Program-made: the position numbers and the translations under genes
Assembly: GCA_964364285.1 (NCBI GenBank)
Contig: CAYIKZ010000002.1
Location: 3,800 to 67,799 of the forward strand
Direction of reading: 5' to 3'
Origin: an uncultured Candidatus Saccharibacteria bacterium
GTDB lineage: Bacteria; Patescibacteriota; Doudnabacteria; UBA920; VMFF01
Length of the DNA stretch: 64,000 nt
Part shown: in pieces, positions 1-64,000 of the stretch
Layout of the letters: every line of letters starts with the position of its first letter
How positions within the stretch are numbered: position 1 is the stretch's first letter
The notes under the pieces: generated by a model
Seen by the model: the letters and a program-made list of their open reading frames with translations, nothing else
What the model was told of the DNA's origin: nothing
Databases searched by the model: none

Positions 1-304
1 CTTTGAATTGTATTTAAATGATAATGGTGTTTACCCTCAATACGGAACAGCAGGAACAGAATATGATTTAAGCACAGCAATGGCAAATGCAAACCCTGCT
101 CCTTTGGTTCCAGGATATGTTAGTCAAGTACCAACAGACCCTGCACTTGCTGCACAAAATCATCCGTATAGATATGTTACAGATGCAGGGGGAAGAAACT
201 TTGGTTTAGGAATATATTTTGAAGGGGACAATGCATATTGTAAGTATCGCAGTGCTGGTGGACTTGTAACTTGGTTTTCTAGCGCACCTGACTGTGTTAG
301 ATAA
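1..304 (+). CDS. Type IV pilin / pseudopilin-like protein, 5'-partial (N-terminal helix lies upstream of the window)
   Basis: The frame is open from nt 2. It contains the pilin-type motif LYLNDNGVYP and a GspG/pilin-like C-terminal region, ending ...SAPDCVR. Confidence 0.5.
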   Translation, partial: FELYLNDNGVYPQYGTAGTEYDLSTAMANANPAPLVPGYVSQVPTDPALAAQNHPYRYVTDAGGRNFGLGIYFEGDNAYCKYRSAGGLVTWFSSAPDCVR

Positions 305-308
305 CAAA

Positions 309-333
309 AGCACCGTAGCTAACGGTGCTTTTT
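309..333 (+). terminator. Rho-independent terminator after the pilin gene
   Basis: Stem gcaccgt / acggtgc with a 5-nt loop, followed by TTTTT. Confidence 0.6.
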
Positions 334-379
334 AAAATACTACTTATCAAATTTTGGAAAGTGTGAGTATCAATAATTT

Positions 380-1207
380 TTAATCGTTGTTTTCCGCTTT
401 GTTAGTGCTTTGATCACTTTGGTCTGAGGAGTTTGAACCTTGAGTATTTTCTTTTTCATCTGTCTCCTGTAACTCCTTGGTTTCTTCTGCTTCTTCTGCT
501 TCCTCTACCTCTTCAGCTTCTTGTTCTTCTTTTTGCTCAAGCTCTTCTTTTTTCTGATCATCTTCACTCATTTCTTCTTCTATGTTTTCCTGTTCGTTTT
601 GAAGAGAATCTTCAAGCTGATCCTTTTTCTGTTCAAGCGTGTCAATCTGTCCATCAATATCCTTAAGCTGTGCTTCCAATATCGCTATCTGTGTTGTGTT
701 TCCGATGCGACGTGCCTCTGTAAGAAGATTTGTCTTGATTTCTTTACGTTGTGCTTTTAGTTGGTCTTTCGCTGCTTTAAAAGTTTCCTCCAAAATTTTG
801 TCTCGCAAGTCAAACTCATCGTTCAATGTTTTGGCAAGAGCTGATACATCTTTGCCAGATGTTTTTTCTTCATTAACTATTTCTGCGGCATATGCCACAT
901 TAGCTTTAAGAAGCGACTCAGCTATTGCAAGCCCCTTAGCATTAACACCTTTTTTCTCAACCATTATCTTAATTTCCGCAATTCGCTCTCCTGCAAATTC
1001 AATTTGCAATTTAGCTTTTGCCTCGGGATTAAAGGTAAAGAATTGACGAAGATTTTCGCCTAAACGATCAAGGAAATAGAAAGGGCTTGCCGGAGTTAGA
1101 CCTGCTGACGGAAGCGTGACTTGTGTGTTTTGTGCAAAAGCAGTTCCCGTTACTGTTGCAAACAAGGTCACTAGTGCGAAGATGCTAGATACGAATATTT
1201 TTTTCAT
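380..1207 (-). CDS. Secreted coiled-coil protein with a highly acidic (E/D-rich) C-terminal tail
   Basis: 275-aa ORF with an N-terminal signal peptide (MKKIFVSSIFALVTLFATVTGTAFA). It has long heptad-like K/E/Q-rich segments and a poly-E tail. Confidence 0.55.
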   Translation of the reverse strand: MKKIFVSSIFALVTLFATVTGTAFAQNTQVTLPSAGLTPASPFYFLDRLGENLRQFFTFNPEAKAKLQIEFAGERIAEIKIMVEKKGVNAKGLAIAESLLKANVAYAAEIVNEEKTSGKDVSALAKTLNDEFDLRDKILEETFKAAKDQLKAQRKEIKTNLLTEARRIGNTTQIAILEAQLKDIDGQIDTLEQKKDQLEDSLQNEQENIEEEMSEDDQKKEELEQKEEQEAEEVEEAEEAEETKELQETDEKENTQGSNSSDQSDQSTNKAENND

Positions 1208-1297
1208 AGATATTTTGTTAGATTATTAAATTATTTAATACTTGCTGTATTAGTATAGCATAATAGCTCTGCCGTTATGGATATAGTTGAGCCTATT

Positions 1298-1330
1298 TTG
1301 TTTTTCAAGCGCACCAGATTGTGTTAGATA
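1298..1330 (+). pseudogene. Remnant of a pilin gene 3' end (copy of nt 272-304)
   Basis: About 30 bp near-identical to the last codons plus stop of the upstream pilin gene (FSSAPDCVR*). No upstream ORF body. Confidence 0.45.
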
Positions 1331-1378
1331 ACTAAAATACCGCAAACGTGGCATTTTAGAAAATATTTTATTATAGTT

Positions 1379-1615
1379 TTAATTTTTTATGCCGAAGAAA
1401 ATATATTCCTTATTGCAAGACGATTCAATGTAATCAATTTGTTCTTGAAGGGCAATCAGATCAGATCTCAATTCTGGAACAATCAAAGTTGGTAAAGCAT
1501 CCACTGAGTTATGAATACAGGTAAGTTTTCGATCCATTTTACCTATTTGCCATTGCAATGCGAACAAAAAAACTATTCCAAAAAATATCCAAGTGTAAAT
1601 GTGTGATTTTTGCAT
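1379..1615 (-). CDS. Small membrane protein (hypothetical)
   Basis: 78-aa ORF with one clear hydrophobic helix. Confidence 0.35.
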   Translation of the reverse strand: MQKSHIYTWIFFGIVFLFALQWQIGKMDRKLTCIHNSVDALPTLIVPELRSDLIALQEQIDYIESSCNKEYIFFGIKN

Positions 1616-1630
1616 GTCGGATTTATTAAA

Positions 1631-2194
1631 TTATGTTTTTAAATTGTCGACCTTTGCTCGTAATTCATCGTCTAATAGTGAATATATTTCAGGTGCAATT
1701 TTCTCTTTAGAGGGGAGTATTTTCAAAAATTCATTTTGCAATATTTCTTTTACATCTTTATCTAAAAGATTATTCCAATAAATCACTGGTTGGATTAGCG
1801 CCATCGTTGCCATTGCTCTTCTTTCTTCATTGGCATTTTGTAAAGTTCGCAAAGCATCGTTAATTAATTTTCGCAACCAAGCTTCTTTTCCTTCGCTCGG
1901 ATGTTCTTGGCAAACTACATATTCCACCAACGCCTCAACTGAATCAGGATCATTCATTAATAGAAATGGTGCAAGCTCCGACCAGACAAAGGGTTCTTGT
2001 TTCGGGATACCGGCTGCTATATATCGAGTCGATAGTGCGCCATAGAGACCAGCCAGGTGAGGCGTTGTGTCGCCATTTAACGGAATCTTTCCTTGTTGTG
2101 CTGCAAGAAGATGTTTTTTGTATGAAGCGCGCATCGATTCCCTCGTTGCGTCGGCACTCCCTAGATGATTTAAAACTTCATTTAGTAAGCTCAT
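1631..2194 (-). CDS. Hypothetical protein
   Basis: 187-aa ORF with host-like composition. No motif recognised. Confidence 0.45.
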   Translation of the reverse strand: MSLLNEVLNHLGSADATRESMRASYKKHLLAAQQGKIPLNGDTTPHLAGLYGALSTRYIAAGIPKQEPFVWSELAPFLLMNDPDSVEALVEYVVCQEHPSEGKEAWLRKLINDALRTLQNANEERRAMATMALIQPVIYWNNLLDKDVKEILQNEFLKILPSKEKIAPEIYSLLDDELRAKVDNLKT

Positions 2195-2266
2195 ATGATC
2201 AAAATTTTCTTTCCCTTGTTAATACTAATTAGCCATTGAGATAGATAGATCGATGTTTTTCTTTTT

Positions 2267-2353
2267 TGGTGCCCTGGGTGGGACTTGAACCCACACGGGA
2301 TTACTCCCATACGTACCTGAAACGTACGCGTATGCCAATTCCGCCACCAGGGC
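2267..2353 (-). tRNA. tRNA-Leu (anticodon CAG), class II with a long variable arm
   Basis: Manual fold: 7-bp acceptor, D arm GCG/CGC, anticodon stem TACGT/ACGTA, loop TTCAGGT, variable hairpin GGGA/TCCC, T arm GTGGG-TTCAAGT-CCCAC, ACCA end. Confidence 0.85.
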
Positions 2354-2359
2354 AGGAAA

Positions 2360-4120
2360 CTATTTCAGATCTCTACCGGTTTCTAAATACCAGTGATTTA
2401 CATCATAGAAGCGATCTTCTGGATTTGCAAGCACCTTGATGTTAATCCCTTTTACATCAGGGCGCATCTCATAAACAAAAACGCTTTGGTCCAGGATTAT
2501 TGCAGGCAGGTCGTATGAGAAAATATCCTGAAACTGTTTGTAGAAACCATCTCTAGTTGAACCATTAAAAGTTGTTCTTGCATCAGCAATAATCTTGTCG
2601 ATTGTTAAGTTCTTGTATTGAGCAAGATTAACTCCAGGGTTGTTACTCTGAGATGAGTGCCAGAATATAAATGGGTCTGGGTCGTAGCCACTGCTTTCTG
2701 CAAAGAGTAAAGCTTCAAAATTTCTTGTACGCAAGTGATTTTTCTCAAACTCTGCGCTTGCAACAACATTAACATTAATATTCAACCCTATCTTAGACCA
2801 TTGCTCTTTCAAAGCCTCGGCACTTTTAACATTCAAAGAAAAGTCATTTGTAGTGATTGTAAATTGCAATGCATCTTTTCCTCTAAAGCGCATTCCAGAA
2901 GAATCTTTTTTCCAACCGTCTTTTTCCAAGATTGCATTTGCTGCTTCCAAGTCAAAAGAGTTTTTCTGAGTAACACTTTGATCATAACCAATCTGTCCAG
3001 GAAGAATCGGTGTGTACGCGGGCAGTGCCATTCCTGCATATACATCCTTGATGAAAGATTCTCGGTTGATGCTCTTTGCAAGCGCTTCTCTAACAGCGTG
3101 ACTTCCCAAAGCTTTGTTTTTGCTAAGGTTAAAGAACAACGCTTGATACTGGTTTACAGGGATTTGTAAGATATTTAACTTTGTATTCTTTGGGTCAACA
3201 AAAATCTTCTTGTCAAAAGGAATGAAGCCGATTGAATCAACCTCCTTAGTGTGTAGTCCTGAAATCATGTCTTGGTTGGTTTGGTAGAACTTAAGAGATA
3301 CTTCGTCTATATATGCTTTGCCGTTTGCATAATTAGAATATGACTCTAAGAGAATAGATCTAACAGTTCCGTTTGGTAATTTGTTAATTTCTTTAACAAA
3401 ATATGGACCATTGCCAACAGGTTCTAGATTGTATTTAGCAATGTAGAAGTTTTGAGGGGGGACATTTTGCCAAATGTGTTTTGGAAGAATTCCAAGAGTT
3501 AAGTTAGTAACAAAAGGAGCGGAAACATTCTTATTTGTAAACTTAATAGTTAAGTTATCAATCTTTTCTGCAACAATGCTGTTCCAAAGTGCATGTACTG
3601 GGCTCTTGTAATCAGGGTTCTGGATTGTTTGAATGGTAAAAATAACGTCATCTGCAGTAATTGAATGTCCGTCATGCCATTTTAAATTTGGTTTTAAAGA
3701 AATGGTGTATTGTTTCTGGTCATCAGAAAGCTTAAAGTTTTCAGTGGCTAAATCAGGAACAATATTTCCTTGATTGTCATACTTGTATAGTCCTGAAAAA
3801 ACAAGCCTTGTTAAATCTTTGTCAGTTTGAGTTTGAGCAAGTAGGGGATTAATAAAGCGTGGTTCTCCAACCATACCTTCACTGTAACTACCACCATTTG
3901 CAGGTACAACAACAGTGTTTGCAGAATATAAACCAATGCTTAACAACAACACATCTATGATTATTAAAGCAAGGAGGGAAAAGATCCAAATCTTTTCTTT
4001 TTTGCCAAACATCTTAAAGATAGGGGTAAGATGCTTAAACTTAAAAGAACGCAGATTTCTAATCCCGCGTCCAGTTCTCTTAAGTTCAGTTATTGAGTTT
4101 TCTAACAACATTTTTTCCAA
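2360..4120 (-). CDS. ABC transporter substrate-binding protein, family 5 (peptide/nickel type), membrane-anchored
   Basis: 586 aa with an N-terminal TM anchor and family-5 SBP-like sequence throughout. An alternative start at 4012 is possible. Confidence 0.75.
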   Translation of the reverse strand: MEKMLLENSITELKRTGRGIRNLRSFKFKHLTPIFKMFGKKEKIWIFSLLALIIIDVLLLSIGLYSANTVVVPANGGSYSEGMVGEPRFINPLLAQTQTDKDLTRLVFSGLYKYDNQGNIVPDLATENFKLSDDQKQYTISLKPNLKWHDGHSITADDVIFTIQTIQNPDYKSPVHALWNSIVAEKIDNLTIKFTNKNVSAPFVTNLTLGILPKHIWQNVPPQNFYIAKYNLEPVGNGPYFVKEINKLPNGTVRSILLESYSNYANGKAYIDEVSLKFYQTNQDMISGLHTKEVDSIGFIPFDKKIFVDPKNTKLNILQIPVNQYQALFFNLSKNKALGSHAVREALAKSINRESFIKDVYAGMALPAYTPILPGQIGYDQSVTQKNSFDLEAANAILEKDGWKKDSSGMRFRGKDALQFTITTNDFSLNVKSAEALKEQWSKIGLNINVNVVASAEFEKNHLRTRNFEALLFAESSGYDPDPFIFWHSSQSNNPGVNLAQYKNLTIDKIIADARTTFNGSTRDGFYKQFQDIFSYDLPAIILDQSVFVYEMRPDVKGINIKVLANPEDRFYDVNHWYLETGRDLK

Positions 4121-4122
4121 TG

Positions 4123-4353
4123 CTATTTTTTAACTAAGACAACTGCTAATCCTAATCCCACAAAGGCAATTGCTAATATGATAGTAAAGTAGAAAAGCCA
4201 CTTTTCAAACCCACGTTTTGTTCTGTAAATCGCATCCCCACCACCAAACACACCAGATAGCCCAACCCCTTTGCTTTGGGAAAGGATTACAGCAGTAAGG
4301 ATAACCCCAACCGCTATTTGTATTAAGCTTAGTATTTTTTGTAAATTAGTCAT
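4123..4353 (-). CDS. secG: Preprotein translocase subunit SecG
   Basis: 76 aa with two TM helices and a central GKGxGL...FGGG motif typical of SecG. Confidence 0.7.
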   Translation of the reverse strand: MTNLQKILSLIQIAVGVILTAVILSQSKGVGLSGVFGGGDAIYRTKRGFEKWLFYFTIILAIAFVGLGLAVVLVKK

Positions 4354-4399
4354 GCGAAAAGTATATCAAATAAAGGGTTTTGCGGTCAACGATGCTTTT

Positions 4400-6178
4400 T
4401 TAGAGGTTTTCTAACAGATCCTTAGCAGTCTTTTCACCTAAGATTGAAACTAGTTCCTTTTTAGACGCTTTCTTCATACCCCCCACTGACCCAAATCTTT
4501 GAATTAAGAGCTTTTTCTTTTTTGGACCAATCCCAGGAACTTCATCAAGCACTGATTTGTATGCTTGTTTAGATCTAAGCTTCTTATGGAAGGTTATTGC
4601 AAAACGATGTGCTTCATCTCTTAACCTTTGTAGTAGCTGCAAGGCATGGTTTGATTTTGAGAGAATAATTGAATTAGATTTTCCAGGAACAAAGATTTCT
4701 TCCTCTCTTTTTGCAAGACCAATAACTGGAATTTTAAGCTTGTACAAAGAAAGCACTTTCACAGCAACACCAAGTTGTCCTTTTCCTCCATCAACAATCA
4801 AGAGGTTAGGTAGAGGCCATTTGTGTTCAGCACTGTTTTTAAATCTTCTAGTTAATGTTTCTTCCATCATTGCAAAATCATTTGGTCTCCCATCATTTTT
4901 TATCTTAAACTTCCTGTACTCTGATTTTTTAGCTTTTCCACCTTCAAAGACAACCATGCTCGCAACTGAGTTTGTTCCTTGGATATTTGAAATATCAAAA
5001 CATTCAATACGGAATGGAGTTTCAGAAAGCTTCAAAACTTTCTTTAGTTCATCTAAAGCAAGTGTTGTTCTAGAAAGTTCAGTTGCTTGACTGGTTGCCC
5101 ATGACTCAAAATACTCTTGGGCATTTTCAATTCCCATCTTGATAACCTCGGCTTTTTTTCCAATCCTTGGCTTTGTAATCTTAATCTTTCTCCCTGAATT
5201 TAAAGTCATAACCTTAGTCAAAGCAGAAAGCTCCTTTGGTATTTGCTGGACAAAGATTTCCTTAGGAAGATTTGTTGCTTGAGAATAATAGTTTTCTAAG
5301 AAAGCAGAGAATATTTCTTCTTCAGCTTTGTTTTCAGTGTTTTCTAAAATGAAATTTTTTCGGTCATTTAACTTCCCATTTCGTATCACAAAAACATTAA
5401 TAGTTGCTTTGTCGGTACTTTGAAAACACGAAACAAAATCCCACGAAACCTTTTGGGTGAAAATGACTTTTTGACGTTCTTCAATAATGAGGAGAGATTG
5501 CAATTGATTCCTAAGCTCTGCCGCTCTTTCAAATTGCTTAGTTTTAGAAGCTTTGAGCATTTGTGCTTGAATTTCTTTTTTAATTTCAGAAATATGTCCG
5601 CCTAAGAACAAGACAATCTTTTGAATTGTTTTTTCGTATTCTGAAAGAGATATCTTTCCAACGCAAACACCAGGACATTGATGGAGGAAGTAATAGAAGC
5701 AGGGGCGATTTGAAACCTTCTTATTTGCACAATATGGGAAAACTCTTCTTAAGATATTAAGAGTCTCCTTTATTTTCATAGCAGAGGAATATGGTCCAAA
5801 ATACTTCGCGTTTTTAGAATCCGGATTTCTTACTGAATATATCTGCGGAATTTCAGTTTCATAGTCAATTTTAATATATGCATAGTTCTTGTCATCTCGA
5901 AGCATGACATTGTACTTTGGTTGATGCTTTTTGATCAGTGTGTTTTCAAGCATCAAAGACTCAAGCTCATTGTCTGTAATGATGTAATCAAAATCAACCG
6001 CATCATTAACCAAAAAAGGTATTTGTGGGCGGTTATCGTGCCCATCAAAATATTGTCCAACTCTTGATTTCAGGTTTAGAGCCTTTCCAATATATATGAC
6101 AGCACCTTGTTTGTTCTTAAACAGGTAAACCCCTGTTTTCTTGGGCGTATTTCGTAATTTAACCTTGACCTTGTCCAT
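4400..6178 (-). CDS. uvrC: Excinuclease ABC subunit C (UvrC)
   Basis: Full-length UvrC (GIY-YIG, UvrC homology region, C-terminal HhH). The ORF-track start at 6340 runs into the GC-rich island; the ATG at 6178 (MDKVKV...) fits the composition change. Confidence 0.9.
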   Translation of the reverse strand: MDKVKVKLRNTPKKTGVYLFKNKQGAVIYIGKALNLKSRVGQYFDGHDNRPQIPFLVNDAVDFDYIITDNELESLMLENTLIKKHQPKYNVMLRDDKNYAYIKIDYETEIPQIYSVRNPDSKNAKYFGPYSSAMKIKETLNILRRVFPYCANKKVSNRPCFYYFLHQCPGVCVGKISLSEYEKTIQKIVLFLGGHISEIKKEIQAQMLKASKTKQFERAAELRNQLQSLLIIEERQKVIFTQKVSWDFVSCFQSTDKATINVFVIRNGKLNDRKNFILENTENKAEEEIFSAFLENYYSQATNLPKEIFVQQIPKELSALTKVMTLNSGRKIKITKPRIGKKAEVIKMGIENAQEYFESWATSQATELSRTTLALDELKKVLKLSETPFRIECFDISNIQGTNSVASMVVFEGGKAKKSEYRKFKIKNDGRPNDFAMMEETLTRRFKNSAEHKWPLPNLLIVDGGKGQLGVAVKVLSLYKLKIPVIGLAKREEEIFVPGKSNSIILSKSNHALQLLQRLRDEAHRFAITFHKKLRSKQAYKSVLDEVPGIGPKKKKLLIQRFGSVGGMKKASKKELVSILGEKTAKDLLENL

Positions 6179-6254
6179 ATCGCTATTATATAGTATATTT
6201 TTTAGCTGTGTCCTAGCAGTATTCCCATGGGTCTCTTCCTCAGGAGGACCAAGC

Positions 6255-6752
6255 ATGCCAAACAGCAATGGGGCTGAGACTCTGGTTCGAGTGACTGAGA
6301 AGTATAATAGTCTTCTCGAAACTCTCGATCGGGAGATCAACAGCGCCCGACAGCTGGATGGTTTCAGGCTCTACTCGATGTACACCGGGCAGATGGAGTT
6401 CGTTGTCAGAGAGGTGGGAGTGCTTCGGTCATACCACACTGACGACGATAAGATTGTCCGTTATTGGTGGGCGATCAAGCAGCTTACCACGCTTTTGCAC
6501 AAGCTGGAGGCTGCTCAGCTCAAATTCTTGAAGGACCGGGCGCATATTTTGCCGCAGAAGTTTTTCCGTTTCCGGCGTCGCGTTCTGCAAGACTCTGGAC
6601 ACTCGCATCTGATACAGCTGACAAAGGAGTGCGCACACTGGGTGCACATCTTCGCCCGTGCTGCGAACAGCCCCAATGCAACAGTGTATAGGCTCCGACC
6701 GCAGCTGGTTGGAATCCTGACACGGATGCAAGATATACAAACCAGACTTTAG
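6255..6752 (+). CDS. Hypothetical protein encoded in GC-rich island 1
   Basis: 166 aa from an ATG preceded by GGAGG. GC-rich codon usage unlike its neighbours. No recognised domain. Confidence 0.5.
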   Translation: MPNSNGAETLVRVTEKYNSLLETLDREINSARQLDGFRLYSMYTGQMEFVVREVGVLRSYHTDDDKIVRYWWAIKQLTTLLHKLEAAQLKFLKDRAHILPQKFFRFRRRVLQDSGHSHLIQLTKECAHWVHIFARAANSPNATVYRLRPQLVGILTRMQDIQTRL

Positions 6753-6819
6753 AATAGGAGGAAATAACAGGAAGAGTTTTTCAGTTCACGTTGCGCGTAG
6801 TCCTCACACAGGAGAACCG

Positions 6820-7011
6820 ATGGCACGTATGAGAGCGTACTGGGATTCCGGATTTGACAACGCCGCTCGCCACAAGAAGAGCAAGGGAGAAGCCCGTCGT
6901 CGTCGGGAAGATCCCGACGCACAGGCGAAGCAAGTGGCGGCGCAGATCGCCACGCTTGCTCGCAAGAACGCGGTTGGATCCCGTTCCTCGCTGCTGCACA
7001 TCAAGCAGTGA
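6820..7011 (+). CDS. Small basic protein encoded in GC-rich island 1 (hypothetical)
   Basis: 63 aa, Arg/Lys-rich, AGGAG 5 nt upstream of the ATG. Confidence 0.35.
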   Translation: MARMRAYWDSGFDNAARHKKSKGEARRRREDPDAQAKQVAAQIATLARKNAVGSRSSLLHIKQ

Positions 7012-7139
7012 GCTTCCTGAACACAACAGCCACCACCTTGGGTAACACCAAGATGGTGGCTGGTTCATTCCTCATGGCTCCTTGACCGGAGCTTGACATC
7101 GGGTGTATACTTTTTCTTACTTTGTTTGTAATAAAAGGT

Positions 7140-9965
7140 ATGATAAAGATACGAGGTGCAAAACAGCATAATTTGAAGAATATTAACTTGGATTTACCAA
7201 GTAATAAGCTTATCGTAATGACAGGACTTTCCGGCTCAGGGAAGTCTTCTTTAGCGTTTGATACCATCTATGCGGAAGGACAGCGTAGATATGTTGAGTC
7301 GCTTTCAGCGTATGCAAGACAGTTTTTGGGGTTAATGGATAAACCTGATGTTGAAAGCATTGAAGGTCTTTCTCCAGCAATTTCAATAGATCAGAAAAGC
7401 GCATCACATAATCCTCGTTCAACAGTTGGAACTGTTACTGAAATATATGACTATCTCCGTTTACTCTATGCAAGAGTAGGTGTGCCACACTGTCCTGTTT
7501 GTGGAAAGAAAATCTCCGGACAAACAGTTAGCCAAATGATCGATCAACTTTCAAACCTCCCTCATGGATCAAAGATAATCCTGATGGCTCCGTTCATCAA
7601 AGATCAAAAAGGAGAACACAAACATGTTTTAGAGGAAGCAAAAAAAGCAGGGTATGCCAGAGTCAGAGTCGATAGTATAGTTATGGATTTAGATGAGGCT
7701 TTAAGATTAAACTTAGATAAAAAGAAGAAACACTCAATTGAAGTTGTAATTGATCGTATTACCATAGACAAGGATGAGCGTGGAAGACTTGCTGATTCTT
7801 TAGAAACAGCCTTGGAGTTAGGTGATGAAACAGCCATTGTTCAGTTAGCAGACAATTCTAGTAAAGAAATTTTACTTTCTCAGAAATTTGCATGTCCAGA
7901 AGGGCACATGAGCATGCCAGAGTTAGCACCAAGAAACTTTTCTTTCAATTCACCACACGGTGCTTGTCCTGAATGTACAGGTTTAGGAACAAAATTAGAA
8001 ATTGTTCCAGAACTAGTCATACCAAATCCAAAACTTACCTTAGCAGAGGGAGCAATTCGTCCTTGGAGCAAAACTACATCTCGTATTTCATGGTATACAA
8101 GGATTCTACAAGCAGTTGCTGATGAGTTTGGTTTTTCAATGGATGTTCCAATTTCAAAACTTCCTAAATCAGCGGTTGATATAATTCTGCATGGAACTGG
8201 AGAAAAAAAGATCTCAGTAGAACATGGGGAAGATGATTTTGAATATGATTACAACACCACATTTGAAGGTGTAATTCCAAACCTTGAACGTAGATACAGA
8301 GAAACTGATTCTGATTACATGCGCAGAGAAATTGAAAACTACATGCGTATTACTGAATGTCCTGTTTGTTTTGGAAAGAGATTAAAACCAGAGGCTCTTG
8401 CTGTGACAGTTGTAGACAAGGGAATTGTTGATGTTTCAAAAATGAGCATTGATGATGCTGAACTTTTCTTTAGAGACTTAAACAAAAAACTTTCAGAGAA
8501 AGACAAAAAGATTGCATATCAAATATTAAAAGAAATTAGCGCAAGACTTTCTTTCCTCAAAGATGTTGGTCTAAACTATTTAACACTTGATAGAAGCGCA
8601 GACACTCTTTCCGGAGGAGAAGCACAACGTATTCGCTTAGCAACACAGATTGGTTCTGGTTTAACAGGTGTTTTGTATATCTTAGATGAACCATCAATTG
8701 GTTTACACCAAAGAGACAATGACCGTTTACTAAAAACCCTTAAAGGATTAAGAGATTTAGGAAACACAGTCATTGTTGTTGAACATGATCAAGATACCAT
8801 TGAGTCATCTGATTGGGTTGTTGATATTGGACCAGGCGCAGGTAAGCATGGTGGAGAAATCATTGCAGAAGGAACACCAGCACAAATAAAGAAGAACAAG
8901 AATTCAATAACAGGGCAATATCTTTCTGGTGTTGAGAAAATAGAGGTGCCAAAAAGAAGACATCCTGGAAACGGTAAGAAACTAAGCATCATAGGAGCAG
9001 AAGAGCATAATTTAAAAAATATTAATGTTGATCTTCCTCTTGGTAAATTTGTTGTTTTAACTGGTGTTTCAGGTTCAGGTAAATCAACCTTGCTTAATGA
9101 AATTCTTGCAAAAGCTCTTTCAAACTATTTCTACAACTCAAAAGAAGCAGTTGGTAAACACAAGAAACTTCAAGGTGTTGAACACATCGACAAGGTAATA
9201 AACATAGATCAATCACCAATCGGAAGAACACCAAGATCAAACCCTGCGACATACACAGGCGTTTTCACATATATTAGAGATCTCTTTGCTGCAACTCCAG
9301 AAGCAAAAATGCGAGGTTACAAAGCTGGTAGATTCTCCTTCAATGTTAAAGGAGGTAGATGTGAGGTTTGTGGTGGTGACGGAGTTATTAAAATTGAGAT
9401 GCATTTCTTAGCTGATGTCTATGTTGCTTGTGAAGAATGTAAAGGTAAGAGATACAACAGAGAAGCTTTAGAAATACATTACAAAGAAAAAAATATCTCT
9501 GATGTTTTAGAGATGACAGTTGATGAAGCAAAGACTTTCTTCAAACATATCCCATTAATCTACAAGAAACTAGAAACACTTTCAGAAGTAGGTCTTGGTT
9601 ACATGCACCTTGGTCAGCAAGCAACAACTCTTTCTGGTGGAGAAGCACAGCGTATAAAATTGTCTGCAGAACTTTCCCGTGCATCAACAGGGAGAACACT
9701 CTACATCTTGGATGAACCAACAACAGGATTGCACTTTGCCGATGTTAAACGACTCCTTTCAGTTTTAAACAAACTTGTTGAAAAAGGAAACACAGTCGTT
9801 GTCATTGAACACAACCTTGATGTCATAAAAAGCGCGGATTGGGTTATTGACCTAGGTCCTGAAGGCGGGGACAAGGGCGGAGAATTAATAGCCGCCGGAA
9901 CCCCTGAAGATGTGTCGAAGATAAAGAGAAGTTACACAGGACAATATCTAAAAAAGATGCTTTAA
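7140..9965 (+). CDS. uvrA: Excinuclease ABC subunit A (UvrA)
   Basis: Two ABC ATPase modules with zinc fingers and the conserved N-terminus [17 protein letters not shown] 7140 with AAAGG is preferred over the TTG at 7122. Confidence 0.95.
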
Positions 9966-9966
9966 C

Positions 9967-9992
9967 AAAAGACCCTTAAGAAGGGTCTTTTT
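9967..9992 (+). terminator. Rho-independent terminator after uvrA
   Basis: Stem agaccctt / aagggtct with loop aag, followed by TTTTT. Confidence 0.6.
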
Positions 9993-10017
9993 AGCACTTG
10001 ACATGTTAGACTGCTAA
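9991..10017 (+). promoter_or_regulatory. CIRCE operator (HrcA binding site) with an embedded TTGACA -35
   Basis: TTAGCACTT-N9-GACTGCTAA against consensus TTAGCACTC-N9-GAGTGCTAA. Confidence 0.7.
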
Positions 10018-10031
10018 ATATTAAAATGTCT

Positions 10032-10058
10032 TTAGCAAACAGTAGAGGAGAGTGCTAA
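10032..10058 (+). promoter_or_regulatory. Second CIRCE-like element abutting the hrcA start codon
   Basis: TTAGCAAAC-N9-GAGTGCTAA. The right arm is perfect. It overlaps the AGGAG RBS. Confidence 0.55.
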
Positions 10059-10790
10059 ATGAATGGAAAAAAGCCCCAAAACATTACTCCCAGACAAGCT
10101 AAGATATTAGCCGCTATTGTTAGGGAGTATTCAAATACCCCAGAACCAGTTAGTTCAGAGGATATAAGCGTGAAATATAGGTTGGATATATCCTCAGCAA
10201 CCATCCGTAATGAAATGATGGCCTTAGAAAGAAACGGATACATCCAACAGCCACATACATCATCAGGAAGAGTACCGACTGATCTTGGGTATAGATATTT
10301 CGTAAAAGAGCTGATGAAGCGTTTTGAGCTTTCATTAAAAGAACAAATCTCTTTAAGAGAACAGCTTGGTAGGTTACAACAACAGACTCATGAAATAGGG
10401 AAAAACATCGCAAGATTACTTGCTGAAAAAACAGATCAAGCCGCATTCGCGCTTTTACCAGAAGAAAATTCAGCTAGCGGTCTTTCAAACATCTTGCAAC
10501 ATCCGAGGTTTGATAAAAGAGACGTTGTAGAAGTAGTTCAGTTCTTTGAGGATATCGATGAATATGCTGATCAGATGTTGAGCGATTTCTTTAAAGAACA
10601 ACCATCAGCGTTAATTGGTAAAGAACATCATCTGGCGCCAATAAAGAACTACTCATTAATTGTTTCTAAAGTTGAACTACCAACAGGAGAGCGTGGATTA
10701 ATTGGTATAGTCGGACCAAAATCAATGCGATATGACAAAAATATTAGTTTAGTTGAATATTTTGCAAAATACTTAAGCACAGGAGAATAA
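10059..10790 (+). CDS. hrcA: Heat-inducible transcription repressor HrcA (short form)
   Basis: N-terminal winged-HTH region typical of HrcA (ILAAIVREY..., RNEMMALE). First gene of the grpE-dnaK cluster behind the CIRCE elements. Confidence 0.8.
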   Translation: MNGKKPQNITPRQAKILAAIVREYSNTPEPVSSEDISVKYRLDISSATIRNEMMALERNGYIQQPHTSSGRVPTDLGYRYFVKELMKRFELSLKEQISLREQLGRLQQQTHEIGKNIARLLAEKTDQAAFALLPEENSASGLSNILQHPRFDKRDVVEVVQFFEDIDEYADQMLSDFFKEQPSALIGKEHHLAPIKNYSLIVSKVELPTGERGLIGIVGPKSMRYDKNISLVEYFAKYLSTGE

Positions 10791-10792
10791 CT

Positions 10793-11308
10793 ATGGACGA
10801 ACAACAAATATCAGAAACCAGCAGCGGAGATATAACAATAGAGCAGCTGCAAGCAGAGCTTTCAGAAGCCCTTAAACAAGCAGAAGAAAATCTTTCTGGA
10901 TGGAAACGAACACAGGCTGATCTAGAAAACTACAGAAAGAAAAAAGAAGCAGAGGGAACAGAGCTAGTTCAGTTTGGGAGACAAGCAGGTTTTGTTCAGA
11001 TACTCCCAGTTCTTGATTCCCTAGAAATGGCAATACTACACGCACCAGAGATTGAGGATGAAAAGTACAAGAATTTCAAAAATGGTTTAGATGGAATAGT
11101 TAAACAAATAGACGCAGCAATAGTTGCAATGGGTATATCAAAGATAGAAGCAGTTGGAAAAAAGTTTGATCCAAACCTGCATGAAGCTATAAAAGAAGTG
11201 GTTGGAGAAGAAGATGGTTTAGTAGTTGAACAATATCAAACCGGATACACACTTCAAGGAAAACTTTTAAGACCAGCGCAAGTATCAATATCAAAAAAGA
11301 ATATTTAG
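10793..11308 (+). CDS. grpE: Nucleotide exchange factor GrpE
   Basis: 171 aa with GrpE-like coiled-coil and C-terminal beta domain. Sits between hrcA and dnaK. Confidence 0.85.
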
Positions 11309-11331
11309 TAATAACATTAAGAAAGGAACAT

Positions 11332-13155
11332 ATGGCAAAAATAATCGGAATAGACTTAGGAACATCAAACTCTGCAGCTTCAGTGATGGAAGGTGGAAAG
11401 CCTGTAATTATTCCATCAGCAGAAGGAAACAGTATTGCTGGTAAAGCATTCCCTTCATACGTCGCATTTACAAAAGAAGGGCAGCTTTTAGTTGGTGAAC
11501 CTGCAAGAAGACAAGCAGTTACTAACCCAGAAGGAACTGTTTTTGAAGCAAAAAGAAAAATGGGTACTAGCTTTAAGTATTCATTAAACGGAAAAGAATA
11601 CACTCCAGAACAAATTTCTGCGTTCATCTTACAAAAGATTAAAAAGGATGCTGAAAGCTATGCTGGAGGAGCAATTTCTCAAGCAGTTATTACAGTCCCT
11701 GCTTACTTTGATGATGCTCAAAGACAAGCAACAAAAAATGCAGGAGAGATTGCTGGTTTAGAGGTTGTTAGAATAATCAACGAACCAACAGCAGCAGCCT
11801 TAGCTTACGGATTAGACAAAGTAGGACAAGAACAAAAAATCTTAGTCTTTGACCTTGGTGGTGGAACATTAGATGTTACAACAATGGACTTTGGCCAAGG
11901 AGTATTTGAAGTCATCTCAACATCTGGTGATACTCAACTTGGCGGTAAAGACATGGACTCTGCTGTAATCAACCACATCATAACTACATTCAAACAAGAA
12001 AGCGGTATTGATGTTTCAGCAGACAAAATGGCTTTAAACAGAGTTAGAGAAGCAGCAGAAAAAGCAAAGATTGAACTTTCTACAACAATGGAAACAGATT
12101 TAAACCTTCCTTTCATTACAGCTGATGCAAGTGGTCCAAAACATCTGACTATGAAAATAACCAGAGCGAAATTAGAGGAATTGGTTAAGCCAATCATTGA
12201 GAAATTAAGACATCCAATGGAGCAGGCAATTGCAGATGCAAAATTAACTCCTCACCAGATTGATAAAGTTATATTGGTTGGTGGACCTACTCGTATGCCT
12301 ATTGTACAGAAATTCGTTGAAGACTTTGTTGGTAAACAAGTAGAACGTGGTATTGATCCAATGGAAGCAGTTGCAAAAGGAGCTGCAATTCAGGCTGGTG
12401 TTTTAAGCGGTGAAGTGAAAGATATTCTTTTACTTGATGTTACTCCTTTAACGCTTGGTATTGAAACAATGGGTGGTATTAGAACACCATTAATTGATAG
12501 AAACACAACAGTTCCAACATCAAAGTCACAGGTATTTAGCACAGCTGCTGATAACCAGACATCTGTTGAGATAAACGTGTTGCAAGGGGAACGTGAATTT
12601 GCTAAAGACAACAAAACTCTAGGTAAATTCATACTAGACGGAATTCCACCAGCACCACGCGGTGTGCCACAAGTTGAAGTTGCTTTTGATATAGATGCAA
12701 ACGGTATCTTAACCGTTAAAGCAAAAGATAAAGCAAGCGGTAAAGAACAACACATCACAATTCAAGGTTCTTCAAACCTTTCAAAAGATGATATTGAAAG
12801 AATGAGAAAAGAAGCAGAAGAGCATGCTTCTGAAGACAAAAAGAGAAGAGAGACTGTTGAAATTCGGAACCAAGCAGATACCTTAATCTCTGTTTCTGAA
12901 AAGACTTTGAAAGATGCAGGAGACAAAGCATCAGAAGCAGACAGAAAAGATGCTCAGGAAAAACTAGACGCTCTAAAAAATATCAAAGACAAAGATGATA
13001 TTGATGCAATCAAAAAAGCCTTAGATGAGCTTTCCATATCAATTCAAAAGATTGGCGCTGCAATGTATCAGCAAACACCACCAGAACAAACCTCTGGTGC
13101 AGAACCTTCTGGTGAAAACAAAGAAGGACCAGTAGATGCTGAGGTTGTTAAATAA
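11332..13155 (+). CDS. dnaK: Chaperone DnaK (Hsp70)
   Basis: Hsp70 signatures [16 protein letters not shown] and VGGPTRMP. Confidence 0.97.
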
Positions 13156-13169
13156 TTAAGAGAAAACAC

Positions 13170-13472
13170 ATGAACAATGAAAATAAACAGGATCAACAGA
13201 TCCAGGTAAAGATCACAGACGAGATCTTAAAAGGCGTCTATGCAAACACAATGCAAGTAAGCCACACTCCTGATGAATTTGTTCTTGATTTCATGAACAT
13301 ATTTACAGCAAACGGAGTTGGTATAGTTACTTCAAAAGTAATTGTATCTCCAGCACACTACAAAAGAGTGTTAGCTGCAATGCAACAGAACTTAAAGCTC
13401 TTCGAAGATAAATTTGGTACAATAAAGCATGTTGATACGCCAGAGCCAAAGATTGGATTTAAGGCAGAATAA
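13170..13472 (+). CDS. Small conserved protein, DUF3467-like (recalled from memory, unverified)
   Basis: 100 aa. The motif GVYANTMQVSHTPDEFVLDF resembles DUF3467 family members. Confidence 0.5.
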   Translation: MNNENKQDQQIQVKITDEILKGVYANTMQVSHTPDEFVLDFMNIFTANGVGIVTSKVIVSPAHYKRVLAAMQQNLKLFEDKFGTIKHVDTPEPKIGFKAE

Positions 13473-13485
13473 CTAAAACAAAAAA

Positions 13486-14370
13486 ATGAAACTAAAAAAA
13501 CTCTTTCTAAGTTTTGGAGCAGTAATATTCTCAGGTTTGGGTTGGTATCTATTCTCTCAAATCTTTGATGGAAGTAATATTTTCCAAGGCAATAGCTGGA
13601 ATTGGTTTGGTTTCGTTTTTAGTATCGCCTTAGCTTATGCTTTCAGCTTCTTAATAGCAGCAACCAGAGATCGTTTTGATTTTGAGGTTACTTCATTACT
13701 TTCAGTTCTTTGGATCCCTGTATTCTTAGGAACAACAGGAAGAAACATCATAGCAGCAATCGTGCTTTTTCTTTTCTCCCAAGCACTGTTAGAGTTTGCA
13801 AGCGCATTGGAACACTCGATAGACCTAAACTATTTTTCAACAGCATATTCAAAAATAGCTTTAGTTATCATTGCATTACTTGCGATAACTTCAATATATT
13901 TTCAGGACCGAGTTGTTGCAAACGTTGGAAACACAGCAGTATCTCAAAAAGCGGTTGGAGCTATCTGGCCATATGTAAGTAAATATTTTAACCAGTACAA
14001 TACCAACGGAACAGTTAATGAATTTTTAGCCTCTGAGTTTACACAGCAAGGCGTTCAACAACCAACACCACAAATGATTGCTACAGCAAGAAATGAACTT
14101 TCTAAACAACTTAACCTAAACTTAAACGGGAAAGAAAGCATGTCTGCTTTGGGTGAAGACTTTGTTGCAAATCAGTTTAATAGTTTCCTTCAAGAATATC
14201 ACATTGAAAAATCGGGTATATACGTCATCTTCCTTTCACTTCTTGTTCTTTGGCCGATTGGAAGACTACTCTTCGCTCTAATTGCGTTATTAATATTTAA
14301 GATCTTTGAAAGTTCGGGATTAATTAAAATTAGAGAAACTCAGGTTACAGCAAAAACCCTTCAGATATAA
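13486..14370 (+). CDS. Integral membrane protein (hypothetical)
   Basis: 294 aa with multiple TM helices. Inserted between dnaK and dnaJ. Confidence 0.5.
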   Translation: MKLKKLFLSFGAVIFSGLGWYLFSQIFDGSNIFQGNSWNWFGFVFSIALAYAFSFLIAATRDRFDFEVTSLLSVLWIPVFLGTTGRNIIAAIVLFLFSQALLEFASALEHSIDLNYFSTAYSKIALVIIALLAITSIYFQDRVVANVGNTAVSQKAVGAIWPYVSKYFNQYNTNGTVNEFLASEFTQQGVQQPTPQMIATARNELSKQLNLNLNGKESMSALGEDFVANQFNSFLQEYHIEKSGIYVIFLSLLVLWPIGRLLFALIALLIFKIFESSGLIKIRETQVTAKTLQI

Positions 14371-14375
14371 CAAGT

Positions 14376-15437
14376 ATGGCAAAAAACTACTATGACATTC
14401 TAGGCATCAGCAAAACAGCAAGTGCAGATGAAATTAAACGGGCATATAGAAAGTTAGCCTCAGAACACCATCCTGACATGGGAGGTAGTTCAGATCGCTT
14501 CAAAGAATTAAATGATGCATATCAGGTTTTGTCTGATTCAGGAAAACGTTCTCAGTATGACCGGTATGGTCAAACATTTGATCAAGCCCAAAGACAGGGC
14601 GGTTTTTCAGGTAATCCATTTGGTGACTTTGAAGGAAACTTTAACAATGCTGGTTTTGGTTTTGAAGATATTCTTTCAAGCATGTTTGGTGGAGAAGACA
14701 CACAAGCAAGGAATCGCGGTATTGATTTAGAAATGCCCCTAAGAATTTCGTTTAAAGAAGCAGTCTTTGGTGTTGAAAAAGAAATTGCCATTGAAAAGAA
14801 AAACCCTTGTGCTAAATGTAATGGGAGTGGGGCAGAACCTGGAAGCAAGATTAACACATGTCCAAAATGTCATGGGCAAGGACAGATAAAGACGCAGAGA
14901 AGAACAATCTTTGGAACAATGGCAACCTCAACAGCCTGCGATCGTTGTGAAGGAACAGGAAAAGTTCCTGAAAAACCTTGTGCTGAATGCAAAGGCATTG
15001 GATTAAAGAGAGGAAGAAAAATAATCAAGGTTTCAATTCCAGCAGGAATTGACGATGGACAGAGAATACGAGTTAGAGGAGAAGGAGAGCAAGGATACCG
15101 TGGTTCAGCTGTCGGTGATCTATATATTCAAATAGAGGTTCAGGGAAGCAAAGACTTTGTTAGAAAAGGTTTTGATCTTTTCAAAGAAGAAACAATTTCA
15201 TTTCCTCAAGCAGCGCTTGGAATGACTTTAGAAACAGAAACCATTGATGGAAGCGTGAGGATAAAGATACCAGGAGGAACACAATCAGGAAAGGTTTTTA
15301 GGATATCCGATATTGGTGTTCCGCATTTAAATCATTCTGGCAGAGGAGATATGTATGTAACAGTCAAAGTTCATACTCCTGAAAAATTAAGCAAGAAACA
15401 AAAAGAGCTACTTAAACAATTAGAAGAGGTTGAATAA
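14376..15437 (+). CDS. dnaJ: Chaperone DnaJ
   Basis: J domain with HPD, G/F-rich region, four CxxCxGxG zinc-finger repeats, C-terminal domain. Confidence 0.95.
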   Translation: MAKNYYDILGISKTASADEIKRAYRKLASEHHPDMGGSSDRFKELNDAYQVLSDSGKRSQYDRYGQTFDQAQRQGGFSGNPFGDFEGNFNNAGFGFEDILSSMFGGEDTQARNRGIDLEMPLRISFKEAVFGVEKEIAIEKKNPCAKCNGSGAEPGSKINTCPKCHGQGQIKTQRRTIFGTMATSTACDRCEGTGKVPEKPCAECKGIGLKRGRKIIKVSIPAGIDDGQRIRVRGEGEQGYRGSAVGDLYIQIEVQGSKDFVRKGFDLFKEETISFPQAALGMTLETETIDGSVRIKIPGGTQSGKVFRISDIGVPHLNHSGRGDMYVTVKVHTPEKLSKKQKELLKQLEEVE

Positions 15438-15506
15438 AACAGGCGGAGTTTAGTTTGGGTTTAAGTATGGTATAATTAGAGAAACAAAATAGAGTAAAGA
15501 AACAAA

Positions 15507-16046
15507 ATGCCACAAGATTATAATTCGCTTTTAAACAGTGTTAACTTCCAAAACCCCAGCTGGGATGCTTTTATCTTCTTCTTTTGGGCCATAGTGGCTG
15601 TCATATACAGCTTTTCAGCTGGTAGAGGAAGAATAATTAGCATATTAGTTGCTGTTTACATGTCTGAACTGTTGGTAATTCAGGCCCCTTTCTTAAGCAC
15701 AGCAGTAGGGGATCAGTTTGGTTTAGCTTTGTATTTAGGTCGTTTAATCACATTTCTAGTTTTGTTTGGTTTTTTCTTCCTTGTTCTTTCAAAGTTTGTT
15801 TTCAGAACCTCTGTGGAAAATCGTCGTTGGGGTTCATGGGTATTTTCCCTTATCTTCGCTGTCTTACAGGTCGGTTTTTTAATCAGTGTTATTCTTTCAT
15901 TCTTACCCCCTGAAGTTAAAACGACGTTCGCACCACTTGTAAAGTTTGTTTTCATTTCAGAAACAGCAAATTTTGTTTGGTTGCTTCTGCCGATCGCTTT
16001 CTTAGTGTTCGTGGGTAGGCACATCTCAGACCACAGACTAGAGTAA
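15507..16046 (+). CDS. CvpA-family-like membrane protein (putative)
   Basis: 179 aa with four hydrophobic helices. Size and topology match the CvpA family. Confidence 0.45.
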   Translation: MPQDYNSLLNSVNFQNPSWDAFIFFFWAIVAVIYSFSAGRGRIISILVAVYMSELLVIQAPFLSTAVGDQFGLALYLGRLITFLVLFGFFFLVLSKFVFRTSVENRRWGSWVFSLIFAVLQVGFLISVILSFLPPEVKTTFAPLVKFVFISETANFVWLLLPIAFLVFVGRHISDHRLE

Positions 16047-16062
16047 AGAAAAAAGCCAAATT

Positions 16063-16087
16063 AAAAATCCCGGTTTGCGGGATTTTT
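16063..16087 (+). terminator. Terminator hairpin
   Basis: Stem aaatcccg / cgggattt with loop gttt, followed by a T-run. Confidence 0.55.
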
Positions 16088-16090
16088 CTA

Positions 16091-16166
16091 TGGTGGGTCG
16101 GGTGGGGATCGAACCCACGACAAACGGCTTAAAAGGCCGCTGCTCTACCAACTGAGCTACCGACCC
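16091..16166 (-). tRNA. tRNA-Lys (anticodon UUU)
   Basis: Manual fold: acceptor GGGTCGG/CCGACCC, D arm GCTC/GAGC, anticodon loop CTTTTAA, T arm GTGGG-TTCGATC-CCCAC, CCA end. Confidence 0.85.
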
Positions 16167-16242
16167 GCAAGCTTTGCGAGTCAAAATTGATTTAACTTCC
16201 GTATTTTACAATATATATCAGAAAAATTCAAGGTACTTAAAG

Positions 16243-18045
16243 ATGTTCAAATATATTAAATTTCTTTCTAGCTACTTCCAAAAAGAGCGAAAAAACATCG
16301 TTTTGATTTTTGTATTAGTGATGCTTTCGCAAACCTTCTCTTTGGCAGAGCCGGTGTTCTACACTAGAATTTTAGATCGATTCTTAAGAGATTCACATAA
16401 TTTAACAAAGTTTCCAACAGAACACGCTTTCTTCGTAGCTTTAGGGATTACAGTTCTTGCTTGGATAGGTTCTGCTTTTGCAGCACGAATATTTAAAAAC
16501 CTGCAACAATATTATGTTAATACAGTAAGTGACAGAATTGGAATAAATGTTTTTAACCACGCGTATGAACATGTAATATCACTTCCAATTCAATTCCATG
16601 CAAACCAGAAAACAGGAGAGGTCTTTAGAAAAATATCAAAAGCTAGAGAAGACATTACAACACTTTTTAGCGTTGCTTTTGACAAGATCTTTCAAAACGT
16701 GTTTTCAATATCCATTGTCCTCATATATATCTTCATCAGAGAATGGAGAGTCGGTGTAATCGCCGTTATTCTAGTTCCTGTGTTCATAATAGCAACATCT
16801 TTTTTCACAAAAAGAGTTAAAAAAATACAGGAAGAGATAAACAAGAGGAACGAGAAACTTTTTGGAACATCATTTGAAGCGTTAAACCACATTGAGGTTG
16901 TTAAATCCTTTGCTTCAGAAGAACACGAAATTAATCAGATTAAAGAAGACAACAAAGTAACTCACGACAATGTTAAAAAGAAAACCATAGCATACCAGCA
17001 GCTTTTCTTTGTTCAGGGAACAATTGTAAACCTTGCAAGAGTTTCCTTAATTTGGTTTGGTTCTGTTCTTGCATTCAAAGGAGTACTAACCTTTGCAGAT
17101 GTCATTCTTTTTGGAGTGTATTCATTCGTCATATATCAACCTCTCTATGATCTTGGAGATATTTATGCTAAATACCAGGAAGGTGTTAGTGCTGTTGATC
17201 GTTTACAAACGTTGCTTTCTGAAAAAGCAACAATTTTTTCAAAGCCAAATGCTTTGAAACCAAAAAAGCTTCAGGGAAAAGTTGAGTTTAAAAATGTTTC
17301 CTTTAACTACAATCAAGAGCGTGAGATATTAAAAGATGTTTCTTTCAAAGTTGAACCAGGAAAGAAGTTAGCAATCGTTGGATTTTCAGGCAGTGGTAAA
17401 TCTACAATAGTTAAGTTATTACTTCGTTTCTATGAACCAACAACAGGCGAGATTTTAATTGATGGTAAAAACATTGCCGATTACAATCTTCAAGCACTTC
17501 ACAAAAGAATTGGTTTAGTTTTGCAAGACAACATTCTTTTCAACACCACGCTATCAGAAAATATTCGTTACGGAACATTCAAAGCAAGTGATACTGAGGT
17601 CGAAGCTTCAGCAAACAGGGCATACCTTTCCCCTTTCCTTAAAAAACTTAGTTCAGGTTTAGAAACTTTAGTAGGTGAAAGAGGAGTTAAGCTTTCTGGT
17701 GGTGAAAGACAACGCGTTGCAATCGCTAGAAGTATTATTAAAAAACCTGACATCTTAATTTTTGATGAAGCAACGTCTTCCTTAGATTCGCATTCAGAAG
17801 AAATGATAAAAGAAGCAATCTCAGATGTTTCTAAAGATGTAACTACAATAACTGTGGCACATCGTTTCTCAACAGTTGTTAATGCAGATGAGATTATTCT
17901 TCTAGAAGCAGGGGAAATAAAGGAGAGAGGGAATCATGAGGCATTACTTGCGAAACACGGCAAATACGCGAGTTTGTATCAACTTCAAACACAGCGACAA
18001 ACTGAGGATTTTTACAGTCCCAGCTCAATTGACAAAATTGCGTAA
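16243..18045 (+). CDS. ABC exporter, fused permease-ATPase (MsbA/Sav1866-like)
   Basis: Six-TM domain followed by an NBD with Walker A GFSGSGKST, signature LSGGERQR and Walker B ILIFDEATS. ATG 16243 is preferred over 16174, which abuts the tRNA. Confidence 0.85.
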   Translation: MFKYIKFLSSYFQKERKNIVLIFVLVMLSQTFSLAEPVFYTRILDRFLRDSHNLTKFPTEHAFFVALGITVLAWIGSAFAARIFKNLQQYYVNTVSDRIGINVFNHAYEHVISLPIQFHANQKTGEVFRKISKAREDITTLFSVAFDKIFQNVFSISIVLIYIFIREWRVGVIAVILVPVFIIATSFFTKRVKKIQEEINKRNEKLFGTSFEALNHIEVVKSFASEEHEINQIKEDNKVTHDNVKKKTIAYQQLFFVQGTIVNLARVSLIWFGSVLAFKGVLTFADVILFGVYSFVIYQPLYDLGDIYAKYQEGVSAVDRLQTLLSEKATIFSKPNALKPKKLQGKVEFKNVSFNYNQEREILKDVSFKVEPGKKLAIVGFSGSGKSTIVKLLLRFYEPTTGEILIDGKNIADYNLQALHKRIGLVLQDNILFNTTLSENIRYGTFKASDTEVEASANRAYLSPFLKKLSSGLETLVGERGVKLSGGERQRVAIARSIIKKPDILIFDEATSSLDSHSEEMIKEAISDVSKDVTTITVAHRFSTVVNADEIILLEAGEIKERGNHEALLAKHGKYASLYQLQTQRQTEDFYSPSSIDKIA

Positions 18046-18074
18046 GTTGGTTAATATGTTAGGTACTAACATAT
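18029..18074 (+). promoter_or_regulatory. Promoter TTGACA-17-TAATAT overlapping a perfect 9-3-9 palindrome (MarR-type operator candidate)
   Basis: -35 at 18029-18034, -10 at 18052-18057. Palindrome ATATGTTAG-gta-CTAACATAT at 18054-18074, immediately upstream of the marR-family gene. Confidence 0.5.
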
Positions 18075-18083
18075 CTAAAAACA

Positions 18084-18539
18084 TTGAAATATAACAGGGA
18101 AGAACAAGTAAAGGTTTTTTTTGAAGAAATGGCCAAGCTACAAAGGCTCATGTTTTCTAAGAAAGATTCTTTTTTAACAAAGTACAAACTTAGCCGTCCG
18201 CAGATGGTTGTTATGTATTTCATTTCAGAAGGTGGATCTAAAACCATCAAAGACATTGCTGAGATAATGAACATATCAAGCAGTGCTGCAACGCAGATGA
18301 TAGAAGGACTAGTTAGAAATGGTTTCCTTGAAAGAGTCGTTCATCCAACAGATAGAAGGTCAGTACAGATTAGTATGTCTAAAATAGGGAAAAAGACATT
18401 TGATCAATTCAAGATTCAACACTTAAGACAAATGCAAAATCTTTTGGTGTCTTTAAGTGATGCAGAAATTGAACTCCTGTTAAAGATCCCTGCAAAGATT
18501 TTAAAACAATTAGAAAACTTAAAAGTAAGAAATAATTAA
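18084..18539 (+). CDS. MarR-family transcriptional regulator
   Basis: 151 aa with a winged-HTH MarR-like core. The start may be the ATG at 18129. Confidence 0.75.
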   Translation: MKYNREEQVKVFFEEMAKLQRLMFSKKDSFLTKYKLSRPQMVVMYFISEGGSKTIKDIAEIMNISSSAATQMIEGLVRNGFLERVVHPTDRRSVQISMSKIGKKTFDQFKIQHLRQMQNLLVSLSDAEIELLLKIPAKILKQLENLKVRNN

Positions 18540-18548
18540 GAGAAAGAA

Positions 18549-20099
18549 ATGAAAGAATTCATCAAAAGAAGAAAGTACTGGATTATTGGTGGAGTAATCT
18601 TGCTTTCGCTAATCATTTGGCGTGCAAATTCAGGTAATGGTCCTAAATACACCGTAGCTTACACAGTTGCTAAACAAGACATTAAACAAACCGTCTTAGC
18701 AACTGGAACCATAACTTCTCAATCAAACTTAAACTTAAGTTTTAAAAACGGCGGTATATTAAGTAAGATAAACGTTAAAGTTGGAGACAAAGTTAGAAAA
18801 GGTCAGGTGCTAGCGATGCTTGATCAGCGTGATGCAAGCGCATCATTAAACCAAGCAAGGGCATCTGTGCTTTCAGCACAAGCAAACTATCAGAAAGTTA
18901 AAAGTGGTGCTTCTCAACCAGAAATTGCAGTTGCGCAAGCTTCTGTTGTTGCTGCTGAAGTAACTTACAAAAATGCCCAGAATACATACACTGCAACTGA
19001 ATCTCAACAGAAAAGTCTGGTTGCTTCTGCACAAGGAGCAATGCTTAACTCTGGATTGCAAGCAGTTGTTGAAAGCGGTTCAACAACAATTACAGGAACA
19101 GTTTCAGGAACATACACAGGAACAGAACAAGGTAGATACAGAGTAGTTATGGGTACAAGCGGATCAGGATTAACATACAATGTTTCAGGCTTAGAAGGAT
19201 ACTACGCTGAGTTTCAACGTGGTGTCCCAGCTAAAATAGGGAACAGAGGGTTGTATATAACCATCGGGACAAGTGGGACTTTAAACAGTGGCGATTCTTG
19301 GGTTATTGATGTTCCTAACACTCAATCTTCTACATACATCACAGCATCTAATTCATACCAGAGCGCTTTGCAAACTCAGAATCAAGCCTTAGTTACTGCT
19401 CAAAATGCTGTTGATTCAACACGCGTTGCTTTAACACAAGCTCAAGCAAACCTAAATCTAAAACAGTCTCTAGCAAGACCAGAGGATTTGGCTGCTGCTG
19501 ATGCGCAAGTTAAAACAGCACAAGCACAATTACAAGCAGCTCAGAATCAATACAGTAATAATATAATCACATCTCCAATAGATGGAACAGTAACTTCTGT
19601 TGATTTAAAGCTAGGAGAAAACGTTGCTCCGCAAAAAGCCGTTATTGTAGTCCTAGATCAGTCTTCTTTGCATGTTGAGTCTAATATATCTGAATCTTCA
19701 ATTGCGCTATTACAATCAGGTCAGAAAATAGACATGACAATGGATGCATTTGGTCCTGACAGACACTTTACAGGAGAAATTCTTTCAATAGATCCCGCAT
19801 CAACTGTTCTTTCTGGAGTCATAAACTACAGAGTAATCTCATCCATTCCACAAGATGTTGATATTAAACCAGGGATGACAGTTAACCTAGTAATACTAGT
19901 TAACGAAAAGACTCAGGTCTTAGCAGTTCCAAACAGATTAGTTAAAAGCAACTCTCATAGATACGTAACAGTCTTAGAAAATGGAAATGTTAAGGAAATA
20001 GAAGTAACAATTGGTTTAAGTGGTGATTCATATACTGAAATTACAAGTGGGTTGTCTGGTGGGGAAGAAATAGTTACTACCATAGAACCAAAGAAATAA
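18549..20099 (+). CDS. HlyD/MacA-like periplasmic adaptor (efflux membrane-fusion protein)
   Basis: 516 aa with an N-terminal TM, long coiled-coil Q/A-rich segments and biotinyl-lipoyl-like and beta-barrel regions. Confidence 0.7.
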   Translation: MKEFIKRRKYWIIGGVILLSLIIWRANSGNGPKYTVAYTVAKQDIKQTVLATGTITSQSNLNLSFKNGGILSKINVKVGDKVRKGQVLAMLDQRDASASLNQARASVLSAQANYQKVKSGASQPEIAVAQASVVAAEVTYKNAQNTYTATESQQKSLVASAQGAMLNSGLQAVVESGSTTITGTVSGTYTGTEQGRYRVVMGTSGSGLTYNVSGLEGYYAEFQRGVPAKIGNRGLYITIGTSGTLNSGDSWVIDVPNTQSSTYITASNSYQSALQTQNQALVTAQNAVDSTRVALTQAQANLNLKQSLARPEDLAAADAQVKTAQAQLQAAQNQYSNNIITSPIDGTVTSVDLKLGENVAPQKAVIVVLDQSSLHVESNISESSIALLQSGQKIDMTMDAFGPDRHFTGEILSIDPASTVLSGVINYRVISSIPQDVDIKPGMTVNLVILVNEKTQVLAVPNRLVKSNSHRYVTVLENGNVKEIEVTIGLSGDSYTEITSGLSGGEEIVTTIEPKK

Positions 20100-20110
20100 C
20101 AGAGGAGAAC

Positions 20111-20809
20111 ATGACTTTAATTAGAATGGAGAAGATCAAAAAGATCTACAACAACGGAGAGGATAACCAAGTTGTTGCCTTAAAAGATATTGATCTTGAA
20201 ATAGAGCAAGGTGATTTCGTTGCCATCATGGGTCCTTCAGGATCAGGCAAATCAACACTAATGCATGTCATTGGTTTCTTAGACAAAGCAGATTCTGGAA
20301 ACTATTTCTTTGAAGACAAAAACGTTGTTACCTTAACAGATGATGAATTAGCAGAGATACGAAACAAAAGAGTTGGGTTTGTTTTTCAGGCTTTTAATCT
20401 TTTACCAAGAACATCAGCGCTTGATAACGTGGCGTTGCCAATGTTGTATGCAGCGAACTCAGATAAATCCAGCGCAGAACAACGTGCTTTAGAAATGCTT
20501 AAACAAGTTGATTTAGAAAGCAGAAAAGACCATCATCCATCAGAGCTTTCTGGTGGACAACAACAACGCGTTGCCATAGCAAGAGCTTTAGTTAATGATC
20601 CCGCGGTCATCTTTGCTGATGAACCAACGGGAAACCTAGACACCAAATCATCCGAAGAAGTGATGCGTATATTTAAGCGTTTAAATGATTCTGGAAGAAC
20701 CTTAATCTTCGTAACACATGAAGAAGATGTTGCCGCATACGCAAAAAGAATCATCCGATTAAAAGACGGTGCCATCATTTCAGACGAACTTAACAGGAAC
20801 AGAATATAA
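20111..20809 (+). CDS. ABC transporter ATP-binding protein (MacB/LolD-type)
   Basis: Walker [18 protein letters not shown], Walker B IFADEPTGNLD. Confidence 0.9.
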   Translation: MTLIRMEKIKKIYNNGEDNQVVALKDIDLEIEQGDFVAIMGPSGSGKSTLMHVIGFLDKADSGNYFFEDKNVVTLTDDELAEIRNKRVGFVFQAFNLLPRTSALDNVALPMLYAANSDKSSAEQRALEMLKQVDLESRKDHHPSELSGGQQQRVAIARALVNDPAVIFADEPTGNLDTKSSEEVMRIFKRLNDSGRTLIFVTHEEDVAAYAKRIIRLKDGAIISDELNRNRI

Positions 20810-20810
20810 T

Positions 20811-22043
20811 ATGTTTTTCCAATCCATAAAAATAGCGGCAAGAGCATTGCTTCTTAACAAAACAAGATCATTCCTTACAATGTTAGGAATCATCATTGGT
20901 ATTACCGCGGTTATTGTCCTAATCTCAGCAGGACAAGGTGCTCAGGAGCTCATTGTTAATCAGGTTAAAGGAATAGGGTCAAACCTTCTTTTTGTAATTC
21001 CTGGTGGAAGTGGTAAATCACAGTTTTCAGCGCCAGCATCAGCTCAAGGAATCATCATCACGTCTTTAGTTGATTCAGATATTAAATCACTCCGTAACAA
21101 ATTGCTTGCTCCTGACATTGAATATGTAAGTCCGGAAGTTAGAGGACAATATACAGTTTCATACAATAACGTTGACCAGATTGCTCCTGTAGTCGGCGAA
21201 GATGAAAACTTTGGTGTTGTTAGAAACATTAATTTAACAGCAGGAAACTGGTTTACTAAATCAGATGTAGATGGTTTAACTCAAGTAGCAATTTTAGGTT
21301 CAACTATAAAAGAGGATCTTTTTGGAGAACAAGATCCAATCGGTCAGTTGGTTAAGATAAAGCAGGTGAGCTTTAGAGTTGTTGGTGTTTCTGAACCAAA
21401 AGGAGTTGGTGCTTTTGGTGTTGATCAAGACACCCAGATCATTGTTCCTGTAAGCACAGCTCAAAAACTTCTTTTAGGAATTAACCATTACAACTTAATT
21501 TCAATTCAGGTTAAAGACGCAGACTCAATTCCACTTGCAAGAGAAGAAGTTGAACGAATTTTAAGATACAATCATAAAATATCAGATCCACAGAAAGATG
21601 ATTTTACCGTTCGTAATCCTCAAGATGCTTTAAGCCTGCTTTCAAACATCACTTCAGTACTAACAATATTCTTAGGAGCAATTGCAGGAATATCTTTGTT
21701 AGTAGGTGGTATTGGTATTATGAATATCATGCTTGTTTCAGTTACAGAAAGAACAAGAGAGATTGGTTTAAGAAAAGCAATCGGAGCCAAGAGAAAAGAT
21801 ATTCTCTTGCAGTTCCTCATAGAAGCGGTTTTCTTAACAATTTTAGGTGGGGTTATTGGAATATTCTTAGGATACTTGGGAGCTGTTGGTATAGCGTTAA
21901 TAGGGAAATGGACTCCTGTTGTTTCCATAGGTTCAATACTCCTTGCTTTTGGGGTTTGTACGCTATTTGGTTTAATCTTTGGAATATATCCAGCAAATAA
22001 AGCATCCAAACTTAGTCCAATAGAAGCGTTAAGATATGAATAA
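20811..22043 (+). CDS. ABC transporter permease (FtsX/MacB-type)
   Basis: MacB-like periplasmic domain plus a C-terminal four-TM FtsX domain. ATG 20811 overlaps the upstream stop (ATAATATG). Confidence 0.8.
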   Translation: MFFQSIKIAARALLLNKTRSFLTMLGIIIGITAVIVLISAGQGAQELIVNQVKGIGSNLLFVIPGGSGKSQFSAPASAQGIIITSLVDSDIKSLRNKLLAPDIEYVSPEVRGQYTVSYNNVDQIAPVVGEDENFGVVRNINLTAGNWFTKSDVDGLTQVAILGSTIKEDLFGEQDPIGQLVKIKQVSFRVVGVSEPKGVGAFGVDQDTQIIVPVSTAQKLLLGINHYNLISIQVKDADSIPLAREEVERILRYNHKISDPQKDDFTVRNPQDALSLLSNITSVLTIFLGAIAGISLLVGGIGIMNIMLVSVTERTREIGLRKAIGAKRKDILLQFLIEAVFLTILGGVIGIFLGYLGAVGIALIGKWTPVVSIGSILLAFGVCTLFGLIFGIYPANKASKLSPIEALRYE

Positions 22044-22066
22044 CCCGAGCAATCGGGTTTTTTTGT
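22044..22066 (+). terminator. Terminator
   Basis: cccga-gcaa-tcggg followed by TTTTTTT. Confidence 0.6.
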
Positions 22067-22080
22067 GCTAAGATATATCT

Positions 22081-23325
22081 ATGCAACCAAAACAAAAAAC
22101 AATCGTAGTAGTCGGTGGAGGATTTGGTGGTTTAAACGCCGCCATTCTATTACGCAAATACCTTCGTCAGGAAAAAGCACACGTTTTGTTAATAGATAAA
22201 AGCTCGTATCATCTTTACTACCCAAACCTTTATGAGGTCGCTTCTTCAGAAGAAGAGTTTGTTAGTATAAAGGCTTTGAAGAAAAGCATTGCCCTTCCTT
22301 TTACTGATGTGCTTTCAAGACACAACATTCAGTTCATCGAAGCAGAAGTAACCAAAATACATCAAAAAGAAAACTACGTTGTTTTTAGAGAAGAAAAAGT
22401 AGACTATGATTACCTTGTTTTAGCAACAGGTGCTGTTTCAGATTTCTTCGACATTCCTGGAGCAGAACAAAACGCTCTAACCTTTAAATCAGTAAACGAT
22501 GCTTTAAGAGTTAGAGCAAGTCTTGAAGCACTGGTTCAACAAGCAGCAACAACCACAGCAAAGAGACCTGTTAGAATAATCATTGCAGGCGGAGGCTTTA
22601 CAGGAGTTGAGTTAGCAGGAGAACTAACAAACCTAAAAAAGATTGTTGCTTGGAAATATTCTTTTCCAGAAGAGAAAATAGAGATTGAGATAATAGAAGG
22701 ATCTAATCAGTTAATGCCAGGAATGGGGAAAGAGGTGTACTTACCAATCGCAGAAAGATTAAAGGAGATTGGAGTTCGTATTAGCTTCAATTCAATAATC
22801 ACAGAAGTTTCAGAAAAAAGCATTACTTTAAAAAATGGAGAGGTTCAAAATTTTGATATGATCATTTGGGCAGCTGGTATAAAAGGGGCGGATATTCCTT
22901 TAGATGAAAAAACCGAAACAGATCACAAAAATCGTTGTATGACCAGTACTGATTTAACCCTTAAAGATTTCTCTAATGTGTATTTAATAGGGGACAATGC
23001 TTGTGTGCTAGACCCAAACAAAATGCCAATGCCACAAACAGCAACACAGGCAATTGATCAGGCAGAGTTTGTAGCTCATAACATTGCTGCTTCAGTAAAC
23101 GGATATCCAACATTTGAATATGTAACTAAACCATCACCATACATCATCCCTGTAAAAGGGAAGTGGGCATTATTACACCTTGCAAATGGTGTGAATATCA
23201 AAGGATTCTTTGCTTGGTTTGTAAAGCAATTCGCAAACTTAAGATATTTTATGCGTTTACTACCCCCTTGGAAAGCAATCTGGCTTGCTTGGTTTGATGT
23301 TGAAATATATACCAGGAATGATTAA
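22081..23325 (+). CDS. Type II NADH dehydrogenase (NDH-2) / FAD-dependent pyridine nucleotide-disulfide oxidoreductase
   Basis: N-terminal GGGFGG dinucleotide fold and a second GGGFTGVE Rossmann motif. 414 aa. Confidence 0.75.
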   Translation: MQPKQKTIVVVGGGFGGLNAAILLRKYLRQEKAHVLLIDKSSYHLYYPNLYEVASSEEEFVSIKALKKSIALPFTDVLSRHNIQFIEAEVTKIHQKENYVVFREEKVDYDYLVLATGAVSDFFDIPGAEQNALTFKSVNDALRVRASLEALVQQAATTTAKRPVRIIIAGGGFTGVELAGELTNLKKIVAWKYSFPEEKIEIEIIEGSNQLMPGMGKEVYLPIAERLKEIGVRISFNSIITEVSEKSITLKNGEVQNFDMIIWAAGIKGADIPLDEKTETDHKNRCMTSTDLTLKDFSNVYLIGDNACVLDPNKMPMPQTATQAIDQAEFVAHNIAASVNGYPTFEYVTKPSPYIIPVKGKWALLHLANGVNIKGFFAWFVKQFANLRYFMRLLPPWKAIWLAWFDVEIYTRND

Positions 23326-23328
23326 AAA

Positions 23329-23357
23329 AACCGCAGAGCTTTCTGCGGTTTTTAACT
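23329..23357. terminator. Bidirectional terminator between ndh-like gene and topA
   Basis: aaaaccgcagag-cttt-ctgcggtttt. Confidence 0.6.
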
Positions 23358-25584
23358 ATTCCTTTTTCTTTTTGTAAAATCTTTTCTTTCCTGTTTTTTT
23401 GGGTTTTGCTTTTTGTTCTTCCCAAAGCGTTTTAAGCTCTTCTTCAGTCTGTGGTTTCTTGTTTATGATGAAATTACAATCAGGATATCTAGAACAGGAA
23501 TAGAAAGGCTGACCACGTCCACGAGCTTTCTTTTCCACAACCTCTCCAATACCACAACTTGGACACTTAAAACCAACCTTAGTTAAAATCTTTTTAATTC
23601 CCTTACACTCTGGATACTTAGCACAACCTAAGAAGAAACCAAACCTTCCGCGTTGTATTTTCATAGGACCACTACAGATAGGGCAGAGCTCTCCTTTTGT
23701 TTTCTCTTCCAGCTCTTTAATCTTTGCTTCTTCCTCAGGCATTGGTTTAGTAATCTTTTCACCCTCAGGACATGCCAAGAACTTTCCAAACCTCCCGTAT
23801 TTTATAATCATTGGTTTGCCACAGTGAGGACAAGGAGTGTCAGAAACAGTAACCTGTTTTTCAACCTCTTCATTTTTTATATCCAAATGTTTTTTAAAAG
23901 GATCGTAGAATTCTTTAATGACTGGTTGCCATTCAATCTTTCCCTCAGCGATTTCATCAAGCTCATCTTCCATCTTTGCTGTAAACCCAATGTCTATGAC
24001 TTCAGGGAAGTGTTCGACTAAAAGATCGTTAACCAAAAACCCTATTTCAGTCGGATTATACTTTTTGTCTATCTTCTCAACATATTCACGATCTTGAATT
24101 GTAGAAAGAGTAGGCGCATATGTTGAAGGTCTGCCAATACCGTGTCCTTCCAAAGCTTTAATCAAAGTAGCATCAGAATATCTTGGAGGTGGTTCTGTAA
24201 AGTGTTGATTTGGAACAAGCTCTGAAAGCTCCAAAGCTTCGCCTTTAGAAAGTTCAGGTAATTGTCCTTCTACCTCTGACTCTTCATCATCACGCCCCTC
24301 AGTGTATGCTTTAATGAAACCTTCAAACTTAACAACCTGTCCATTTGCTCTCAATCCATATATTTTAGAGGATTTACCTTTGCTTTCAATATCAACTGCA
24401 GTTGCGTCAAAAACAGCTTGTGCCATTTGGCTTGCAATAGTTCTTTTCCAGATTAAATCATAGATTTTTTGTTGTCCTCGATCTAAGAAAGAACGAACCA
24501 TATCAGGATGACGCATTAAATCAGTTGGGCGGATTGCTTCGTGTGCTTCCTGTGCATTCTTTGATTTGTTGCTATACCTTCTTGCTTGACCATGATAATA
24601 GGTTTTACCAAAACGGGATTCAATGACTTCAGATGCTTGTTTCAAAGCAAACTCAGAAAGATTAACAGAGTCAGTACGCATGTAAGTGATTAAACCAGTT
24701 GAACCTTCTTCTCCAATATCAATACCTTCATAGAGCTGTTGAGCTATGACCATTGTTTGTTTTGCAGACATACCAAATTTTCGAGCTGCTTCTTGTTGCA
24801 AAGTTGATGTTGTAAAGGGTGCTGCTGGGTTTCTGTTGACTTCTTTCTTTTCTATTTCAGTGACTGTATACTTTGCACCATCTAAATCAGACACGACCTC
24901 ATTTGCTGAAACGTCTTTTACAATATCAAACTTTCCAAGAGTTTTACCATCAATTTTGTTTAACTTCGCAGAGAAAGAAGTTTTGTCCTTAGAAAACAAA
25001 GCATCAATACTCCAGTATTCTTCTTTAACAAATTTCTCAATTTCTCTTTCACGTTCAACAATCAAACGTAAAGCAACAGACTGAACCCTTCCAGCTGACA
25101 AACCATAACGGACTTTTTTCCAGATGAAAGGGGAGAGTCCATAACCAACCAAGCGATCTAAGATTCTTCGTGCTTGCTGAGCATCTACTAAATGCATGTT
25201 TAAATTACGAGGATGTGCTAAAGCCTCATCAATCGCGGTTTTAGTAATTTCATGGAATACAATTCTTTTTGGATCCTTATTCTTAAGTTTTAAGGCAGAC
25301 ACCAAATGCCAGGAAATAGCTTCTCCTTCGCGGTCTTCGTCAGTTGCCAGAATAACTTCAGTTGCTTTATCTGCTTTAGCTTTTAATTCACTGATTATTT
25401 TTTTAGCTTTAACTGGAACAATATATGTGGGTTCAAAGTTGTTTTCAATATCAATACCCATCTTGCTTTTAGGAAGATCTCTAACATGTCCGAAAGATGC
25501 TTGAACGTCAAAATCCTTTCCCAAGAAACGGGAAATTGTTTTTGCTTTAGTCGGAGACTCAACAATTACTAATGTTTTTTTCAT
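23356..25584 (-). CDS. topA: DNA topoisomerase I
   Basis: TOPRIM N-terminus (VIVESPTKAKTI), core domains and C-terminal C4 zinc ribbons (CPxCG repeats). Confidence 0.95.
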   Translation of the reverse strand: MKKTLVIVESPTKAKTISRFLGKDFDVQASFGHVRDLPKSKMGIDIENNFEPTYIVPVKAKKIISELKAKADKATEVILATDEDREGEAISWHLVSALKLKNKDPKRIVFHEITKTAIDEALAHPRNLNMHLVDAQQARRILDRLVGYGLSPFIWKKVRYGLSAGRVQSVALRLIVEREREIEKFVKEEYWSIDALFSKDKTSFSAKLNKIDGKTLGKFDIVKDVSANEVVSDLDGAKYTVTEIEKKEVNRNPAAPFTTSTLQQEAARKFGMSAKQTMVIAQQLYEGIDIGEEGSTGLITYMRTDSVNLSEFALKQASEVIESRFGKTYYHGQARRYSNKSKNAQEAHEAIRPTDLMRHPDMVRSFLDRGQQKIYDLIWKRTIASQMAQAVFDATAVDIESKGKSSKIYGLRANGQVVKFEGFIKAYTEGRDDEESEVEGQLPELSKGEALELSELVPNQHFTEPPPRYSDATLIKALEGHGIGRPSTYAPTLSTIQDREYVEKIDKKYNPTEIGFLVNDLLVEHFPEVIDIGFTAKMEDELDEIAEGKIEWQPVIKEFYDPFKKHLDIKNEEVEKQVTVSDTPCPHCGKPMIIKYGRFGKFLACPEGEKITKPMPEEEAKIKELEEKTKGELCPICSGPMKIQRGRFGFFLGCAKYPECKGIKKILTKVGFKCPSCGIGEVVEKKARGRGQPFYSCSRYPDCNFIINKKPQTEEELKTLWEEQKAKPKKTGKKRFYKKKKE

Positions 25585-25761
25585 CCACTCTATATATTAG
25601 TTGCAGAAACAGCGCTAATTACTTTAAGAGTTTAACTATATGTTTCAAAGGTTGTCAAATATACCTCTCAAAAACAACCCATAACTACAATCCTTAATAT
25701 CTAGGTGTGGTATACTTCTAAATGCATAGAAAAGGCAATAAACAAAGGGGGTTTAGTACCG

Positions 25762-25790
25762 TTGACAAAGTAACGGTATTGTGTTAAATT
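25762..25790 (+). promoter_or_regulatory. Promoter TTGACA-17-TAAATT (extended -10 TGT) within a 7-bp inverted repeat
   Basis: -35 at 25762-25767, -10 at 25785-25790. Inverted repeat TACCGTT...AACGGTA spans the -35. Confidence 0.5.
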
Positions 25791-25954
25791 ACAGTGTTAG
25801 TTGTTCCTTTATATATATTTCATCCAGCCCCCTATTTGCGAGTAGCGAAAATAGATATGAATCCCTCCTACTATTTGTAAGTAGCTGTCAAGTAAAGGTT
25901 GGCAGCGTTTGTTGTCTTCCTTTCACTCGTAAATAGGGTATTGTATGAAATATT

Positions 25955-25979
25955 AAAGCGCTTTTGCGCTTTTTTGTTT
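25955..25979 (+). terminator. Intrinsic terminator/attenuator hairpin in the leader of the GC-rich gene
   Basis: agcgc-tttt-gcgct followed by TTTTTT. No upstream plus-strand gene for it to terminate. Confidence 0.5.
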
Positions 25980-26057
25980 TTATGGTATATTGAGTTGCTC
26001 ACTCACACACGAGAGAGAGGCGCCGTGGCTAGACACGGAAGTCGAAGGAGGATTCAC

Positions 26058-26987
26058 ATGACGCATCGCGAAGTGCACTTCCGCGTGTCTGATGAAGACA
26101 TGCGGAAGATCGATGGGGTCTGGTCGAGTCTGAGAGACAAGGCTCAAAGGGGCCGTCTCCCAATCGACAAGATCATCCGGGAGCTCCAGCGTGCCAATGA
26201 AGGTCACTTCACGGCACCGCCGCTGACATACAGCGACGAGGAGTGTTCGGATGAAGAGAAGGGGATGTACAACGGAAACCACAAGCCTGCAAGCATCTGG
26301 GAGCAGGCGCAGTTCTGGAGTCGTATTCTCCCAGATGCGGACTTCTCGTATCTTGAGAAGTTCGCCGGAGGAGACCCTGATCTGTACCAGCTCGCCGAGC
26401 AGTGGGGTGTGGTTCCGAAGCCTCAGCTGCTTCGCGCTCCCGACTACTGGGGTGCCTACCAGCACCTCGTGCACACGTACTTCAGTTTGGACGGGGACTT
26501 CCCACACATCATGATGCAGTGGAGCGGTTTCATCAACGACCACAGCGACAGGCCACGTCTGACCAGGAAGACTGCTGCGTGGCATGAACGCATCACCGAG
26601 CAGACACCGGGAGACTTCCTGGTTTTCCCGTTCCAGTTCGGTGCTTTGCACGCCGGCAGATCTAGGCGCCGTGCCCAGGTTTGCTATGAGCACAACGAGA
26701 TTGGCCTCGGTCCTTACGAGGCATTGTGCTTGCTTGCAACGCATCCGAACCGGCTCGCGCAGGGCGCTCTCGGGTTCTACTGCATCGGTGCGAAGTGTGG
26801 CTGGCACAAGCGGGATCAGCAGGTTCCGAGTTCGGCGATGTATCCTAGCTGGTTCTGTCCGCGTTTCGGGTATTCCGACGTTGATCAGATAGCATTCGTT
26901 GACTGCGGCTTGCCGACGTACCAATCGAACCGCTACATTGGTTCGATCACGGCGTTCGAGTTGCCGATCGAGGAAGTCGCTGACTGA
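26058..26987 (+). CDS. Hypothetical protein encoded in GC-rich island 2 (no recognised domain)
   Basis: 309 aa from an ATG preceded by AAGGAGGA. GC-rich. The ORF-track start at 25899 lies in AT-rich leader and is rejected. Confidence 0.55.
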   Translation: MTHREVHFRVSDEDMRKIDGVWSSLRDKAQRGRLPIDKIIRELQRANEGHFTAPPLTYSDEECSDEEKGMYNGNHKPASIWEQAQFWSRILPDADFSYLEKFAGGDPDLYQLAEQWGVVPKPQLLRAPDYWGAYQHLVHTYFSLDGDFPHIMMQWSGFINDHSDRPRLTRKTAAWHERITEQTPGDFLVFPFQFGALHAGRSRRRAQVCYEHNEIGLGPYEALCLLATHPNRLAQGALGFYCIGAKCGWHKRDQQVPSSAMYPSWFCPRFGYSDVDQIAFVDCGLPTYQSNRYIGSITAFELPIEEVAD

Positions 26988-27007
26988 TCGGATCGCGTCA
27001 TTAACAA

Positions 27008-27062
27008 AGGACCTGGGTTCTGAGGATTGAAAAATCCAAAGAATCCAGGTCCTGCAGTTTTT
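27008..27062. terminator. Long nested hairpin followed by T-run (bidirectional terminator)
   Basis: ggacctgggttc...gaatccaggtcc around an inner ggatt/aatcc stem, then gcagttttt. Confidence 0.5.
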
Positions 27063-27074
27063 AATACACGTTTT

Positions 27075-27605
27075 TTAAACCTTTGCTTTTAACTCAAGAA
27101 GAACCCTTGCTTTAATTGCATCAAAAGGAATTTGTTCCAGTTCTTCATCTGAAAAATCCTGTAATACAAAAGCATCTGTTGGCATGTGTTCCTTGTTTTC
27201 TCTGCTTTCAACGCCAATGCGTATTCTTCGGAACTCCTTTGTTCCCAAATAGTCGATTAATGAGGTAACTCCATTGTGTCCTGCAGATCCCGAGTTATCC
27301 GTAAACTTAATTGTTCCTAAAGGCAAGTCAACATCATCATGCAAAACCACAATATCTTTAGGTGTTAACTTGTAGAAATCAAGAATCTGTTTAACAGCTT
27401 TTCCAGAGTCATTCATAAAGGTTTGAGGAAAGACGAAAAAGGTTTTCTCTGGCATATGTATTTCACAAATCTTTGAATCAAAACTTGAATTACATGAGAT
27501 TGTTTGTAGTTCTTTTAATATATGATCCAAAGCCAAGAACCCGACATTGTGTCGGTTGTTTTTGTATTTCTCTCCTGGATTTCCAAGTCCAATTATTACC
27601 TGCAT
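27075..27605 (-). CDS. pth: Peptidyl-tRNA hydrolase
   Basis: MQVIIGLGNPG...NRHNVGF Pth signature. Confidence 0.9.
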   Translation of the reverse strand: MQVIIGLGNPGEKYKNNRHNVGFLALDHILKELQTISCNSSFDSKICEIHMPEKTFFVFPQTFMNDSGKAVKQILDFYKLTPKDIVVLHDDVDLPLGTIKFTDNSGSAGHNGVTSLIDYLGTKEFRRIRIGVESRENKEHMPTDAFVLQDFSDEELEQIPFDAIKARVLLELKAKV

Positions 27606-27608
27606 ATA

Positions 27609-28973
27609 TTAATAGTTTACCATTTCTTCATTAAATTTTGGATTACCACGTTTTGCTTGAAGTTTTAGTATAATCGGTGTGCCCCAGAAACCAAGTTCTT
27701 TCATAATGGAGTTTTGAATGAATTTTCTAAACTGCATTGAGATTGCAGAAGGTTCATTAACCATCATTAAGAAAACCGGGGGATTAGTACTTGTTTGTTG
27801 TAGGGAATATACTTTTGGAACTCTTTCGTCTCTAAGTCTTTGTGGTTGTCTAATCTTTTGCTTAGCGTAGAAAAAGTCTTTTAAAGTTTGACTATCAATT
27901 TCTTTTTTCCTGTTTACTTCAATAGTTAGGATGTAGTCCAAAACTTCTTTAACACCCTCTCCGTCTTTTGCTGAGATTGGAACAGCAGGAGCCCACCAAA
28001 GGAAAGGGAAGTAATCAGGAAGTTGTGAGAAGAGCTTTTCTTTTTTCTTTGGAGCAAGTAAATCAATCTTGTTTGCAACCAAAACAAATCCTTTAGATGC
28101 TTCAACTATTTCTCCTGCAATTCTTTGATCTTGCTGTGAGATACTTTCTGAAGCATCGATCATAAACAAACAGACATCAGCTTTGCGCATTGCGCGTATT
28201 GTTTGAAGAGCCGCGTATATATCAGGAAGCGCTTGGTTCTTCTCTTTGCGCTTTAACCCAGCAGTGTCTAAGAATTTAATCTTGTGTCCTTTGTAAGTTA
28301 TATCAGTATCAACAACATTTCTTGTTGTTCCTGGAACACTTGAAACAACAACTCTTTCTTCACCAATGATTTTGTTAAACAAAGAAGATTTACCAACATT
28401 TGGTTTACCAAGAATTGCAACGGATATAGTGGAGGGGTCTTTTTCAATTTGTCCGAATCCTTGTTTTTTCAAAGAATCGGTAATGCCATCAAGCAAATCT
28501 CCAGTACCCATTCCTGAAACAGCAGAGATTGGAAAAATATTTTTAAATCCAGTAAAAGAATATTCTGAAACCATTTCGACAAACTTTTTAGGAGAGTCGA
28601 TTTTGTTAATAACCAGGAGAACATCTTTCTTTTGTTTCCTGAGTTTTAACATAATGTTTCTGTCGATTGAGTCAGCAGGTTTTTTACCATCCAAAACATA
28701 AAGGATTAAATCAGCTTCACTGATTGCAATCTCAACTTGCTTTTGAATATTTTTCTCTAGCTCATCGCGTTGTTCCAGGATTATTCCAGCAGTATCAATC
28801 AAAGAGAAATCAACTGCATTCCAAGTAGCAGGAGCATAAAAACGATCACGGGTTGTTCCAGCAACTGAAGATGTTAAAGCAATTCTTGCTTCAACAAGTT
28901 TGTTCATTAATGTTGATTTTCCTACATTTGGTTCTCCGATAATTGCAACCAATGCTTCTCTTTCGTTAGACAT
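27609..28973 (-). CDS. der: Ribosome-biogenesis GTPase Der (EngA)
   Basis: Two tandem GTPase domains (GEPNVGKS, GKPNVGKS) plus a KH-like C-terminus. Confidence 0.9.
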   Translation of the reverse strand: MSNEREALVAIIGEPNVGKSTLMNKLVEARIALTSSVAGTTRDRFYAPATWNAVDFSLIDTAGIILEQRDELEKNIQKQVEIAISEADLILYVLDGKKPADSIDRNIMLKLRKQKKDVLLVINKIDSPKKFVEMVSEYSFTGFKNIFPISAVSGMGTGDLLDGITDSLKKQGFGQIEKDPSTISVAILGKPNVGKSSLFNKIIGEERVVVSSVPGTTRNVVDTDITYKGHKIKFLDTAGLKRKEKNQALPDIYAALQTIRAMRKADVCLFMIDASESISQQDQRIAGEIVEASKGFVLVANKIDLLAPKKKEKLFSQLPDYFPFLWWAPAVPISAKDGEGVKEVLDYILTIEVNRKKEIDSQTLKDFFYAKQKIRQPQRLRDERVPKVYSLQQTSTNPPVFLMMVNEPSAISMQFRKFIQNSIMKELGFWGTPIILKLQAKRGNPKFNEEMVNY

Positions 28974-28975
28974 AG

Positions 28976-30361
28976 CTATTTACCTCCTGCGACAAAAAGC
29001 ACCAGGTCGACTCTTGCAGTCATACTTTCTGGCTTTGGCAAAGCTTTTGTGCTTACTAATTGTTGAATATATGTAATAGTGGCGGGTTTGTCTTCATTAA
29101 CCTTGTAAAAAGCACTGTTGCTTAGCGGTAACCCTCGGTATGGTACTTCATAAACAACAACACCTGCATTAACTAATTGTTTTTTGATTAAGTTGTAATA
29201 CTCAGGATCTCTCCCCGCGTTTTCTAAGATTAAAGAAGCAGACTCTGTTTTAACAGCTGTGTTACTGAAACTGTTTTTAAAGTATGTTTGCACTTGATTA
29301 GTTGTCACTCCTTCACATGGGAAGATTACATAACCAACTTCTTCTTTCACTCCATCACAAAACATTCCTGCTTCTAAGTCAATGCTCTCTGAAGTAATTT
29401 TAACTTCAGGAGATTTTAATATCTCAGCAAGATGTAGTAATTCGCTTGGTTCGACATTTGTGTGAGCACGATCTGCAAGAATATCTAAGAGATCATTGAT
29501 TGTTCCTGAGCTTGAAAGAATACCTAAGTCTTGAACCTTGGTTTTAAAAGCGTCTAAAACTTTTGCTTGACGTATGCTTCTAGCAATATCTGAGTCTTCT
29601 AAATTCGTGCCGTGTCTTGAACGAACAAATTGCAAAGCTCTTGTACCACTCATTTTTTCAAGACCTTTGTTAAAAACCAAGGTTGGTAAGTATCCAAACG
29701 TATCATTTGGATATTGGCTGTCTGTAAAACTGGTATCAATCTGAACATCAATACCACCTAAGCGATCAACTGCTTTTTCAAAACCTTTAAAATCAATACT
29801 AGCAAAATATGGAATGGTTAGCCCTGTAATTTTGTCAGCAGCTTTTAAAGCTTTTTCTCCTGCTTCATTAAAATCATGGCGTGGTTGATATCCAGCAGCA
29901 AAAGCAAAATTAATCTTTTGTTTTCCGTCTTCCCAGTAGTAATCGCGGGGGAGAGAGGTCAGAGCAACCTGTTTAGTTTCAGGATTAATGCTTGCAAGAA
30001 TAATAGTGTCAGTTAAAAACGGACCATCGTGTCCTTCACCACCATACCCAAGAAGTAAAATATTAATCCTTCCTTCTGATTCTCCTTTGAGAGACGACGT
30101 GCTTCCTGAAAACACCAAAGTAGTTACCTTTTTAAAGAAAGAAGATTTATGTACAAAAACTTTGCTTCCAAAAGAATATGCTTTAGAAAAAAGAACTCCT
30201 AAGATGATGCATAGGATAATCAGGGCTGGCCAGAATATTCTTGGGAACCAGCGCCTTTTTGTTTGTGGTTGTATATCTTGAAATTGTTGCATAGTAGCTT
30301 GGTTAGTATATCTGAAAATGAGCCTTTTGCGAAGCAAAAGAACCCTCTTAAACGCTTGCAA
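28976..30361 (-). CDS. LytR-CpsA-Psr (LCP) family cell-envelope phosphotransferase
   Basis: N-terminal TM, LCP core INILLLGYGGEGHDGPFLTDTIILASI...LPRD, C-terminal extension. The start may be at 30292. Confidence 0.75.
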   Translation of the reverse strand: MQAFKRVLLLRKRLIFRYTNQATMQQFQDIQPQTKRRWFPRIFWPALIILCIILGVLFSKAYSFGSKVFVHKSSFFKKVTTLVFSGSTSSLKGESEGRINILLLGYGGEGHDGPFLTDTIILASINPETKQVALTSLPRDYYWEDGKQKINFAFAAGYQPRHDFNEAGEKALKAADKITGLTIPYFASIDFKGFEKAVDRLGGIDVQIDTSFTDSQYPNDTFGYLPTLVFNKGLEKMSGTRALQFVRSRHGTNLEDSDIARSIRQAKVLDAFKTKVQDLGILSSSGTINDLLDILADRAHTNVEPSELLHLAEILKSPEVKITSESIDLEAGMFCDGVKEEVGYVIFPCEGVTTNQVQTYFKNSFSNTAVKTESASLILENAGRDPEYYNLIKKQLVNAGVVVYEVPYRGLPLSNSAFYKVNEDKPATITYIQQLVSTKALPKPESMTARVDLVLFVAGGK

Positions 30362-30429
30362 TACTTAAAAAGAACAGGTATATTGAATTAGTTAAGTTCT
30401 ACTTTTTAGCTCTAGGTGGCGACTGTTTT

Positions 30430-30506
30430 GGACGATTAGCTCAGCTGGTTAGAGCGCACCGTTCACATCGGTGAGGTCAAAGGTTCGAGTCCTTTATCGT
30501 CCACCA
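30430..30506 (+). tRNA. tRNA-Val (anticodon CAC)
   Basis: Manual fold: acceptor GGACGAT/ATCGTCC, anticodon stem CACCG/CGGTG with loop TTCACAT, T arm AAAGG-TTCGAGT-CCTTT, CCA. Confidence 0.85.
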
Positions 30507-30524
30507 AAGTTTCAAACAAAAAAC

Positions 30525-31142
30525 ATGCAAACAGATCCAGAACAACAGAATACAGAAAACCAGGAAACCGAAAGCGGTTTAAAAGAGCTTGGACTTTTTG
30601 TCTGGGACTTGGTTAAGGTTTTAATAATCGCGATGGCAATAATCTTGCCGATTAGATACGCTGTAGCTCAGCCTTTCATTGTTTCCGGTTCTTCCATGGA
30701 ACCCACCTTCTATTCTGGTGAATACTTAATCATCAATGAATGGACATATCATTTCGACAATCCACAAAGAGGCGATGTAGTAGTTTTTAAATATCCTAAA
30801 GACACAAGTCAATATTTCATAAAAAGAATAATTGCATTACCTGGTGAAAGAGTTAAGATAGAGGAAGATAACGTCATTATTTACAACAAAGAACATCCAA
30901 ACGGATGGGTGTTAGATGAATCATACATTCCTTCGTCAGACACAACTCTTCCAGTAGGTGATGGTATGACAACATTGGGAAGCAATGAGTACTATGTTTT
31001 GGGTGATAATCGTTTAGCATCATCCGATTCTCGTTTCTGGGGCCCAGTTCCTAAAAATGACATCATCGGAAAAGTTTTCGTTAGAGCTTTTCCTTTCAGT
31101 GACTTAAAGAAATTTGAAACAATTGAATACGGGGTTAAATAA
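30525..31142 (+). CDS. lepB: Signal peptidase I
   Basis: TM anchor and catalytic Ser box VSGSSMEPT. The ORF-track start at 30471 overlaps the tRNA; ATG 30525 is used. Confidence 0.8.
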   Translation: MQTDPEQQNTENQETESGLKELGLFVWDLVKVLIIAMAIILPIRYAVAQPFIVSGSSMEPTFYSGEYLIINEWTYHFDNPQRGDVVVFKYPKDTSQYFIKRIIALPGERVKIEEDNVIIYNKEHPNGWVLDESYIPSSDTTLPVGDGMTTLGSNEYYVLGDNRLASSDSRFWGPVPKNDIIGKVFVRAFPFSDLKKFETIEYGVK

Positions 31143-31143
31143 T

Positions 31144-32448
31144 ATGAATATAAAGAAAAAAACAACAGTTTCTCAATCAAGCAAACCACAATCACTTCCT
31201 GGCTTAGCCGATATTATTCCAGGACAGGATAATTACTGGGATTTTGTAAGCTCTCATCTTCAAAGAATTGCTCGTGGTTATGGTTTCAACAGAATTGAAA
31301 TGCCACTCCTTGAAAATATTAGTTTGTACGCTCAAACAGAATTCGCAGAAAACAATGAAGCGGTTGATTTTGTAGACAACAGCGCAACCAAAATTGCTGT
31401 TAGAGCAGCAAGCATGCCATCTCTGATGCGTGCTTTTCATGAATACAAAATTCCGGAAGGACACAAGGTTTCAAAATGGTACTACCTGTCTCCGGTTTTA
31501 AGCTATGACCAGAAACAAAAGCAATACATTTCTTCTTGGCAATATGGTTTTGAAATGTTTGGCGAGTTTTCTCCTTTAAACGAGGTTCAGATGATTAGCT
31601 TGCTTTGGAAGTTCTTCAAAGCAATAGGTTTACAAAATGTTTCTTTGGAGATAGACAGCTTGGGTGACGAAGCTTGCAAAGGACAATACGAGGAAGCATT
31701 AACCGGATACTTACAAAGCAAGAAATATGAACTCTGCAATGATTGTGTGGCTGCAATTGAAGAGTTCCCAATGCAGGTTTTCAGATGCAACAACCTAGAG
31801 TGCAAAACCGTTGCAACAGACGCTCCACAATCAGTGGATTTCTTAGACACTGCTTGCCACAAACATCTTACAAATGTTTTAGAAGGATTAGATGAGTTGG
31901 GAATAATGTACGCGTTAAATCCAATGCTTGCTGGAAAAAAAGGAACATCTAAAACAACCTTTGCTTTCAAACACACAGAAACAACTCCAACAGGAACAGT
32001 AGACAGATTTCTAGGAGAGGGAGCATACCATGATCAGATATATAAAGAACTGACCGGTAAAAACGTGGTTTGTTTTGGTTTCCATTCAAACATTGAAAGC
32101 TTACAAAAAGCAGTTAAAGAACAAAAACAAGAACAGATTGAAACATTAGCAGCAGCAAAAGCAGAAGTTTTCTTAGCGCCACTAGGTGACCTTGCTTCAA
32201 AGAAAGCAATCAAGCTATTCTCAGAGCTTTGGGATGCACAGGTTTCAGTTCATGACCATTTTGGAGGAGAGGGAGTTAAGAACCAGCTTAAACTAGCAGA
32301 GGGATCAAAAGCCATGATTGCTTTAATCATTGGACAAAAAGAAGCTATGGATGACATGGTTATTCTAAGAGATGTTAAATCAGGAATGCAGGAAGTTTTC
32401 AGATATGATCAGATAATAGAAGAAGTTAAAAAAAGATTAGGGAAATAG
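31144..32448 (+). CDS. Histidyl-tRNA synthetase paralogue, probably catalytically inactive (HisRS-like)
   Basis: Full HisRS architecture (catalytic core, insertion domain with Cys pairs, anticodon-binding domain). Motif-2 and motif-3 arginines are replaced (LSYDQKQ..., GEGAYHD versus GGRYD). The canonical hisS is at 44798. Confidence 0.65.
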   Translation: MNIKKKTTVSQSSKPQSLPGLADIIPGQDNYWDFVSSHLQRIARGYGFNRIEMPLLENISLYAQTEFAENNEAVDFVDNSATKIAVRAASMPSLMRAFHEYKIPEGHKVSKWYYLSPVLSYDQKQKQYISSWQYGFEMFGEFSPLNEVQMISLLWKFFKAIGLQNVSLEIDSLGDEACKGQYEEALTGYLQSKKYELCNDCVAAIEEFPMQVFRCNNLECKTVATDAPQSVDFLDTACHKHLTNVLEGLDELGIMYALNPMLAGKKGTSKTTFAFKHTETTPTGTVDRFLGEGAYHDQIYKELTGKNVVCFGFHSNIESLQKAVKEQKQEQIETLAAAKAEVFLAPLGDLASKKAIKLFSELWDAQVSVHDHFGGEGVKNQLKLAEGSKAMIALIIGQKEAMDDMVILRDVKSGMQEVFRYDQIIEEVKKRLGK

Positions 32449-32449
32449 C

Positions 32450-32782
32450 ATGGAAGAATGTGTATTTTGTAAAATCGTAAACAAAGAAGAACCAACTGAA
32501 CGAATCATATTTGAAGATCAGGATTTTTTGGTTTTTCCCTCAAAGTTTCCATCAGCAGAGACACATCTTTTGTTGATCCCTAAAAAACACATTCTTTCAA
32601 TGGCACATGTTTCTGAAGAAGAAACTGACATCTTAGGGCGTTTACTTGTTCTTTCAAGAAAAATTGCTGAACTAGAAAGCATAAAAGACTACAAATTGGT
32701 TTTTAACATCGGGAAATATCTGCACGTGCCACACTTACATCTACACCTTGTTGCAGGGAATCTAGAGAACGACCGAGTCTAG
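32450..32782 (+). CDS. HIT-family (histidine triad) nucleotide hydrolase
   Basis: C-terminal HVPHLHLHLV histidine-triad motif. 110 aa. Confidence 0.85.
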   Translation: MEECVFCKIVNKEEPTERIIFEDQDFLVFPSKFPSAETHLLLIPKKHILSMAHVSEEETDILGRLLVLSRKIAELESIKDYKLVFNIGKYLHVPHLHLHLVAGNLENDRV

Positions 32783-32796
32783 CAAAGAAGAAACAG

Positions 32797-32825
32797 TGCC
32801 GCCATAACAGGGCGGCATTTTTGTT
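32797..32825 (+). terminator. Terminator
   Basis: tgccgcc-ataacag-ggcggca followed by TTTTTG. Confidence 0.55.
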
Positions 32826-32911
32826 TTAGAGAGAATTGCTCATTTGACCAAAGCCCATTTTTGGGGTATATTCATATCAGTTTTAATCAGTTTTTACATC
32901 CTTAGAAGGGG

Positions 32912-33157
32912 GTGACAGTAGTGGTAGAAGTTAAAAAGAAAGAAGGCGAGTCATTCGAAAGTTTACTCAGAAGATTTAACCGCAAAATACAACAAAGCGG
33001 TGTTTTAGTGCGTGCTAGAAAAACAAGATTTTTCGAGCCAGTAAAAAGCAAGCGATTTGTCAGAGAAGACGCTCGTAGACGCGCTGATTTAAAAGAGAAA
33101 AGAGAAGAGTTAAAAAAATCAGGTAAATTACCTATTAAAAAGTACGGTAGATATTAA
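32912..33157 (+). CDS. rpsU: Ribosomal protein S21
   Basis: Basic 70-80-aa protein with an S21-like core. GTG start at 32912 or 32921 after AGGGGG. Confidence 0.7.
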   Translation: MTVVVEVKKKEGESFESLLRRFNRKIQQSGVLVRARKTRFFEPVKSKRFVREDARRRADLKEKREELKKSGKLPIKKYGRY

Positions 33158-33163
33158 ACCCTC

Positions 33164-33601
33164 ATGTTAAAAGAACAAATTGACGCAGACTTAAAAGCAG
33201 CAATGATCGCAAAAGACCAGACAACACTGGATACTTTAAGAATGCTTAGAGCACGCATCAAAAACGAAGAAATAGCTAAGGGAAAAGATTCCACAGACGA
33301 AGATATTATTTCAATACTCGGTTCTGAAGTTAAAAAAAGAAAAGACTCAGTGACCGCGTACACACAAGGGAACAGACTAGAGCTAGCAGAAAAAGAACAA
33401 AGCGAAATCACAGTTCTACAAAAATATTTACCAGCTCAGCTTTCAGAACAAGAAGTAACACAGATCATAACAGAAGCATTAGCAGGGCAAACATTCCAAG
33501 CTTCTGAGTTTGGTAAGGCCATGGCTTTAGTAATGCCTAAGTTAAAAGGTAAAGCTGATGGTTCTTTAATTTCAAAAATCTTGAAAGAAAAGCTTAGTTA
33601 A
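33164..33601 (+). CDS. GatB/YqeY-domain protein
   Basis: 145 aa with the YqeY-like helical pattern. Confidence 0.75.
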   Translation: MLKEQIDADLKAAMIAKDQTTLDTLRMLRARIKNEEIAKGKDSTDEDIISILGSEVKKRKDSVTAYTQGNRLELAEKEQSEITVLQKYLPAQLSEQEVTQIITEALAGQTFQASEFGKAMALVMPKLKGKADGSLISKILKEKLS

Positions 33602-33610
33602 AAAAAACAA

Positions 33611-34855
33611 ATGCCACAACAACAATATCTTGTAGGTTTGGATATAGGGTCATCATACGTTAGAGTAGTTGTCGGAAAGATTGATGAAGAATCCAAAGTT
33701 CCAAGCATCATCGGAGTAAGCGAAACACCATCTTCTGGAATCAGAAAGGGAGTTATCATTGACATTGATGAAGCTGTTTCAACAATTTCTCAAGCACTTG
33801 AAAAAGTTGAACGCATGACAGGTATTGCTGTTACCGAGGCAACAGTAGCAATTGGTGGAGCACATATCTCATCAGTTGAATCACATGGAGTCATTGCAGT
33901 TTCCAGAGCTGATGGTGAGATCATGGAAAATGACATCATAAGAGTGATAGACGCTTCACAAGCGATTTCAATTCCAGCGAACAGGGAAATAATACACGTC
34001 ATACCTAAAAATTTTGTTGTTGACGGACAAACAGGAATAAAAGATCCGCTCGGTATGACAGGTATTCGTTTAGAAGTTGATACAGTCATAGTTCAGGCAG
34101 CAGCACCATTCATAAAAAACTTAACTAAAGCAATACAGCAAGCTGGTATAAAGATAAACGACATGGTTTTAGCACCTCTTGCCGCAGCTCAAGCAGTACT
34201 AACAAAGCGCCAAAAAGAACTTGGCGTTGCTTTAGTAGATTTGGGCGGTGGCACGACAGGTTTAGTTGTTTTTGAAGAAGGACAACTCTTGCACACATCA
34301 GTTGTTCCTGTTGGTTCAGCACATATTACAAACGACATTGCGATTGGCCTCAGAACTTCAATCGAAACAGCAGAGAAAGTTAAACAAAGATATGCTCATG
34401 CAATACCAAGAGAAGTAAACAGAAGCGAAGAAATAGATCTTTCTGAGATTGATTCATCTGAAGAAGAGCGTGTTTCAAGACACCATGTTGCTGAAATATC
34501 AGAAGCTCGCCTTGAAGAAATCTTTGATCTAGTAAACAAAGAATTAAAGACCATAAATAGAGACGGACAACTGCCGGCCGGGGTTGTTTTCACAGGGGCT
34601 GGCGCAAATCTTCCGGGCATACTAGAATTAGCTAAAAAGCAGCTTCGATTACCAGTACAACTTGGAGTTCCCGCAAACGTAAATACAATCATTGACCGGG
34701 TGGAGGACCCTGCATACGCAACAGCAGTGGGTCTAGTTCTTTGGGCTTTTGAATACCATCATGGTAGTGCTAAAGCACCAAAGTTTGGATTTGATATATT
34801 ACAGAATGCAAAATTGGATCCTCTAAAAAAGCTGTTTAAGAAGTTTTTGCCATAA
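33611..34855 (+). CDS. ftsA: Cell division protein FtsA
   Basis: Actin-like ATPase ([14 protein letters not shown]) immediately upstream of ftsZ. Confidence 0.9.
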
Positions 34856-36132
34856 TGAAAAAGAATTTAAACAAGAAAAAGATGCAAGTTAAACCTAAAA
34901 TTGAGACCTACGCCAGAATCAAAGTGTTAGGTGTTGGTGGTTCAGGCACAAATGCAATTCACCGAATGATGGAACTTGGTATTAATGGTGTTGAGTTCAT
35001 TGCTATAAACACAGACGCGCAGGCATTACACAATTCCAAAGCTGATAAAAAAGTTCACATCGGAAGAACAATCACAAGAGGTCTTGGTGCTGGAATGAAT
35101 CCAGACCAAGGAAGACAAGCAGCGGAAGAATCACACGATGATATATTTGAAGCTATTGAAAATGCTGACATGGTTTTCATTACTTGTGGTTTAGGTGGAG
35201 GAACAGGAACAGGTGCAGCACCAATCATTGCAGAGCTAGCCAAAGAACACGGCGTCTTAACAGTTGCTGTTGTTACAAAACCTTTTGCATTTGAAGGAAC
35301 AAAAAGAAGAGACGTTGCAGAAGAAGGCTACTCAAATCTAAAAGACAAAGTTGACGCAATAATCTCAATTTCAAACGATCGAATCTTACAGATCATCGAC
35401 AAAAAAACATCCTTAATAGATGCTTTCAAAACAGTTGATGATGTACTAAGACAAGGTATACAAGGAATCTCCGATTTAATTACAACACACGGTATTGTTA
35501 ACGCTGACTTTGCGGATGTTAGAACAATAATGCAAGATGCTGGTACTGCTTTAATGGGTATTGGCAGAGCATCTGGTGAAGGCAGAGCAATCGAAGCCGC
35601 AAGAAACGCAATTAATTCGCCATTATTAGAATTAGCAATCGATGGTGCTAAAGGAGTCTTGTTTAATATCACAGGTGGAACCAACCTTGGAATGTTTGAA
35701 ATTGATGAAGCAGCTAAGATCATTACAAAGAGCGTTGATCCTGAAGCAAAAATCAAATTCGGCGCAGTTATTAACGAAGACATGACTGATGAAGTTCAGA
35801 TTACAGTCATTGCAACAGGTTTTGATGAGATGCAAAGAAAACCAAGCACAATTCGTTTGTCAGAAATTGATGAACAGCTCGGTGGTGGTATGAGAGAATT
35901 TAGAAAAATGGATGATATTAAAAGAGAAGACATCTTTAAAAAAGTAGAAAAGCACGAAGAACCAAAAATTGAACCAAAAAAAGTAGAAGAACCAAGAGTG
36001 GTTCAAGAAAAACAAGTTCTTCCAGAAGCGAGAGAAGTTAGGAAACCATTTTTTTCAGGAACAGCGCCAGTCGTTGATGAAGAAACAGATGAGTTAGACA
36101 TTCCTGCGTTCATCAGAAAAAAAATGAAGTAA
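34855..36132 (+). CDS. ftsZ: Cell division GTPase FtsZ
   Basis: Tubulin signature GGGTGTG, T7 loop NxDFAD and a C-terminal DIPAFIRK peptide. The ATG overlaps the ftsA stop (TAATG). Confidence 0.95.
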
Positions 36133-36180
36133 AAACTCTAGACAAGAACGAAATTTTGTGATATAATAGATATGTAAAGT

Positions 36181-36211
36181 TAGAAACTCTAAGAAAACCT
36201 TAGAGTTTTTG
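36181..36211 (+). terminator. Terminator after ftsZ
   Basis: aaactctaag-aaaac-cttagagttt followed by a T-run. Confidence 0.6.
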
Positions 36212-36261
36212 ATTGGTCGATTACCGATCCTTTGTTCCCAAAGATCTAGTGAATAAAGGGT

Positions 36262-36678
36262 ATGAAACAAAAACAAAAACGAAAAATGAAAACAAAGACT
36301 AAAGTCTATCAATCAGACGCGCACATTATTATGCCGTTGTTAGTTGTTGCTTTAGCAGCAAACCTTTTCTTGTTTGCTGTATCATATAGCAACGCATCTT
36401 TCTACGGCGAGGAGCGCGCATTCCCTGACCTCTTTGGTCCTGCTCAAATTTCACAGAATTTAGACCAGGTCATAAACAAAGTGGTTTTTAATGTTCAAGA
36501 TTCCTTAAACTTTGTTGCTACCGAAATAAAGCCAGCGGTAGTTGCATTTATGGGACTTGATGAATACCATTATGGTTCATCAAGACAAACTGCTTTAGCA
36601 CCACAAGTGCAGAGTTACACTCAAGGAGCAGTACTTGGTGCGATGTATTACAACCCAGCATATTTTGTTGGACAATAG
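36262..36678 (+). CDS. Hypothetical membrane/secreted protein
   Basis: 138 aa with a basic N-terminus followed by a hydrophobic helix. Confidence 0.4.
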   Translation: MKQKQKRKMKTKTKVYQSDAHIIMPLLVVALAANLFLFAVSYSNASFYGEERAFPDLFGPAQISQNLDQVINKVVFNVQDSLNFVATEIKPAVVAFMGLDEYHYGSSRQTALAPQVQSYTQGAVLGAMYYNPAYFVGQ

Positions 36679-36816
36679 AGAGTAGATGATCTGCGCGATG
36701 GGAGCTCGGATCGAATCTAGACGGAGGGTGCAGGGATAATTTTAAGCAACAATTCAAAACAAAGAACGCAACGGACTTCTACGCAAACCGAGGCGTTTTT
36801 TGTTTGTCCAAAGGAT

Positions 36817-36845
36817 TTGGCAAAACCCGTACCTTATGTTAATTT
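36817..36845 (+). promoter_or_regulatory. Promoter TTGGCA-17-TAATTT (extended -10) upstream of GC-rich island 3
   Basis: Same architecture as the promoters at 25762 and 52773. Confidence 0.4.
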
Positions 36846-36915
36846 TATATGTCGCGGTACATGCCGTGATACAAGTAGGTTCACAGTCTGACACGGAGGA
36901 CTCTTGGACAAACTG

Positions 36916-37620
36916 ATGTTGCTTAACCGTATGGTGTTGGCTCTTGACGATATGGAACCGGATCAGATCGGTGAGCTGATCGCTGCACTTGCTCACAATG
37001 ATCTTCTTCCATGGTCGTTCAAGGTCAACGATCGTTGGGTCGAGAGTGGAAAGCAGACGGTACCGATGTTGCGTCTTGCGGCCGGCGGTGCTCACGTCAG
37101 GGTGCTCGCAGACCTGAAGCTCAGCGACACCCCCAAGACCATGAGCGCAAGCGCGAGGCGGGTGCGCGAGGCGGGTGCAGTTGCACTCACAATCCATGCC
37201 AGCTGCGGCCTTGATTCCATCAAGGCTGCGCTTGAGCACGGTCCAGCGGAGATCATTGCTGTGACCTTGCTCACCTCGATCAATCGGATGAACTGCCTGG
37301 CGCTCTACGGGCGTGAGCCGATTGAGCAGGTCAAGATCTTTGCCAAATACGCGCTCGAGAGCGGGGTTGGCAATCTGGTCTGCTCCGGGGAAGAAGTCGC
37401 GACGCTTCACGAGATGTACCCTGGCATCGGTCTGCTGGTTCCCGGTGTTCGTATGCCGGGTAGCGACCTTCGGGGTCAGAAGCGCATCACTACGCCATGG
37501 GATGCTTTCAACAACGGTGCAACGCGCATCGTTGTCGGAAGCGAAGTCACGATGGCGAAGGACCCAGTGGCTACGTTCGAGAATCTGCTCGCGGAAACTG
37601 AGAAGCACGTGGAGTTCTGA
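36916..37620 (+). CDS. pyrF: Orotidine-5'-phosphate decarboxylase-family protein (PyrF-like), GC-rich
   Basis: LALDD near the N-terminus, K-L-S-D-T-P-K-T (OMPDC KxxDIPNT-like) and C-terminal RIVVGSEV. ATG 36916 is used; a TTG at 36904 is possible. Confidence 0.65.
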   Translation: MLLNRMVLALDDMEPDQIGELIAALAHNDLLPWSFKVNDRWVESGKQTVPMLRLAAGGAHVRVLADLKLSDTPKTMSASARRVREAGAVALTIHASCGLDSIKAALEHGPAEIIAVTLLTSINRMNCLALYGREPIEQVKIFAKYALESGVGNLVCSGEEVATLHEMYPGIGLLVPGVRMPGSDLRGQKRITTPWDAFNNGATRIVVGSEVTMAKDPVATFENLLAETEKHVEF

Positions 37621-37640
37621 CACCAACCGGAGGAGGAAGG

Positions 37641-38336
37641 ATGATAGTAACTGGGGGAAGGTGGCAGAACGAAGCTGTGACAAGCTTCCTAGACTCCCTC
37701 TGGGCCTTTGGCGCCATCATGGGCGTCGACAAGTCGCCAGAGGGCAAGGGGTTTCGGCTTGCGCTTCACGAGCGTAACCCAGATGCCCCACTCTCGCCGT
37801 TCTACTTCAACCTGCGGCGGGTCCAGTCGCACCCGGCGACCCTGTACATGGCAGCACAGATGATGAGGGAGAAGATCATCGAGGATATTGATGGTGGTGC
37901 TTTCCAACTCATCGCCGGCATTCCAACTGCCGGTACACCGTTTTCGACAGCCTTGTCCCTGCTGATGCATCGCGGACAGGTGTCGCCGCGGATGCAGGCG
38001 AAGGGGCACGGGGTTGGTGATCTCGTGGATGGTGACTTCCATGACGGGCAGACCGTTCTGTTGGTCGACGATCTGATCACCGAGGCTGATTCCAAGCTTC
38101 GTGCGATCGACATCCTGCAGCGCGCCGGTCTCATCGTTCAGAATATCGCCGTCCTGATCGACCGGGAACAGGGCGGCAGACAGCGGCTTGAGGCTGCTGG
38201 GTACAAGGTTCACCCCGTCTTCACGGTCACTGAAGTCTTCTCCTACTACCTGGCTGCTGGTGAATCCACCCAGTCCGCCTACGACCAGATCGTGGAGTAC
38301 CTCGACCGCGAAGCCGAGAAGCACGCGAACCAGTAA
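37641..38336 (+). CDS. pyrE: Orotate phosphoribosyltransferase (PyrE-like), GC-rich
   Basis: PRPP-binding motif VLLVDDLITEADS and DREQGG. N-terminal PyrE-like flexible loop. Strong RBS GGAGGAGGAAGG. Confidence 0.75.
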   Translation: MIVTGGRWQNEAVTSFLDSLWAFGAIMGVDKSPEGKGFRLALHERNPDAPLSPFYFNLRRVQSHPATLYMAAQMMREKIIEDIDGGAFQLIAGIPTAGTPFSTALSLLMHRGQVSPRMQAKGHGVGDLVDGDFHDGQTVLLVDDLITEADSKLRAIDILQRAGLIVQNIAVLIDREQGGRQRLEAAGYKVHPVFTVTEVFSYYLAAGESTQSAYDQIVEYLDREAEKHANQ

Positions 38337-38509
38337 CAAACAATCGACAAGAGGAAAAACCGTCCCTGGAGGAGGACGGATGAAAGAAACAGGCTATGGC
38401 TCTGGTGCAGATTTTGTACCAGAGCCTGCTGTTTTTTAGTGATTGTGGATAAACTTGATTTAGTTGTTTAAAAAGGTTGAAATTATTGGATTTTTGATAT
38501 ATTTGCCTA

Positions 38510-38557
38510 CCACAACATATGGTGCTAAGATGTTTTTAGGAACACAAGATATAGTGT
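38510..38557 (+). promoter_or_regulatory. Tandem NrdR boxes upstream of nrdR-nrdJ
   Basis: Box 2 ACACAAGATATAGTGT (15/16 to acaCwAtATaTwGtgt). Box 1 CCACAACATATGGTGC (12/16). Centres 32 bp apart. Confidence 0.55.
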
Positions 38558-38676
38558 CCTGAAACAAAGACAAAAGCACATTCTTAATGTTCCCCGGTTT
38601 GTTTTTAACCTTATTTGGAGCTAAGGGCTAGTTATCATCGGCTCAAAAAAGGAAATATTACCTAAATTTTAAGACC

Positions 38677-39120
38677 ATGCGCTGCCTAAACTGCAATCAC
38701 GAAGACACAAAAGTTATTGACTCCCGCGTTGCTGGAGATGGTGTTGCAATTCGCCGCAGAAGAGAATGTAATTCCTGTGGTTTTCGTTTTTCTACATACG
38801 AAGAAGTTGAAATTTTAGATCTAACAGTTGTAAAAAGAGATGGAGTTAAAGAACTCTACTCTAGAGACAAACTAGAGCGGGGAATTAGGAGGGCATTTGA
38901 AAAAAGACCAGTCTCAGAAGAAAACTTCAAGAAACTAATATCACAGATTGAGCAGGAGATACAAAAAGTTGCAGATCCGGAAATAACGACAGAGCAAATT
39001 GGAGACATAGTCATGAAAAAGATTAAAAAGGTCGACAAGGTTGCTTACGTAAGATTCGCATCAGTATACAAACAGTTTGAAGACATTGAAGAATTCAAAG
39101 CAGAACTGCAAAAACTTTAA
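38677..39120 (+). CDS. nrdR: Transcriptional repressor NrdR
   Basis: Zn ribbon CLNC...CNSC plus an ATP-cone. 147 aa. Confidence 0.9.
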   Translation: MRCLNCNHEDTKVIDSRVAGDGVAIRRRRECNSCGFRFSTYEEVEILDLTVVKRDGVKELYSRDKLERGIRRAFEKRPVSEENFKKLISQIEQEIQKVADPEITTEQIGDIVMKKIKKVDKVAYVRFASVYKQFEDIEEFKAELQKL

Positions 39121-39149
39121 TAACCAATAACAGAAAACAATTAAAAACC

Positions 39150-42100
39150 ATGAGTGAAAACTTACAAATCAGAACCAAGAACGCACTATCCGAACTCGGA
39201 GAAAAAATCTTTCTAGATCGTTATGCAGTTAAAGATGCTAAAAAAGAAACATTGGCAGTAGGAGATACTGTTGTCATCAATGTTAATTTAAAAACAGGAC
39301 AGAGAGAAATTGGAACAGTTAAGGAAGTTGATAGGTTTAGCAAACAAGTAGAAGTAACCTTGCGCGATGGCACAGTAGAGAAACGCGCAATAGAGCATGT
39401 AGACAAACCTTTGGAAACAGTTCCTGAACAAATGTTTGAGCGCATAGCTCGTCATATTGCAAGCGTTGAGAAAACTCCAGAAAAACAAAATGAATGGCAG
39501 GGGAAATTTAGAGAACTAATGGATGACTGGAAATATGTTCCAGCAGGAAGAATCTTTACTGGTGCAGGAACCGGTCAAAACCTAACTTTTTACAACTGCT
39601 ATGTCATACCATGTCCTCAGGATTCTCGTGGTGGTATTTTTGACACACTCAGACAAATGGCAGAAATCATGTCCCGAGGGGGCGGTGTTGGTATAAACGT
39701 ATCTACGTTGAGACCAAGATACGCATATGTTAAAGGTGTTAATGGAAGATCCTCTGGTTCTGTTTCCTGGGCTTCTTTGTATAGCTTTGTTACAGGTTTA
39801 ATTGAACAGGGTGGTTGTTTTGGACCGAATGAAAGAATTGCAACCAATGTTGGTTTGGTTCCTGCAAAAGAATTGGCTGACCGTGTTGAAGCAGGTGAAG
39901 CAATATACGCCCAAACCCATAAAGGTATGCGCCGAATAACAGCTAAATTCAGAAATGGCGTGAAAGAACTTTATGAAGTAACAACTGAGCGTGGATTTAG
40001 CACCGAGATAACAGCAGATCATAAGGTTGCAGTACTATTAAACGGCCGAGTTGAAACAACTGCTTTAAAAAATTTGAAGCAAGGAGACGACATCTTGTTG
40101 TTGCTTGGCAATGCTACTGGTCAAAATTATGTGTCGCTTAAGAAAAGTGATTACAAGCGTTCTGTAATGAGTACGACCTTAAATACTGATGTTCGTCTTC
40201 CTGAAATGCTCAATGAAGATTTGGCATACCTTGTTGGATATATGTTGGGTGATGGATATGTGAGTTGGGGTAAAAAAGTAAATTGGTCTGCTCCTAAAGC
40301 TGTTAAAATGGCAACCGCCGATGCATACCCTGAAATTCGTCAGAGAATTGTTGATGCGATCCAAAATCTTTTTGGTGTTGATGCAGTAATTGAAAAAGGC
40401 GACGGTGCTTGCCAAAACGTTTCTTTGTATTCTCGCATTGTAATTGAGTGGCTCTTAGAAAATGGTTTACTCAAATCTAAAGCAAAAGATATTCGTGTGC
40501 CAGAAAGCATTTTTCGCTCACCGACCAGCGTGACTGGGTCATTCATAGCCGGGTATTTTGACGCTGACGGTTGCAACCGTGGAGCAAAGGGTGGTTATGG
40601 TATTGACAGCATAAGTCGTGAAATGCTCACAGACGTGCAACAGCTTTTAGCTGCAAACGGTGTCTTGTCTGCTATTCGTGCAACTGATCGAACAGAACAA
40701 GGTTGGCAAACAATCTATCGTTTAAGTGTTACTGGAAATCAATTTAAAGAGCGTTTTGCGGATTTGGTTTCTACTGCCAAGCGTTCTGACTTCAATGGCA
40801 AGCGCGATATGTTTAATACTTACCCGTCAGAAATTTTAGCTGCTGTCGGTGTGCGTAGCAAGGACCGTCAGGGAATCTATGATGGCACATCTCCGCAGGT
40901 TTCTTTTAATCAACTTGTACACATCCAAAAACGTTTGAATACTGTCGAACAATATTCTGCCGCCCAATATCTTGATGACATCATGCACACCATTCCTGAC
41001 ACGATTACCGCAATCAAATCGGTTGGTAAAAGCGATGTTTATGACTTTGAGGTTGAAGATGTCCATTTGCTCAGCGGTGGTGGTGTTTACACTTCAAACA
41101 GCAGAAGAGGCGCTTTAATGCTCATTCTAAACGTTTGGCATCCTGATATTGTTGATTTCATTAATGCAAAGAGAGAAGCTGGAAAAATAACTAACGCGAA
41201 TATTTCTGTTGGTATTACTGATGATTTTATGGAAGCAGTTAAAAATGATGCTGACTGGGATTTGGTTTTCCCAGACACATCAGATCCTTTGTATCAATCA
41301 GAGTGGGCTGAGACACAAGGTGATATTAAAGCATGGCAAAAACTTGGTGGTAAAGTCGTTGTTCATAAAACAATGAAAGCAAAAGAAATCTGGGATCAAA
41401 TCATTTCCTCAGCATGGTCTTCAGCAGAACCTGGTGTTTACTTCATTGATCGCGCAAACTATCTTTCAAATTCTTACTACTACGCAGCATTGCCTTGTAC
41501 CAATCCTTGTGGTGAACAACCACTTCCTGCTTGGGGTGTTTGTAACCTAGGACATGTTAATCTTGCAAAACATCTTACAAACAATGAAGTTGATTGGCAG
41601 AAATTAAAAGAAACAGTAAGATACGCAGTTCGTTTCCAGGACAATGTCATAGATGCAACACCATACTTCTTTGATGAGAACTTTAAACAACAAATGTCTG
41701 AAAGAAGAGTTGGTATGGGAACAATCGGACTCGCAGAAATGTTAATTAAATTAAGAATTAGATATGGCAGTGATCAAGCAATTCAATTCATCGACAAACT
41801 ATATCAATTCATTGCAGTTACATCTTACGAAACATCAGTAGAAATCGCTCGTGAAAAAGGATCTTTCCCTCAATTTGATGCTGAAAAATTCTTAGAAAGC
41901 GGATACATGAAAGCAATGCCTGAATATATTCGTTCATTAGTAAGACAATACGGTGTAAGAAACGTAACAATAATGACTCAGGCACCAACTGGAACAATCG
42001 GAACAATGGTTGGAACATCAACAGGAATTGAACCATTCTTCTCATGGACATACTTTAGAAAGAGCAGACTTGGTGTTCATGAAGAAAAGATTAAACTAGC

Positions 42101-43106
42101 TCAAGACTGGTTGGATCAAAATCCAGGACAAGAACTTCCAGAATACTTTGTTACTGCAATGAGCCTTGCTCCTGAAGACCACGTTAGAGTTCAGGCAGCA
42201 GTTCAACGTTGGACAGACTCAGCAATTTCAAAGACCTGTAATGCCCCTTCAAACTACACTGTAGAAGACACTAAAAAGCTATACCAGATGATGTATGACC
42301 TTGGTTGCAAAGGTGGAACCATTTACCGTGATGGTTCAAGAGATGAACAAATCTTAGCAACAGATGCAAAGAACCTTGGTAAAGATGTTCAGGAACAACT
42401 AGAGGCAAAAGCAAAGATTGAAACACAAGTAACTCAAATTGTTCAAGAAGGACAAGATCTCTTACAAATTGGTGACCACAAGTTCTTGGTTAAAAAACTC
42501 ATTCAAAACGGAACTAAATTTGAAGTTGTACCAAGGGAACGTCCAATTGAGATGCAAGGAACAACATACAAATTAAATACGCCGTATGGTTCGCTCTTTG
42601 TAACCATAAACGAAGATGAGCATGGACCATTTGAAGTCTTTGCACAGCTTGGTAAAGCTGGTGGTTTTTTCGCAGCTCAATCAGAAGCTCTATGCAGAAT
42701 GATTTCCTTAAGTTTAAGATCAGGCGTTGCTGTAGAGGAAATAATCAAACAGTTGAAGGGAATTAGAAGTACTGAGGTTGCATTTAACCAAGGCGAGATA
42801 ATTTATTCATTGCCTGATGGTATTGCAAAGACCATGGAAAAGCACATCAATCGCAAACAGCAAAGCTTACAACTCCAATTCAAACAAGCAGAACCAGCAA
42901 AACTCGATTTAAAAGAAGAAGTCAAAATGACAGTTTCAGAAGGACCGGTAGAAGTAAGTTCTGTTGCGGAGTTTCAGCCTAAACAACAAAAGGTTTCAAT
43001 GGCAGACTATGGTCATGCGCCGGTTTGTCCAGATTGTTCTTCAATGCTTGTTATGGCAGAGGGATGTATGAAATGTGATGTCTGCGGATATTCTAAGTGC
43101 GGTTAA
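39150..43106 (+). CDS. nrdJ: Ribonucleotide reductase, adenosylcobalamin-dependent (class II-like), containing an intein
   Basis: RNR catalytic motifs (NPCGE, C-terminal CxxC...CxxC tail). nrdR is upstream and a cobalamin adenosyltransferase gene downstream. 1318 aa including the intein. Confidence 0.85.
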   Translation: MSENLQIRTKNALSELGEKIFLDRYAVKDAKKETLAVGDTVVINVNLKTGQREIGTVKEVDRFSKQVEVTLRDGTVEKRAIEHVDKPLETVPEQMFERIARHIASVEKTPEKQNEWQGKFRELMDDWKYVPAGRIFTGAGTGQNLTFYNCYVIPCPQDSRGGIFDTLRQMAEIMSRGGGVGINVSTLRPRYAYVKGVNGRSSGSVSWASLYSFVTGLIEQGGCFGPNERIATNVGLVPAKELADRVEAGEAIYAQTHKGMRRITAKFRNGVKELYEVTTERGFSTEITADHKVAVLLNGRVETTALKNLKQGDDILLLLGNATGQNYVSLKKSDYKRSVMSTTLNTDVRLPEMLNEDLAYLVGYMLGDGYVSWGKKVNWSAPKAVKMATADAYPEIRQRIVDAIQNLFGVDAVIEKGDGACQNVSLYSRIVIEWLLENGLLKSKAKDIRVPESIFRSPTSVTGSFIAGYFDADGCNRGAKGGYGIDSISREMLTDVQQLLAANGVLSAIRATDRTEQGWQTIYRLSVTGNQFKERFADLVSTAKRSDFNGKRDMFNTYPSEILAAVGVRSKDRQGIYDGTSPQVSFNQLVHIQKRLNTVEQYSAAQYLDDIMHTIPDTITAIKSVGKSDVYDFEVEDVHLLSGGGVYTSNSRRGALMLILNVWHPDIVDFINAKREAGKITNANISVGITDDFMEAVKNDADWDLVFPDTSDPLYQSEWAETQGDIKAWQKLGGKVVVHKTMKAKEIWDQIISSAWSSAEPGVYFIDRANYLSNSYYYAALPCTNPCGEQPLPAWGVCNLGHVNLAKHLTNNEVDWQKLKETVRYAVRFQDNVIDATPYFFDENFKQQMSERRVGMGTIGLAEMLIKLRIRYGSDQAIQFIDKLYQFIAVTSYETSVEIAREKGSFPQFDAEKFLESGYMKAMPEYIRSLVRQYGVRNVTIMTQAPTGTIGTMVGTSTGIEPFFSWTYFRKSRLGVHEEKIKLAQDWLDQNPGQELPEYFVTAMSLAPEDHVRVQAAVQRWTDSAISKTCNAPSNYTVEDTKKLYQMMYDLGCKGGTIYRDGSRDEQILATDAKNLGKDVQEQLEAKAKIETQVTQIVQEGQDLLQIGDHKFLVKKLIQNGTKFEVVPRERPIEMQGTTYKLNTPYGSLFVTINEDEHGPFEVFAQLGKAGGFFAAQSEALCRMISLSLRSGVAVEEIIKQLKGIRSTEVAFNQGEIIYSLPDGIAKTMEKHINRKQQSLQLQFKQAEPAKLDLKEEVKMTVSEGPVEVSSVAEFQPKQQKVSMADYGHAPVCPDCSSMLVMAEGCMKCDVCGYSKCG
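39816..41099 (+). mobile_element. Intein with a LAGLIDADG homing-endonuclease domain inside nrdJ
   Basis: Begins with Cys after ...EQGG. Two LAGLIDADG motifs (LAYLVGYMLGDGYV, FIAGYFDADGC). Block G VYDFEVEDVHLL...VYTSN, followed by the extein SRRGALM. Confidence 0.75.
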
Positions 43107-43114
43107 TTAAAGAA

Positions 43115-43145
43115 CTTAAAGAAATCGCCTTAGAGGCGATTTTCT
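43115..43145 (+). terminator. Terminator after nrdJ
   Basis: aaatcgcc-ttagag-gcgattt followed by a T-run. Confidence 0.6.
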
Positions 43146-43155
43146 TTTTACTAAA

Positions 43156-43407
43156 ATGATCCTAAAAGTAAAAGCTCATCCTAAATCTAAAAAAAGAATG
43201 CTCAAGAAAATTTCCAATACTGAAGTCGAAGTTTGGATTCATGAAGAACCAATAGAAGGGAAGGCTAACAAAGCAATCATAGAGCTTTTGTCTGAAGAAC
43301 TAGAAATCCCTAAGAGTTTGATTAGTATAAAGTCGGGGAGCGCTTCTAAACAAAAAAGCTTTGAGATACAAGGCAAGCCCAAAATGCCAAGAGACTTGTT
43401 TGGGTAA
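43156..43407 (+). CDS. DUF167/YggU-family small protein
   Basis: 83 aa with the pattern ...KVKAHPKSKK...VEVWIHEEPIEGKANKA..., typical of UPF0235. Confidence 0.65.
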   Translation: MILKVKAHPKSKKRMLKKISNTEVEVWIHEEPIEGKANKAIIELLSEELEIPKSLISIKSGSASKQKSFEIQGKPKMPRDLFG

Positions 43408-43512
43408 TCAAAAGCCCCGATTGCTCGGGGCTAGAGAATTTACACGAGTTCTTAGGGAACGTAGACCTAACAAAGACAATGTAGCAAAACAATTGTAGAA
43501 CGTCAATATTTT

Positions 43513-43590
43513 GGTGGACCCCAGGGGAATCGAACCCCGCGTGTAAAATGTTAGGTCTACACTGTTCACCTGAAGCTTTTAGGCCCAGGA
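43513..43590 (-). other. Aberrant tRNA-like element (intact T arm and ACCA end, no canonical anticodon arm), flanked by a 12-bp inverted repeat
   Basis: Minus strand reads ...GCGGGGTTCGATTCCCCTGGGGTCCACCA, but the 5' half cannot be folded into D and anticodon arms. Inverted repeat GTAGACCTAACA at 43461-43472 pairs with TGTTAGGTCTAC at 43539-43550. Confidence 0.3.
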
Positions 43591-43651
43591 ACAAATCATA
43601 ACAAACTCAAATTAAATAAAGATTAAACATAGATAATTATTCAAATCCGTT

Positions 43652-44233
43652 ATGTCTAAAGGCCTAAACATCTACTATTTCGGGAAAGGAAAAGGAAAAA
43701 CCACAGCAGTGATGGGTCTTGCTGTTCGTGCTGCTGGTGCTTCTTTGGATGTTTGCATTTTGCAGTTTGTAAAAGCAAAACAACCAAAAAAAGGAGACCG
43801 TTTACAAAGTGGAGAATGGCCTGTTTCAAATGAGTTTTTGTATTTCAATGCAAATAAAACAAACAAGGTTGGTAAAATTGAAAGCAAACAAGTTGGAGCT
43901 GGATTTGTTGGAATATTAGGTGACAAAAAACAAAGAGCAATCCATATTAAAGTTGCAAAACAAGGATTAAAAGAAGCTGAGAAAATATTTGAATCCAAAA
44001 AATACCAGCTCGTAATTCTAGATGAGCTCATTTCTGCTCTTGAACTTAAACTAGTAACTGAAAAAGAAGTCCTTAACCTCATTTCAAAAAAACCTAAAGA
44101 ATTACACCTTGCATACACAGGTCACGATGCTTTCAAAAAGATAATAGAGGTTTCAGATTTGGTTTCTGAAGTAAAAATGATTAAGCACCCATATTACAAA
44201 GGAATCATGGCAATTAGGGGCATAGATTTTTAA
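43652..44233 (+). CDS. Cob(I)alamin adenosyltransferase (CobA/BtuR family)
   Basis: P-loop YYFGKGKGKTTA near the N-terminus. 193 aa. Functionally linked to the B12-dependent RNR. Confidence 0.75.
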   Translation: MSKGLNIYYFGKGKGKTTAVMGLAVRAAGASLDVCILQFVKAKQPKKGDRLQSGEWPVSNEFLYFNANKTNKVGKIESKQVGAGFVGILGDKKQRAIHIKVAKQGLKEAEKIFESKKYQLVILDELISALELKLVTEKEVLNLISKKPKELHLAYTGHDAFKKIIEVSDLVSEVKMIKHPYYKGIMAIRGIDF

Positions 44234-44277
44234 TTGTGATATACTAATATCACTAGAAAATATTAGGGAGAAAAAAA

Positions 44278-44736
44278 ATGATGGAAAACAAACAAAAAAT
44301 ATTAGTTGGTCTAGTCGTTCTTTTAGCAATCGCTTTAATATCAATGCTTTTGTTAAAGAACAATGCTAAACAAAATAAGCAAGCAGAACAACCCAAGATA
44401 AATAGAGTAGATGCACCTAAGGGCAAAATCGTTTCTGGTTTCCCACAAGCATTAATAGTTGATAGTTCAGCAGAGACCCAGTCCAGCTACACTATAAAGT
44501 ACGAGACAGAGAATCAATACACGGCAAGCTTTAAGACAGACAAGAGCGTCAAAGATGAATACAGTGCATACATATCTTTCTTCGAAAAGAATAAGTATGA
44601 GGTTGTAAACAAGTCAGAAGGACCGGTTGTTTCATCAATCTATGCGAAAGATGCCTCCGGAGAAGTTAACGTAGTCATAAGCAGGCTTGAAAAAGACACC
44701 CAAACCTCAGTTGTTGTTTCTTATCTGAAGAAATAA
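44278..44736 (+). CDS. Membrane-anchored hypothetical protein
   Basis: 152 aa with an N-terminal TM and a hydrophilic domain. Confidence 0.45.
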   Translation: MMENKQKILVGLVVLLAIALISMLLLKNNAKQNKQAEQPKINRVDAPKGKIVSGFPQALIVDSSAETQSSYTIKYETENQYTASFKTDKSVKDEYSAYISFFEKNKYEVVNKSEGPVVSSIYAKDASGEVNVVISRLEKDTQTSVVVSYLKK

Positions 44737-44797
44737 CGCAAAGAGAATACAAAAACCGACTGTTTCAAAGCCGGTTTTTTTCTGTTAAAATATAACT

Positions 44798-46123
44798 ATG
44801 AAATTAATAGAACCACGAAATCTAAAGGGCTTCAGAGACTATCTGCCAACAGATCAGATTCCAAGAGCCATCATGTTTTCAAAAATCAAAGCAGTCTTTG
44901 AGCGTTTTGGGTTTGAGCCATTAGAAACGCCTGTTTTAGAATATGAGGATATTCTAGCTGGTAAATATGGAGTTGAAGGCGAGAAACTAATGTATCGCTT
45001 CAAAGACAATGGTGAAAGAGATGTTGCCATGCGATATGACCTAACAGTTCCACTAGCAAGAGTTTCAGCTCAATACCAAAACGAACTTCCAAAACCTTTC
45101 AAGAGATATCAGATTGCTCCAGTGTGGAGAGCAGAGAATACACAAAAAGGAAGATATCGCGAGTTCTATCAATGTGATGTTGATGTTGTTGGAGCACCTG
45201 CTGGTGTTGCAGATGCTGAATGTATTGCTATGGTAGAACAGATTTTCTTAGAGCTGGGTATAAAGAAATTTGTTGTTAAAGTAAACAACAGAAAAATATT
45301 GAATGCGATAATGCTGACAGCAGGGGTTTCAGAAGACAAGATACTAGATGCGATAAGAGCCATAGACAAGTTGGATAAGGTTGGAGCAAAAGCAGTTGTT
45401 TTAGAACTAAAAGAAAAAGTTGGATTAAGCTTAAACGAAGCTGAAGGCTTAATTACCCTTGCTTCAACAAAAGTTCCTGATATTGGTGCCCTAAAAGCAT
45501 TCATAAACAAATACATCCTTAAACAACCTCAAGGACAAGAAGGCTTTGATGAACTAAACAGTGTTTTTACAGCCTTAAAAGCTTTTGGAATAAAAAACGT
45601 TGAGATTGATCTTTCATTAGCTCGTGGTCTTGATTACTATACTTCGACAATCTTTGAAACAATCATTACTGAAACAGTAGACTCCAGAAAATATGGTTCA
45701 GTAGCTGGTGGTGGTAGATACGACAAATTAATCAAGCTTTTTACAGGCAAAGATGTTCCTGCTGTTGGTATTTCAATTGGTATTGATCGTTTGTTTGCAG
45801 CAATGGAAGACCTTGGTTTAGTTAAAAAACAAGGCATTGTTTCAGTATTGGTCTTAAACATGGAAGAATCTCTTCAAAAAGGATACTTAAAGATTGTTTC
45901 AGACTTGAGAAAAGCTGGTATTAATTCAGAGTTTTACTATATTCCTTCAGAAATGAAAAAGCAGTTTGCTTTTGCAGAAGCAAAAAACATCCCATATGGA
46001 ATACTTTTTGGTTTAGAAGAAGCAAAAAAAGGAACAGTTACCTTAAGAGACTTAAAAACAAGAAAACAAAAGACCGTTAAACAAAAAGACCTTCCAAAGG
46101 AATTAAAAAAACTTTTAAAATAG
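44798..46123 (+). CDS. hisS: Histidyl-tRNA synthetase
   Basis: Intact class II motifs: FRYE...GRYREFYQ (motif 2) and GGGRYD (motif 3), plus a C-terminal anticodon-binding domain. Confidence 0.95.
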   Translation: MKLIEPRNLKGFRDYLPTDQIPRAIMFSKIKAVFERFGFEPLETPVLEYEDILAGKYGVEGEKLMYRFKDNGERDVAMRYDLTVPLARVSAQYQNELPKPFKRYQIAPVWRAENTQKGRYREFYQCDVDVVGAPAGVADAECIAMVEQIFLELGIKKFVVKVNNRKILNAIMLTAGVSEDKILDAIRAIDKLDKVGAKAVVLELKEKVGLSLNEAEGLITLASTKVPDIGALKAFINKYILKQPQGQEGFDELNSVFTALKAFGIKNVEIDLSLARGLDYYTSTIFETIITETVDSRKYGSVAGGGRYDKLIKLFTGKDVPAVGISIGIDRLFAAMEDLGLVKKQGIVSVLVLNMEESLQKGYLKIVSDLRKAGINSEFYYIPSEMKKQFAFAEAKNIPYGILFGLEEAKKGTVTLRDLKTRKQKTVKQKDLPKELKKLLK

Positions 46124-46161
46124 TTAAGAAATATTTAATCTCAAGATGCTAGACTTGCAAA

Positions 46162-47601
46162 ATGAACAAGTCTAGCATTTTTGTTTGGGGAATTAGTTTT
46201 TTCCTTCTAGGTTCTTTCCTGGGAGTTAGCAAACAGACGGGGATAATACTTCCGTTGATTCTTTTTGTGTTTGGGTTGTTTTGCTCTTTTAAGATTAAAG
46301 AGAGGAGGTTAAAAATATCCGCAATATTTCTTGTTTTCTTCTTGCTTGGTTTTTTGAAAGCAGAGGTCTCTTCTTGGGAAGAAAGTAAATACTCCAAATA
46401 CTATGGCCAAAAAGCTTTCTTCAAAGCAACAATTGCGAAAGACCCTGAAACATACAAACAAAAATTTAAAAGAATAACCCTAAAGCCCGAGGGATTTGAT
46501 CAGATGCTTTTAACAACGTTTTTTACAAGAGACCAGTATTTCTACGGAGATCATGTTTTTGTAAGTGGAAAGATAAAAGAACCAAGAAGTGATGATGATT
46601 TTAACTACAAAAGATATCTTCAATCAAAAAATATCTATGCTCAGATTTCTTCTCCTGAAATCTTTGTCCTTACAAAAGCAAATGGTTTTACTTTAAACTC
46701 TAATCCAGCAATATTCTGGAGCTTGAAATTTAAACACTGGGTTTACAAACAATTTCAACAAAAGCTTCCAAAAGAACAGGCTGGTCTTTTGGTTTCCTTG
46801 CTAGTGGGACAAAAAGAGTTGCTTTCAGAACAAACAATTACAGAGTTTACCAAAGCAGGTTTGGCTCATATAATCGCGGTGTCGGGATTTACACTCACTT
46901 TAATCCTTCTTTTCTGTAGCAAACTAGGTGCGTATATTGGTAAAAAGAAGGCTTGGGCAATTTGTTTAGCGGTTGCTTTCCTTTATATTGTAATGGCTGA
47001 TTTTGCCGCTGGTGTCATACGAGCAGCTTTGATGTCAGGAATATTTGTTTTTGGGAAAAGCTTTGGTAGACAATACACGCTTTTGCCAGCTTTAGCTTTC
47101 ACAGCTGGAGCTTTGGTTTTTCTTAACCCTTTGATAATAAAGTATGACATTGGGTTTATGCTTTCTTTTCTTTCAATTCTCGGAATATTGTTCTTTGTTC
47201 CACCACTTGAAATCCTTCTTGAAAAAATACATATTCCAAAAAGATTTGAAATACGAAGCATTATTGCAACAACCCTGGCTGCTGAAATTGTTACAGTCCC
47301 ATTAACCCTTTATTATTTTCAACAATTTTCAGTTGTTGCACCACTTTCTAATCTGCTAATCCTTCCTATTCTTCCGATCTGTCTTGCTTTAGGGTACTTG
47401 GTTTGTTTTCCTTTGATAGGTTTTTTGATTGCAAAAATTCTTTTGATCCCTTTAAACTATTGCTTGTTTGTTGTTTCAACACTCTCTTCATTCAAATATT
47501 CAACCTTAAATTTTAAGATTCAAGCAAGCGTTTTAATCCTGGCATACATAGGTATTTTTCTCTTCTACAGAGCTTTAATGCGAAAGTTGAAAGATGTTTA
47601 A
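46162..47601 (+). CDS. ComEC/Rec2-family competence membrane protein (no beta-lactamase domain)
   Basis: N-terminal DUF4131-like region plus a multi-TM competence domain. 479 aa. Confidence 0.7.
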   Translation: MNKSSIFVWGISFFLLGSFLGVSKQTGIILPLILFVFGLFCSFKIKERRLKISAIFLVFFLLGFLKAEVSSWEESKYSKYYGQKAFFKATIAKDPETYKQKFKRITLKPEGFDQMLLTTFFTRDQYFYGDHVFVSGKIKEPRSDDDFNYKRYLQSKNIYAQISSPEIFVLTKANGFTLNSNPAIFWSLKFKHWVYKQFQQKLPKEQAGLLVSLLVGQKELLSEQTITEFTKAGLAHIIAVSGFTLTLILLFCSKLGAYIGKKKAWAICLAVAFLYIVMADFAAGVIRAALMSGIFVFGKSFGRQYTLLPALAFTAGALVFLNPLIIKYDIGFMLSFLSILGILFFVPPLEILLEKIHIPKRFEIRSIIATTLAAEIVTVPLTLYYFQQFSVVAPLSNLLILPILPICLALGYLVCFPLIGFLIAKILLIPLNYCLFVVSTLSSFKYSTLNFKIQASVLILAYIGIFLFYRALMRKLKDV

Positions 47602-47641
47602 TAGTTTGTTAAAATACCCAAGTAATTAAGCAAAATACAAG

Positions 47642-48358
47642 ATGACAAGAGCAGTTAAAATTTCAAGTGTAATTGCGGCAATAATCGTCATTGCTGCTGT
47701 AGTAATAATCGTTAAGAATAATAAAGGGGGAAGCAGAGAGGAAGTAAAAGATATGGCTAGTCAGACAGAAAACAAGCAAGCTGAGAATCAGAGCAATCCA
47801 TGTGCTGATGCATCACAAAAAGACAGCAACGGTAAGTTTAAACCAGCTGTAGACATTGCAAACAAAACAGCAGTTCTACAAACCAGCATGGGTGTAATCT
47901 CAATCAAGCTGTATGATCAGGATGTTCCAAAGACAGTTCAGAACTTTGTCTGTTTAATCCAAAAAGGGTACTATGATGGTATTAAATTTCATAGAGTCTC
48001 GCATGGATTTGTAATTCAAGCAGGGGATCCGACTGGAACAGGTGCTGGTGGTGAAAGTATCTTTGGCGGAAAATTTGAAGATGAACTAAATCAAGACACA
48101 GCTTCATATAAAGAAGGGTATGTTGAAGGAGTAGTAGCAATGGCAAATTCAGGACCAAACACAAATGGATCACAGTTCTTCATAATGACAGATACACGAA
48201 AAGATCTTCCAAATGCGTACACAATCTTTGGTAAAGTAACCATAGGTCTCGATGTTGTTAAGAAGATTGGCGCTGTTCCCGTAGAACCAGGTCCTTTTGG
48301 AACAGAAGATGGTGCTCCTAAGACCCCTGTTTTAATAAACAAAGCAATAATTAAATAA
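47642..48358 (+). CDS. Peptidyl-prolyl cis-trans isomerase, cyclophilin type, membrane-anchored
   Basis: N-terminal TM followed by a cyclophilin core (HRVSHGFVIQAGDPTGTG...SQFFI). Confidence 0.85.
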   Translation: MTRAVKISSVIAAIIVIAAVVIIVKNNKGGSREEVKDMASQTENKQAENQSNPCADASQKDSNGKFKPAVDIANKTAVLQTSMGVISIKLYDQDVPKTVQNFVCLIQKGYYDGIKFHRVSHGFVIQAGDPTGTGAGGESIFGGKFEDELNQDTASYKEGYVEGVVAMANSGPNTNGSQFFIMTDTRKDLPNAYTIFGKVTIGLDVVKKIGAVPVEPGPFGTEDGAPKTPVLINKAIIK

Positions 48359-48367
48359 TAGAAAAAT

Positions 48368-48859
48368 ATGGAAAGAACATTAGTATTACTAAAACCAGAC
48401 GCAGTTAGCAGGGGATTAGTTGGTGAAATAACTCAGCGTTTTGAGAGGGTTGGATTAAAAATTGCTGGTATGAAAATGGTTCAACCAGACGAGGATATTG
48501 CGACAAAACAGTACCACGACCTTGGTGAAAGAAAAGGCGCTGATGTTTTGAGAGTAACAGTTGAAATGTTAGTATCAGGTCCTGTTGTTGCAATTGTTTT
48601 TGAGGGAATAGAAGCAGTTGAATTGGTTAGAAAAATGGCTGGATCAACAGAACCAAAAGCAGCGGCTCCAGGAACCATACGAGGAGACTACTCACACATT
48701 TCCTTCAAGCATGCTGATGTAAAGAAAATTGGTGTTAAGAATTTAATCCATGCATCAGGATCAGTAGAGGATGCGGAAAAAGAGATTCCTATTTGGTTTG
48801 AAGAAGAAGAGTTAATTCAACACACTCCGTCATACGCAAAACACACATTAGGTGAATAA
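48368..48859 (+). CDS. ndk: Nucleoside diphosphate kinase
   Basis: ERTLVLLKPD...NLIHAS with an NDK active-site His. 163 aa. Confidence 0.9.
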   Translation: MERTLVLLKPDAVSRGLVGEITQRFERVGLKIAGMKMVQPDEDIATKQYHDLGERKGADVLRVTVEMLVSGPVVAIVFEGIEAVELVRKMAGSTEPKAAAPGTIRGDYSHISFKHADVKKIGVKNLIHASGSVEDAEKEIPIWFEEEELIQHTPSYAKHTLGE

Positions 48860-48866
48860 CTAAAAA

Positions 48867-48893
48867 AGAACCTCATCTGAGGTTCTTTTACTT
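48867..48893. terminator. Bidirectional terminator between ndk and the rel-like gene
   Basis: aagaacctca-tc-tgaggttctt. Confidence 0.6.
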
Positions 48894-50369
48894 TCTCTTA
48901 ATCAAGTTTTTTAAAGTGTTAAATATCCCACTTTGATTTTCATTCAAGTAGTGCCGTATTTTATGCTTTGCATTAGATGTTTTAACCTGTTTTAACCAAT
49001 CCTGTGAAATCTTTACAGGTTTTTTTGTTTTAATAATCTCAACAACATCACCGCTGTGAAGCGCGTGATCAATCTTTACCATCTTGCCATTAACTTTAGC
49101 GCCCATCATAAAGAAGCCAAGATCAGAGTGAACTGAAAAAGCAAAATCAATTGGAGTTGCTCCCTCAGGAAGATCTTTAACATCTCCTTTTGGTGTTAAG
49201 ACGAAAATACGGTCTTGGAAAAAATCAATCTTTAGAGCCTGCAAGAAATCCTCTGCATTCTTAACCTCATCCTGCATACTTTGCAAGTCTTCAACCCACT
49301 GAACTTTGAAGCTGTTAATATCATCACTTTTGCCCTCTTCCTCATATACCCAGTGTGCAGCAATACCACGCTCAGCTTCATCATGCATTTGTTCTGTTCT
49401 AATTTGTATTTCAAAAACATTCTTTTCAGAGTCAAAAACAGTCGTGTGAATAGAGCGGTAGCCATTTGGTTTAGGCAGGGCAATGAAGTCCTTAACACGC
49501 CCAGGAAGAGGCTGTAAGTGCTTATGAATAGCTCCAAGGGCTGCATAACAGTCAGCAGTTGATTGTGTAATCACTCTTAAAGCTATCAAATCATAAATCT
49601 TGTTAACATCCCCGTCATAGCGGGGAAGTTTTTTGTATAGCGAGTAAACACGTTTAACCCTTCCTTTTAAATCCTCAAACTTAACACCTTCGGTTTTTAG
49701 GATAGTTGAAACATCTCTTTGTAGTTTCTTCAAGGCAGACTGTCTTCCAGAAAGAGCAGCTTCCAAAACTTCCTTTGTTTTCTTAAATGCTTCTGGGTTT
49801 GCAATTTCAAAAGCCGTGTCTTCTAATTCATCCTTCCATTCTCCAATACCCAAACGGTTTGCAATAGGGGCAAAAATTTCAAGAGTTTCTTCTGCAATTC
49901 TTTTTTGTTTTTCTTTTTTAACATATTGGATAGTGCGCATATTATGAATTCGATCAGCAAGCTTAATCAAAATGACACGAATATCTTTAGATGTTGCCAC
50001 AAACATCTTGCGCAGATTTTCAACATAATACTTGTCTTTGCTGTTTCTTAAACGTACTTTTCCTAGTTTAGTTACTCCATCAACTAAAGACGCAACTTCT
50101 TTGCCAAATTCTTTTTCAATTTCTAAAAGACCAACCTTAGTGTCTTCTGGAACATCATGCAAAAGTGTTGCAGCTATAGTTGTTGCATTTGGAAAAATTC
50201 TTCCGAGAATCAAAGCAGCTTCTTGAGGGTGTATGACATACTCTTCTCCGGAAAATCGTTTCTGCCCTTTATGTGCAGCCTCCGCAAACTTAAAAGCACG
50301 CTCTAAAAGCTCTTTGTTCTTGTCTTTAAACTTAAATTGAATCTTACTTAGAAATCCGTTAAAATCCAT
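48888..50369 (-). CDS. RelA/SpoT-family (p)ppGpp synthetase/hydrolase
   Basis: HD domain (HDVPEDT), synthetase motif RVKDFIALPKPNGYRSIH and a TGS-like C-terminus. 493 aa. Confidence 0.85.
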   Translation of the reverse strand: MDFNGFLSKIQFKFKDKNKELLERAFKFAEAAHKGQKRFSGEEYVIHPQEAALILGRIFPNATTIAATLLHDVPEDTKVGLLEIEKEFGKEVASLVDGVTKLGKVRLRNSKDKYYVENLRKMFVATSKDIRVILIKLADRIHNMRTIQYVKKEKQKRIAEETLEIFAPIANRLGIGEWKDELEDTAFEIANPEAFKKTKEVLEAALSGRQSALKKLQRDVSTILKTEGVKFEDLKGRVKRVYSLYKKLPRYDGDVNKIYDLIALRVITQSTADCYAALGAIHKHLQPLPGRVKDFIALPKPNGYRSIHTTVFDSEKNVFEIQIRTEQMHDEAERGIAAHWVYEEEGKSDDINSFKVQWVEDLQSMQDEVKNAEDFLQALKIDFFQDRIFVLTPKGDVKDLPEGATPIDFAFSVHSDLGFFMMGAKVNGKMVKIDHALHSGDVVEIIKTKKPVKISQDWLKQVKTSNAKHKIRHYLNENQSGIFNTLKNLIKRK

Positions 50370-50506
50370 ATATTTCCATCCCCCCTAATTATATGCCACA
50401 ACTACCATAACCAGAAACAAGTTGTCAAAGGTAAAAAATTTAAGTCCCAAGACTTAATCCATTAATTTGATATACTGCTTAAAGAAGCCTTAAACAAGGA
50501 GCATCT

Positions 50507-50857
50507 ATGCAAGATGATAAATGGAACATGTTAATAGAACATGCAAAAAAGTCCTTTAGAGATGTTGATTTAAGGACAGAGGATTTAACCGCAGAAACAG
50601 CTGACGGTCTAGTAAAACAGGGGACCCAGGAGATTCTAGAGTTTACAAACGATAAAGGAAGGTTCAGGTTAATACGAGAAACAAAGCCTGTGGTCCTAGA
50701 AAAAAAGATGTATTATTCCCACAGACAAGGGGATAGCGCTAGAACAGAATATGTTTTTTCAGATACAGAAAAAACACACAGAATGCGCTTCTTCAAAGAA
50801 GACGGTTTTGATGAATGGAGAGAGTTAGAAGCAGACAACATTACAGATATATTTTAA
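50507..50857 (+). CDS. Hypothetical protein
   Basis: 116-aa ORF, translationally coupled to the next gene. Confidence 0.4.
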   Translation: MQDDKWNMLIEHAKKSFRDVDLRTEDLTAETADGLVKQGTQEILEFTNDKGRFRLIRETKPVVLEKKMYYSHRQGDSARTEYVFSDTEKTHRMRFFKEDGFDEWRELEADNITDIF

Positions 50858-50859
50858 AG

Positions 50860-51711
50860 ATGCTAGCTGAACAAATATTAAAAACCATAAAATATTTCGA
50901 TGTTCAAAACCACCCTTTGACGCTTTTAGAGATACATAAATATTTGCTTGCAGACAAAGGAATAAAAGCAACAATTTCAGAAATACTAACAATCCTAGAA
51001 ACAGATCTTAAAGACAAAATTCAAACTTCAAATGGTTTCTATTATTTAACAGGCCGTAGTGAAATTTCAGAACAAAGATTAAAAAACAACATCTTTGCAA
51101 CCAAACGGTTAAAAAGAACAAAAAAATATCTTTCAAAAATTAAATACATACCATTCATAAAAGGTCTTGCTGTTGGTGGTTCTGAAGCAATCACCAACTC
51201 AAGAGAGACAAGCGACATTGATATCTTTGTTTTAACTAAACCAAATAGGATTTGGTTGGCAAGACTTTTCCTAAGCGCATACTTTCAAATATTTGGAGTC
51301 AGAAGACATGGCAAAAAAACAGCCAACCGTTTTTGTTTAAACCACTACATTGAACAAGGGAAACTACTTAACAGAGAACAGCATATATATTCAGCAGTAG
51401 AATATATATCTTTAATTCCATACTTTGGAGGAGAAGAAATCTATGAGTTTCAAACGGCAAATCTAACTTGGATTAGAGAATACTTAGCTCAACCACAGAT
51501 TGTCAGATACACAACACCAAAAGCAGCGAAGATAACAGAGATATTTGAAAAGATGCTACAGAATAAACTCGGAGACTTTTTAGAAGAAATATCAGGTAAA
51601 TTTCAGACAAAAAAAATACACCTTCAGGATAGTATAGTGTTAGAAAAAGACGAGCTTGTTTTCCACCCAGGAAATAAGGGGAGACAAGTCATGAGTAAAT
51701 TTAACCCTTAA
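50860..51711 (+). CDS. Nucleotidyltransferase-fold protein (pol-beta superfamily, putative)
   Basis: GGSEAITNSRETSDIDIF matches GS...DxD. ATG 50860 immediately follows the upstream stop. Confidence 0.5.
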   Translation: MLAEQILKTIKYFDVQNHPLTLLEIHKYLLADKGIKATISEILTILETDLKDKIQTSNGFYYLTGRSEISEQRLKNNIFATKRLKRTKKYLSKIKYIPFIKGLAVGGSEAITNSRETSDIDIFVLTKPNRIWLARLFLSAYFQIFGVRRHGKKTANRFCLNHYIEQGKLLNREQHIYSAVEYISLIPYFGGEEIYEFQTANLTWIREYLAQPQIVRYTTPKAAKITEIFEKMLQNKLGDFLEEISGKFQTKKIHLQDSIVLEKDELVFHPGNKGRQVMSKFNP

Positions 51712-51720
51712 ACGAACCGA

Positions 51721-51757
51721 GGCCCCGCAGACAAAAATAGTCTGGGGGCCTCACGAG
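51721..51757. terminator. Long GC hairpin
   Basis: gaggccccgcagac-aaaaata-gtctgggggcctc. Confidence 0.45.
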
Positions 51758-51760
51758 GGT

Positions 51761-51931
51761 TCACGGCTTCGTCGTGTCGATGACAGCCGCGGGCGGCGTC
51801 TGGGCGGCCGCTCTCGGCTTCGGGGTCTGGTTGACGAAGAAGTAGCCGGCTACAAGCGCGCAGACGATGATGACGAACGCGATCGTCCATGTGCTTGGTC
51901 CGGTGTCCACCGTGGCACGCTTGCCGAACAT
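51761..51931 (-). CDS. Small single-TM protein encoded in GC-rich island 4 (hypothetical)
   Basis: 56 aa from an ATG after GGAGGG, with one hydrophobic helix and a Pro/Ala-rich tail. GC-rich. Confidence 0.3.
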   Translation of the reverse strand: MFGKRATVDTGPSTWTIAFVIIVCALVAGYFFVNQTPKPRAAAQTPPAAVIDTTKP

Positions 51932-52036
51932 AGTCCCTCCTGCGATCCCTCGCAGGTTGAAGTGGTGCTGCGTGATACTGCGTGGGGTTTCATTGCATAT
52001 TGCCACATCTGTTTTAAAAAATCAAGCGCAACAAAA

Positions 52037-52066
52037 CACCCTAAAGAATGCTCTTTAGGGTGTTTA
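52037..52066. terminator. Terminator after the NERD gene
   Basis: aacaccctaaag-aatgct-ctttagggtgtt. Confidence 0.55.
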
Positions 52067-52078
52067 AATTAGATGTAT

Positions 52079-52732
52079 TTAAACTTTCTTTATGACCTCT
52101 GCGATATATCCTGGTTCTGTAATGGAATGCGTATAGCTATTCAGTATTAAACTTACTAATTCATCCTTATGTACAAAAGAAACATCATCAGAAACATGAT
52201 TAACACCACCATCGCGCATATTCGGCATAACAAGGATCGCATTAACCCAAATTTTTTTTCTGCAGTACGCATCAATGAAATGCTTTAACTTCATTGCACC
52301 ACGATGTGATTGATTTAAAAAAGCATGCATTTGTCCCTGGTTTGGGTGATAGTGGCTTTTGACTTCAATCGCAAAAATTCCAGTTGGACCAATAACAGCA
52401 AAATCAATATCACCGCCGTGTCTTAAAGAGAGGTCTTGGAAAACATAAAAGTCATGTGGTAGGCGAAGAAGTTCTTTTTTGATGCTTTCTTCACCCCAGA
52501 TTCCTCTTGAAAATCTATGAGATCTTTTTTCAAAAAGTTTAGCCAAGCTGTAACCGAGAGGGATTAATAGAACAATCAAAAGCATCCAATCAGAAAGAGA
52601 AGAGTAGGTATCAACATCACGCTGGGTTAAATAACTCAAAAACAAGAACAGTCCTAAGGTTATGACAAACAGAAGAATAAAAAGAGACTCTTTTCTTTGC
52701 AGGAAACTGCTTTTTTTAATGTATATAGCCAT
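52079..52732 (-). CDS. NERD (nuclease-related domain) protein, membrane-anchored
   Basis: N-terminal TM helices plus a NERD-like core ...DFYVFQDLSLRHGGDIDFAVIGPTGIFAIEVKS.... Confidence 0.65.
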   Translation of the reverse strand: MAIYIKKSSFLQRKESLFILLFVITLGLFLFLSYLTQRDVDTYSSLSDWMLLIVLLIPLGYSLAKLFEKRSHRFSRGIWGEESIKKELLRLPHDFYVFQDLSLRHGGDIDFAVIGPTGIFAIEVKSHYHPNQGQMHAFLNQSHRGAMKLKHFIDAYCRKKIWVNAILVMPNMRDGGVNHVSDDVSFVHKDELVSLILNSYTHSITEPGYIAEVIKKV

Positions 52733-52772
52733 TACTGTTTTATTCTAGCACTTTTGGATCCTCTGTGGAGGG

Positions 52773-52801
52773 TTGACATGGTAAGTCCTTGGTGTTAATA
52801 T
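52773..52801 (+). promoter_or_regulatory. Promoter TTGACA-17-TAATAT (extended -10) upstream of GC-rich island 5
   Basis: -35 at 52773-52778, -10 at 52796-52801. Confidence 0.45.
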
Positions 52802-52947
52802 GCTTTTTCTACAGTATTCTCCTGCAGCCGCTCGCGTGAGCGAAGCGGAAGCAACACAAGCCCAGAGGGCGAGTGGCTGTAGGAAACCCTTTCGTTCTGG
52901 CACAAGGGTCCAGATACGAAGGACAACTCGTTCGGAGGAACCATCTG

Positions 52948-53163
52948 ATGACCACCACGAGCACCGGCCGACTGCGGACCCGCAAGCCCCAGGCGAGCAT
53001 TTTTCCCACCATCATGGACATCCTGGACGCGGTGAAGCACGACGACGGCAGCGGGCAGCAGGGCATCGACAAGGCGCCGGCCACGCAGTCCGACGGCAGC
53101 GGGCAGCAGGGCATCGACAAGGCGCCGGCCACGCAGTCCGACGGCAGCGGCACCGCGCAGTAG
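52948..53163 (+). CDS. Small tandem-repeat protein encoded in GC-rich island 5 (hypothetical)
   Basis: 71 aa from an ATG after GGAGGA. Contains two copies of DGSGQQGIDKAPATQS. Confidence 0.4.
   Translation: MTTTSTGRLRTRKPQASIFPTIMDILDAVKHDDGSGQQGIDKAPATQSDGSGQQGIDKAPATQSDGSGTAQ
53044..53151 (+). repeat. 48-bp direct tandem repeat, 2.25 copies
   Basis: gacggcagcgggcagcagggcatcgacaaggcgccggccacgcagtcc repeated exactly. Confidence 0.9.
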
Positions 53164-53193
53164 CAAGGCGGCGCCGGGTCACCAGGGAAGCTC

Positions 53194-53237
53194 GCCCCGA
53201 GGCGCTCGGGGCGGGCAACCCCAGGTTTTCCTGGGGA
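53194..53237 (+). terminator. Two consecutive GC hairpins (terminator)
   Basis: gccccgag-gcg-ctcggggc, then ccccagg-tttt-cctgggg. Confidence 0.5.
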
Positions 53238-53557
53238 GCAAGCGAAGAAGCAGCAACCGCATTGGTTGACTGCTTTTTTCGTCCCTTTCTTAGGTCCTTG
53301 ACAAACTAGCAATATTTAGTTAATATTCCCAGTTAAAACAAAATATTAGTTATGGCTCCTGATTTCGTGCATACGGATTGGGGGCAACCCAAAAGGCTTG
53401 TGTAAGAGCATTTATTTATGAGGCTCTATGGCACGAGTCTTTTTGTTTTGTATATTTAATACTTTGTTAATGAATTTTTAATGTTTTTTGCGTATTAATA
53501 GTAGGAAGGTTAAAAAGGAATATTAGTTTAGATCTAGTCTGTGTTTTCAGGAGCGCG

Positions 53558-53586
53558 TTGACATATGGGGTCTTTTGTTTTAAAAT
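53558..53586 (+). promoter_or_regulatory. Promoter TTGACA-17-TAAAAT for rpmF
   Basis: Lies 35 nt upstream of the rpmF ATG. Confidence 0.5.
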
Positions 53587-53620
53587 GAAACCTGTATATT
53601 AACTTGATAATCACAAAACT

Positions 53621-53797
53621 ATGGGTGTTCCAAAAAAGCACAAGACCAGATCAGGAAGAGACCAAAGAAGATCTCACCACGCTTTAAAAGCAAAGGTATA
53701 CGTAGCTTGCAAAAACTGTGGCGCTCCAACAAGAACGCATGAGATTTGTCAGAGCTGTGGTTTTTACAAGGGACGTCAGGTCCGTAAAGTTAAATAA
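53621..53797 (+). CDS. rpmF: Ribosomal protein L32 (zinc-ribbon type)
   Basis: 58 aa, MGVPKKHKTRSGRDQRRSH...CKNCG...CQSCG. Missed by the ORF track because it is under 60 aa. Confidence 0.8.
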   Translation: MGVPKKHKTRSGRDQRRSHHALKAKVYVACKNCGAPTRTHEICQSCGFYKGRQVRKVK

Positions 53798-53806
53798 CCG
53801 AGAAAC

Positions 53807-54241
53807 ATGGCAAACCGACATCTCTCACGAACAGTAGCAATGCAAACCCTGTATGAGTGGGATTTTAACGGTAGGAAAGAGCAGCTTAAAGATCTAGCAA
53901 AGCACAACATTGAACAGCTAGCTCCAGGAATGGAAGATACTGCGTTCATCTATGATTTGTTAGGCGGGGTTGAATCTTATCTTGAAGATATAGATAAAAC
54001 AATTATTGAGACTGCTCCAGAATGGCCATTGGACCAGATCACAGTCGTTGATAGAAATATCTTACGCATCGGAATATTTGAACTTCTCTTTGAAAAACAG
54101 GTGCCTCCTAAAGTCGCTATAAATGAAGCGGTGGAATTGGGAAAGACATTTGGTGGAGAATCATCTGGTAAGTTCGTAAACGGTGTGTTAGGAACTCTTT
54201 ACAAAAAACTATTTCCTGAAGAGACTTTAAAGGTAGAATAA
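53807..54241 (+). CDS. nusB: Transcription antitermination factor NusB
   Basis: 144 aa. [11 protein letters not shown]...NGVLG, a NusB-like helical fold sequence. Confidence 0.85.
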
Positions 54242-54258
54242 AGTCGACTTCTAGCAAA

Positions 54259-54290
54259 AAGACCTTCCAAAAGAAGGTCTTTTTGTTTTG
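54259..54290 (+). terminator. Terminator after nusB
   Basis: aaagaccttc-caaaa-gaaggtcttt followed by TTGTTTTG. Confidence 0.6.
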
Positions 54291-54312
54291 TCATTAAAAG
54301 AGGGGAGAAAAC

Positions 54313-54876
54313 ATGAAATATATTGCGATTGCCTTAATGGCAATAACTGTGTTGTTAACAGGAAGTATTGCTTTGGCGCAAGAAATTCCAATACATGCTC
54401 AAGCTCAGTCTGTTGAGAGTGCTGAATTAACAACACAAGTTCAGTCTCAGAGTAGCACGAGTACAACAAAGCCAAAGCAAACAACCAAGAAGAAAAAAGC
54501 TAAGAAAAAAGCAACTAAAAAACAGACTAAGGCAAAAAACACTGATGCAAAGAAACAGACCAAAGAAAAAAAGAGTGCTAAAAAGACAACCAAGAAAACT
54601 AGCGCAAAGAAGCCGAAGACAAGCAAGAGCGTTTCAACAAACACAACAGCAGATGTTGAAAGAGCTAACCTCGGAGCAAATCAAGATCCTTTAAAGGTCG
54701 AACAGCCAGATGCTTTAGGGCAGTTAATAAACAACGGAACGGTTGATCTACAAGCACAGTCTACAGAAGAGTTAATTCGTCCTAATGGAGCTCGTAAAGG
54801 TTTGGCTATTGCGGGCGCTTCAGGATTTGGGGGCTTAGGATTAATGCTTTTGTTAAAGAAGTTCTTGCTTCATTAA
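54313..54876 (+). CDS. Secreted lysine-rich low-complexity protein with a C-terminal hydrophobic anchor
   Basis: Signal peptide, an approximately 60-aa K/T/A-rich tract (KKKKAKKKATKKQTKAK...) and a C-terminal GxG-rich hydrophobic segment. Confidence 0.5.
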   Translation: MKYIAIALMAITVLLTGSIALAQEIPIHAQAQSVESAELTTQVQSQSSTSTTKPKQTTKKKKAKKKATKKQTKAKNTDAKKQTKEKKSAKKTTKKTSAKKPKTSKSVSTNTTADVERANLGANQDPLKVEQPDALGQLINNGTVDLQAQSTEELIRPNGARKGLAIAGASGFGGLGLMLLLKKFLLH

Positions 54877-54958
54877 CTAAGCATTAGGCGGTTGCCAAAA
54901 GGCCTCTGCTTGAGGTATACTAGTGGGGAATTATTTTAAGAAAAACAGCACAAAAGAA

Positions 54959-55240
54959 ATGAACAAAAACGAACTAATAGAAAACCTTGCAGGAAAGCTT
55001 GCTCTGCCAAGATCAGAAGCAGAGAGAATGCTTAATACTTTAGTTGATGTAATTTCTGAAACTCTGAAAAAAGGTGATGAAGTAAACATTACTGGATTTG
55101 GTCAGTTTTCAGTAAGTAACAGAGCAGCAAGGGCAGGGGTAAATCCTCAGAATCCAACAGAGAGAATACAGATTGCTGCAACAAAAGTCCCAAAGTTTAG
55201 AGCAGGCAAGAGTTTGAAAGAAGCGGTAAAAAGCGAATAA
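54959..55240 (+). CDS. DNA-binding protein HU
   Basis: MNKNELIE...GFGQFSVSNRAARAGVNPQNPTERIQIAATKVPKFRAGK HU/IHF signature. Confidence 0.85.
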   Translation: MNKNELIENLAGKLALPRSEAERMLNTLVDVISETLKKGDEVNITGFGQFSVSNRAARAGVNPQNPTERIQIAATKVPKFRAGKSLKEAVKSE

Positions 55241-55280
55241 CTAGAAAATGTTTGGCCAGAAACTTCTGGCCAAACTTTAA

Positions 55281-55357
55281 CGGGAACTGGCTCAATTGGC
55301 TAGAGCGCTCGCTTTGGGAGCGAGAGGTTCCGGGTTCGAGTCCCGGGTTCCCGACCA
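55281..55357 (+). tRNA. tRNA-Pro (anticodon UGG)
   Basis: Manual fold: acceptor CGGGAAC/GTTCCCG, anticodon stem CTCGC/GCGAG with loop TTTGGGA, T arm CCGGG-TTCGAGT-CCCGG, CCA. Confidence 0.85.
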
Positions 55358-55390
55358 AAATAATTCCGGTTCCCCCGGTTTTTATTTAAG

Positions 55391-56083
55391 TTGAAATTAG
55401 GAGGATGCGTGAAATCATATTTAAAACAAAAGGCAATACAACTGCGCAAAGAAGGTTGGTCATACAGCGTTATCCAAAAAAGAACAGGGATATCTAAGAG
55501 CACCCTTAGTAATTGGCTTGGTAATTTATCGTACAGACCAAACTTAGAAGTTAGAAAGAGCATAAAAGAAGGACCGTTGCGTTCTGCTATTATGCGCAGA
55601 AAAGCTAAGATCAGGAGTATAAGAGAGATTAAAATAGCGGCAGCAAGAGAATTGGGTAAGCTTTCCAAAAGAGATAAGTGGATGTTAGGTTTGGCTATTT
55701 ATATGGGTGAAGGTTCAAAGACTCATGATAATATTAGGGTTGTAAACTCAAACCCAGAAATAATTAAAAGTGCTGTTAAATGGTTTAGTAATAATTGTGA
55801 TGTGCCATTAGCTAATCTCGCTATTAGGGTCCATTCATATCCTGATATAGACCAAGACAAGACTAAAGTATATTGGTCAGGAGTTACTGGTATACCCTTA
55901 AGCCAGTTTTTTAAAAATCATATAGATACCAGGACAAACAAATCAGTTTTGAAAAAACGTAAATTGCAATATGGAACAGCTCATTTAATAATCAAGAGTT
56001 GTGGAAAAATAAAATTTGGGGTAATCTTACATAGAAGAATTATGGGCTGGATACAAGAAGCCTATAAGCAAATGCGGGTATAG
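55391..56083 (+). CDS. HTH-domain protein with a single LAGLIDADG-like motif (putative homing endonuclease-like protein)
   Basis: N-terminal resolvase-type HTH (GWSYSVIQKRTGISKSTLSNWL) and a central WMLGLAIYMGEGSK motif. Start uncertain (TTG 55391 or GTG 55409). The stop lies inside tRNA-Gly. Confidence 0.45.
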   Translation: MKLGGCVKSYLKQKAIQLRKEGWSYSVIQKRTGISKSTLSNWLGNLSYRPNLEVRKSIKEGPLRSAIMRRKAKIRSIREIKIAAARELGKLSKRDKWMLGLAIYMGEGSKTHDNIRVVNSNPEIIKSAVKWFSNNCDVPLANLAIRVHSYPDIDQDKTKVYWSGVTGIPLSQFFKNHIDTRTNKSVLKKRKLQYGTAHLIIKSCGKIKFGVILHRRIMGWIQEAYKQMRV

Positions 56084-56147
56084 TTTAGTGGTCAAACGCC
56101 TCCCTTCCAAGGAGAAGTTGCGGGTTCGATTCCCGCTACCCGCTCCA
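56074..56147 (+). tRNA. tRNA-Gly (anticodon UCC)
   Basis: Manual fold: acceptor GCGGGTA/TACCCGC, D stem GTTT/AAAC, anticodon loop CTTCCAA, T arm GCGGG-TTCGATT-CCCGC, CCA. Confidence 0.8.
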
Positions 56148-56264
56148 AATATCGGTTAATTTAGATTGCGGAACATCCGCATTTTTTATCCACAAGAATT
56201 TTGGTTATCCTCATTGACTACATAAAAATATTTTTGTTAAACTCCTCATACGGGAGGAAATATT

Positions 56265-56723
56265 ATGCCAGAAGTAACAGAAAAAATAAGGGCAATATTT
56301 AGAGAAGAAGGCGCTCTTTTAATTGAGCCTTTAAGTAAGGCTATTCAAAGAACGCAGGACGATGTCTTGTTAATCAAGAATGACGTCTCAGGTTTGAAGA
56401 ATGACGTCTCAGGTTTGAAGGGTGACGTTTCGGATCTCAAGAGTGATATGTCAGGTGTTAAAGAAGACATCTCGGATCTCAAGAGTGATATGTCAGGTGT
56501 TAAAGAAGACATCTCGGATCTCAAGAGTGATATGTCGGATGTCAAAGATGATATTACTGGGATTCGAGAAGTTGTTGATAGTCACACGGTTACACTTGAT
56601 GGAATGGCTGGTTCTTTGGAAATCATGAGAACAGAGTTATCGGTAAGCAAATATAGACTGGATCGCCATGAGGGATGGATAACTAAATTAGCTCAAAAAA
56701 CCAAGCTCAAGCTTAGTCATTAA
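56265..56723 (+). CDS. Tandem-repeat protein (DxSxLKxDxS 7/14-aa repeats), hypothetical
   Basis: 152 aa, SD-like GGGAGG upstream. Central region is encoded by 21/42-bp DNA tandem repeats. Confidence 0.5.
   Translation: MPEVTEKIRAIFREEGALLIEPLSKAIQRTQDDVLLIKNDVSGLKNDVSGLKGDVSDLKSDMSGVKEDISDLKSDMSGVKEDISDLKSDMSDVKDDITGIREVVDSHTVTLDGMAGSLEIMRTELSVSKYRLDRHEGWITKLAQKTKLKLSH
56376..56560 (+). repeat. Coding tandem repeat array (21-bp and 42-bp units)
   Basis: aagaatgacgtctcaggtttg x2, then aagagtgatatgtcaggtgttaaagaagacatctcggatctc x2, plus degenerate copies. Confidence 0.85.
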
Positions 56724-57072
56724 CAGGGGGTAATGTTATCAAAGCATTGGCAGAGTTTTTTAGGAAGTGTAATATTTATTTACAAACGCCACGCCCAGCC
56801 CGCAAGGGTCCGGTGTGGTTTTTGATTCAGTTGGGTAGCTATGCGTTTCAAACTGGAATTTGATCTCATTTAGGGTTTATATTAGCTACGGCAACAGTAA
56901 ATTAATGGCTCCTAAATCCAATATGGGCTGGTACCTAAATAATTCGAAATTTAAAGTGAATTTTAACAAGTATCCTATTTATTCAACCAGTGGATATGTA
57001 GGCTTGTGATATTTAGGATTATATGTTAATATGTTTCTAAAGAGTGTTATTAATAGCCTTTTTTAGAAACGT

Positions 57073-57693
57073 ATGCAATATAATGAATTTAAGGAACAAT
57101 TAAAAGACTTTATTGTTTTTTCGATAACGGATATCCGCAAGATAGAACCGAAGTTTTACCGCCGTCGTTTAAATGAGTGGCAAGACAAGGGTTACATCAA
57201 GAAGATACGCCGTGGTTACTATATGTTTGCAGACACGCAGTTGAGTGAGGAAAAGCTTTTTTTGATTGCTAATAAAATTTATTCTCCATCTTATGTTTCT
57301 TTTGAAATGGCTTTGTCTTATTATGGTCTGATCCCCGAAGGTGTTTATTCGATTACTTCTGCTTCCAGCAAGAAGACAGAAAAGTTTAAGACAACTGTTG
57401 GTGAATTTACTTATCGAAGTCTTAAGCCACAACTGCTGTTTGGTTTTAGCTTACTAACGCAAGGAAAACAGACATACAAGTTAGCGGAGATGGAAAAGGC
57501 AGTCTTAGATTATTTATACATCAATTCCAAGAGCACGAGAAAGGAAGATTTGCAGGAGTGGCGATTTGAGGGGCGAGAATTTCTGGCAAAGGCTGACTTA
57601 AATAAGTTTAATAGATATGTTAAAGCTTTTAATAGTCCCAGTCTGGAAAAGCGAGTCAAGCAGTTTATAAATTTTATTAAGCAACAACAATAA
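57073..57693 (+). CDS. AbiEi-like antitoxin (type IV toxin-antitoxin / abortive-infection transcriptional regulator)
   Basis: 206 aa with an N-terminal wHTH and AbiEi_4-like layout. 1-nt overlap with the downstream nucleotidyltransferase gene. Confidence 0.65.
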   Translation: MQYNEFKEQLKDFIVFSITDIRKIEPKFYRRRLNEWQDKGYIKKIRRGYYMFADTQLSEEKLFLIANKIYSPSYVSFEMALSYYGLIPEGVYSITSASSKKTEKFKTTVGEFTYRSLKPQLLFGFSLLTQGKQTYKLAEMEKAVLDYLYINSKSTRKEDLQEWRFEGREFLAKADLNKFNRYVKAFNSPSLEKRVKQFINFIKQQQ

Positions 57694-58469
57694 TGTTAAC
57701 CTTAGAACAAATTGAACAGCAATATCCTGAAAATTTGCGAGCTTTTAAGCGTTCACTGCTTCGAGAGTATTTGCAGTATAAGATATTAGAAATTATTTTT
57801 GCTTCTGAGTATGCCTCTAAGCTGTCATTTTTGGGTGGCACAGCTTTAAGAATCCTTTATAATAATAATCGTTTTTCTGAAGATATTGATTTTGACAATT
57901 TTGGTTTAGAAGAGAGCGAGTTTAATGCCTTAGCAGAAAAGGTAAAATCTGGTTTAGAAGCTGAGGGACTGAAAGTAGAAATTGATATTGTTGGTAAAGA
58001 GGCTTATCGTTGCAATGTTCGTTTTCCAGATATTCTTTTTGGCAGCGAGCTGTCTCAACATCAAAGCGAAAAAATTCTTATTCAAATTGACAGTCTAGCG
58101 CACGGTTTTTCTTACCAACCCGAACGCAAGATTTTGAACAAGTTTGATGTTTTTACCGAAATTTTTGTTGCCACTTCTGATTTGTTACTGTCGCAAAAAA
58201 TAAATGCTGCTGTAAACCGCAAACGGGCCAAAGGTAGGGATTTTTATGATATTGTATTTTTGCTATCTTTTACCAAGCCCAACTATCAATACCTACACCA
58301 AAAAATGAACATTAGGGAACCAGAAGAGTTAAGAGCAAAGCTACTTAAACTGTCTGAGGAACTTGATTTTACAGAGTTAGCACGAGATGTAGAGCCTTTT
58401 CTTTTTAATCCTAGTGATAGTAAAAAGGTAGAGTTATTCCGAGATTTTATTCAGCAAGCAAAATTATAG
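57693..58469 (+). CDS. AbiEii/AbiGii-family nucleotidyltransferase toxin (DUF1814)
   Basis: GGTALRILYNNNRFSEDIDFD NTase motif. 258 aa. Confidence 0.75.
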   Translation: MLTLEQIEQQYPENLRAFKRSLLREYLQYKILEIIFASEYASKLSFLGGTALRILYNNNRFSEDIDFDNFGLEESEFNALAEKVKSGLEAEGLKVEIDIVGKEAYRCNVRFPDILFGSELSQHQSEKILIQIDSLAHGFSYQPERKILNKFDVFTEIFVATSDLLLSQKINAAVNRKRAKGRDFYDIVFLLSFTKPNYQYLHQKMNIREPEELRAKLLKLSEELDFTELARDVEPFLFNPSDSKKVELFRDFIQQAKL

Positions 58470-58536
58470 GGAGTAAGCTTTAAATTAACAAAGTTTTTGT
58501 TGCACTTCAGATTAGAATTTATGTAGTGGTCGCGTG

Positions 58537-58566
58537 TTGACCTAGTCTGTATAAGTAGGGTATAAT
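58537..58566 (+). promoter_or_regulatory. Promoter TTGACC-18-TATAAT (copy 1 of a duplicated 31-bp promoter block)
   Basis: gttgacctagtctgtataagtagggtataat. 29/31 identical to the block at 59209-59240. Confidence 0.55.
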
Positions 58567-58588
58567 ACGAACAACTAAAAAAGTATAT

Positions 58589-58906
58589 ATGACAAAATTA
58601 CATAAAATTTTTAGAGTTATATATCCCGCTAAACACCCAGAGGAACTTATTAAAGAATATAATATTCCTCGTACTTTGCATTTACAAATACGTCTTACTA
58701 AAGACGGCTGGTTTGTTGCGTCTGTTCCAGAACTTCCAGGTTTAATTACTCAAGCACAAACTCAACATGAATTACTAGATATGGTTAATGACGCGGTTTT
58801 AACTTATTTTGATGTACCAAAAAGACAAGCTGATATAATTTACGATCAATTGAATATTCAAGGAGTCCCAGCAGTCCAATATGAGGCTCAATTACGAACT
58901 ACTTAA
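58589..58906 (+). CDS. hicB: HicB-family antitoxin
   Basis: 105 aa, YPAKHPEE...WFVASVPELPGLITQAQTQHELLDMVNDAV HicB/UPF0150-like. Confidence 0.65.
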   Translation: MTKLHKIFRVIYPAKHPEELIKEYNIPRTLHLQIRLTKDGWFVASVPELPGLITQAQTQHELLDMVNDAVLTYFDVPKRQADIIYDQLNIQGVPAVQYEAQLRTT

Positions 58907-58912
58907 ATTTCA

Positions 58913-59170
58913 ATGGGAGAGTATAATTTCAATAAAAGACAATGCTTACAAGCATTAAAAAAATTAGGTTTTTTTGAGGGAAGCAAGCGCAGAGGTATTC
59001 ATGATAAATATTATCCTCCCAAAAGAATAGCCGAAAATCTGACTTCTGAGAAAGCCCCTTTTATAATGATACCTAGGCATAACGAGTTGCATATCCAAAC
59101 GGAAATTATCAAAGAGATTAAGGCTATGGGTGGTGATGATTTGGTAGAACAATTTAAAAAATATTTATAA
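58913..59170 (+). CDS. hicA: HicA-family mRNA interferase toxin
   Basis: 85 aa. ALKKLGFFEGSKRRGIHDKYY...IPRHNELHIQTEIIKEIK matches the HicA/YcfA pattern. Confidence 0.7.
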   Translation: MGEYNFNKRQCLQALKKLGFFEGSKRRGIHDKYYPPKRIAENLTSEKAPFIMIPRHNELHIQTEIIKEIKAMGGDDLVEQFKKYL

Positions 59171-59173
59171 TAG

Positions 59174-59200
59174 AACCGCTATAAATCAAATAAGCGGTTT
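59174..59200 (+). terminator. Terminator after hicA
   Basis: aaccgct-ataaatcaaata-agcggtt followed by TTATAGTTTT. Confidence 0.5.
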
Positions 59201-59210
59201 TATAGTTTTG

Positions 59211-59240
59211 TTGATCTAGTCTGTATAAGCAGGGTATAAT
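59211..59240 (+). promoter_or_regulatory. Promoter TTGATC-18-TATAAT (copy 2 of the duplicated promoter block)
   Basis: gttgatctagtctgtataagcagggtataat. Confidence 0.55.
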
Positions 59241-59268
59241 TTAAACAAGTATTAAGCTAATTTTAGCT

Positions 59269-59616
59269 ATGTCCAGATTTATTCAAAGAATACAATCTTA
59301 TTTGGCTACTCCGGCACAAGCCCAAGAAAAGATCACTCATTTATTGATTGAGCTTCGTCATCGTGGGTTGACTTTTGATATTAGCTTAGAAAATGAAGAT
59401 GGACAAAAATTCTTTTATGCAAAATCCATAGATTATCCAAAGGGTTATATTTCTGCTACTGGTCAAACTACGGAAGAATTAGAAAGTGAATTAAAGGACG
59501 CGATTTTTACAGCCTTTGAAGTTCCAGCAAGATTTTGCATTTCTGAACTAATTGTTTTCAATCCTCCTGTCTCACAGGTAGCTACTGCAAACCAGAAAGT
59601 ATATGCTACCATCTAG
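59269..59616 (+). CDS. hicB: Second HicB-family antitoxin paralogue
   Basis: 115 aa. YPKGYISATGQTTEELESELKDAIFTAFEVP, a HicB-like N-terminal domain. Confidence 0.6.
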   Translation: MSRFIQRIQSYLATPAQAQEKITHLLIELRHRGLTFDISLENEDGQKFFYAKSIDYPKGYISATGQTTEELESELKDAIFTAFEVPARFCISELIVFNPPVSQVATANQKVYATI

Positions 59617-59775
59617 TTTCCCGTCTGATATATCGCAAAAGAGACTAGCAAAAGCATTTCAAAAAGGGTTTACGCTGGTGGCAAAGGCGGTCATTATAAA
59701 CTTGATGATCCTAAAAGCAAGAAGTTTATAACTCTACAATCTAAACTCTGGAAAGCTGTACTAAAGATAAATTGA
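59603..59775 (+). pseudogene. hicA: Frameshifted hicA-like toxin remnant
   Basis: Frame 1 encodes ...LAKAFQKGFTLVAK. After a shift near 59670, the next frame encodes GGKGGHYKLDDPKSKKFITLQSKLWKAVLKIN* (a HicA-like C-terminus). Confidence 0.5.
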
Positions 59776-60461
59776 AGCAAGCGGAAGAACTCGGTTATGA
59801 CGCAACAGAGATAATGAATAATTATTAAATTCTCCGGCCTCTAAAATAAGAAGCAGGAGCTTTTTAATAGAAAAGGACTACATTCAACATTCTAGTGCAA
59901 CACCTCATTAGTCTACCTTACGGTGTTGCGCTTACTTGTTGAACTTACTATACGGTTGGTTGACAATAATACCAAAAGATTATATAATGCTTGCATATTA
60001 AACCTTTGTACCAGGTTTATCCACATTTATGATTTGTACCATCATAAGTATTTCCAAAGGCATTCTGCTGAATACCTTAGGAGCCAAAGAAATCAGGAAA
60101 GTAGAACCAACCACGCTTAAATAGGGGATTTTAAGCGACTTTGTTATACTTTCCTGGTTTTTTTATGCAGATTGTGTTTGCACGCACATGTACGTATAAA
60201 AGGAACCGGGCGGTTATTTGAAGACATATATAGAGGGTGTAACAACGCTCTATTATAGGCGTCAAATAATACGCAACTAGCACTGGAGTGTTTAGTGTTC
60301 TTTATTAATAAAGATTGGTCGATCTCTAGGCGAAAGGCCTTGTAATAGGCTTTGCCAGAAGCTAGTTGAAACAGAAAATATATTAATAACACTTTTTTTA
60401 GATTAAGATTGATTGTCGCATATGAACAATTAATCCCTCGTCTAAAAAAACGGAGTAAAAC

Positions 60462-63400
60462 ATGCAAACCTCTTTAGCAAAGAAAATCTTTGCAATAGGT
60501 TCAACTTCAGCCATGTTGTTAGCTGCTGTCCCTTTTGTGGCTTCAGCTGCAGTTCACTCTGCCGGAACAAACGTCGTTTCTAACGGAACCGTTTATTTCG
60601 TCAACAGCAATGGTCAGAAACAACCTTACACTTCAGCTGGCGCATTTTTGTCCTATGGTTTTAACACCTGGGCAGATGTAGTCCCAGCTTCCGCTGAAGA
60701 TATGGCTTTGCCTACTGGCTCATTCGTTCCTCCATCAGATGGTTCCCTTATCAATGATAAAGGCACTGTATATTTGATGGTTAACGGAATGCCATCAGGC
60801 TTTACTACAGAACCAAACTTCTTAGGCTCAGGCTATTCTTACAAGAATGTCTTGGCTGGTGATGTTTCCTTCTTAGCAAAAGGCTCAAATATCAGCACAA
60901 CAGCAATGTCCCACCCAGTTGGTACATTAGTAAACGACAAAGGTACTGTTTACTTAATGACAGCATCTGGAAAAATGGGCATTCCTTCTCTTTCAACATT
61001 TAATTCTTGGGGCTATAGCTTCGCAAAAGTCGTTCCTGCAAACAGCTACGACTCAGCAGTTTCTATGAGCTCTGGAATTATGAATGCAAGAGTTGTCGGA
61101 CAATTGAACCCAACAGGTTCAACAGTCAACATTCCTCCAGTATCTGGAACTCTATCTGTAAGCGCAGCTTCAGATATGCCAGTTACTAGAACATTGGTCA
61201 AAGGCGAAGCAGTCTCTGATTTAGCTCACTTCACTTTCTACGGTACTGGTACAGTTACCGCAGTTACTTTGAAGAGATTCGGCGTTTCAGCAGATGCTAC
61301 TTTGAACAATGTCTACCTCTTTGACGGTTCAACAAGACTTACAGATTCAGCATCAGTCTCATCTGGAAGCACAATCAACTTCACAAGCAACAGCGGCTTG
61401 TTTACAGTCAATGGTTCAAAAACCGTTGCTGTAAGAGCTGACATCCTTTCAACTGCAGCAGCAGGTGAAACAGTCGGCGTTCAGTTGACATCAGCAATGA
61501 GCGGTTCTAACACAGTTAGTGGCGCTCCTGTATCAGGTAACTTACACACTGTTGCAACAGCTACTTTAGCTACTGTAGCATTGGGTGCAGTTACTCAATC
61601 TGGTGCAACAAATCCAGGCGTAGACATCAATGTCTGGCAATCAACAGCAACTGTCTCAACAAGAGACGTATTGATGACAAGATTAGCATTGCGCCAAGTT
61701 GGCTCAATTGTTTCTGCTGACGTCAATAACTTCAAGTTGTTTGTAGATGGAGTACAAGTAAGCTCAGCAGCTTCTTTGGACTCTAATGGTTATGTAACCT
61801 TTAGCTTTAGCAAAGCATTGACAACAGGCAACAGAACCTTAAAGGTAACAGCAGATGTTATCGGTGGTTCTGGAAGAAATGTAGAGTTCTCTCTACGTGG
61901 TGCTTATGACATCTCAGTTACTGATACTCAGTACAATGCAGGTGTTACAGCAACCGCTTCTTCATTCCCATTGGATGCAGGTGCAACCTTCAACATTAGC
62001 GCTGGTTCTATGACAGTTGTTAAAGCAACTGATTCACAGTCTCAGAACGTTACTTTGGGTGCAACTGATCAAACATTGGCTAAATACACCTTCACCGCTT
62101 ATGGTGAACAAATCAAGGTTGAAACCTTGAGAGTCGGTGTTATAACAACTGGTGGAACTGTTACTGAACATACATTGAGAAATGTAAGAATCTTAGTAAA
62201 TGGTTTACAAGTTGGTAGCACAACCAACGTCCCAGCTGCAGCAACTTTTGCATCAGGCGCTGGTACACAATTCACAACAAACTTCACAGTAGTTCCTGGT
62301 ACAGTAGCTACAGTTGAAATTCGTGGTGATATCGTAGACTCTGAAGATACTGATAACATCGCAGCTGGAACAGTTACTGCTGTCCAAGCTTTGTTAATCG
62401 GTGGTACTTCAGCAAACAACGCAATTCCACAGGTATCCTTAGGAACCTTGGACGTGCCAACAGCTAACAACACATTAGGTAATAGCTTAACAATTGCCTC
62501 TGGTTCTATTAGTTTGACTCAACAGTCAACCTACGCAGGTCAGACAATTGTTGCTCCTCAAACAGCTTACAAAGTCGGTGCTTACAACCTAACTGGTAAT
62601 AGCACTGAAGCAGTCAACCTCAATACACTTGAAGTAGACTTCACTGGTACTACTGCTGAAGAAACTGTCTTAACAGACGTTTACGTAAAGTATGGTACTC
62701 AGACAACAGCTGTTAAAGGAACTGTAACCGCAGCAGACAACACATGGTCCATAAGCAGAACATTGGCAATCAACGAAACAATGCCAGTTGAAGTTTATGC
62801 AACCGTATCTTCTGCATTATCTACAGATACAATTATTACTCGTTTGACTGTCACTGGTATTACAGCATCATCTGGTTTAACCACTTATGCTGATACAAAC
62901 TCTGACACAACTAAGGATGCAAACGGCTTCTTAGGTCAAACAATCACTGGTGCTGCAAACGGAACTTTGACAGCAACAGCTGATGCTTCAACTCCTGATT
63001 CAGCAATTGTTGATGACTCAGGTACAGTAACTACAGCAGCCTTCAAGTTTGCTGCAGTCAATGATTCATTTACAATCACTGACATGACAGTCACTCTTGC
63101 AGATGCTTCTGCAGTTAACACTGTTACTTTGATGGACAGTGGCGTAGCAGTAACTGGTGGTTCAAAGCCAGGCGCTGCAACTCTAACCTTCAGTGGTTTG
63201 AATATCGCAGTCCAATCAAATAGCACAAAGATAATCACAGTTCAATTGACAATGTCTCCTGTTGGAGTAGGCGCTGGCACAGCTGGCTCTTCCTTGTTAA
63301 CAACATTGACATCATTCACCTCTCGTACCTCAAACGGCACATCTGACGTTTCAGCAAACGATGCAGGTCCTTCAATTGAAAACGACCCAGCTGGTAACAT

Positions 63401-64000
63401 TATGTACGTCTACCGCTCAATTCCTACAATCACAAACGTATTATATTTGCCAAATTCAATCTTGGCAGCTGGTACGCAGACTGTATCCAAGTTCACCGTT
63501 TCTTCTGGTGGAACTGGAGCAATTAGCTGGCAGAAACTTGTATTCACAGTTGCAAGAAGCATCGGTGGTACAGACACTCTTGCCACAACTCAATTGTGGA
63601 ACTCTGATACCAACACTCAAATTAGTGGTACAGTTGCATACACTGGCAGCGTAGAAGCTGACAATGGAACTGCTGGTACTATAATCTTTGTTGCAAACTC
63701 AGAACAGGCTATTAGCGGTGCTAAGACCTATGAGTTGAGAACAACAATTGCTGGAACCGTTGGAACTGGCGATTATATCTCTGTTAAAATCGCTCAGCCT
63801 TCTACTTTCGCAGCTTCAGTAGCAGCATTTGCTTCACATACTGCAAGCAGTGCTTCATACGCTGATGTAAATGCAGGCGGAACAGTCAATGCAAACGATA
63901 TTCGTTTGACAGCTCAAACATCTGTTGAATCAGGTTACGTGCAGACGACTACTGAAGGTGTCGCAACATTCTTAACATCAGATACAACTGATGAAGTACA
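60462..64000 (+). CDS. Very large secreted surface protein (3'-partial, over 1179 aa in window), S/T/G/A/V-rich with beta-type repeat domains
   Basis: GGAG RBS and signal peptide MQTSLAKKIFAIGSTSAMLLAAVPFVASA. Three N-terminal repeats of about 60 aa (NDKGTVYLM...). One continuous open frame to the window end. Not in the ORF track because no stop lies in the window. Confidence 0.8.
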   Translation, partial: MQTSLAKKIFAIGSTSAMLLAAVPFVASAAVHSAGTNVVSNGTVYFVNSNGQKQPYTSAGAFLSYGFNTWADVVPASAEDMALPTGSFVPPSDGSLINDKGTVYLMVNGMPSGFTTEPNFLGSGYSYKNVLAGDVSFLAKGSNISTTAMSHPVGTLVNDKGTVYLMTASGKMGIPSLSTFNSWGYSFAKVVPANSYDSAVSMSSGIMNARVVGQLNPTGSTVNIPPVSGTLSVSAASDMPVTRTLVKGEAVSDLAHFTFYGTGTVTAVTLKRFGVSADATLNNVYLFDGSTRLTDSASVSSGSTINFTSNSGLFTVNGSKTVAVRADILSTAAAGETVGVQLTSAMSGSNTVSGAPVSGNLHTVATATLATVALGAVTQSGATNPGVDINVWQSTATVSTRDVLMTRLALRQVGSIVSADVNNFKLFVDGVQVSSAASLDSNGYVTFSFSKALTTGNRTLKVTADVIGGSGRNVEFSLRGAYDISVTDTQYNAGVTATASSFPLDAGATFNISAGSMTVVKATDSQSQNVTLGATDQTLAKYTFTAYGEQIKVETLRVGVITTGGTVTEHTLRNVRILVNGLQVGSTTNVPAAATFASGAGTQFTTNFTVVPGTVATVEIRGDIVDSEDTDNIAAGTVTAVQALLIGGTSANNAIPQVSLGTLDVPTANNTLGNSLTIASGSISLTQQSTYAGQTIVAPQTAYKVGAYNLTGNSTEAVNLNTLEVDFTGTTAEETVLTDVYVKYGTQTTAVKGTVTAADNTWSISRTLAINETMPVEVYATVSSALSTDTIITRLTVTGITASSGLTTYADTNSDTTKDANGFLGQTITGAANGTLTATADASTPDSAIVDDSGTVTTAAFKFAAVNDSFTITDMTVTLADASAVNTVTLMDSGVAVTGGSKPGAATLTFSGLNIAVQSNSTKIITVQLTMSPVGVGAGTAGSSLLTTLTSFTSRTSNGTSDVSANDAGPSIENDPAGNIMYVYRSIPTITNVLYLPNSILAAGTQTVSKFTVSSGGTGAISWQKLVFTVARSIGGTDTLATTQLWNSDTNTQISGTVAYTGSVEADNGTAGTIIFVANSEQAISGAKTYELRTTIAGTVGTGDYISVKIAQPSTFAASVAAFASHTASSASYADVNAGGTVNANDIRLTAQTSVESGYVQTTTEGVATFLTSDTTDEV

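Follow-up and report, generated by a model that had tools for sequence, protein, structure and literature searches.

The window (the whole 64,000 nt stretch of DNA that was analysed) encodes, in addition to a working histidyl-tRNA synthetase (HisRS), a full-length HisRS-like protein of 434 aa that lacks the catalytic residues of the enzyme and is designated here the pseudo-synthetase. This protein is probably the product of the ancestral hisS, catalytically dead and kept as a non-charging protein that would bind tRNA-His via the anticodon. The features of the locus are listed below.

30430-30506, + strand: tRNA-Val(CAC), found with ARAGORN and Rfam; neighbour on the 5' side of the unit formed by lepB and the HisRS-like gene.
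30525-31142, + strand: lepB, signal peptidase I (Pfam Peptidase_S26, 1.4e-46).
31144-32448, + strand: HisRS-like pseudo-synthetase, 434 aa, with class II core, insertion domain and anticodon-binding domain (ABD).
31492-31563, + strand: degenerate motif 2, residues 117-140, PVLSYDQKQKQYISSWQYGFEMFG, located by alignment to E. coli and S. aureus HisRS.
31735-31803, + strand: Cys4 cluster of the insertion domain (C198, C201, C215 and C220), invariant in A1.
31927-31953, + strand: relic of the HisA motif, LAGKKGTSK (compare LVRGLDYY), located by alignment.
32014-32034, + strand: GEGAYHD, residues 291-297, a family-specific sequence in place of the HisB motif GGRYD.
32077-32103, + strand: relic of class II motif 3, GFHSNIESL, located by alignment; E. 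coli R311 is replaced by S319.
32164-32445, + strand: ABD, the best conserved part of the protein.
32332-32394, + strand: segment G397-E417, GQKEAMDDMVILRDVKSGMQE, containing E400, R409 and Q416.
32450-32782, + strand: Hint-type HIT hydrolase, 110 aa (Pfam HIT), with HLHLHLV at residues 95-101.
32795-32819, + strand: terminator-like hairpin (9-bp stem, 6 GC, T-rich tail; consensus scan only) that ends the unit of lepB, paralogue and HIT genes.
44798-46123, + strand: working HisRS of eukaryote/archaeal-like type (TIGR00442, 413.8 bits), catalytic residues all intact.

The stop codon of lepB and the ATG of the pseudo-synthetase gene are separated by 1 nt (TAA-T-ATG). The longest ORF for lepB begins at GTG 30471 but runs into tRNA-Val(CAC), a gene also found 5' of lepB in 26 of the 40 related loci scanned. 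Among loci with enough upstream sequence, lepB lies upstream on the same strand in all cases, both where the HisRS-like gene is degenerate (104/104) and where it is intact (17/17). At the other end, the stop codon had been thought to overlap the start of the HIT gene, but the sequence reads GGG AAA TAG C ATG, a spacer of 1 nt, and in relatives this spacer is mostly 1-150 nt and up to about 480 nt. The hairpin downstream of the HIT gene suggests a single operon. A promoter-like site at 32844-32872, ahead of rpsU, was predicted by consensus scan only. An Rfam scan of the odd region at 25.5-27.2 kb gave no match.

The pseudo-synthetase has the complete architecture of a HisRS, as the initial annotation had proposed. 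Pfam models tRNA-synt_His (2.8e-22, residues 20-320) and HGTP_anticodon (1.2e-09, residues 341-431) both match, and the best matches in the PDB are bacterial HisRS structures (1qe0, 2.5e-45; 1kmm, 5e-40), with which the protein aligns end to end. An AlphaFold model (pLDDT 84.8) was used for a structure-based comparison, and the best Foldseek matches were again bacterial HisRS (4rdx, 4e51, 1qe0 and 1kmm). The three-part architecture of core, insertion domain and HGTP anticodon-binding domain, the predicted fold and the end-to-end alignment are shared with bacterial-type HisRS from S. aureus (1QE0), E. coli (1KMM) and T. thermophilus (4RDX). The four cysteines of the insertion domain, likely to form a Zn knuckle, occur together in 37 of the 38 degenerate representatives and in 48 of the 56 intact ones. 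However, the score against the HisRS equivalog model TIGR00442 is below the cutoff (201.8 versus 286.75 bits). Database labels for the family vary between hisS, HisZ and hypothetical.

Degeneracy was judged against E. coli and S. aureus HisRS and is described here using E. coli numbering. In motif 2, R113, R121 and R123 are replaced by S120, Q127 and I129 of the pseudo-synthetase, and E83 and T85 by A and M. The HisA arginine, R259, is paired, according to the alignment used, with a gap, a G or an A, and in none with Arg, and the tyrosine pair Y263/Y264 has been replaced by G-T. GGRYD has become GEGAYHD, which contains no Arg whatever register is chosen for the alignment. Among the motif residues listed, only E131 (E137) and Q127 (Q133) are kept, and contacts to the acceptor end and G-1 (R9, R116 and R123) have also been lost. 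Alignment therefore showed that the catalytic arginines are all gone. The loss of arginines from motif 2 and motif 3 had been noted previously; both are indeed missing, but GGRYD, which had been taken for motif 3, is the HisRS-specific histidine-B motif, and the motif-3 arginine sits in GxGxGxER. With the ATP, histidine and acceptor-end contacts lost, neither formation of histidyl-adenylate nor aminoacylation would be expected. Compared with bacterial-type HisRS, the pseudo-synthetase keeps motif 1, the Cys-containing insertion domain, the anticodon-contact residues and the genomic slot, whereas the catalytic residues of motif 2, HisA, HisB and motif 3 and the G-1/acceptor contacts are absent.

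The initial annotation also identified the gene at 44798 as the canonical hisS, and its product scores well above the TIGR00442 cutoff (413.8 versus 286.75 bits). The best PDB matches of this working HisRS are 6nhi, human cytoplasmic HisRS and 3net. It is encoded 12 kb away from the pseudo-synthetase and the two proteins are only 22% identical. By sequence, they belong to different deep lineages, the pseudo-synthetase to bacterial-type HisRS and the working enzyme (type 2) to a eukaryote/archaeal-like form. A recent duplication of the window's hisS is ruled out by the identity of 22% and the different PDB lineages, and the catalytic motifs of the two proteins differ. An orthologue of the type-2 HisRS was seen directly 4-10 kb 3' of the pseudo-synthetase gene in at least 13 related genomes, and a further 12 cases of co-occurrence are implied by contigs of the same length.

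The pseudo-synthetase gene stands at X in the gene order LytR-lepB-X-[HIT]-rpsU-yqeY-ftsA-ftsZ, where other Patescibacteria have an intact HisRS. The P0129 locus has the arrangement lepB-HisRS-HIT with 8 of 8 catalytic residues in the HisRS, and the P0141 locus has Pth-Der-LytR-lepB-HisRS-S21...ftsA-ftsZ with 7 of 8 (T85 is S). A HisRS with 8/8 residues intact occupies the slot in 27 metagenome loci. Because the slot holds an intact HisRS in other Patescibacteria, the pseudo-synthetase can be understood as the ancestral hisS that degenerated in place. It is a positional orthologue of that gene and not the second or extra aaRS copy it was first taken to be. Displacement by the type-2 HisRS would account for the decay. 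A neighbour-joining tree, constructed without support values, is only suggestive of multiple independent degenerations.

In the degenerate family constraint on the catalytic core is relaxed and that on the ABD is not. Mean column conservation is 0.79 in the ABD and 0.55-0.67 in the other domains. Pairwise identity between degenerate representatives is 0.44 in the ABD versus 0.21-0.22 in the core, and this relationship is reversed in intact representatives (core 0.45-0.50, ABD 0.29-0.41). E400, R409 and Q416 do not vary in any of the 120 members, although the proteins are only 40-66% identical, and the E-R-Q triad was found in 153 of 161 loci. These residues are the equivalents, at a constant +3 offset, of E388, K397 and Q404 in T. 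thermophilus HisRS, which read G34, G36 and U35 of the anticodon, respectively (PMC4357726). The anticodon makes only a modest contribution to aminoacylation by the T. thermophilus enzyme (PMC4357726). Conservation of this kind makes binding of tRNA-His the likeliest mechanism, and the earlier suggestion that the protein was retained for this purpose fits these observations, in which the ABD is the best conserved domain and the equivalents of the GUG contacts are invariant. Affinity and binding mode may differ from those of HisRS, as the acceptor-end contacts have been lost. Alternatively, G397-E417 could be so extremely invariant because it forms a protein-protein interface. No tRNA-His gene was found among the 84 tRNAs in the 2.04 Mb made up of the window and related loci.

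If G397-E417 did serve as an interface, the protein might be a regulatory or scaffolding subunit resembling HisZ, with ATP-PRT or another enzyme as its partner and tRNA irrelevant to its role. HisZ typically lacks the ABD, pairs with a short HisG and is encoded in his operons. Both HisZ and the pseudo-synthetase are non-aminoacylating HisRS paralogues under selection, some members of the family are named 'ATP phosphoribosyltransferase regulatory subunit' by NCBI, and there are weak matches to HisZ models. However, the match to TIGR00443 is 71 bits against a cutoff of 271.65 and all NF0089xx HisZ models are far under their cutoffs, the ABD is present, and no HisZ structure ranks among the 50 closest folds. 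Across about 160 loci the gene is flanked by lepB, HIT and rpsU and never by his genes. The protein's HMM scores, ABD and genomic neighbourhood rule out identity with HisZ, in agreement with the initial annotation, and a HisZ-like role for a protein that is not HisZ is considered unlikely. Patescibacteria are largely without amino-acid biosynthesis, and a search of 2.04 Mb of related DNA, comprising neighbourhoods only, with an approximate E. coli HisG query gave no match to hisG, which is a weak indication.

A second explanation, to which we give the same low weight, is that the pocket was remodelled around E137 and the motif that replaces GGRYD, acquiring a new ligand or catalytic function, perhaps together with the HIT protein on a nucleotide or adenylate-like compound. 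The replacement, with the family consensus E-G-[GA]-Y-H-[DE], shows strong conservation: of 120 members, 111 have the E, 115 the G and 119 the H. The equivalent of E131 is invariant within the window's subfamily. Yet the pocket differs between degenerate subfamilies, all of which conserve the ABD: in the others, E131 is replaced by Q, F, Y, A or V, and the HisB sequence is GGHAD, GGN[YF][ST] or GGR[VH]x. The arginines with which class II enzymes bind ATP are missing, at positions that are not conserved across 120 relatives (R113 is K, S, V or T; R121 is K, Q, R or A; R311 is V, K, A or T).

The HIT gene bears on the same explanation. Its product matches Pfam HIT (53.7 bits, cutoff 21.5) and DcpS_C (75.2 bits), with all NCBIfam HinT equivalogs under cutoff, and the catalytic H-x-H-x-H-x-x motif is intact as HLHLHLV; of the HIT genes at this position in 101 cases, 96 retain the motif. 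The gene adjoins the window's subfamily in 68 of 71 loci and is absent beside the other degenerate subfamilies, and the single operon suggested by the hairpin would also favour a joint function. However, HIT also lies directly 3' of the intact slot HisRS in 16 of the 21 loci with enough downstream sequence. The proposal that HIT is tied to the pseudo-enzyme is thus not sustained; since the gene follows intact HisRS and is missing from whole degenerate subfamilies, the adjacency is inherited and dispensable. A role in anti-phage defence was not supported either: the paralogue had no PADLOC match and HIT only a weak generic match to the HIT family.

That the pseudo-synthetase is a divergent but still active HisRS, providing redundant charging, is very improbable. 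It has the complete architecture and fold, and members are called histidyl-tRNA synthetase by JGI, but the residues known to bind ATP, the adenylate and the histidine alpha-amino group are all replaced at positions that vary in the family, the score is under the equivalog cutoff and an intact HisRS is encoded nearby. The distribution of the paralogue, examined as the initial annotation had advised, includes at least 80 species-level genomes, with all 80 of 80 species-level genome loci degenerate, and peptides of the family's ABD occur in up to 425 genomes. Purifying selection on the gene is strong, with dN/dS of 0.031-0.038 compared with 0.042-0.087 for neighbouring housekeeping genes. A functionless decaying pseudogene, of which loss of catalysis after functional replacement is the expected appearance, is hardly credible given a reading frame intact in 80/80 genome loci, this dN/dS of about 0.03, an ABD that is invariant across proteins 40-66% identical, and retention in streamlined genomes.

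The explanation preferred here, a catalytically dead ancestral hisS product that reads the anticodon of tRNA-His, can be set out as follows. The bacterial-type hisS would have stayed in its original place between lepB and (HIT-)rpsU while the type-2 HisRS at 44798-46123 took over charging of tRNA-His. The old enzyme would then have lost its contacts to ATP, histidine and the acceptor end (G-1), while keeping its HisRS fold, its Cys4 insertion domain and, most notably, the GUG-reading ABD. The result would be a dimeric, non-catalytic protein that binds tRNA-His at the anticodon arm and does not charge it, with a proposed role in handling, buffering or sensing tRNA-His. The HIT gene would be a co-transcribed neighbour inherited from the era of the active hisS, and not a demonstrated partner.

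Other class II synthetase folds have been put to related uses. SLIMP, a SerRS-like protein of insect mitochondria, and POLG2, the class IIa aaRS-like accessory subunit of DNA polymerase gamma, are non-catalytic proteins that bind nucleic acids or partners. They differ from the pseudo-synthetase in parent synthetase and in organism, and their partners are known. The HisRS-like domain of Gcn2 binds uncharged tRNA (PMC11363354, PMC4335047). Like the pseudo-synthetase, it is a repurposed full-length HisRS-like pseudoenzyme with an anticodon-binding-type domain, in which synthetase activity has been lost. The Gcn2 domain is part of a multidomain eukaryotic eIF2-alpha kinase, whereas the pseudo-synthetase is free-standing at 434 aa with no effector domain, is derived from a bacterial-type enzyme, and has an ORF of its own between the stop codon of lepB and the start codon of HIT. 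No description of a patescibacterial HisRS-like pseudoenzyme, or of a free-standing bacterial HisRS-like protein with an ABD, was found in the literature searched, in which few subscription journals were covered.

Dead aaRS paralogues are already represented by HisZ and the HisRS-like domain of Gcn2; what lost catalysis here, probably once a second type of HisRS was present, is the resident gene and not a spare copy. Speculatively, and with only slightly more confidence than is given to a HisZ-like role, Patescibacteria may have repeatedly turned the ancestral HisRS into a free-standing, non-catalytic reader of tRNA-His, a bacterial counterpart of the Gcn2 sensor. Such a reader would track tRNA-His (for example, how far it is charged or how much of it an auxotrophic episymbiont has available) or buffer it, with an input to the control of translation or growth. 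It may have arisen several times independently across the radiation. A single slot that holds intact, partly degenerate and fully degenerate proteins provides a natural series for studying the passage from enzyme to pseudoenzyme, and the mixed annotation of these genes (hisS, HisZ, hypothetical) can lead metabolic reconstruction astray, as well as the aaRS counts used for genome completeness. Retention under selection as strong as that on ftsA and lepB, in genomes that shed dispensable genes, implies that there may be an unrecognised tRNA-His-centred function in a large uncultured radiation.

The HisRS-like pseudo-synthetase is full-length, with Pfam matches to tRNA-synt_His (residues 20-320) and HGTP_anticodon (residues 341-431), and S. 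aureus and E. coli HisRS align with it end to end (2.5e-45 and 5e-40). An identical protein is present in a public collection (P0001), and the window matches locus L001 at 100% identity, on JBBTQQ010000005.1 of the Patescibacteria MAG H41-bin257_1. The gene and the features downstream of it are:

31144-32448, + strand: HisRS-like pseudo-synthetase ORF, 434 aa from ATG
32450-32782, + strand: Hint-type HIT protein, 110 aa, HLHLHLV intact (ORF and motif)
32795-32819, + strand: GC-rich hairpin of 9 bp with a T tract, 3′ of HIT (consensus scan only)

The initial annotation had the pseudo-synthetase stop overlapping the HIT start, but the junction reads GGG AAA TAG C ATG, leaving one base between them, and the junction with the upstream signal peptidase gene, lepB, has the same geometry (TAA T ATG). 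Because the hairpin follows HIT and a promoter-like site precedes rpsU, both from a consensus scan only, lepB-pseudo-synthetase-HIT looks like a single transcription unit in the window genome. A tRNA-Val(CAC) gene at 30430-30506, just 5′ of lepB, recurs in 26 of the 40 related loci; since the lepB ORF in its longest form (GTG 30471) runs into it, the true start is probably ATG 30525.

Elsewhere in the window, pyrF (36904-37620, for OMP decarboxylase) and a gene for a phosphoribosyltransferase (37641-38336) lie within a stretch of ∼50% GC (36900-38340; genome ∼37% GC) whose other strand carries long spurious ORFs; the stretch could be of foreign origin or simply of unusual composition. An intein bearing a LAGLIDADG homing endonuclease (Pfam Intein_splicing, LAGLIDADG_3) interrupts the large subunit of ribonucleotide reductase (1318 aa, 39150-43106). 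At 25900-27000 (∼47% GC), each strand has an ORF of ∼1 kb, encoding 362 aa (+) and 314 aa (-); neither product matched Pfam, and Rfam gave no match at E≤0.1.

Residues were mapped on E. coli HisRS using HMMER pairwise alignments and a MAFFT alignment of 120 family members, with the numbering rechecked. In the pseudo-synthetase E83 is replaced by A, T85 by M, motif-2 R113 by S120, and loop R121 and R123 by Q127 and I129. In HisA, R259 is deleted and Y263/Y264 are G/T, and HisB GGRYD has become GEGAYHD, with Arg absent in every alignment register. GGRYD had been described as motif 3 and is in fact the HisRS-specific histidine-B motif; the claimed loss of Arg from both motifs nevertheless holds, the motif-3 Arg proper (R311, within GxGxGxER) being S319. 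Across the 120 relatives the former Arg positions vary (R113 = K/S/V/T, R311 = V/K/A/T), and the acceptor/G-1 contacts (E. coli R9, R116 and R123) are also missing from the pseudo-synthetase. The proposal of a full-length but catalytically degenerate protein is therefore upheld, no alignment to E. coli HisRS having recovered the catalytic arginines, and judged from these replacements aminoacylation is very probably impossible.

The gene had also been regarded as a second aaRS copy. Duplication of the window hisS (44798-46123) is ruled out, as the two proteins share 22% identity and belong to different HisRS types: the pseudo-synthetase is closest to bacterial-type HisRS (1qe0, 1kmm), and the intact hisS to the eukaryote/archaeal-like type (6nhi, human cytoplasmic HisRS, 3net), here called type-2. 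The anticodon-binding domain (ABD) alone (32164-32445) matches the human cytoplasmic HisRS ABD at 34.5 bits, slightly above S. aureus HisRS (27.4 bits), sharing SELWDA, NQL, IIG[EQ]xE and EE[IV]K[KR]R.G with the human protein, whereas the catalytic part is clearly of bacterial type. An exhaustive representative search returned 423 clusters below 1e-30, and among the best 150 of these, classified at eight catalytic positions, 60 were intact and 84 degenerate to varying degrees. The ABD signature GQKE...RD...G.QE is common to the family and about half of those intact clusters, which points to patescibacterial type-1 (bacterial-type) HisRS, from sources named Uhrbacteria and 'Patescibacteria group', as the nearest active relatives.

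Gene order in the window is LytR(LCP)-tRNA-Val-lepB-X-HIT-rpsU-yqeY-ftsA-ftsZ, where X is the pseudo-synthetase. The same slot holds a HisRS with 8/8 catalytic residues in 27 metagenome loci and at P0129 (Pth, lepB-HisRS-HIT), and one with 7/8 (T85 = S) at P0141 (Pth-Der-LytR-lepB-HisRS-S21...ftsA-ftsZ). In loci with enough sequence, lepB is 5′ of the HisRS gene in 104/104 degenerate and 17/17 intact cases. By position, the pseudo-synthetase is thus orthologous to the ancestral hisS rather than a second copy. In at least 13 related genomes a type-2 HisRS is encoded 4-10 kb 3′ of it in the same orientation, with 12 further pairings suggested by contigs of equal length, and we infer that this type displaced the old enzyme. 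In same-contig pairs the degenerate protein is always the more diverged; in the 12 length-matched pairs, the degenerate protein is 47-63% identical to the window protein, versus 55-77% for the type-2 enzyme. A crude NJ tree, which carries no support values, suggests one large fully degenerate clade, places several partly degenerate lineages among intact ones, and hints at repeated decay of HisRS across the radiation.

In the window's subfamily, which retains E131 and carries the motif E-G-[GA]-Y-H-[DE], 68 of 71 genome loci have HIT 3′ of the pseudo-synthetase, usually after a spacer of 1-150 nt, which would suit a residual HIT link confined to this subfamily or a pocket that gained a new function with HIT. 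However, HIT also follows intact slot-HisRS in 16/21 loci, and whole degenerate subfamilies (Q131/GGHAD; F or Y131/GGN[YF][ST]; A or V131/GGR[VH]x) lack it, the HisRS-like gene leading straight to rpsU. The active hisS locus therefore already had HIT as its neighbour, and the pairing is dispensable, which argues against the earlier view of HIT as a partner specific to the pseudo-enzyme. Catalytic histidines are kept in 96/101 of the neighbouring HIT genes, so HIT presumably has a function of its own. Intact hisS-hit pairs (e.g. L165 3300-4988; L136, L142, L144, L147, L149, L159, L162, L163) could reflect a genuine HisRS-HIT functional link, such as adenylate hydrolysis, that does not involve the pseudo-enzyme. 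The degenerate subfamilies without HIT, at least three besides the window's own, occupy the lepB-X-rpsU slot in metagenome and look-up loci (L081, L083, L085-L108, L114-L119, L129-L131), and partly degenerate forms also occur, e.g. P0128 (ETRKKYRE). Because the ligand pocket varies between degenerate subfamilies while the ABD does not, a common function is more likely to be ABD-centred than pocket-centred.

A dead relic would accord with the lost catalytic residues, but the frame is intact in all 80 best species-level genome loci, 425 genomes match the family's ABD peptides, and dN/dS is 0.031-0.038 (against orthologues of 96% and 91% identity), compared with 0.042 for HIT, 0.044 for ftsA, 0.048-0.070 for lepB and ∼0.087 for yqeY. 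Mean column conservation within the family is highest in the ABD (0.79, versus 0.55 in the N-terminal core). Among 50%-identity representatives, intact HisRS have core identities of 0.45-0.50 and ABD identities of 0.29-0.41, and degenerate proteins 0.21-0.22 and 0.44, the inverse of real enzymes. These patterns indicate that the pseudo-synthetase is maintained and that the maintained part is the ABD.

In the T. thermophilus HisRS-tRNA-His complex, E386-E388 read G34, K397/K399 G36 and Q404 U35 (PMC4357726). At a constant +3 offset these contacts correspond to E. coli E391, K400 and Q407 and to pseudo-synthetase E400, R409 and Q416, which are invariant in 120/120 members, as is almost all of the segment holding them (G397-E417); the E-R-Q triad was found in 153/161 loci examined. 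The insertion domain carries four invariant cysteines (CxxC...CxxxxC, 31735-31803), and their retention by most recovered type-1 relatives, intact and degenerate alike, suggests a structural zinc site.

Database names for family members are inconsistent (hisS, HisZ, 'HisS family protein', hypothetical). A HisZ-like scaffold is disfavoured: as the initial annotation held, the protein is unlike HisZ, scoring below the HisZ cutoff, possessing an ABD and having no his genes beside it in about 160 loci, and the fold predicted by AlphaFold (pLDDT 84.8) is that of full-length bacterial HisRS, 4rdx matching best, with no HisZ structure among the top 50 fold matches. Residual activity is very improbable, as the protein falls outside HisRS both by TIGR00442 (201.8 bits, under the 286.75 cutoff; window hisS, with all catalytic residues, 413.8 bits) and by its catalytic residues. 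Closest in its predicted mode of action is the HisRS-like domain of Gcn2, a tRNA-binding pseudo-HisRS that includes an ABD-type domain; unlike it, the pseudo-synthetase is stand-alone, bacterial and derived from a bacterial-type enzyme, and hence not a member. No description of a patescibacterial HisRS-like pseudoenzyme was found in the full-text literature searched, and we place the protein among the aaRS-derived pseudoenzymes.

The functional reading is drawn throughout from sequence. Binding of tRNA-His through the anticodon is modestly favoured: a dimeric, non-charging protein would hold the anticodon arm, with buffering, protection or sensing as candidate downstream roles. On this reading, the most likely one, the pseudo-synthetase is a relic of the ancestral synthetase, retained once a second HisRS took over charging.

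Follow-up and report, generated by a model that had tools for sequence, protein, structure and literature searches.

A GC-rich pyrF-pyrE operon, predicted to convert orotate to UMP, and the probable repeated replacement of its alleles in a Doudnabacteria-like clade

The 64 kb of DNA analysed here (the window) come from a Doudnabacteria-like Patescibacterium of Hainich groundwater with a tiny, low-GC genome, and contain a two-gene pyrF-pyrE operon that is much richer in GC than its surroundings. We consider it probable that this is an orotate-to-UMP operon lying in an old foreign block, a likely remnant of a larger island, and that its alleles have been replaced repeatedly. PyrE (orotate phosphoribosyltransferase, OPRT) would form OMP from orotate and PRPP, and PyrF (OMP decarboxylase, OMPDC) would yield UMP by decarboxylation of OMP. 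The foreign block would have occupied the slot between ftsZ-hyp and nrdR-nrdJ since the ancestor of this Doudnabacteria clade, and purifying selection maintains it. It was probably reduced from a larger, laterally acquired nucleotide-biosynthesis island, of which the window lineage may retain only the orotate-to-UMP end, at least at this locus.

The operon and its surroundings

The operon is flanked by ftsA-ftsZ-hyp on one side and nrdR-nrdJ on the other (table 1). Both of the adjacent GC-rich reading frames named in the preliminary description are present, as are the motifs quoted from them (LALDD, DLKLSDTPKT, RIVVGSEV, VLLVDDLITEADS and DREQGG). Ribosome-binding sites, a 20-nt spacer and a terminator mark the two genes as one operon. 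The start codon of pyrF is TTG, placed by alignment with the ATG starts of 238-aa homologues. NCBI already annotates pyrF, and the basic annotation is unchanged by the present findings.

Table 1. Features of the pyrF-pyrE operon and its borders (window coordinates).
Feature	Position	Strand	Remarks
Possible weak promoter (TTGGCA-N17-TAATTT/TATATG) upstream of pyrF	36817..36851	+	Recognised by eye; putative
Shine-Dalgarno GGAGGA before pyrF	36895..36900	+	From sequence
pyrF, bacterial type 1 orotidine-5'-phosphate decarboxylase, 238 aa, Ser213 replacing the phosphate-gripper Arg	36904..37620	+	
Shine-Dalgarno GGAGGAGGAAGG before pyrE	37629..37640	+	From sequence; also repeat D1
pyrE, orotate phosphoribosyltransferase, UMPS-like (CPR-type) subfamily, 231 aa	37641..38336	+	
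Mosaic (gene-conversion-like) tract at the pyrE 3' end, seen in the near-identical strain L006	38272..38346	+	
3' UTR with two hairpins	38360..38436	+	Conserved in all alleles
Intrinsic terminator in the 3' UTR	38398-38426 + T-run	+	13-bp stem

A consensus scan called no promoter at the putative site upstream of pyrF, a region that is 83-86% conserved with relatives. Rfam gave no match to a riboswitch or leader upstream of pyrF, even at E ≤ 1. Co-regulation of the operon by NrdR is not indicated, as box-like palindromes were found upstream of nrdR only. The 3' UTR also contains an RBS+ATG repeat and a 19-codon ORF (38380-38439), and long antisense ORFs (36754-37683 and 37689-38339) run opposite the two genes, a usual by-product of GC-rich DNA. 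Nucleotide-related neighbours in the window are nrdR, nrdJ, ndk and relA/spoT; in agreement with the preliminary description, its annotated ORFs include no further gene of de novo pyrimidine synthesis.

Identity of PyrF and PyrE

PyrF scored above the cutoffs of the Pfam OMPdecase model (PF00215; E 3.4e-30, 106 bits against a cutoff of 27) and of TIGR01740 (pyrF; 95.9 against 92.3), and below that of the stricter equivalog PRK00230 (132.6 against 193). Its sequence matches in the PDB were OMPDC without exception, and its AF2 model (pLDDT 93.5) was matched by Foldseek to 8cso (TM 0.84, E 4.5e-19) and 1dbt (TM 0.82). With the bacterial type-1 PyrF enzymes (B. subtilis 1DBT, K. pneumoniae 8CSO and E. 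coli 1EIX) it shares the (beta/alpha)8 fold (TM 0.82-0.84), the Asp / Lys / Asp-x-Lys-x-x-Asp set, the LTS Ser, the PGxR Arg and the gripper-loop Gln, although it is only 26-30% identical to them and its gripper loop reads R-G-Q in place of x-D-Q. The OMPDC residues retained are D15, K39, D70-x-K72-x-x-D75, S125, R183 and Q192; D15, K39, D70, K72 and D75 are invariant in the clade, and among the 149 nearest cluster representatives at least 134 share them. The catalytic Lys and Asp residues to which the preliminary description had drawn attention are thus all kept. The phosphodianion gripper, however, retains its loop Gln (Q192) while, unexpectedly, Ser213 takes the place of the Arg (Sc R235, Mt R203) in 10 of 10 clade members, followed in the window protein by Glu.

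This position is Arg in 117 of the 149 nearest representatives, Ser in 21 (about 15%) and Thr in four, and the two Ser-gripper relatives with a named source are both Patescibacteria. The residue after the Ser is acidic or an amide (GSE/GSD/GSQ). The gripper Arg is a conserved functional residue and does not define the family. In yeast OMPDC the R235A substitution lowers kcat/Km 19,000-fold (PMC12874384); given that loss, Ser213 would by analogy be a point against plain PyrF activity as predicted for the window protein. We found no biochemical characterization of a Ser-gripper OMPDC variant in the literature.

OPRT models matched PyrE with E-values of 1e-22 to 3e-30, yet the protein fell under every NCBIfam equivalog cutoff (TIGR00336, 84.1 against 106.8; PRK13809, 81.6 against 208; PRK00455, 80.3 against 245) and exactly at the cutoff of the Pfam PRTase model PF00156 (26.3). 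The L107 and L108 members of its branch are likewise under the OPRT cutoffs. The best PDB sequence match was the OPRT domain of human UMPS (2wns, E 4e-23), and in a Foldseek search of the PDB with the AF2 model (pLDDT 88.9) ranks 1-36 consisted entirely of OPRT or UMP synthase chains, 2wns being the best (TMt 0.90), and APRT appeared only from rank 37. Residues R117, K121, H123, D143-D144-L-I-T147, S52-P53-F-Y55-F and D174-R175 show little or no variation among 15 homologues, and the conserved residues align with human OPRT; we take their roles in the PRPP loop, flexible loop and orotate site from the Salmonella/E. coli OPRT numbering.

By sequence and fold, the best matches of PyrE are the OPRT domain of UMP synthase (human 2WNS, Leishmania 3QW4) and the bifunctional PyrF/PyrE proteins (PRK05500, cyanobacterial-type), which have in common with it the SPxYxxLR, R-x-x-x-K-x-H-G, DD-x-x-T and DREQGG motifs and an OMPDC partner. 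Those proteins are fusions, whereas PyrE is a separate gene product; it also carries two features typical of the CPR-type branch, an extension at the N-terminus and the insertion K-L-H-E...PDAP, and its PRPP loop reads T-E-A-D-S-K where theirs reads T-S-G-S-S. In dozens of metagenome loci the PyrE subfamily adjoins OMPDC or is fused to it as UMP synthase.

Profiles, folds and residues together identify this as an OMPDC and OPRT pair, most likely leading from orotate to UMP, as the preliminary description had put first. A module with a different substrate (an orotate analogue or a differently phosphorylated nucleotide), or with a role in nucleotide modification or defence, might be suspected from the Ser gripper with its acidic or amide neighbour, from the scores of PyrF below PRK00230 and of PyrE below all OPRT equivalog cutoffs, and from L108, where a GC-rich pair of the window's OPRT type lies beside a canonical prs-pyrE-pyrF-pyrD cluster of native composition. 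Yet all chemistry-bearing residues of OMPDC are present, together with R117, K121, H123, D143-D144, T147 and R175 of OPRT; the folds match OMPDC and OPRT only; the OPRT subfamily is the one fused to OMPDC in many loci; and in L107 the OPRT is found among pyrD, pyrC, purB and purC. No modification, glycosylase or toxin genes adjoin the operon. A defence or phage origin is not indicated, with no match in PADLOC and a generic PRTase as the only PHROG hit. We regard a different substrate as quite unlikely, and the non-canonical nucleotide-modifying system that had been raised as an alternative finds no support in view of the canonical active sites and folds, the OMPDC adjacency or fusion elsewhere and the PADLOC result.

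A compositionally foreign island under purifying selection

The island (36904-38336) has 58.5% GC where the background has 37.8% (sd 2.4%, maximum 48.3%), a z-score of 8.6, and a GC3 of 0.68-0.72 against 0.26-0.32 in the flanking genes. The GC step is sharp and, at approximately 36880-38360, coincides with the extent of the two CDSs. The operon is compositionally foreign to the genome (GC3 approx. 0.7 versus approx. 0.27), which bears out the original observation. The same ftsZ|nrdR slot is occupied, at 57-59% GC, in at least six related lineages (the window, L003, L009, L089, L093 and L103), so the island is not a recent insertion. There were no empty sites: the island is present in all 10 distinct neighbourhoods with an identical NrdR and in all other loci of the clade. 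A scan of a genome collection for relatives yielded nothing beyond the source contig and a single unrelated match. At the borders we found no integrase and no tRNA, and the repeats there were short and at chance level, none being convincing as integration repeats.

The sharp step in composition, in a sequence that comes from a MAG, could point to a chimeric metagenome assembly, contamination or a decaying pseudogene. Against this, identical junctions recur in independent assemblies of NCBI, ENA and Logan data covering many samples, the UTRs on either side are conserved, and every allele has intact reading frames, with dN/dS values of 0.07-0.24 that reflect purifying selection. An artefact is already effectively refuted and we give it next to no weight.

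Discordant allele histories

Unexpectedly, genomes that share 97-100% identity in the flanks have island alleles with an identity of 51-77%. Between the window and L004, for example, the flanks have 97-100% amino acid identity (pS 0.2-0.45), PyrF 56% and PyrE 74% (pS 0.65-0.74). Between L103 and L089, pyrF is concordant with the flanks (pS 0.42) and pyrE is saturated (pS 0.69, pN 0.25). The identity matrices of flanks and island disagree. Among 183 segments of 200 nt taken over 18.8 kb, all but one of those with <80% identity lay in the island or at its left edge (starts 36799-38179), and divergence fades over approximately 300 nt to the left and 100 nt to the right of the island. Over 19.4 kb there are 26 differences between the window and the near-identical strain L006, and 20 of these fall within the 75-nt mosaic tract.

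Seven independent assemblies of the window strain showed 0 differences in the 1480 nt of the island, and their flanks differ slightly. Continuous local hypermutation is ruled out by these seven identical islands, and the differences that do occur come as tracts. GC-richness is also no general marker of hypervariability: a second island in the window (island 2, 26058-26987) is equally GC-rich and, with a pS of 0.35, similar to its own flanks.

The gene-by-gene discordance argues for repeated allele replacement by recombination, and these comparisons indicate that allele swapping between lineages is unusually frequent at the operon. Whole-gene alleles would have been replaced repeatedly within the clade, the likely route being homologous recombination through the conserved promoter/terminator flanks, with more distant relatives as the source of the DNA. 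The presence of ComEC (46162-47601) is consistent with DNA uptake.

Origin of the block

Lateral acquisition had been proposed from the foreign composition, and the foreign composition stands; a recent, stand-alone event does not fit with the occupation of the same slot in at least six lineages, nor with the larger block of L107. This distant syntenic relative has a GC-rich pyrD-pyrF-pyrE-pyrC-purB-purC between ftsZ and nrdR, and the pair may therefore be what is left of a larger island. Counting against this reading, the PyrF and PyrE of L107 are only 27% and 45% identical to those of the window, and the NJ tree is star-like. With the deep OPRT phylogeny (NJ) star-like as well, the L107 and L108 genes are at most putative orthologues of those of the window.

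A high-GC donor clade had been expected and was not found: both proteins have their nearest relatives in Patescibacteria-like contigs, relatives in a GC-rich context reach no more than about 45% identity, and the NJ trees have a star-like shape. Because the closest relatives are of Patescibacteria type and no high-GC donor emerged, composition is what argues for a lateral origin of the block. GC3 is still approximately 0.7 in lineages with saturated synonymous sites, a constancy that counts against simple amelioration, which predicts decay unless the donor was extremely GC-rich. Polarized third-position counts (GC to AT versus AT to GC) were 26 versus 9 in the island, 26 versus 11 in island 2 and 81 versus 97 in the flanks; they are uninformative on amelioration versus equilibrium, because parsimony, saturated outgroups and skewed composition yield the same bias. 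A pyrimidine-sparing mRNA does not account for the GC-richness, as its U+C content goes up, from 0.42 to 0.49, and island 2, which is unrelated, is just as rich in GC.

Several of these observations would also suit genes of native Patescibacteria stock, inherited vertically or exchanged within CPR only, whose GC content is kept up by GC3 selection or by GC-biased gene conversion at a hotspot. The Ser-gripper OMPDC occurs in 21 of the 149 nearest representatives, both source-named ones being Patescibacteria; the OPRT falls together with other CPR-like loci of low and mid GC; GC-rich pyrF/pyrE pairs recur across unrelated CPR contigs (L060, L020, L017, L035, L041, L107 and L108); GC3 is approximately 0.7 in all alleles despite saturated pS; and the locus clearly recombines. 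However, island 2 is equally GC-rich yet not hypervariable, so recombination is not required for a high GC content here; L028, L046, L019 and L021, from the same OPRT cluster, have a low, native GC3; there is no nameable reason for GC3 selection, the mRNA not being pyrimidine-sparing; and the polarized substitutions in the island lean from GC to AT, though with the parsimony bias noted above. On balance we think a native origin improbable.

Slightly less improbable, in our judgement, is a GC-rich cassette of pyrF and CPR-type pyrE that circulates among Patescibacteria, with a fixed-slot replacement hotspot in this clade, a composition held by re-import or a local GC-favouring force, and a Ser gripper that represents CPR-specific phosphate binding. 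This reading draws on the varied chromosomal sites of such pairs in unrelated low-GC lineages and on the native pyr cluster beside the pair in L108. If true, the Doudnabacteria slot would hold deeply diverged alleles.

The old foreign block that we favour has counterparts among other laterally acquired CPR metabolic genes, namely the cyo operon in Doudnabacteria and Saccharibacteria (PMC8407418) and RuBisCO (PMC6389311). Like these, pyrF-pyrE is an apparently foreign metabolic module in a reduced, symbiont-type genome otherwise without the pathway, as seen in the window. Unlike them, it is without a nameable donor, old in its clade, still GC-rich and subject to repeated allele replacement at a fixed slot.

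Discussion

In bacteria that import orotate, such as Lactococcus (through OroP) and Salmonella (through DctA), PyrE and PyrF salvage it. The same two enzymes would convert external orotate to UMP in the window organism; in contrast to those bacteria, no orotate transporter was identified within the window. The pair are ordinary enzymes with a moderately interesting evolution. The Arg-to-Ser change in the gripper offers a natural test case for phosphodianion activation in OMPDC, a mechanism that has been studied in depth, and the locus is a clean natural example of gene-by-gene allele replacement among uncultivated bacteria whose genomes are otherwise nearly identical.

The general description of CPR/Patescibacteria is that they cannot make nucleotides (PMC8407418, PMC7304191), and our literature search found no paper on CPR with orotate or OPRT. 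The presence of a conserved, selected orotate-to-UMP operon suggests that at least this Doudnabacteria clade may use the precursor orotate and not only finished nucleosides. If so, this narrows what the clade may take from its host or community.

The pyrF-pyrE island and its setting

The genes for OMP decarboxylase (OMPDC; pyrF) and orotate phosphoribosyltransferase (OPRT; pyrE) together have a GC content of 58.5%, where the background of the window is 37.8 ± 2.4% (z = 8.6), and their GC3 of 0.68-0.72 compares with 0.26-0.32 in neighbouring genes. The borders of this GC step are the borders of the two coding sequences. Each gene is preceded by a ribosome-binding site (RBS) of the GGAGGA type, and pyrE is followed by a strong intrinsic terminator. 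Long antisense ORFs in the region are a by-product of GC-rich DNA. On the left lie ftsA-ftsZ and a gene for a membrane protein of 138 aa; on the right are nrdR, the intein-bearing nrdJ and a cob(I)alamin adenosyltransferase gene. The contig, JBBTQQ010000005.1, belongs to a Patescibacteria MAG recovered from Hainich groundwater. A protein homologue search placed Candidatus Doudnabacteria as the closest named relatives. The window also encodes ndk and relA/spoT and, in agreement with the preliminary description, no pyrB, pyrC, pyrD or carAB was found among the annotated ORFs of its 64 kb.

Several small sequence features were noted around the pair. A near-copy of the pyrE RBS and start codon (85% identity) lies just 3' of pyrE. 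The ORF it opens has 19 codons and runs over the terminator hairpin; it may be what is left of a third, downstream cistron. Two NrdR-box-like palindromes, approximately 30 bp apart, precede nrdR; none was found upstream of pyrF. A perfect tandem repeat lies within pyrF; as it leaves the reading frame open and PyrF alignable to its homologues, it is probably due to chance and not to recent duplication.

Features of the window (window coordinates)
Feature	Position	Strand	Comment
uvrC	4400-6340	-
ORF in third GC-rich patch	6141-6752		only sizeable ORF
Third GC-rich patch	~6340-7120		~50% GC, between uvrC and uvrA
uvrA	7122-9965	+
Island 2	26058-26987	+	58% GC, GC3 0.71; 309-aa protein
pyrF	36904-37620	+	OMPDC; intact ORF, 238 aa
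Tandem repeat in pyrF	37151-37176		13 nt, GCGCGAGGCGGGT x2
pyrE RBS and ATG	37629-37654
pyrE	37641-38336	+	OPRT; intact ORF, 231 aa
Near-copy of pyrE RBS and ATG	38368-38393
Near-copy and 19-codon ORF	38368-38439		MKETGYGSGADFVPEPAVF
Intrinsic terminator	38398-38436
NrdR-box-like palindrome 1	38511-38524		CACAACATATGGTG
NrdR-box-like palindrome 2	38542-38557		ACACAAGATATAGTGT
nrdJ	39150-43106		B12-dependent ribonucleotide reductase, 1318 aa
Intein in nrdJ	~39817-41102		LAGLIDADG
NERD-domain gene	52079-52732
AbiEii gene and preceding ORF	57073-58469		ORF of 206 aa
AbiEii gene	57693-58469		AbiEii-family nucleotidyltransferase toxin

Other features of the window

The window holds two further GC-rich patches, neither with a recognisable family. 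The island 2 protein matched nothing in Pfam, PADLOC or PHROG, and a search of 5.8 billion proteins gave only eight homologues, each of Doudnabacteria or Parcubacteria-like origin; compared with L100 it shows 89% aa identity and a pS of 0.35, like its own flanks, and unlike pyrF-pyrE it is not hypervariable. The ORF of the third patch likewise lacked Pfam, PADLOC and PHROG matches, and an Rfam search of the patch was empty even at E ≤ 1. The nrdJ intein is absent from L004, L093 and L096, whose 890 aa versions are encoded by genes otherwise 90-95% identical, and its presence is therefore polymorphic within the clade. A NERD-domain gene is also present. The AbiEii gene and the ORF before it, which sit among many ORFans, are likely to be a toxin-antitoxin or abortive-infection pair.

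Predicted function of PyrF and PyrE

PyrF matched Pfam OMPdecase (E 3.4e-30) and exceeded the cutoff of TIGR01740 pyrF (95.9 versus 92.3), while falling short of the stricter PRK00230 equivalog (132.6 versus 193). All of its PDB sequence matches were OMP decarboxylases, and its AlphaFold model (pLDDT 93.5) gave TM scores of 0.82-0.84 to the K. pneumoniae, B. subtilis and E. coli enzymes. The catalytic set is kept (D15, K39, D70-x-K72-x-x-D75), as are S125, R183 and the gripper-loop residue Q192. One part of the phosphodianion gripper, the Arg of a G-R motif that is nearly universal, is replaced by Ser213 in all 10 PyrF members of the clade; at the equivalent position in yeast OMPDC, R235A lowered kcat/Km 19 000-fold (PMC12874384). 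Among the nearest 149 cluster representatives at 50% identity, this position is Ser in 21 and Thr in four, and both Ser-gripper representatives that bear a source name come from Patescibacteria. We read Ser213 as a lineage-typical gripper variant. The gripper loop of the clade reads R-G-Q, where relatives have x-D-Q, and R189 could possibly compensate for the lost Arg.

PyrE matched every OPRT model (E 1e-22 to 3e-30), always under the curated cutoffs, and scored exactly at the Pfam PRTase cutoff. Among solved structures it is closest to the OPRT domains of the human and Leishmania UMP synthases, and its model (pLDDT 88.9) matched nothing but OPRT and UMP synthase chains in the top 36 structural matches. 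Sequence is invariant at the PRPP loop, at R/K/H of the flexible loop and at D-R of the orotate site. Members of this OPRT subfamily were often adjacent to or fused with OMPDC in the 80 metagenome loci sampled.

The sequence, structure-model, residue and linkage evidence therefore makes orotate + PRPP → OMP → UMP the best-supported predicted function. The adjacent GC-rich OMPDC-family and OPRT genes of the preliminary description are borne out by profiles, PDB matches, models and composition, the proposed conversion of orotate to UMP is probably right, and the catalytic Lys and Asp residues on which it depends are all in place. The suggestion of a nucleotide-modifying system found no support: the pair had no defence-system matches and, on the phage side, only a generic PRTase match. 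The idea of orotate salvage needs a genome without the upstream pathway. Both proteins are ordinary members of known enzyme families, the first already named by NCBI, so their novelty is low.

Age and origin of the island

No fewer than six distinct lineages carry these two genes in the same slot (the window type, L003/L001, L009, L089/L004, L093 and L103/L102), with an island GC of 57-59% and flanks of 37-40%. No empty slot was found among 10 neighbourhoods with identical NrdR, and dN/dS of the island is 0.07-0.24. We therefore conclude that the island was already in the clade ancestor and has been kept by selection. Recent arrival is ruled out by the shared slot and lack of empty sites, and an assembly artefact by the recurrence of the slot across NCBI, ENA, JGI and Logan assemblies, from which the loci were drawn, and by the dN/dS values.

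A high-GC donor clade had been expected, but none was found in 5.8 billion proteins and no donor can be named: homologues above 50% (PyrF) or 60% (PyrE) identity are all in the same Doudnabacteria context, and the next relatives are CPR-like. The uniform 57-59% GC can be explained by a single ancient transfer: the donor would have been very rich in GC, and its genes would then have ameliorated slowly and in parallel. This model sits uneasily with a GC3 that stays near 0.7 in lineages saturated for synonymous changes, and for that reason we retain the rival of a native or CPR-internal origin, with GC-richness arising from a local GC-favouring force. Polarised substitution counts are compatible with both. 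Within the OPRT group of the window PyrE, other proteins are encoded by genes of native, low GC.

GC-rich pyrF/pyrE pairs also occur at other sites in low- or mid-GC CPR contigs (L060, L020, L017, L035 and L041), with a GC3 of 0.65 versus 0.23 for L060. The L060 pair (4900-6588) lies between murC and rpsP, and those of L020 (4996-6699) and L017 (4991-6693) are in low-GC CPR-like contigs; all three sites are unrelated to the ftsZ/nrdR slot. The pyrF types differ, L060 having type 1 with a C-terminal extension and L017 and L020 type 2. In L108, a CPR contig of 949 kb, two pairs lie side by side (5698-10636): a prs-pyrE(Thermus type)-pyrF-pyrD cluster of native composition, and a divergently transcribed GC-rich pyrF with a CPR-type pyrE (GC3 0.67-0.72 versus ~0.48). 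This may represent xenologous displacement in progress or two different functions. We consider it unlikely that a GC-rich pyrF/pyrE cassette circulates among CPR.

In L107 (GCA_034680565.1), a 640 kb contig of a distant, syntenic CPR relative whose FtsZ and NrdR are 63% identical to those of the window, the slot holds a 6.5 kb GC-rich block (5916-12400; GC3 0.65-0.75, flanks ~0.5) with the order pyrD-pyrF-pyrE-pyrC-purB-purC. Its pyrD encodes a DHO-dehydrogenase-family protein, its pyrE is of the same type as the window's and its pyrC product is a dihydroorotase (TIGR00856, E 2e-67). This suggests that the window pair may be the remainder of a larger foreign nucleotide-biosynthesis island. The link is a weak one, given that deep trees do not resolve and that identity between the L107 and window PyrF is only 27%. 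The earlier picture of an acquired module holds for the foreign composition, but the pair has a long history in the clade, where it is fixed, and may be a remnant and not a stand-alone unit.

Allele turnover

Proteins encoded in the flanks are 97-100% identical between the window and L004 (nucleotides 90-95%, pS 0.2-0.45), whereas PyrF is 56% and PyrE 74% identical (nucleotides 75%, pS saturated at 0.65-0.74). In an 18.8 kb alignment, all but one of the 200-nt windows below 80% identity lay in the island or at its left edge (starts 36799-38179), against a mean of 90.4% (s.d. 3.3%) outside. Flanks and islands are 97% and 74% identical between L089 and L093, and 90% and 82% between L089 and L009; divergence of the island is not clock-like. 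Individual genes differ too: L103 pyrF agrees with its own flanks (pS 0.42 and pN 0.07 versus L089) while L103 pyrE stands apart from every other allele (pS 0.69, pN 0.25), as does the window pyrF, at 51-56% identity to the rest. Continuous hypermutation is excluded: the window strain was assembled independently seven times, with identical islands and slightly differing flanks.

Divergence tapers over ~300 nt leftward and ends within ~100 nt rightward, with its edges in UTRs kept in all alleles, and the near-identical strain L006 carries a 75-nt mosaic tract at the pyrE 3' end. Most simply, these patterns would reflect repeated replacement of whole genes. The incoming DNA, probably from more distant and mostly unsampled relatives, would enter by homologous recombination at the conserved flanks. 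On this count there were at least five gene-level replacement events in six lineages. The host genome encodes ComEC, and one report describes natural competence in another CPR phylum (PMC10187176). The locus is of moderate interest as an allele-replacement hotspot, for its persistent GC-richness and for its Ser-gripper OMPDC variant.

Follow-up and report, generated by a model that had tools for sequence, protein, structure and literature searches.

NERD-domain proteins are known both from housekeeping and from defence. SmdA from S. aureus is a membrane-anchored NERD protein with a housekeeping role, encoded by a single gene (PMC9040797), and in HEC-02, an experimentally confirmed defence system, a NERD protein is the effector (bioRxiv 10.1101/2024.01.29.577857); in HEC-02 and similar systems, the NERD gene shares an operon with an ABC ATPase, inside defence islands. 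The small genes that flank the NERD gene analysed here also have parallels among described systems. Among these are the stand-alone single-TM peptides of fewer than 60 aa (Hok, TisB, Fst and AapA), with a hairpin beside the Shine-Dalgarno sequence, the dual-function RNAs (SgrS/SgrT, RNAIII/Hld and SR1/SR1P), which are short, highly structured transcripts with conserved helices and a weakly constrained small ORF, and the morons or islets, which are compact promoter-gene-terminator units with sharp compositional borders and an orphan product.

In this work, we analysed a locus within a 64,000-nucleotide stretch of DNA (hereafter the window; 38.8% GC) from an AT-rich groundwater bacterium. Here, a NERD gene of host composition lies between two of the window's five GC-rich islands, namely island 4 (51692-52014, 58.5% GC) and island 5 (52800-53307, 63% GC), each of which holds one small ORF. 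The NERD gene resembles smdA in encoding a cytoplasmic NERD domain behind an N-terminal membrane anchor (PMC9040797), and in being a chromosomal single-gene unit apart from its neighbours, conserved in one lineage and located among housekeeping genes. The proteins differ in that SmdA (302 aa) is anchored by a single TM helix and is devoid of several of the conserved NERD residues, whereas the protein studied here (217 aa) contains two TM helices and retains E81, D110 and (E)xK125. With HEC-02 and similar systems it shares the NERD nuclease domain with its (D/E)xK signature (bioRxiv 10.1101/2024.01.29.577857), but it has no ATPase, gives no significant PADLOC match and would be transcribed alone. 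Based on the separate putative sigma70-like promoters and terminators, and on the divergent orientation of island 5 relative to the NERD gene, we favour, with a probability of roughly 55%, the reading that the region consists of three independent single-gene transcription units and is not one system.

Layout of the locus and its three genes

The features of the locus, in window coordinates, are the following:

51719-51752, minus strand: terminator hairpin of the island 4 unit (GAGGCCCCCAGAC-loop-GUCUGCGGGGCCUC), -32 kcal/mol, z=-6.3
51761-51931, minus strand: island 4 ORF, 56-aa single-pass membrane micro-protein (MFGKR..TM..QTPPAAVIDTTKP), GC 0.64, GC3 0.84
51932-51995, minus strand: island 4 5'UTR, Shine-Dalgarno GGAGGG at 51940-51935
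51997-52025, minus strand: putative island 4 promoter read from the sequence, TTGATT (52025-52020), 17-nt spacer, CAATAT (52002-51997)
52034-52065, minus strand: NERD terminator, perfect 14-bp inverted repeat (I3, 100% complementary) and, after it on the minus strand, a T-run
52079-52732, minus strand: NERD gene, 217-aa protein, GC 0.36, GC3 0.31, host composition
52742-52769, minus strand: NERD promoter-like site from the consensus scan (TCCACA-16-TAGAAT with TG)
52773-52801, plus strand: predicted island 5 promoter of AT-rich host type (TTGACA-17-TAATAT with TG), 10/12 matches in the consensus scan
52808-52947, plus strand: island 5 5'UTR, stem-loops at ~52820-52884 and ~52890-52922, Shine-Dalgarno GGAGGA (52934-52939)
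52948-53163, plus strand: island 5 ORF, 71-aa hydrophilic micro-protein (MTTTST..TRKPQ..variable..PATQSDGSGTAQ), GC 0.70, GC3 0.96
53043-53150, plus strand: exact in-frame 48-bp tandem duplication (TRF: 2.2 copies, 100% match, no indels, score 216)
53164-53282, plus strand: island 5 3'UTR, stem-loops at 53190-53216 and 53219-53236, terminator at 53242-53282 followed by a U-run

The original prediction had named several of these elements, and they are indeed there: the GC-rich 56-aa single-TM ORF on the minus strand, the GC-rich 71-aa ORF with its exact tandem repeat, the NERD gene between them and the strong GC hairpins that end both inserts. More than 20 contigs, assembled independently and coming from various samples and projects, show the same arrangement, which rules out an assembly chimera. 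The compositional borders of the islands are sharp, and the immediate neighbours of the three-gene block are housekeeping genes (relA, ndk, rpmF, nusB and HU), with an NTase-like gene adjoining the block alongside rpmF. These housekeeping genes are syntenic in all lineages; an AbiEi/AbiEii pair 4.3 kb away is a strain-specific insertion.

Pfam assigns residues 76-169 of the central protein to the NERD family (PF08378, E=2.2e-11, 44.7 bits against a gathering cut-off of 22.1). Its two N-terminal hydrophobic segments correspond to AlphaFold helices 9-38 and 44-88. G77, E81, D110, K125 and Q141 are invariant in nine of nine homologues, and E123 (in IEVK) is E in eight of them and D in one. For the AlphaFold2 model (pLDDT 75.6), the best Foldseek hits in the PDB are all PD-(D/E)xK nucleases (Can2, Card1, NucS/EndoMS, Bax1, the R2 endonuclease domain and McrC), the matches themselves being weak (E 2e-3 to 1e-2, TM 0.28-0.35). 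A profile search of the PDB sequences gave no match, and NCBIfam returned nothing for the NERD protein, for the two small proteins or for the proteins of islands 1 and 2. Sequence and model point to a PD-(D/E)xK nuclease-like protein with predicted nuclease activity, which would be tethered to the membrane by two TM helices and expose to the cytoplasm a nuclease-like domain with intact catalytic residues. A role in cell division, as for SmdA, would be pure analogy.

In the island 4 protein, residues ~10-37 form the one hydrophobic segment (Kyte-Doolittle maximum 2.48), and a single such segment was found in four of four variants scanned (54-58 aa). Intact orthologues of 54-58 aa, with the TM segment and the C-terminal motif TPPAAVVDTTKP, occur in L014, L016, L019 and L021; the segment is kept at the level of residue properties though the residues change. 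The ORF has a dN/dS of 0.28-0.93 and a strong codon periodicity (GC1/GC2/GC3 = 0.53/0.56/0.84). Its terminator hairpin, which also lies just beyond the stop of a convergent 298-aa host gene, shows compensatory changes in the stem in relatives (GAGGCC.. vs GGGGCC..). In the 5'UTR, a 7-bp hairpin (CCUGCGA/UCGCAGG, 51939-51956) overlaps the Shine-Dalgarno sequence by 2 nt, and both are unchanged in five lineages; the fold of this UTR is not stronger than that of shuffled sequences (z=-1.3). The putative promoter is conserved in five lineages and scores under the threshold of the consensus scan.

For the island 5 protein, a hydrophobicity scan found no hydrophobic segment, and the protein is probably disordered. 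The ATG follows the GGAGGA at a distance of 8 nt. Seven lineages retain the ORF, at 50-55 aa, together with its Shine-Dalgarno sequence, start and stop, and their indels are all in frame. Codon periodicity is again strong (GC1/GC2/GC3 = 0.60/0.54/0.96). The dN/dS is 0.67-1.28, and a value near 1 would be compatible, too, with a peptide under weak constraint or without function. The product would in general be a hydrophilic, disordered peptide of ~50 aa with conserved ends (MTTTST..TRKPQ and PATQSDGSGTAQ) and a middle part free in sequence and length. The predicted promoter is conserved in relatives, and so are the stem-loops of the 5'UTR (fold z=-3.3), both helices of which carry compensatory double changes across six lineages. 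The 3'UTR folds into three hairpins (-66.7 kcal/mol, z=-4.8), a fold equalled by 0/200 shuffles; in its helix at 364-391 (alignment A4), pairing is 100%, and two of the pairs have changed on both sides. Over the UTR helices together, 97% of the cells are paired and 7 pairs are changed on both sides, compared with 3.3±1.2 in shuffles and 0-3 in slid controls. Rfam at gathering thresholds found only 5 tRNAs in the whole window, and a permissive scan of 51600-53700 gave chance-level hits only.

Judging from consensus motifs and conservation, each small gene would have a promoter of the AT-rich host type, a 5'UTR that is GC-rich and structured, a strong Shine-Dalgarno sequence and a stem-loop as terminator, and the promoters, transcription start sites and translation proposed here are predictions of this kind.

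Length change and allelic divergence in the coding cores

The 48-bp repeat encodes DGSGQQGIDKAPATQS twice. Within the same population, most contigs carry one copy (L001, L003, L007-L010, L012 and L027), the window and L005/L011 carry two, and in the L002 assembly a 100-N scaffold gap falls exactly on the repeat. The two strain types (H41 and H52) are otherwise identical over 51780-53579 (1.8 kb) save for one SNP, and each allele gives an intact protein (55 aa and 71 aa, respectively). The repeat is therefore a very recent in-frame duplication, as the original prediction had suggested when it proposed recent duplication or slipped-strand variability. A substrate for slippage was available: in the single-copy allele, two copies of the 12-nt sequence CGACGGCAGCGG already form a direct repeat with a spacing of 48 nt. 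The duplication was probably produced by slippage or by unequal exchange between these copies, and it adds 16 residues to the probably disordered linker of the protein. Because 48 bp correspond to 16 codons, the repeat alters the length of the protein without shifting the frame and cannot act as a phase-variable on/off switch. The segment also does not look like the target of a diversity-generating retroelement (DGR): the substitutions are not adenine-specific and involve all base pairs as well as indels. No second copy of the variable segment was found in 51600-53400.

The NERD gene and both small ORFs evolve faster than the neighbouring housekeeping genes. Between L019 and L021, the differences cluster within both island ORFs, the flanks and the NERD gene being identical, a pattern that hints at allele exchange or diversifying selection and that a plain view of housekeeping micro-proteins does not predict.

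Inheritance and alternative readings

At least five related Patescibacteria lineages, all Doudnabacteria-like, have both small ORFs in intact form and at the same positions, and the ORFs are intact with Shine-Dalgarno sequence, start and stop in L014, L015, L016/L020, L018, L019, L021 and L028. All six lineages with this NERD orthologue carry both islands, and among the lineages compared none showed an empty site. Protein searches with the small ORFs gave 4, 1 and 2 hits, all inside the clade, with no homologue outside it among 5.8 billion or 1.84 billion proteins; the DNA pattern of the island 5 3'UTR was found at syntenic loci only. The pairwise distances of island 5 and of the NERD gene are strongly correlated (r=0.93). 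The small genes are real genes restricted to one lineage, and both were present in the common ancestor of this small clade and vertically inherited since. A phage or viral origin was rejected, as the island 1 and 2 proteins had no tblastn match in phage genomes and both IMG/VR scans were empty (no viral contig with the island 5 DNA pattern and no match for the island 2 protein). A mobile-element origin was also rejected, the five GC islands having no common terminal motifs, inverted repeats or target duplications.

The original prediction had likened the composition of the locus to that of defence or addiction loci, and the finding that the repeat varies and that close relatives keep both inserts agrees with what it anticipated; this shows, however, only synteny within one small clade and no functional link. 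That the membrane peptide, a NERD nuclease effector and the variable repeat protein form a single defence or addiction module is, in our view, quite improbable. The three genes do co-occur in every lineage examined, but since synteny in the clade extends to the whole neighbourhood, this carries no information. The intact PD-(D/E)xK residues, the use of a NERD effector in HEC-02, the faster evolution of all three genes and the proximity of the AbiEi/AbiEii pair would suit such a module, as would the surroundings of a distant NERD homologue (P0012), found among HicA, MazG-like, SLFN-helicase and DpnI genes. Distant NERD homologues, however, have no GC-rich flanking micro-genes, the direct neighbours here are housekeeping genes, and the three putative promoter-terminator units, one of them divergent, leave the NERD gene between two micro-genes on their own promoters and terminators, with no co-transcribed ATPase or sensor and no ATPase or other partner gene adjoining it. 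PADLOC, in addition, gave no hit for the 56-aa and 71-aa proteins, only PDC-S01 (E=0.0083) for the NERD protein and no significant match for the proteins of islands 1 and 2. It is likewise distinctly unlikely that the island 4 unit by itself is a type I toxin-antitoxin-like system, in which a 5'UTR structure and an antisense RNA would hold the translation of a small membrane toxin in check. The 54-58 aa of the protein, its single TM segment, the stand-alone unit with a strong terminator and the conserved hairpin that abuts and overlaps the Shine-Dalgarno sequence recall Hok, TisB, Fst and AapA. The consensus scan, a weak test in this respect, found no antisense promoter-like site in or beside island 4, the 5'UTR fold is no stronger than in shuffles and the gene is single-copy and stably vertical in all lineages. 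Moreover, the protein has a long, Pro/Thr/Ala-rich C-terminal tail with a conserved motif, which is unusual for toxins of the Hok/TisB/Fst type.

Two further readings concern the nature and the source of the GC-rich units. The structured RNAs might be the functional products, acting as regulatory or dual-function sRNAs, with the ORFs being secondary or having arisen de novo in stop-poor GC-rich sequence. The better conservation of the UTRs than of the ORFs, the covariation in four helices, the island 5 dN/dS near 1, the other frames and opposite strand that are also open across island 5, and the orphan status of the proteins are all in line with this. We nevertheless consider it unlikely, given the strong three-base periodicity (GC3 0.84-0.96 against GC1/GC2 of 0.53-0.60), the invariant GGAGG, correctly spaced from a conserved ATG, the restriction of all indels to the frame, the synonymous ACC/ACG and CCC/CCG changes inside conserved motifs and the maintained properties of the island 4 TM segment; unlike in SgrS/SgrT, RNAIII/Hld and SR1/SR1P, the ORF occupies about half of the transcript, and no Rfam family matches. 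As for the source, the codon usage of the islands, the GC content of their UTRs and the GGAGG Shine-Dalgarno sequence are typical of a ~70% GC genome, and together with the sharp borders they recall recent or repeated imports from a high-GC donor, not yet ameliorated. Horizontal transfer is frequent in aquifer Patescibacteria (PMC12455944), and the window contains a competence gene. Such imports are nonetheless very improbable: all lineages share the insertion sites and the host-type promoters, island and host distances co-vary (r=0.93), the turnover at fourfold sites equals that of the host without net loss of GC, and no donor homologue appeared in protein or DNA searches. Unlike morons or islets, these units lie in a core chromosomal neighbourhood and not in a prophage, are present in every lineage of the clade and co-diverge with it, without amelioration to host composition.

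Sustained GC content of the micro-genes

Parsimony polarisation of substitutions in the host genes is unreliable, the sites being saturated, and fourfold sites were compared instead, with just 33-44 sites per comparison. The fraction of these sites that differ is 0.27-0.48 in the islands and 0.31-0.47 in the host genes, and GC4 is 0.82-0.94 in the islands versus 0.20-0.33 in the host genes. Fourfold changes in the islands are balanced between S>W and W>S (11:11), C<->G exchanges make up 16 of 38 differences, and the polarised singletons number 61 S>W and 45 W>S. The islands are thus at compositional equilibrium and have stayed GC-rich through speciation, and their high GC content would be actively maintained. 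A single old transfer followed by decay to host composition does not fit this host-rate turnover at a steady 82-94% GC.

Judging from composition, the small genes would first have derived from a high-GC donor, and a local force would now keep their GC content high, for which we favour selection on the transcript for a stable, highly structured and long-lived mRNA. More broadly, we tentatively suggest, as a possibility, that the GC-rich micro-genes of this AT-rich Patescibacteria lineage constitute a distinct compositional class, actively maintained and vertically inherited, with synonymous turnover at the host rate around ~90% GC. The cause would be either selection at the transcript level (for long-lived, highly structured mRNAs that resist RNase) or GC-biased conversion that is local and extreme. 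Allele exchange and length change would have hot spots in the coding cores of these genes, as expected for products at the interface with phage or with the host cell of a symbiont; this last part is drawn from the L019/L021 divergence confined to both ORFs and from the 48-bp duplication. The maintained-GC reading may extend to the other three GC islands of the window.

Vertical inheritance at 82-94% GC4 in a 39% GC genome is hard to square with the usual view that genes ameliorate after their transfer. Were the pattern genome-wide, it would offer a clean natural test of selection versus biased gene conversion on composition in a reduced-genome symbiont, and compositional HGT detectors would mistake old resident genes for recent arrivals. 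For annotation, the locus would amount to no new defence system; it would comprise a membrane-anchored NERD gene and two previously undescribed orphan micro-protein families.

The long overlapping ORFs of the region (169 aa on the plus strand, 167 and 123 aa on the minus strand) are artefacts that arise because GC-rich DNA is poor in stops; the frame of 169 aa begins within the -10 box, and the long frames are not conserved in relatives. Public annotations miss the small genes or put long and spurious GC-rich ORFs (153 or 169 aa) in their place.

Arrangement of the locus

At 38.8% GC the window is AT-rich, and among its genes are the bacterial housekeeping genes relA/spoT, ndk, hisS, comEC, uvrA, rpmF, nusB, HU and tRNAs. 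Exact protein matches occur in assemblies from Hainich groundwater and in MAGs that NCBI labels Patescibacteria group bacterium, and the next relative bears the label Candidatus Doudnabacteria. A 100-nt GC scan identifies five long GC-rich islands, the last two of which (island 4, 51692-52014, and island 5, 52800-53307) lie on either side of a gene for a NERD-domain protein. The features described in the original prediction (two small ORFs, a 48-bp repeat, a NERD gene and GC hairpins) were all found, and the order island-NERD-island is seen again in more than 20 contigs, each assembled independently, so the arrangement is real.

Features of the island 4-NERD-island 5 locus (window positions)
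52079-52732, minus: NERD gene, 217 aa; Pfam NERD match well above threshold; host composition
52769-52742, minus: NERD promoter-like site, by consensus
52034-52065, minus: NERD terminator, a perfect 14-bp hairpin (inverted repeat)
directly past the NERD terminator, same strand as NERD: island 4 promoter-like element, TTGATT-17-CAATAT, conserved
island 4 leader, about 65 nt, GC-rich: 7-bp hairpin abutting a GGAGGG Shine-Dalgarno, followed by the 56-aa ORF and a terminator
51761-51931, minus: 56-aa ORF of island 4; GC3 0.84; one hydrophobic segment
52773-52801, divergent from NERD: island 5 promoter, TTGACA-17-TAATAT, by consensus
island 5 leader, about 140 nt: two stem-loops, then GGAGGA, then the ORF
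52948-53163, plus: 71-aa ORF of island 5; GC3 0.96; holds the exact 48-bp tandem repeat
island 5 trailer, about 120 nt: three stem-loops, with a U-run after the last

The locus is formed by three separate transcription units, one per gene, with promoters and transcription start sites predicted in each case from consensus matches and conservation. The GC-rich stretch of either island begins at about the expected transcription start and ends at the terminator, whereas the promoters themselves are AT-rich and host-like. The three further GC-rich islands (6255-7011, 26058-26987 and 36904-38336) have the same layout, with a host-like promoter, a GGAGG, at least one ORF and a hairpin; their products are a 165-aa plus a 63-aa ORF, a 309-aa ORF and a pyrF+pyrE pair (GC3 0.68-0.72). 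The 165-aa, 63-aa and 309-aa ORFs matched nothing in Pfam, NCBIfam, PADLOC or among phages, and no sequence motif is common to any of the five islands.

Two lineage-restricted micro-protein genes

The genes on either side of NERD are new; each encodes a micro-protein, is restricted to this lineage and has structured UTRs. For the island 5 protein, a search of 5.8 billion clustered proteins and a profile search of 1.84 billion representatives returned no match outside the clade, and for the island 4 protein only itself. A DNA pattern from the island 5 trailer was found solely at syntenic positions, in a handful of MAGs and metagenome contigs from relatives, and in no viral contigs. Within the related lineages, both ORFs are intact wherever a contig covers them (L014, L015, L016/L020, L018, L019, L021 and L028), their Shine-Dalgarno sequences, starts and stops are kept in all lineages available, and all their length differences are in frame. 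The motifs MTTTST..TRKPQ and PATQ.DG.GTAQ of the island 5 protein are kept, as are, in the island 4 protein, a TM segment and the motif TPPAAVVDTTKP at the C-terminus; among the two island products is the micro-protein tail ...QTPPAAVIDTTK. Additionally, codon periodicity is strong in both ORFs (GC3 far over GC1 and GC2), and synonymous exchanges between ACC and ACG and between CCC and CCG occur at conserved residues. Protein-level constraint is weak, with dN/dS of 0.28-0.93 in the island 4 ORF and 0.67-1.28 in that of island 5 versus 0.01-0.14 for host genes. From these sequence comparisons we conclude that both small ORFs are probably translated micro-protein genes, island 5 less certainly than island 4.

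Several contigs are publicly annotated with a 153/169-aa ORF over 52800-53312, in place of the 55/71-aa gene. The start of this island 5-spanning ORF lies within the -10 box, and the ORF lacks conservation in relatives; the long ORFs overlapping island 5 (169 aa on the plus strand, 167 and 123 aa on the minus strand) were rejected as artefacts of stop-poor GC-rich DNA.

UTR conservation exceeds that of the ORFs. The stem-loops at the 3' ends are strong relative to shuffles (z=-6.3 for island 4 and z=-4.8 for island 5). In the consensus fold of island 5, derived from a six-lineage alignment, 97% of cells in the UTR helices are paired, and seven pairs of these helices are changed on both sides (3.3±1.2 in shuffles, 0-3 with slid partners); compensatory changes also occur in the island 4 terminator stem. 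No Rfam family matches the island RNAs.

Base composition and allelic variation of the islands

The most interesting feature of the locus is the presence of vertically inherited genes with about 90% GC at synonymous sites in a 39% GC genome. Pairwise distances of island 5 follow those of NERD (r=0.93), and these co-varying distances, together with shared insertion sites and promoters, indicate that the islands are ancestral and vertically inherited. Between lineages, synonymous sites of host genes are at or close to saturation (dS 0.3-1.7). Composition was compared at fourfold sites within conserved codon families (33-44 sites per comparison). Islands differ at these sites about as much as host genes (0.27-0.48 versus 0.31-0.47), whereas GC4 is 0.82-0.94 in the islands of every lineage and 0.20-0.33 in host genes. 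Neutral amelioration after one ancient transfer does not account for these values, since GC4 is held high despite host-like turnover; repeated import is contradicted by the co-divergence and by the lack of any homologue found outside the clade. Among island fourfold differences, S>W and W>S changes are equal (11:11) and C<->G accounts for 16 of 38, versus 22 of 487 in host genes, while polarised singletons over the whole islands comprise 61 S>W versus 45 W>S. That the islands may be near a high-GC equilibrium, and not decaying from one, is a solid lead and not proof, because the numbers of sites are small. The potential causes left are selection acting on the composition of the transcript or of the DNA, or GC-biased conversion that is strong and local.

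Two related strains, L019 and L021, do not differ in their NERD genes or UTRs. Their island 4 ORFs differ by 34 substitutions (pS 0.35, pN/pS 0.35), and the 3' half of the island 5 ORF plus trailer by 8 substitutions (7/8 non-synonymous) and an indel; the differences cluster at 901-1040 and 2119-2225 of L019 (reverse), the coding cores of both islands. These clusters look like short-tract allele exchange or diversifying selection. The island 4 differences are those expected if an old allele kept by selection had been placed in an otherwise almost identical background, which points to short-tract allele exchange and not to hypermutation. A DGR source was excluded, since the substitutions are not adenine-specific.

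The repeat inside the island 5 ORF (53043-53150; 48 bp, 2.2 copies, 100% identity) had been predicted to reflect recent duplication or slippage, and its variability is borne out by one versus two copies in otherwise near-identical strains: one in L001, L003, L007-L010, L012 and L027, from the same population as the window, and two in the window and L005/L011. The strain types H41 and H52 differ by 2-6% in flanking blocks, and across 51780-53579 their only differences are one SNP and the 48-bp indel, so the duplication is very recent. The single-copy allele already contains a 12-nt direct repeat, CGACGGCAGCGG, with copies 48 nt apart, on which slippage or unequal exchange would obviously act. 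A unit of 48 nt equals 16 codons, so copy change alters the protein length (55 aa with one copy, 71 aa with two) and cannot serve as an on/off switch. In L002 (H52 0.1-um assembly), a 100-N scaffold gap (5586-5685) falls exactly at the repeat start, where the assembler was unable to resolve copy number.

The NERD protein and the wider neighbourhood

The NERD protein has two N-terminal hydrophobic helices and retains E81, D110 and ExK125; in model comparison, its predicted structure weakly resembles PD-(D/E)xK nucleases. NERD nucleases can serve as defence effectors if paired with an ABC ATPase (HEC-02; bioRxiv 10.1101/2024.01.29.577857), and the only experimentally studied membrane-anchored NERD protein SmdA of S. 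aureus is a single-gene cell-division factor (PMC9040797). SmdA and the window protein are both membrane-anchored, single-gene units. The suggestion that the locus serves defence or addiction is not supported and is judged unlikely, as PADLOC, NCBIfam, the neighbours and the distant homologues gave no positive evidence. In particular, PADLOC returned no significant match for NERD and none for the small proteins, NCBIfam matched no locus protein, and no ATPase or sensor gene was found adjoining NERD, the direct neighbours being housekeeping genes syntenic in all lineages. The GC-rich flanks were not found at distant NERD homologues (~30% identity), one of which has HicA, MazG-like, SLFN-helicase and DpnI genes around it. 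That the three genes occur together does not favour any one reading, because conservation extends to the entire neighbourhood.

Convergent with island 4, an overlapping gene pair kept in all relatives (50507-51711) encodes a 116-aa protein that fits no family, plus a 283/298-aa protein that weakly matches nucleotidyltransferases (Polbeta and NTP_transf_2, E~1e-3; PADLOC PDC-S09, E~5e-3), and could be a minimal NTase-type module. Past island 5, the segment 53298-53450 comprises a strong promoter (TTGACA-17-TAATAT), about 110 nt lacking any ORF and a terminator-like hairpin (53420-53441) with a T-run; it has no Rfam match, is near-invariant in all related lineages while the intergenic DNA around it varies, and is a candidate small RNA upstream of rpmF. 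Adjoining tRNA-Gly (56074-56147), a segment of about 3.7 kb (56215-59959), missing from L014 and L028, represents a strain-specific insertion of defence/TA type at that tRNA gene, with a strong AbiEi/AbiEii pair at 57073-58469 (PADLOC E=1e-63 and 7e-98). Finally, identity between H41 and H52 is mosaic, blocks of 0-2 mismatches per 300 nt alternating with blocks of 20-40, and 61064-63163 differs from L027 by about 100 mismatches per 300 nt over 2 kb, which suggests that recombination is frequent and that a highly divergent locus lies close to the end of the window.
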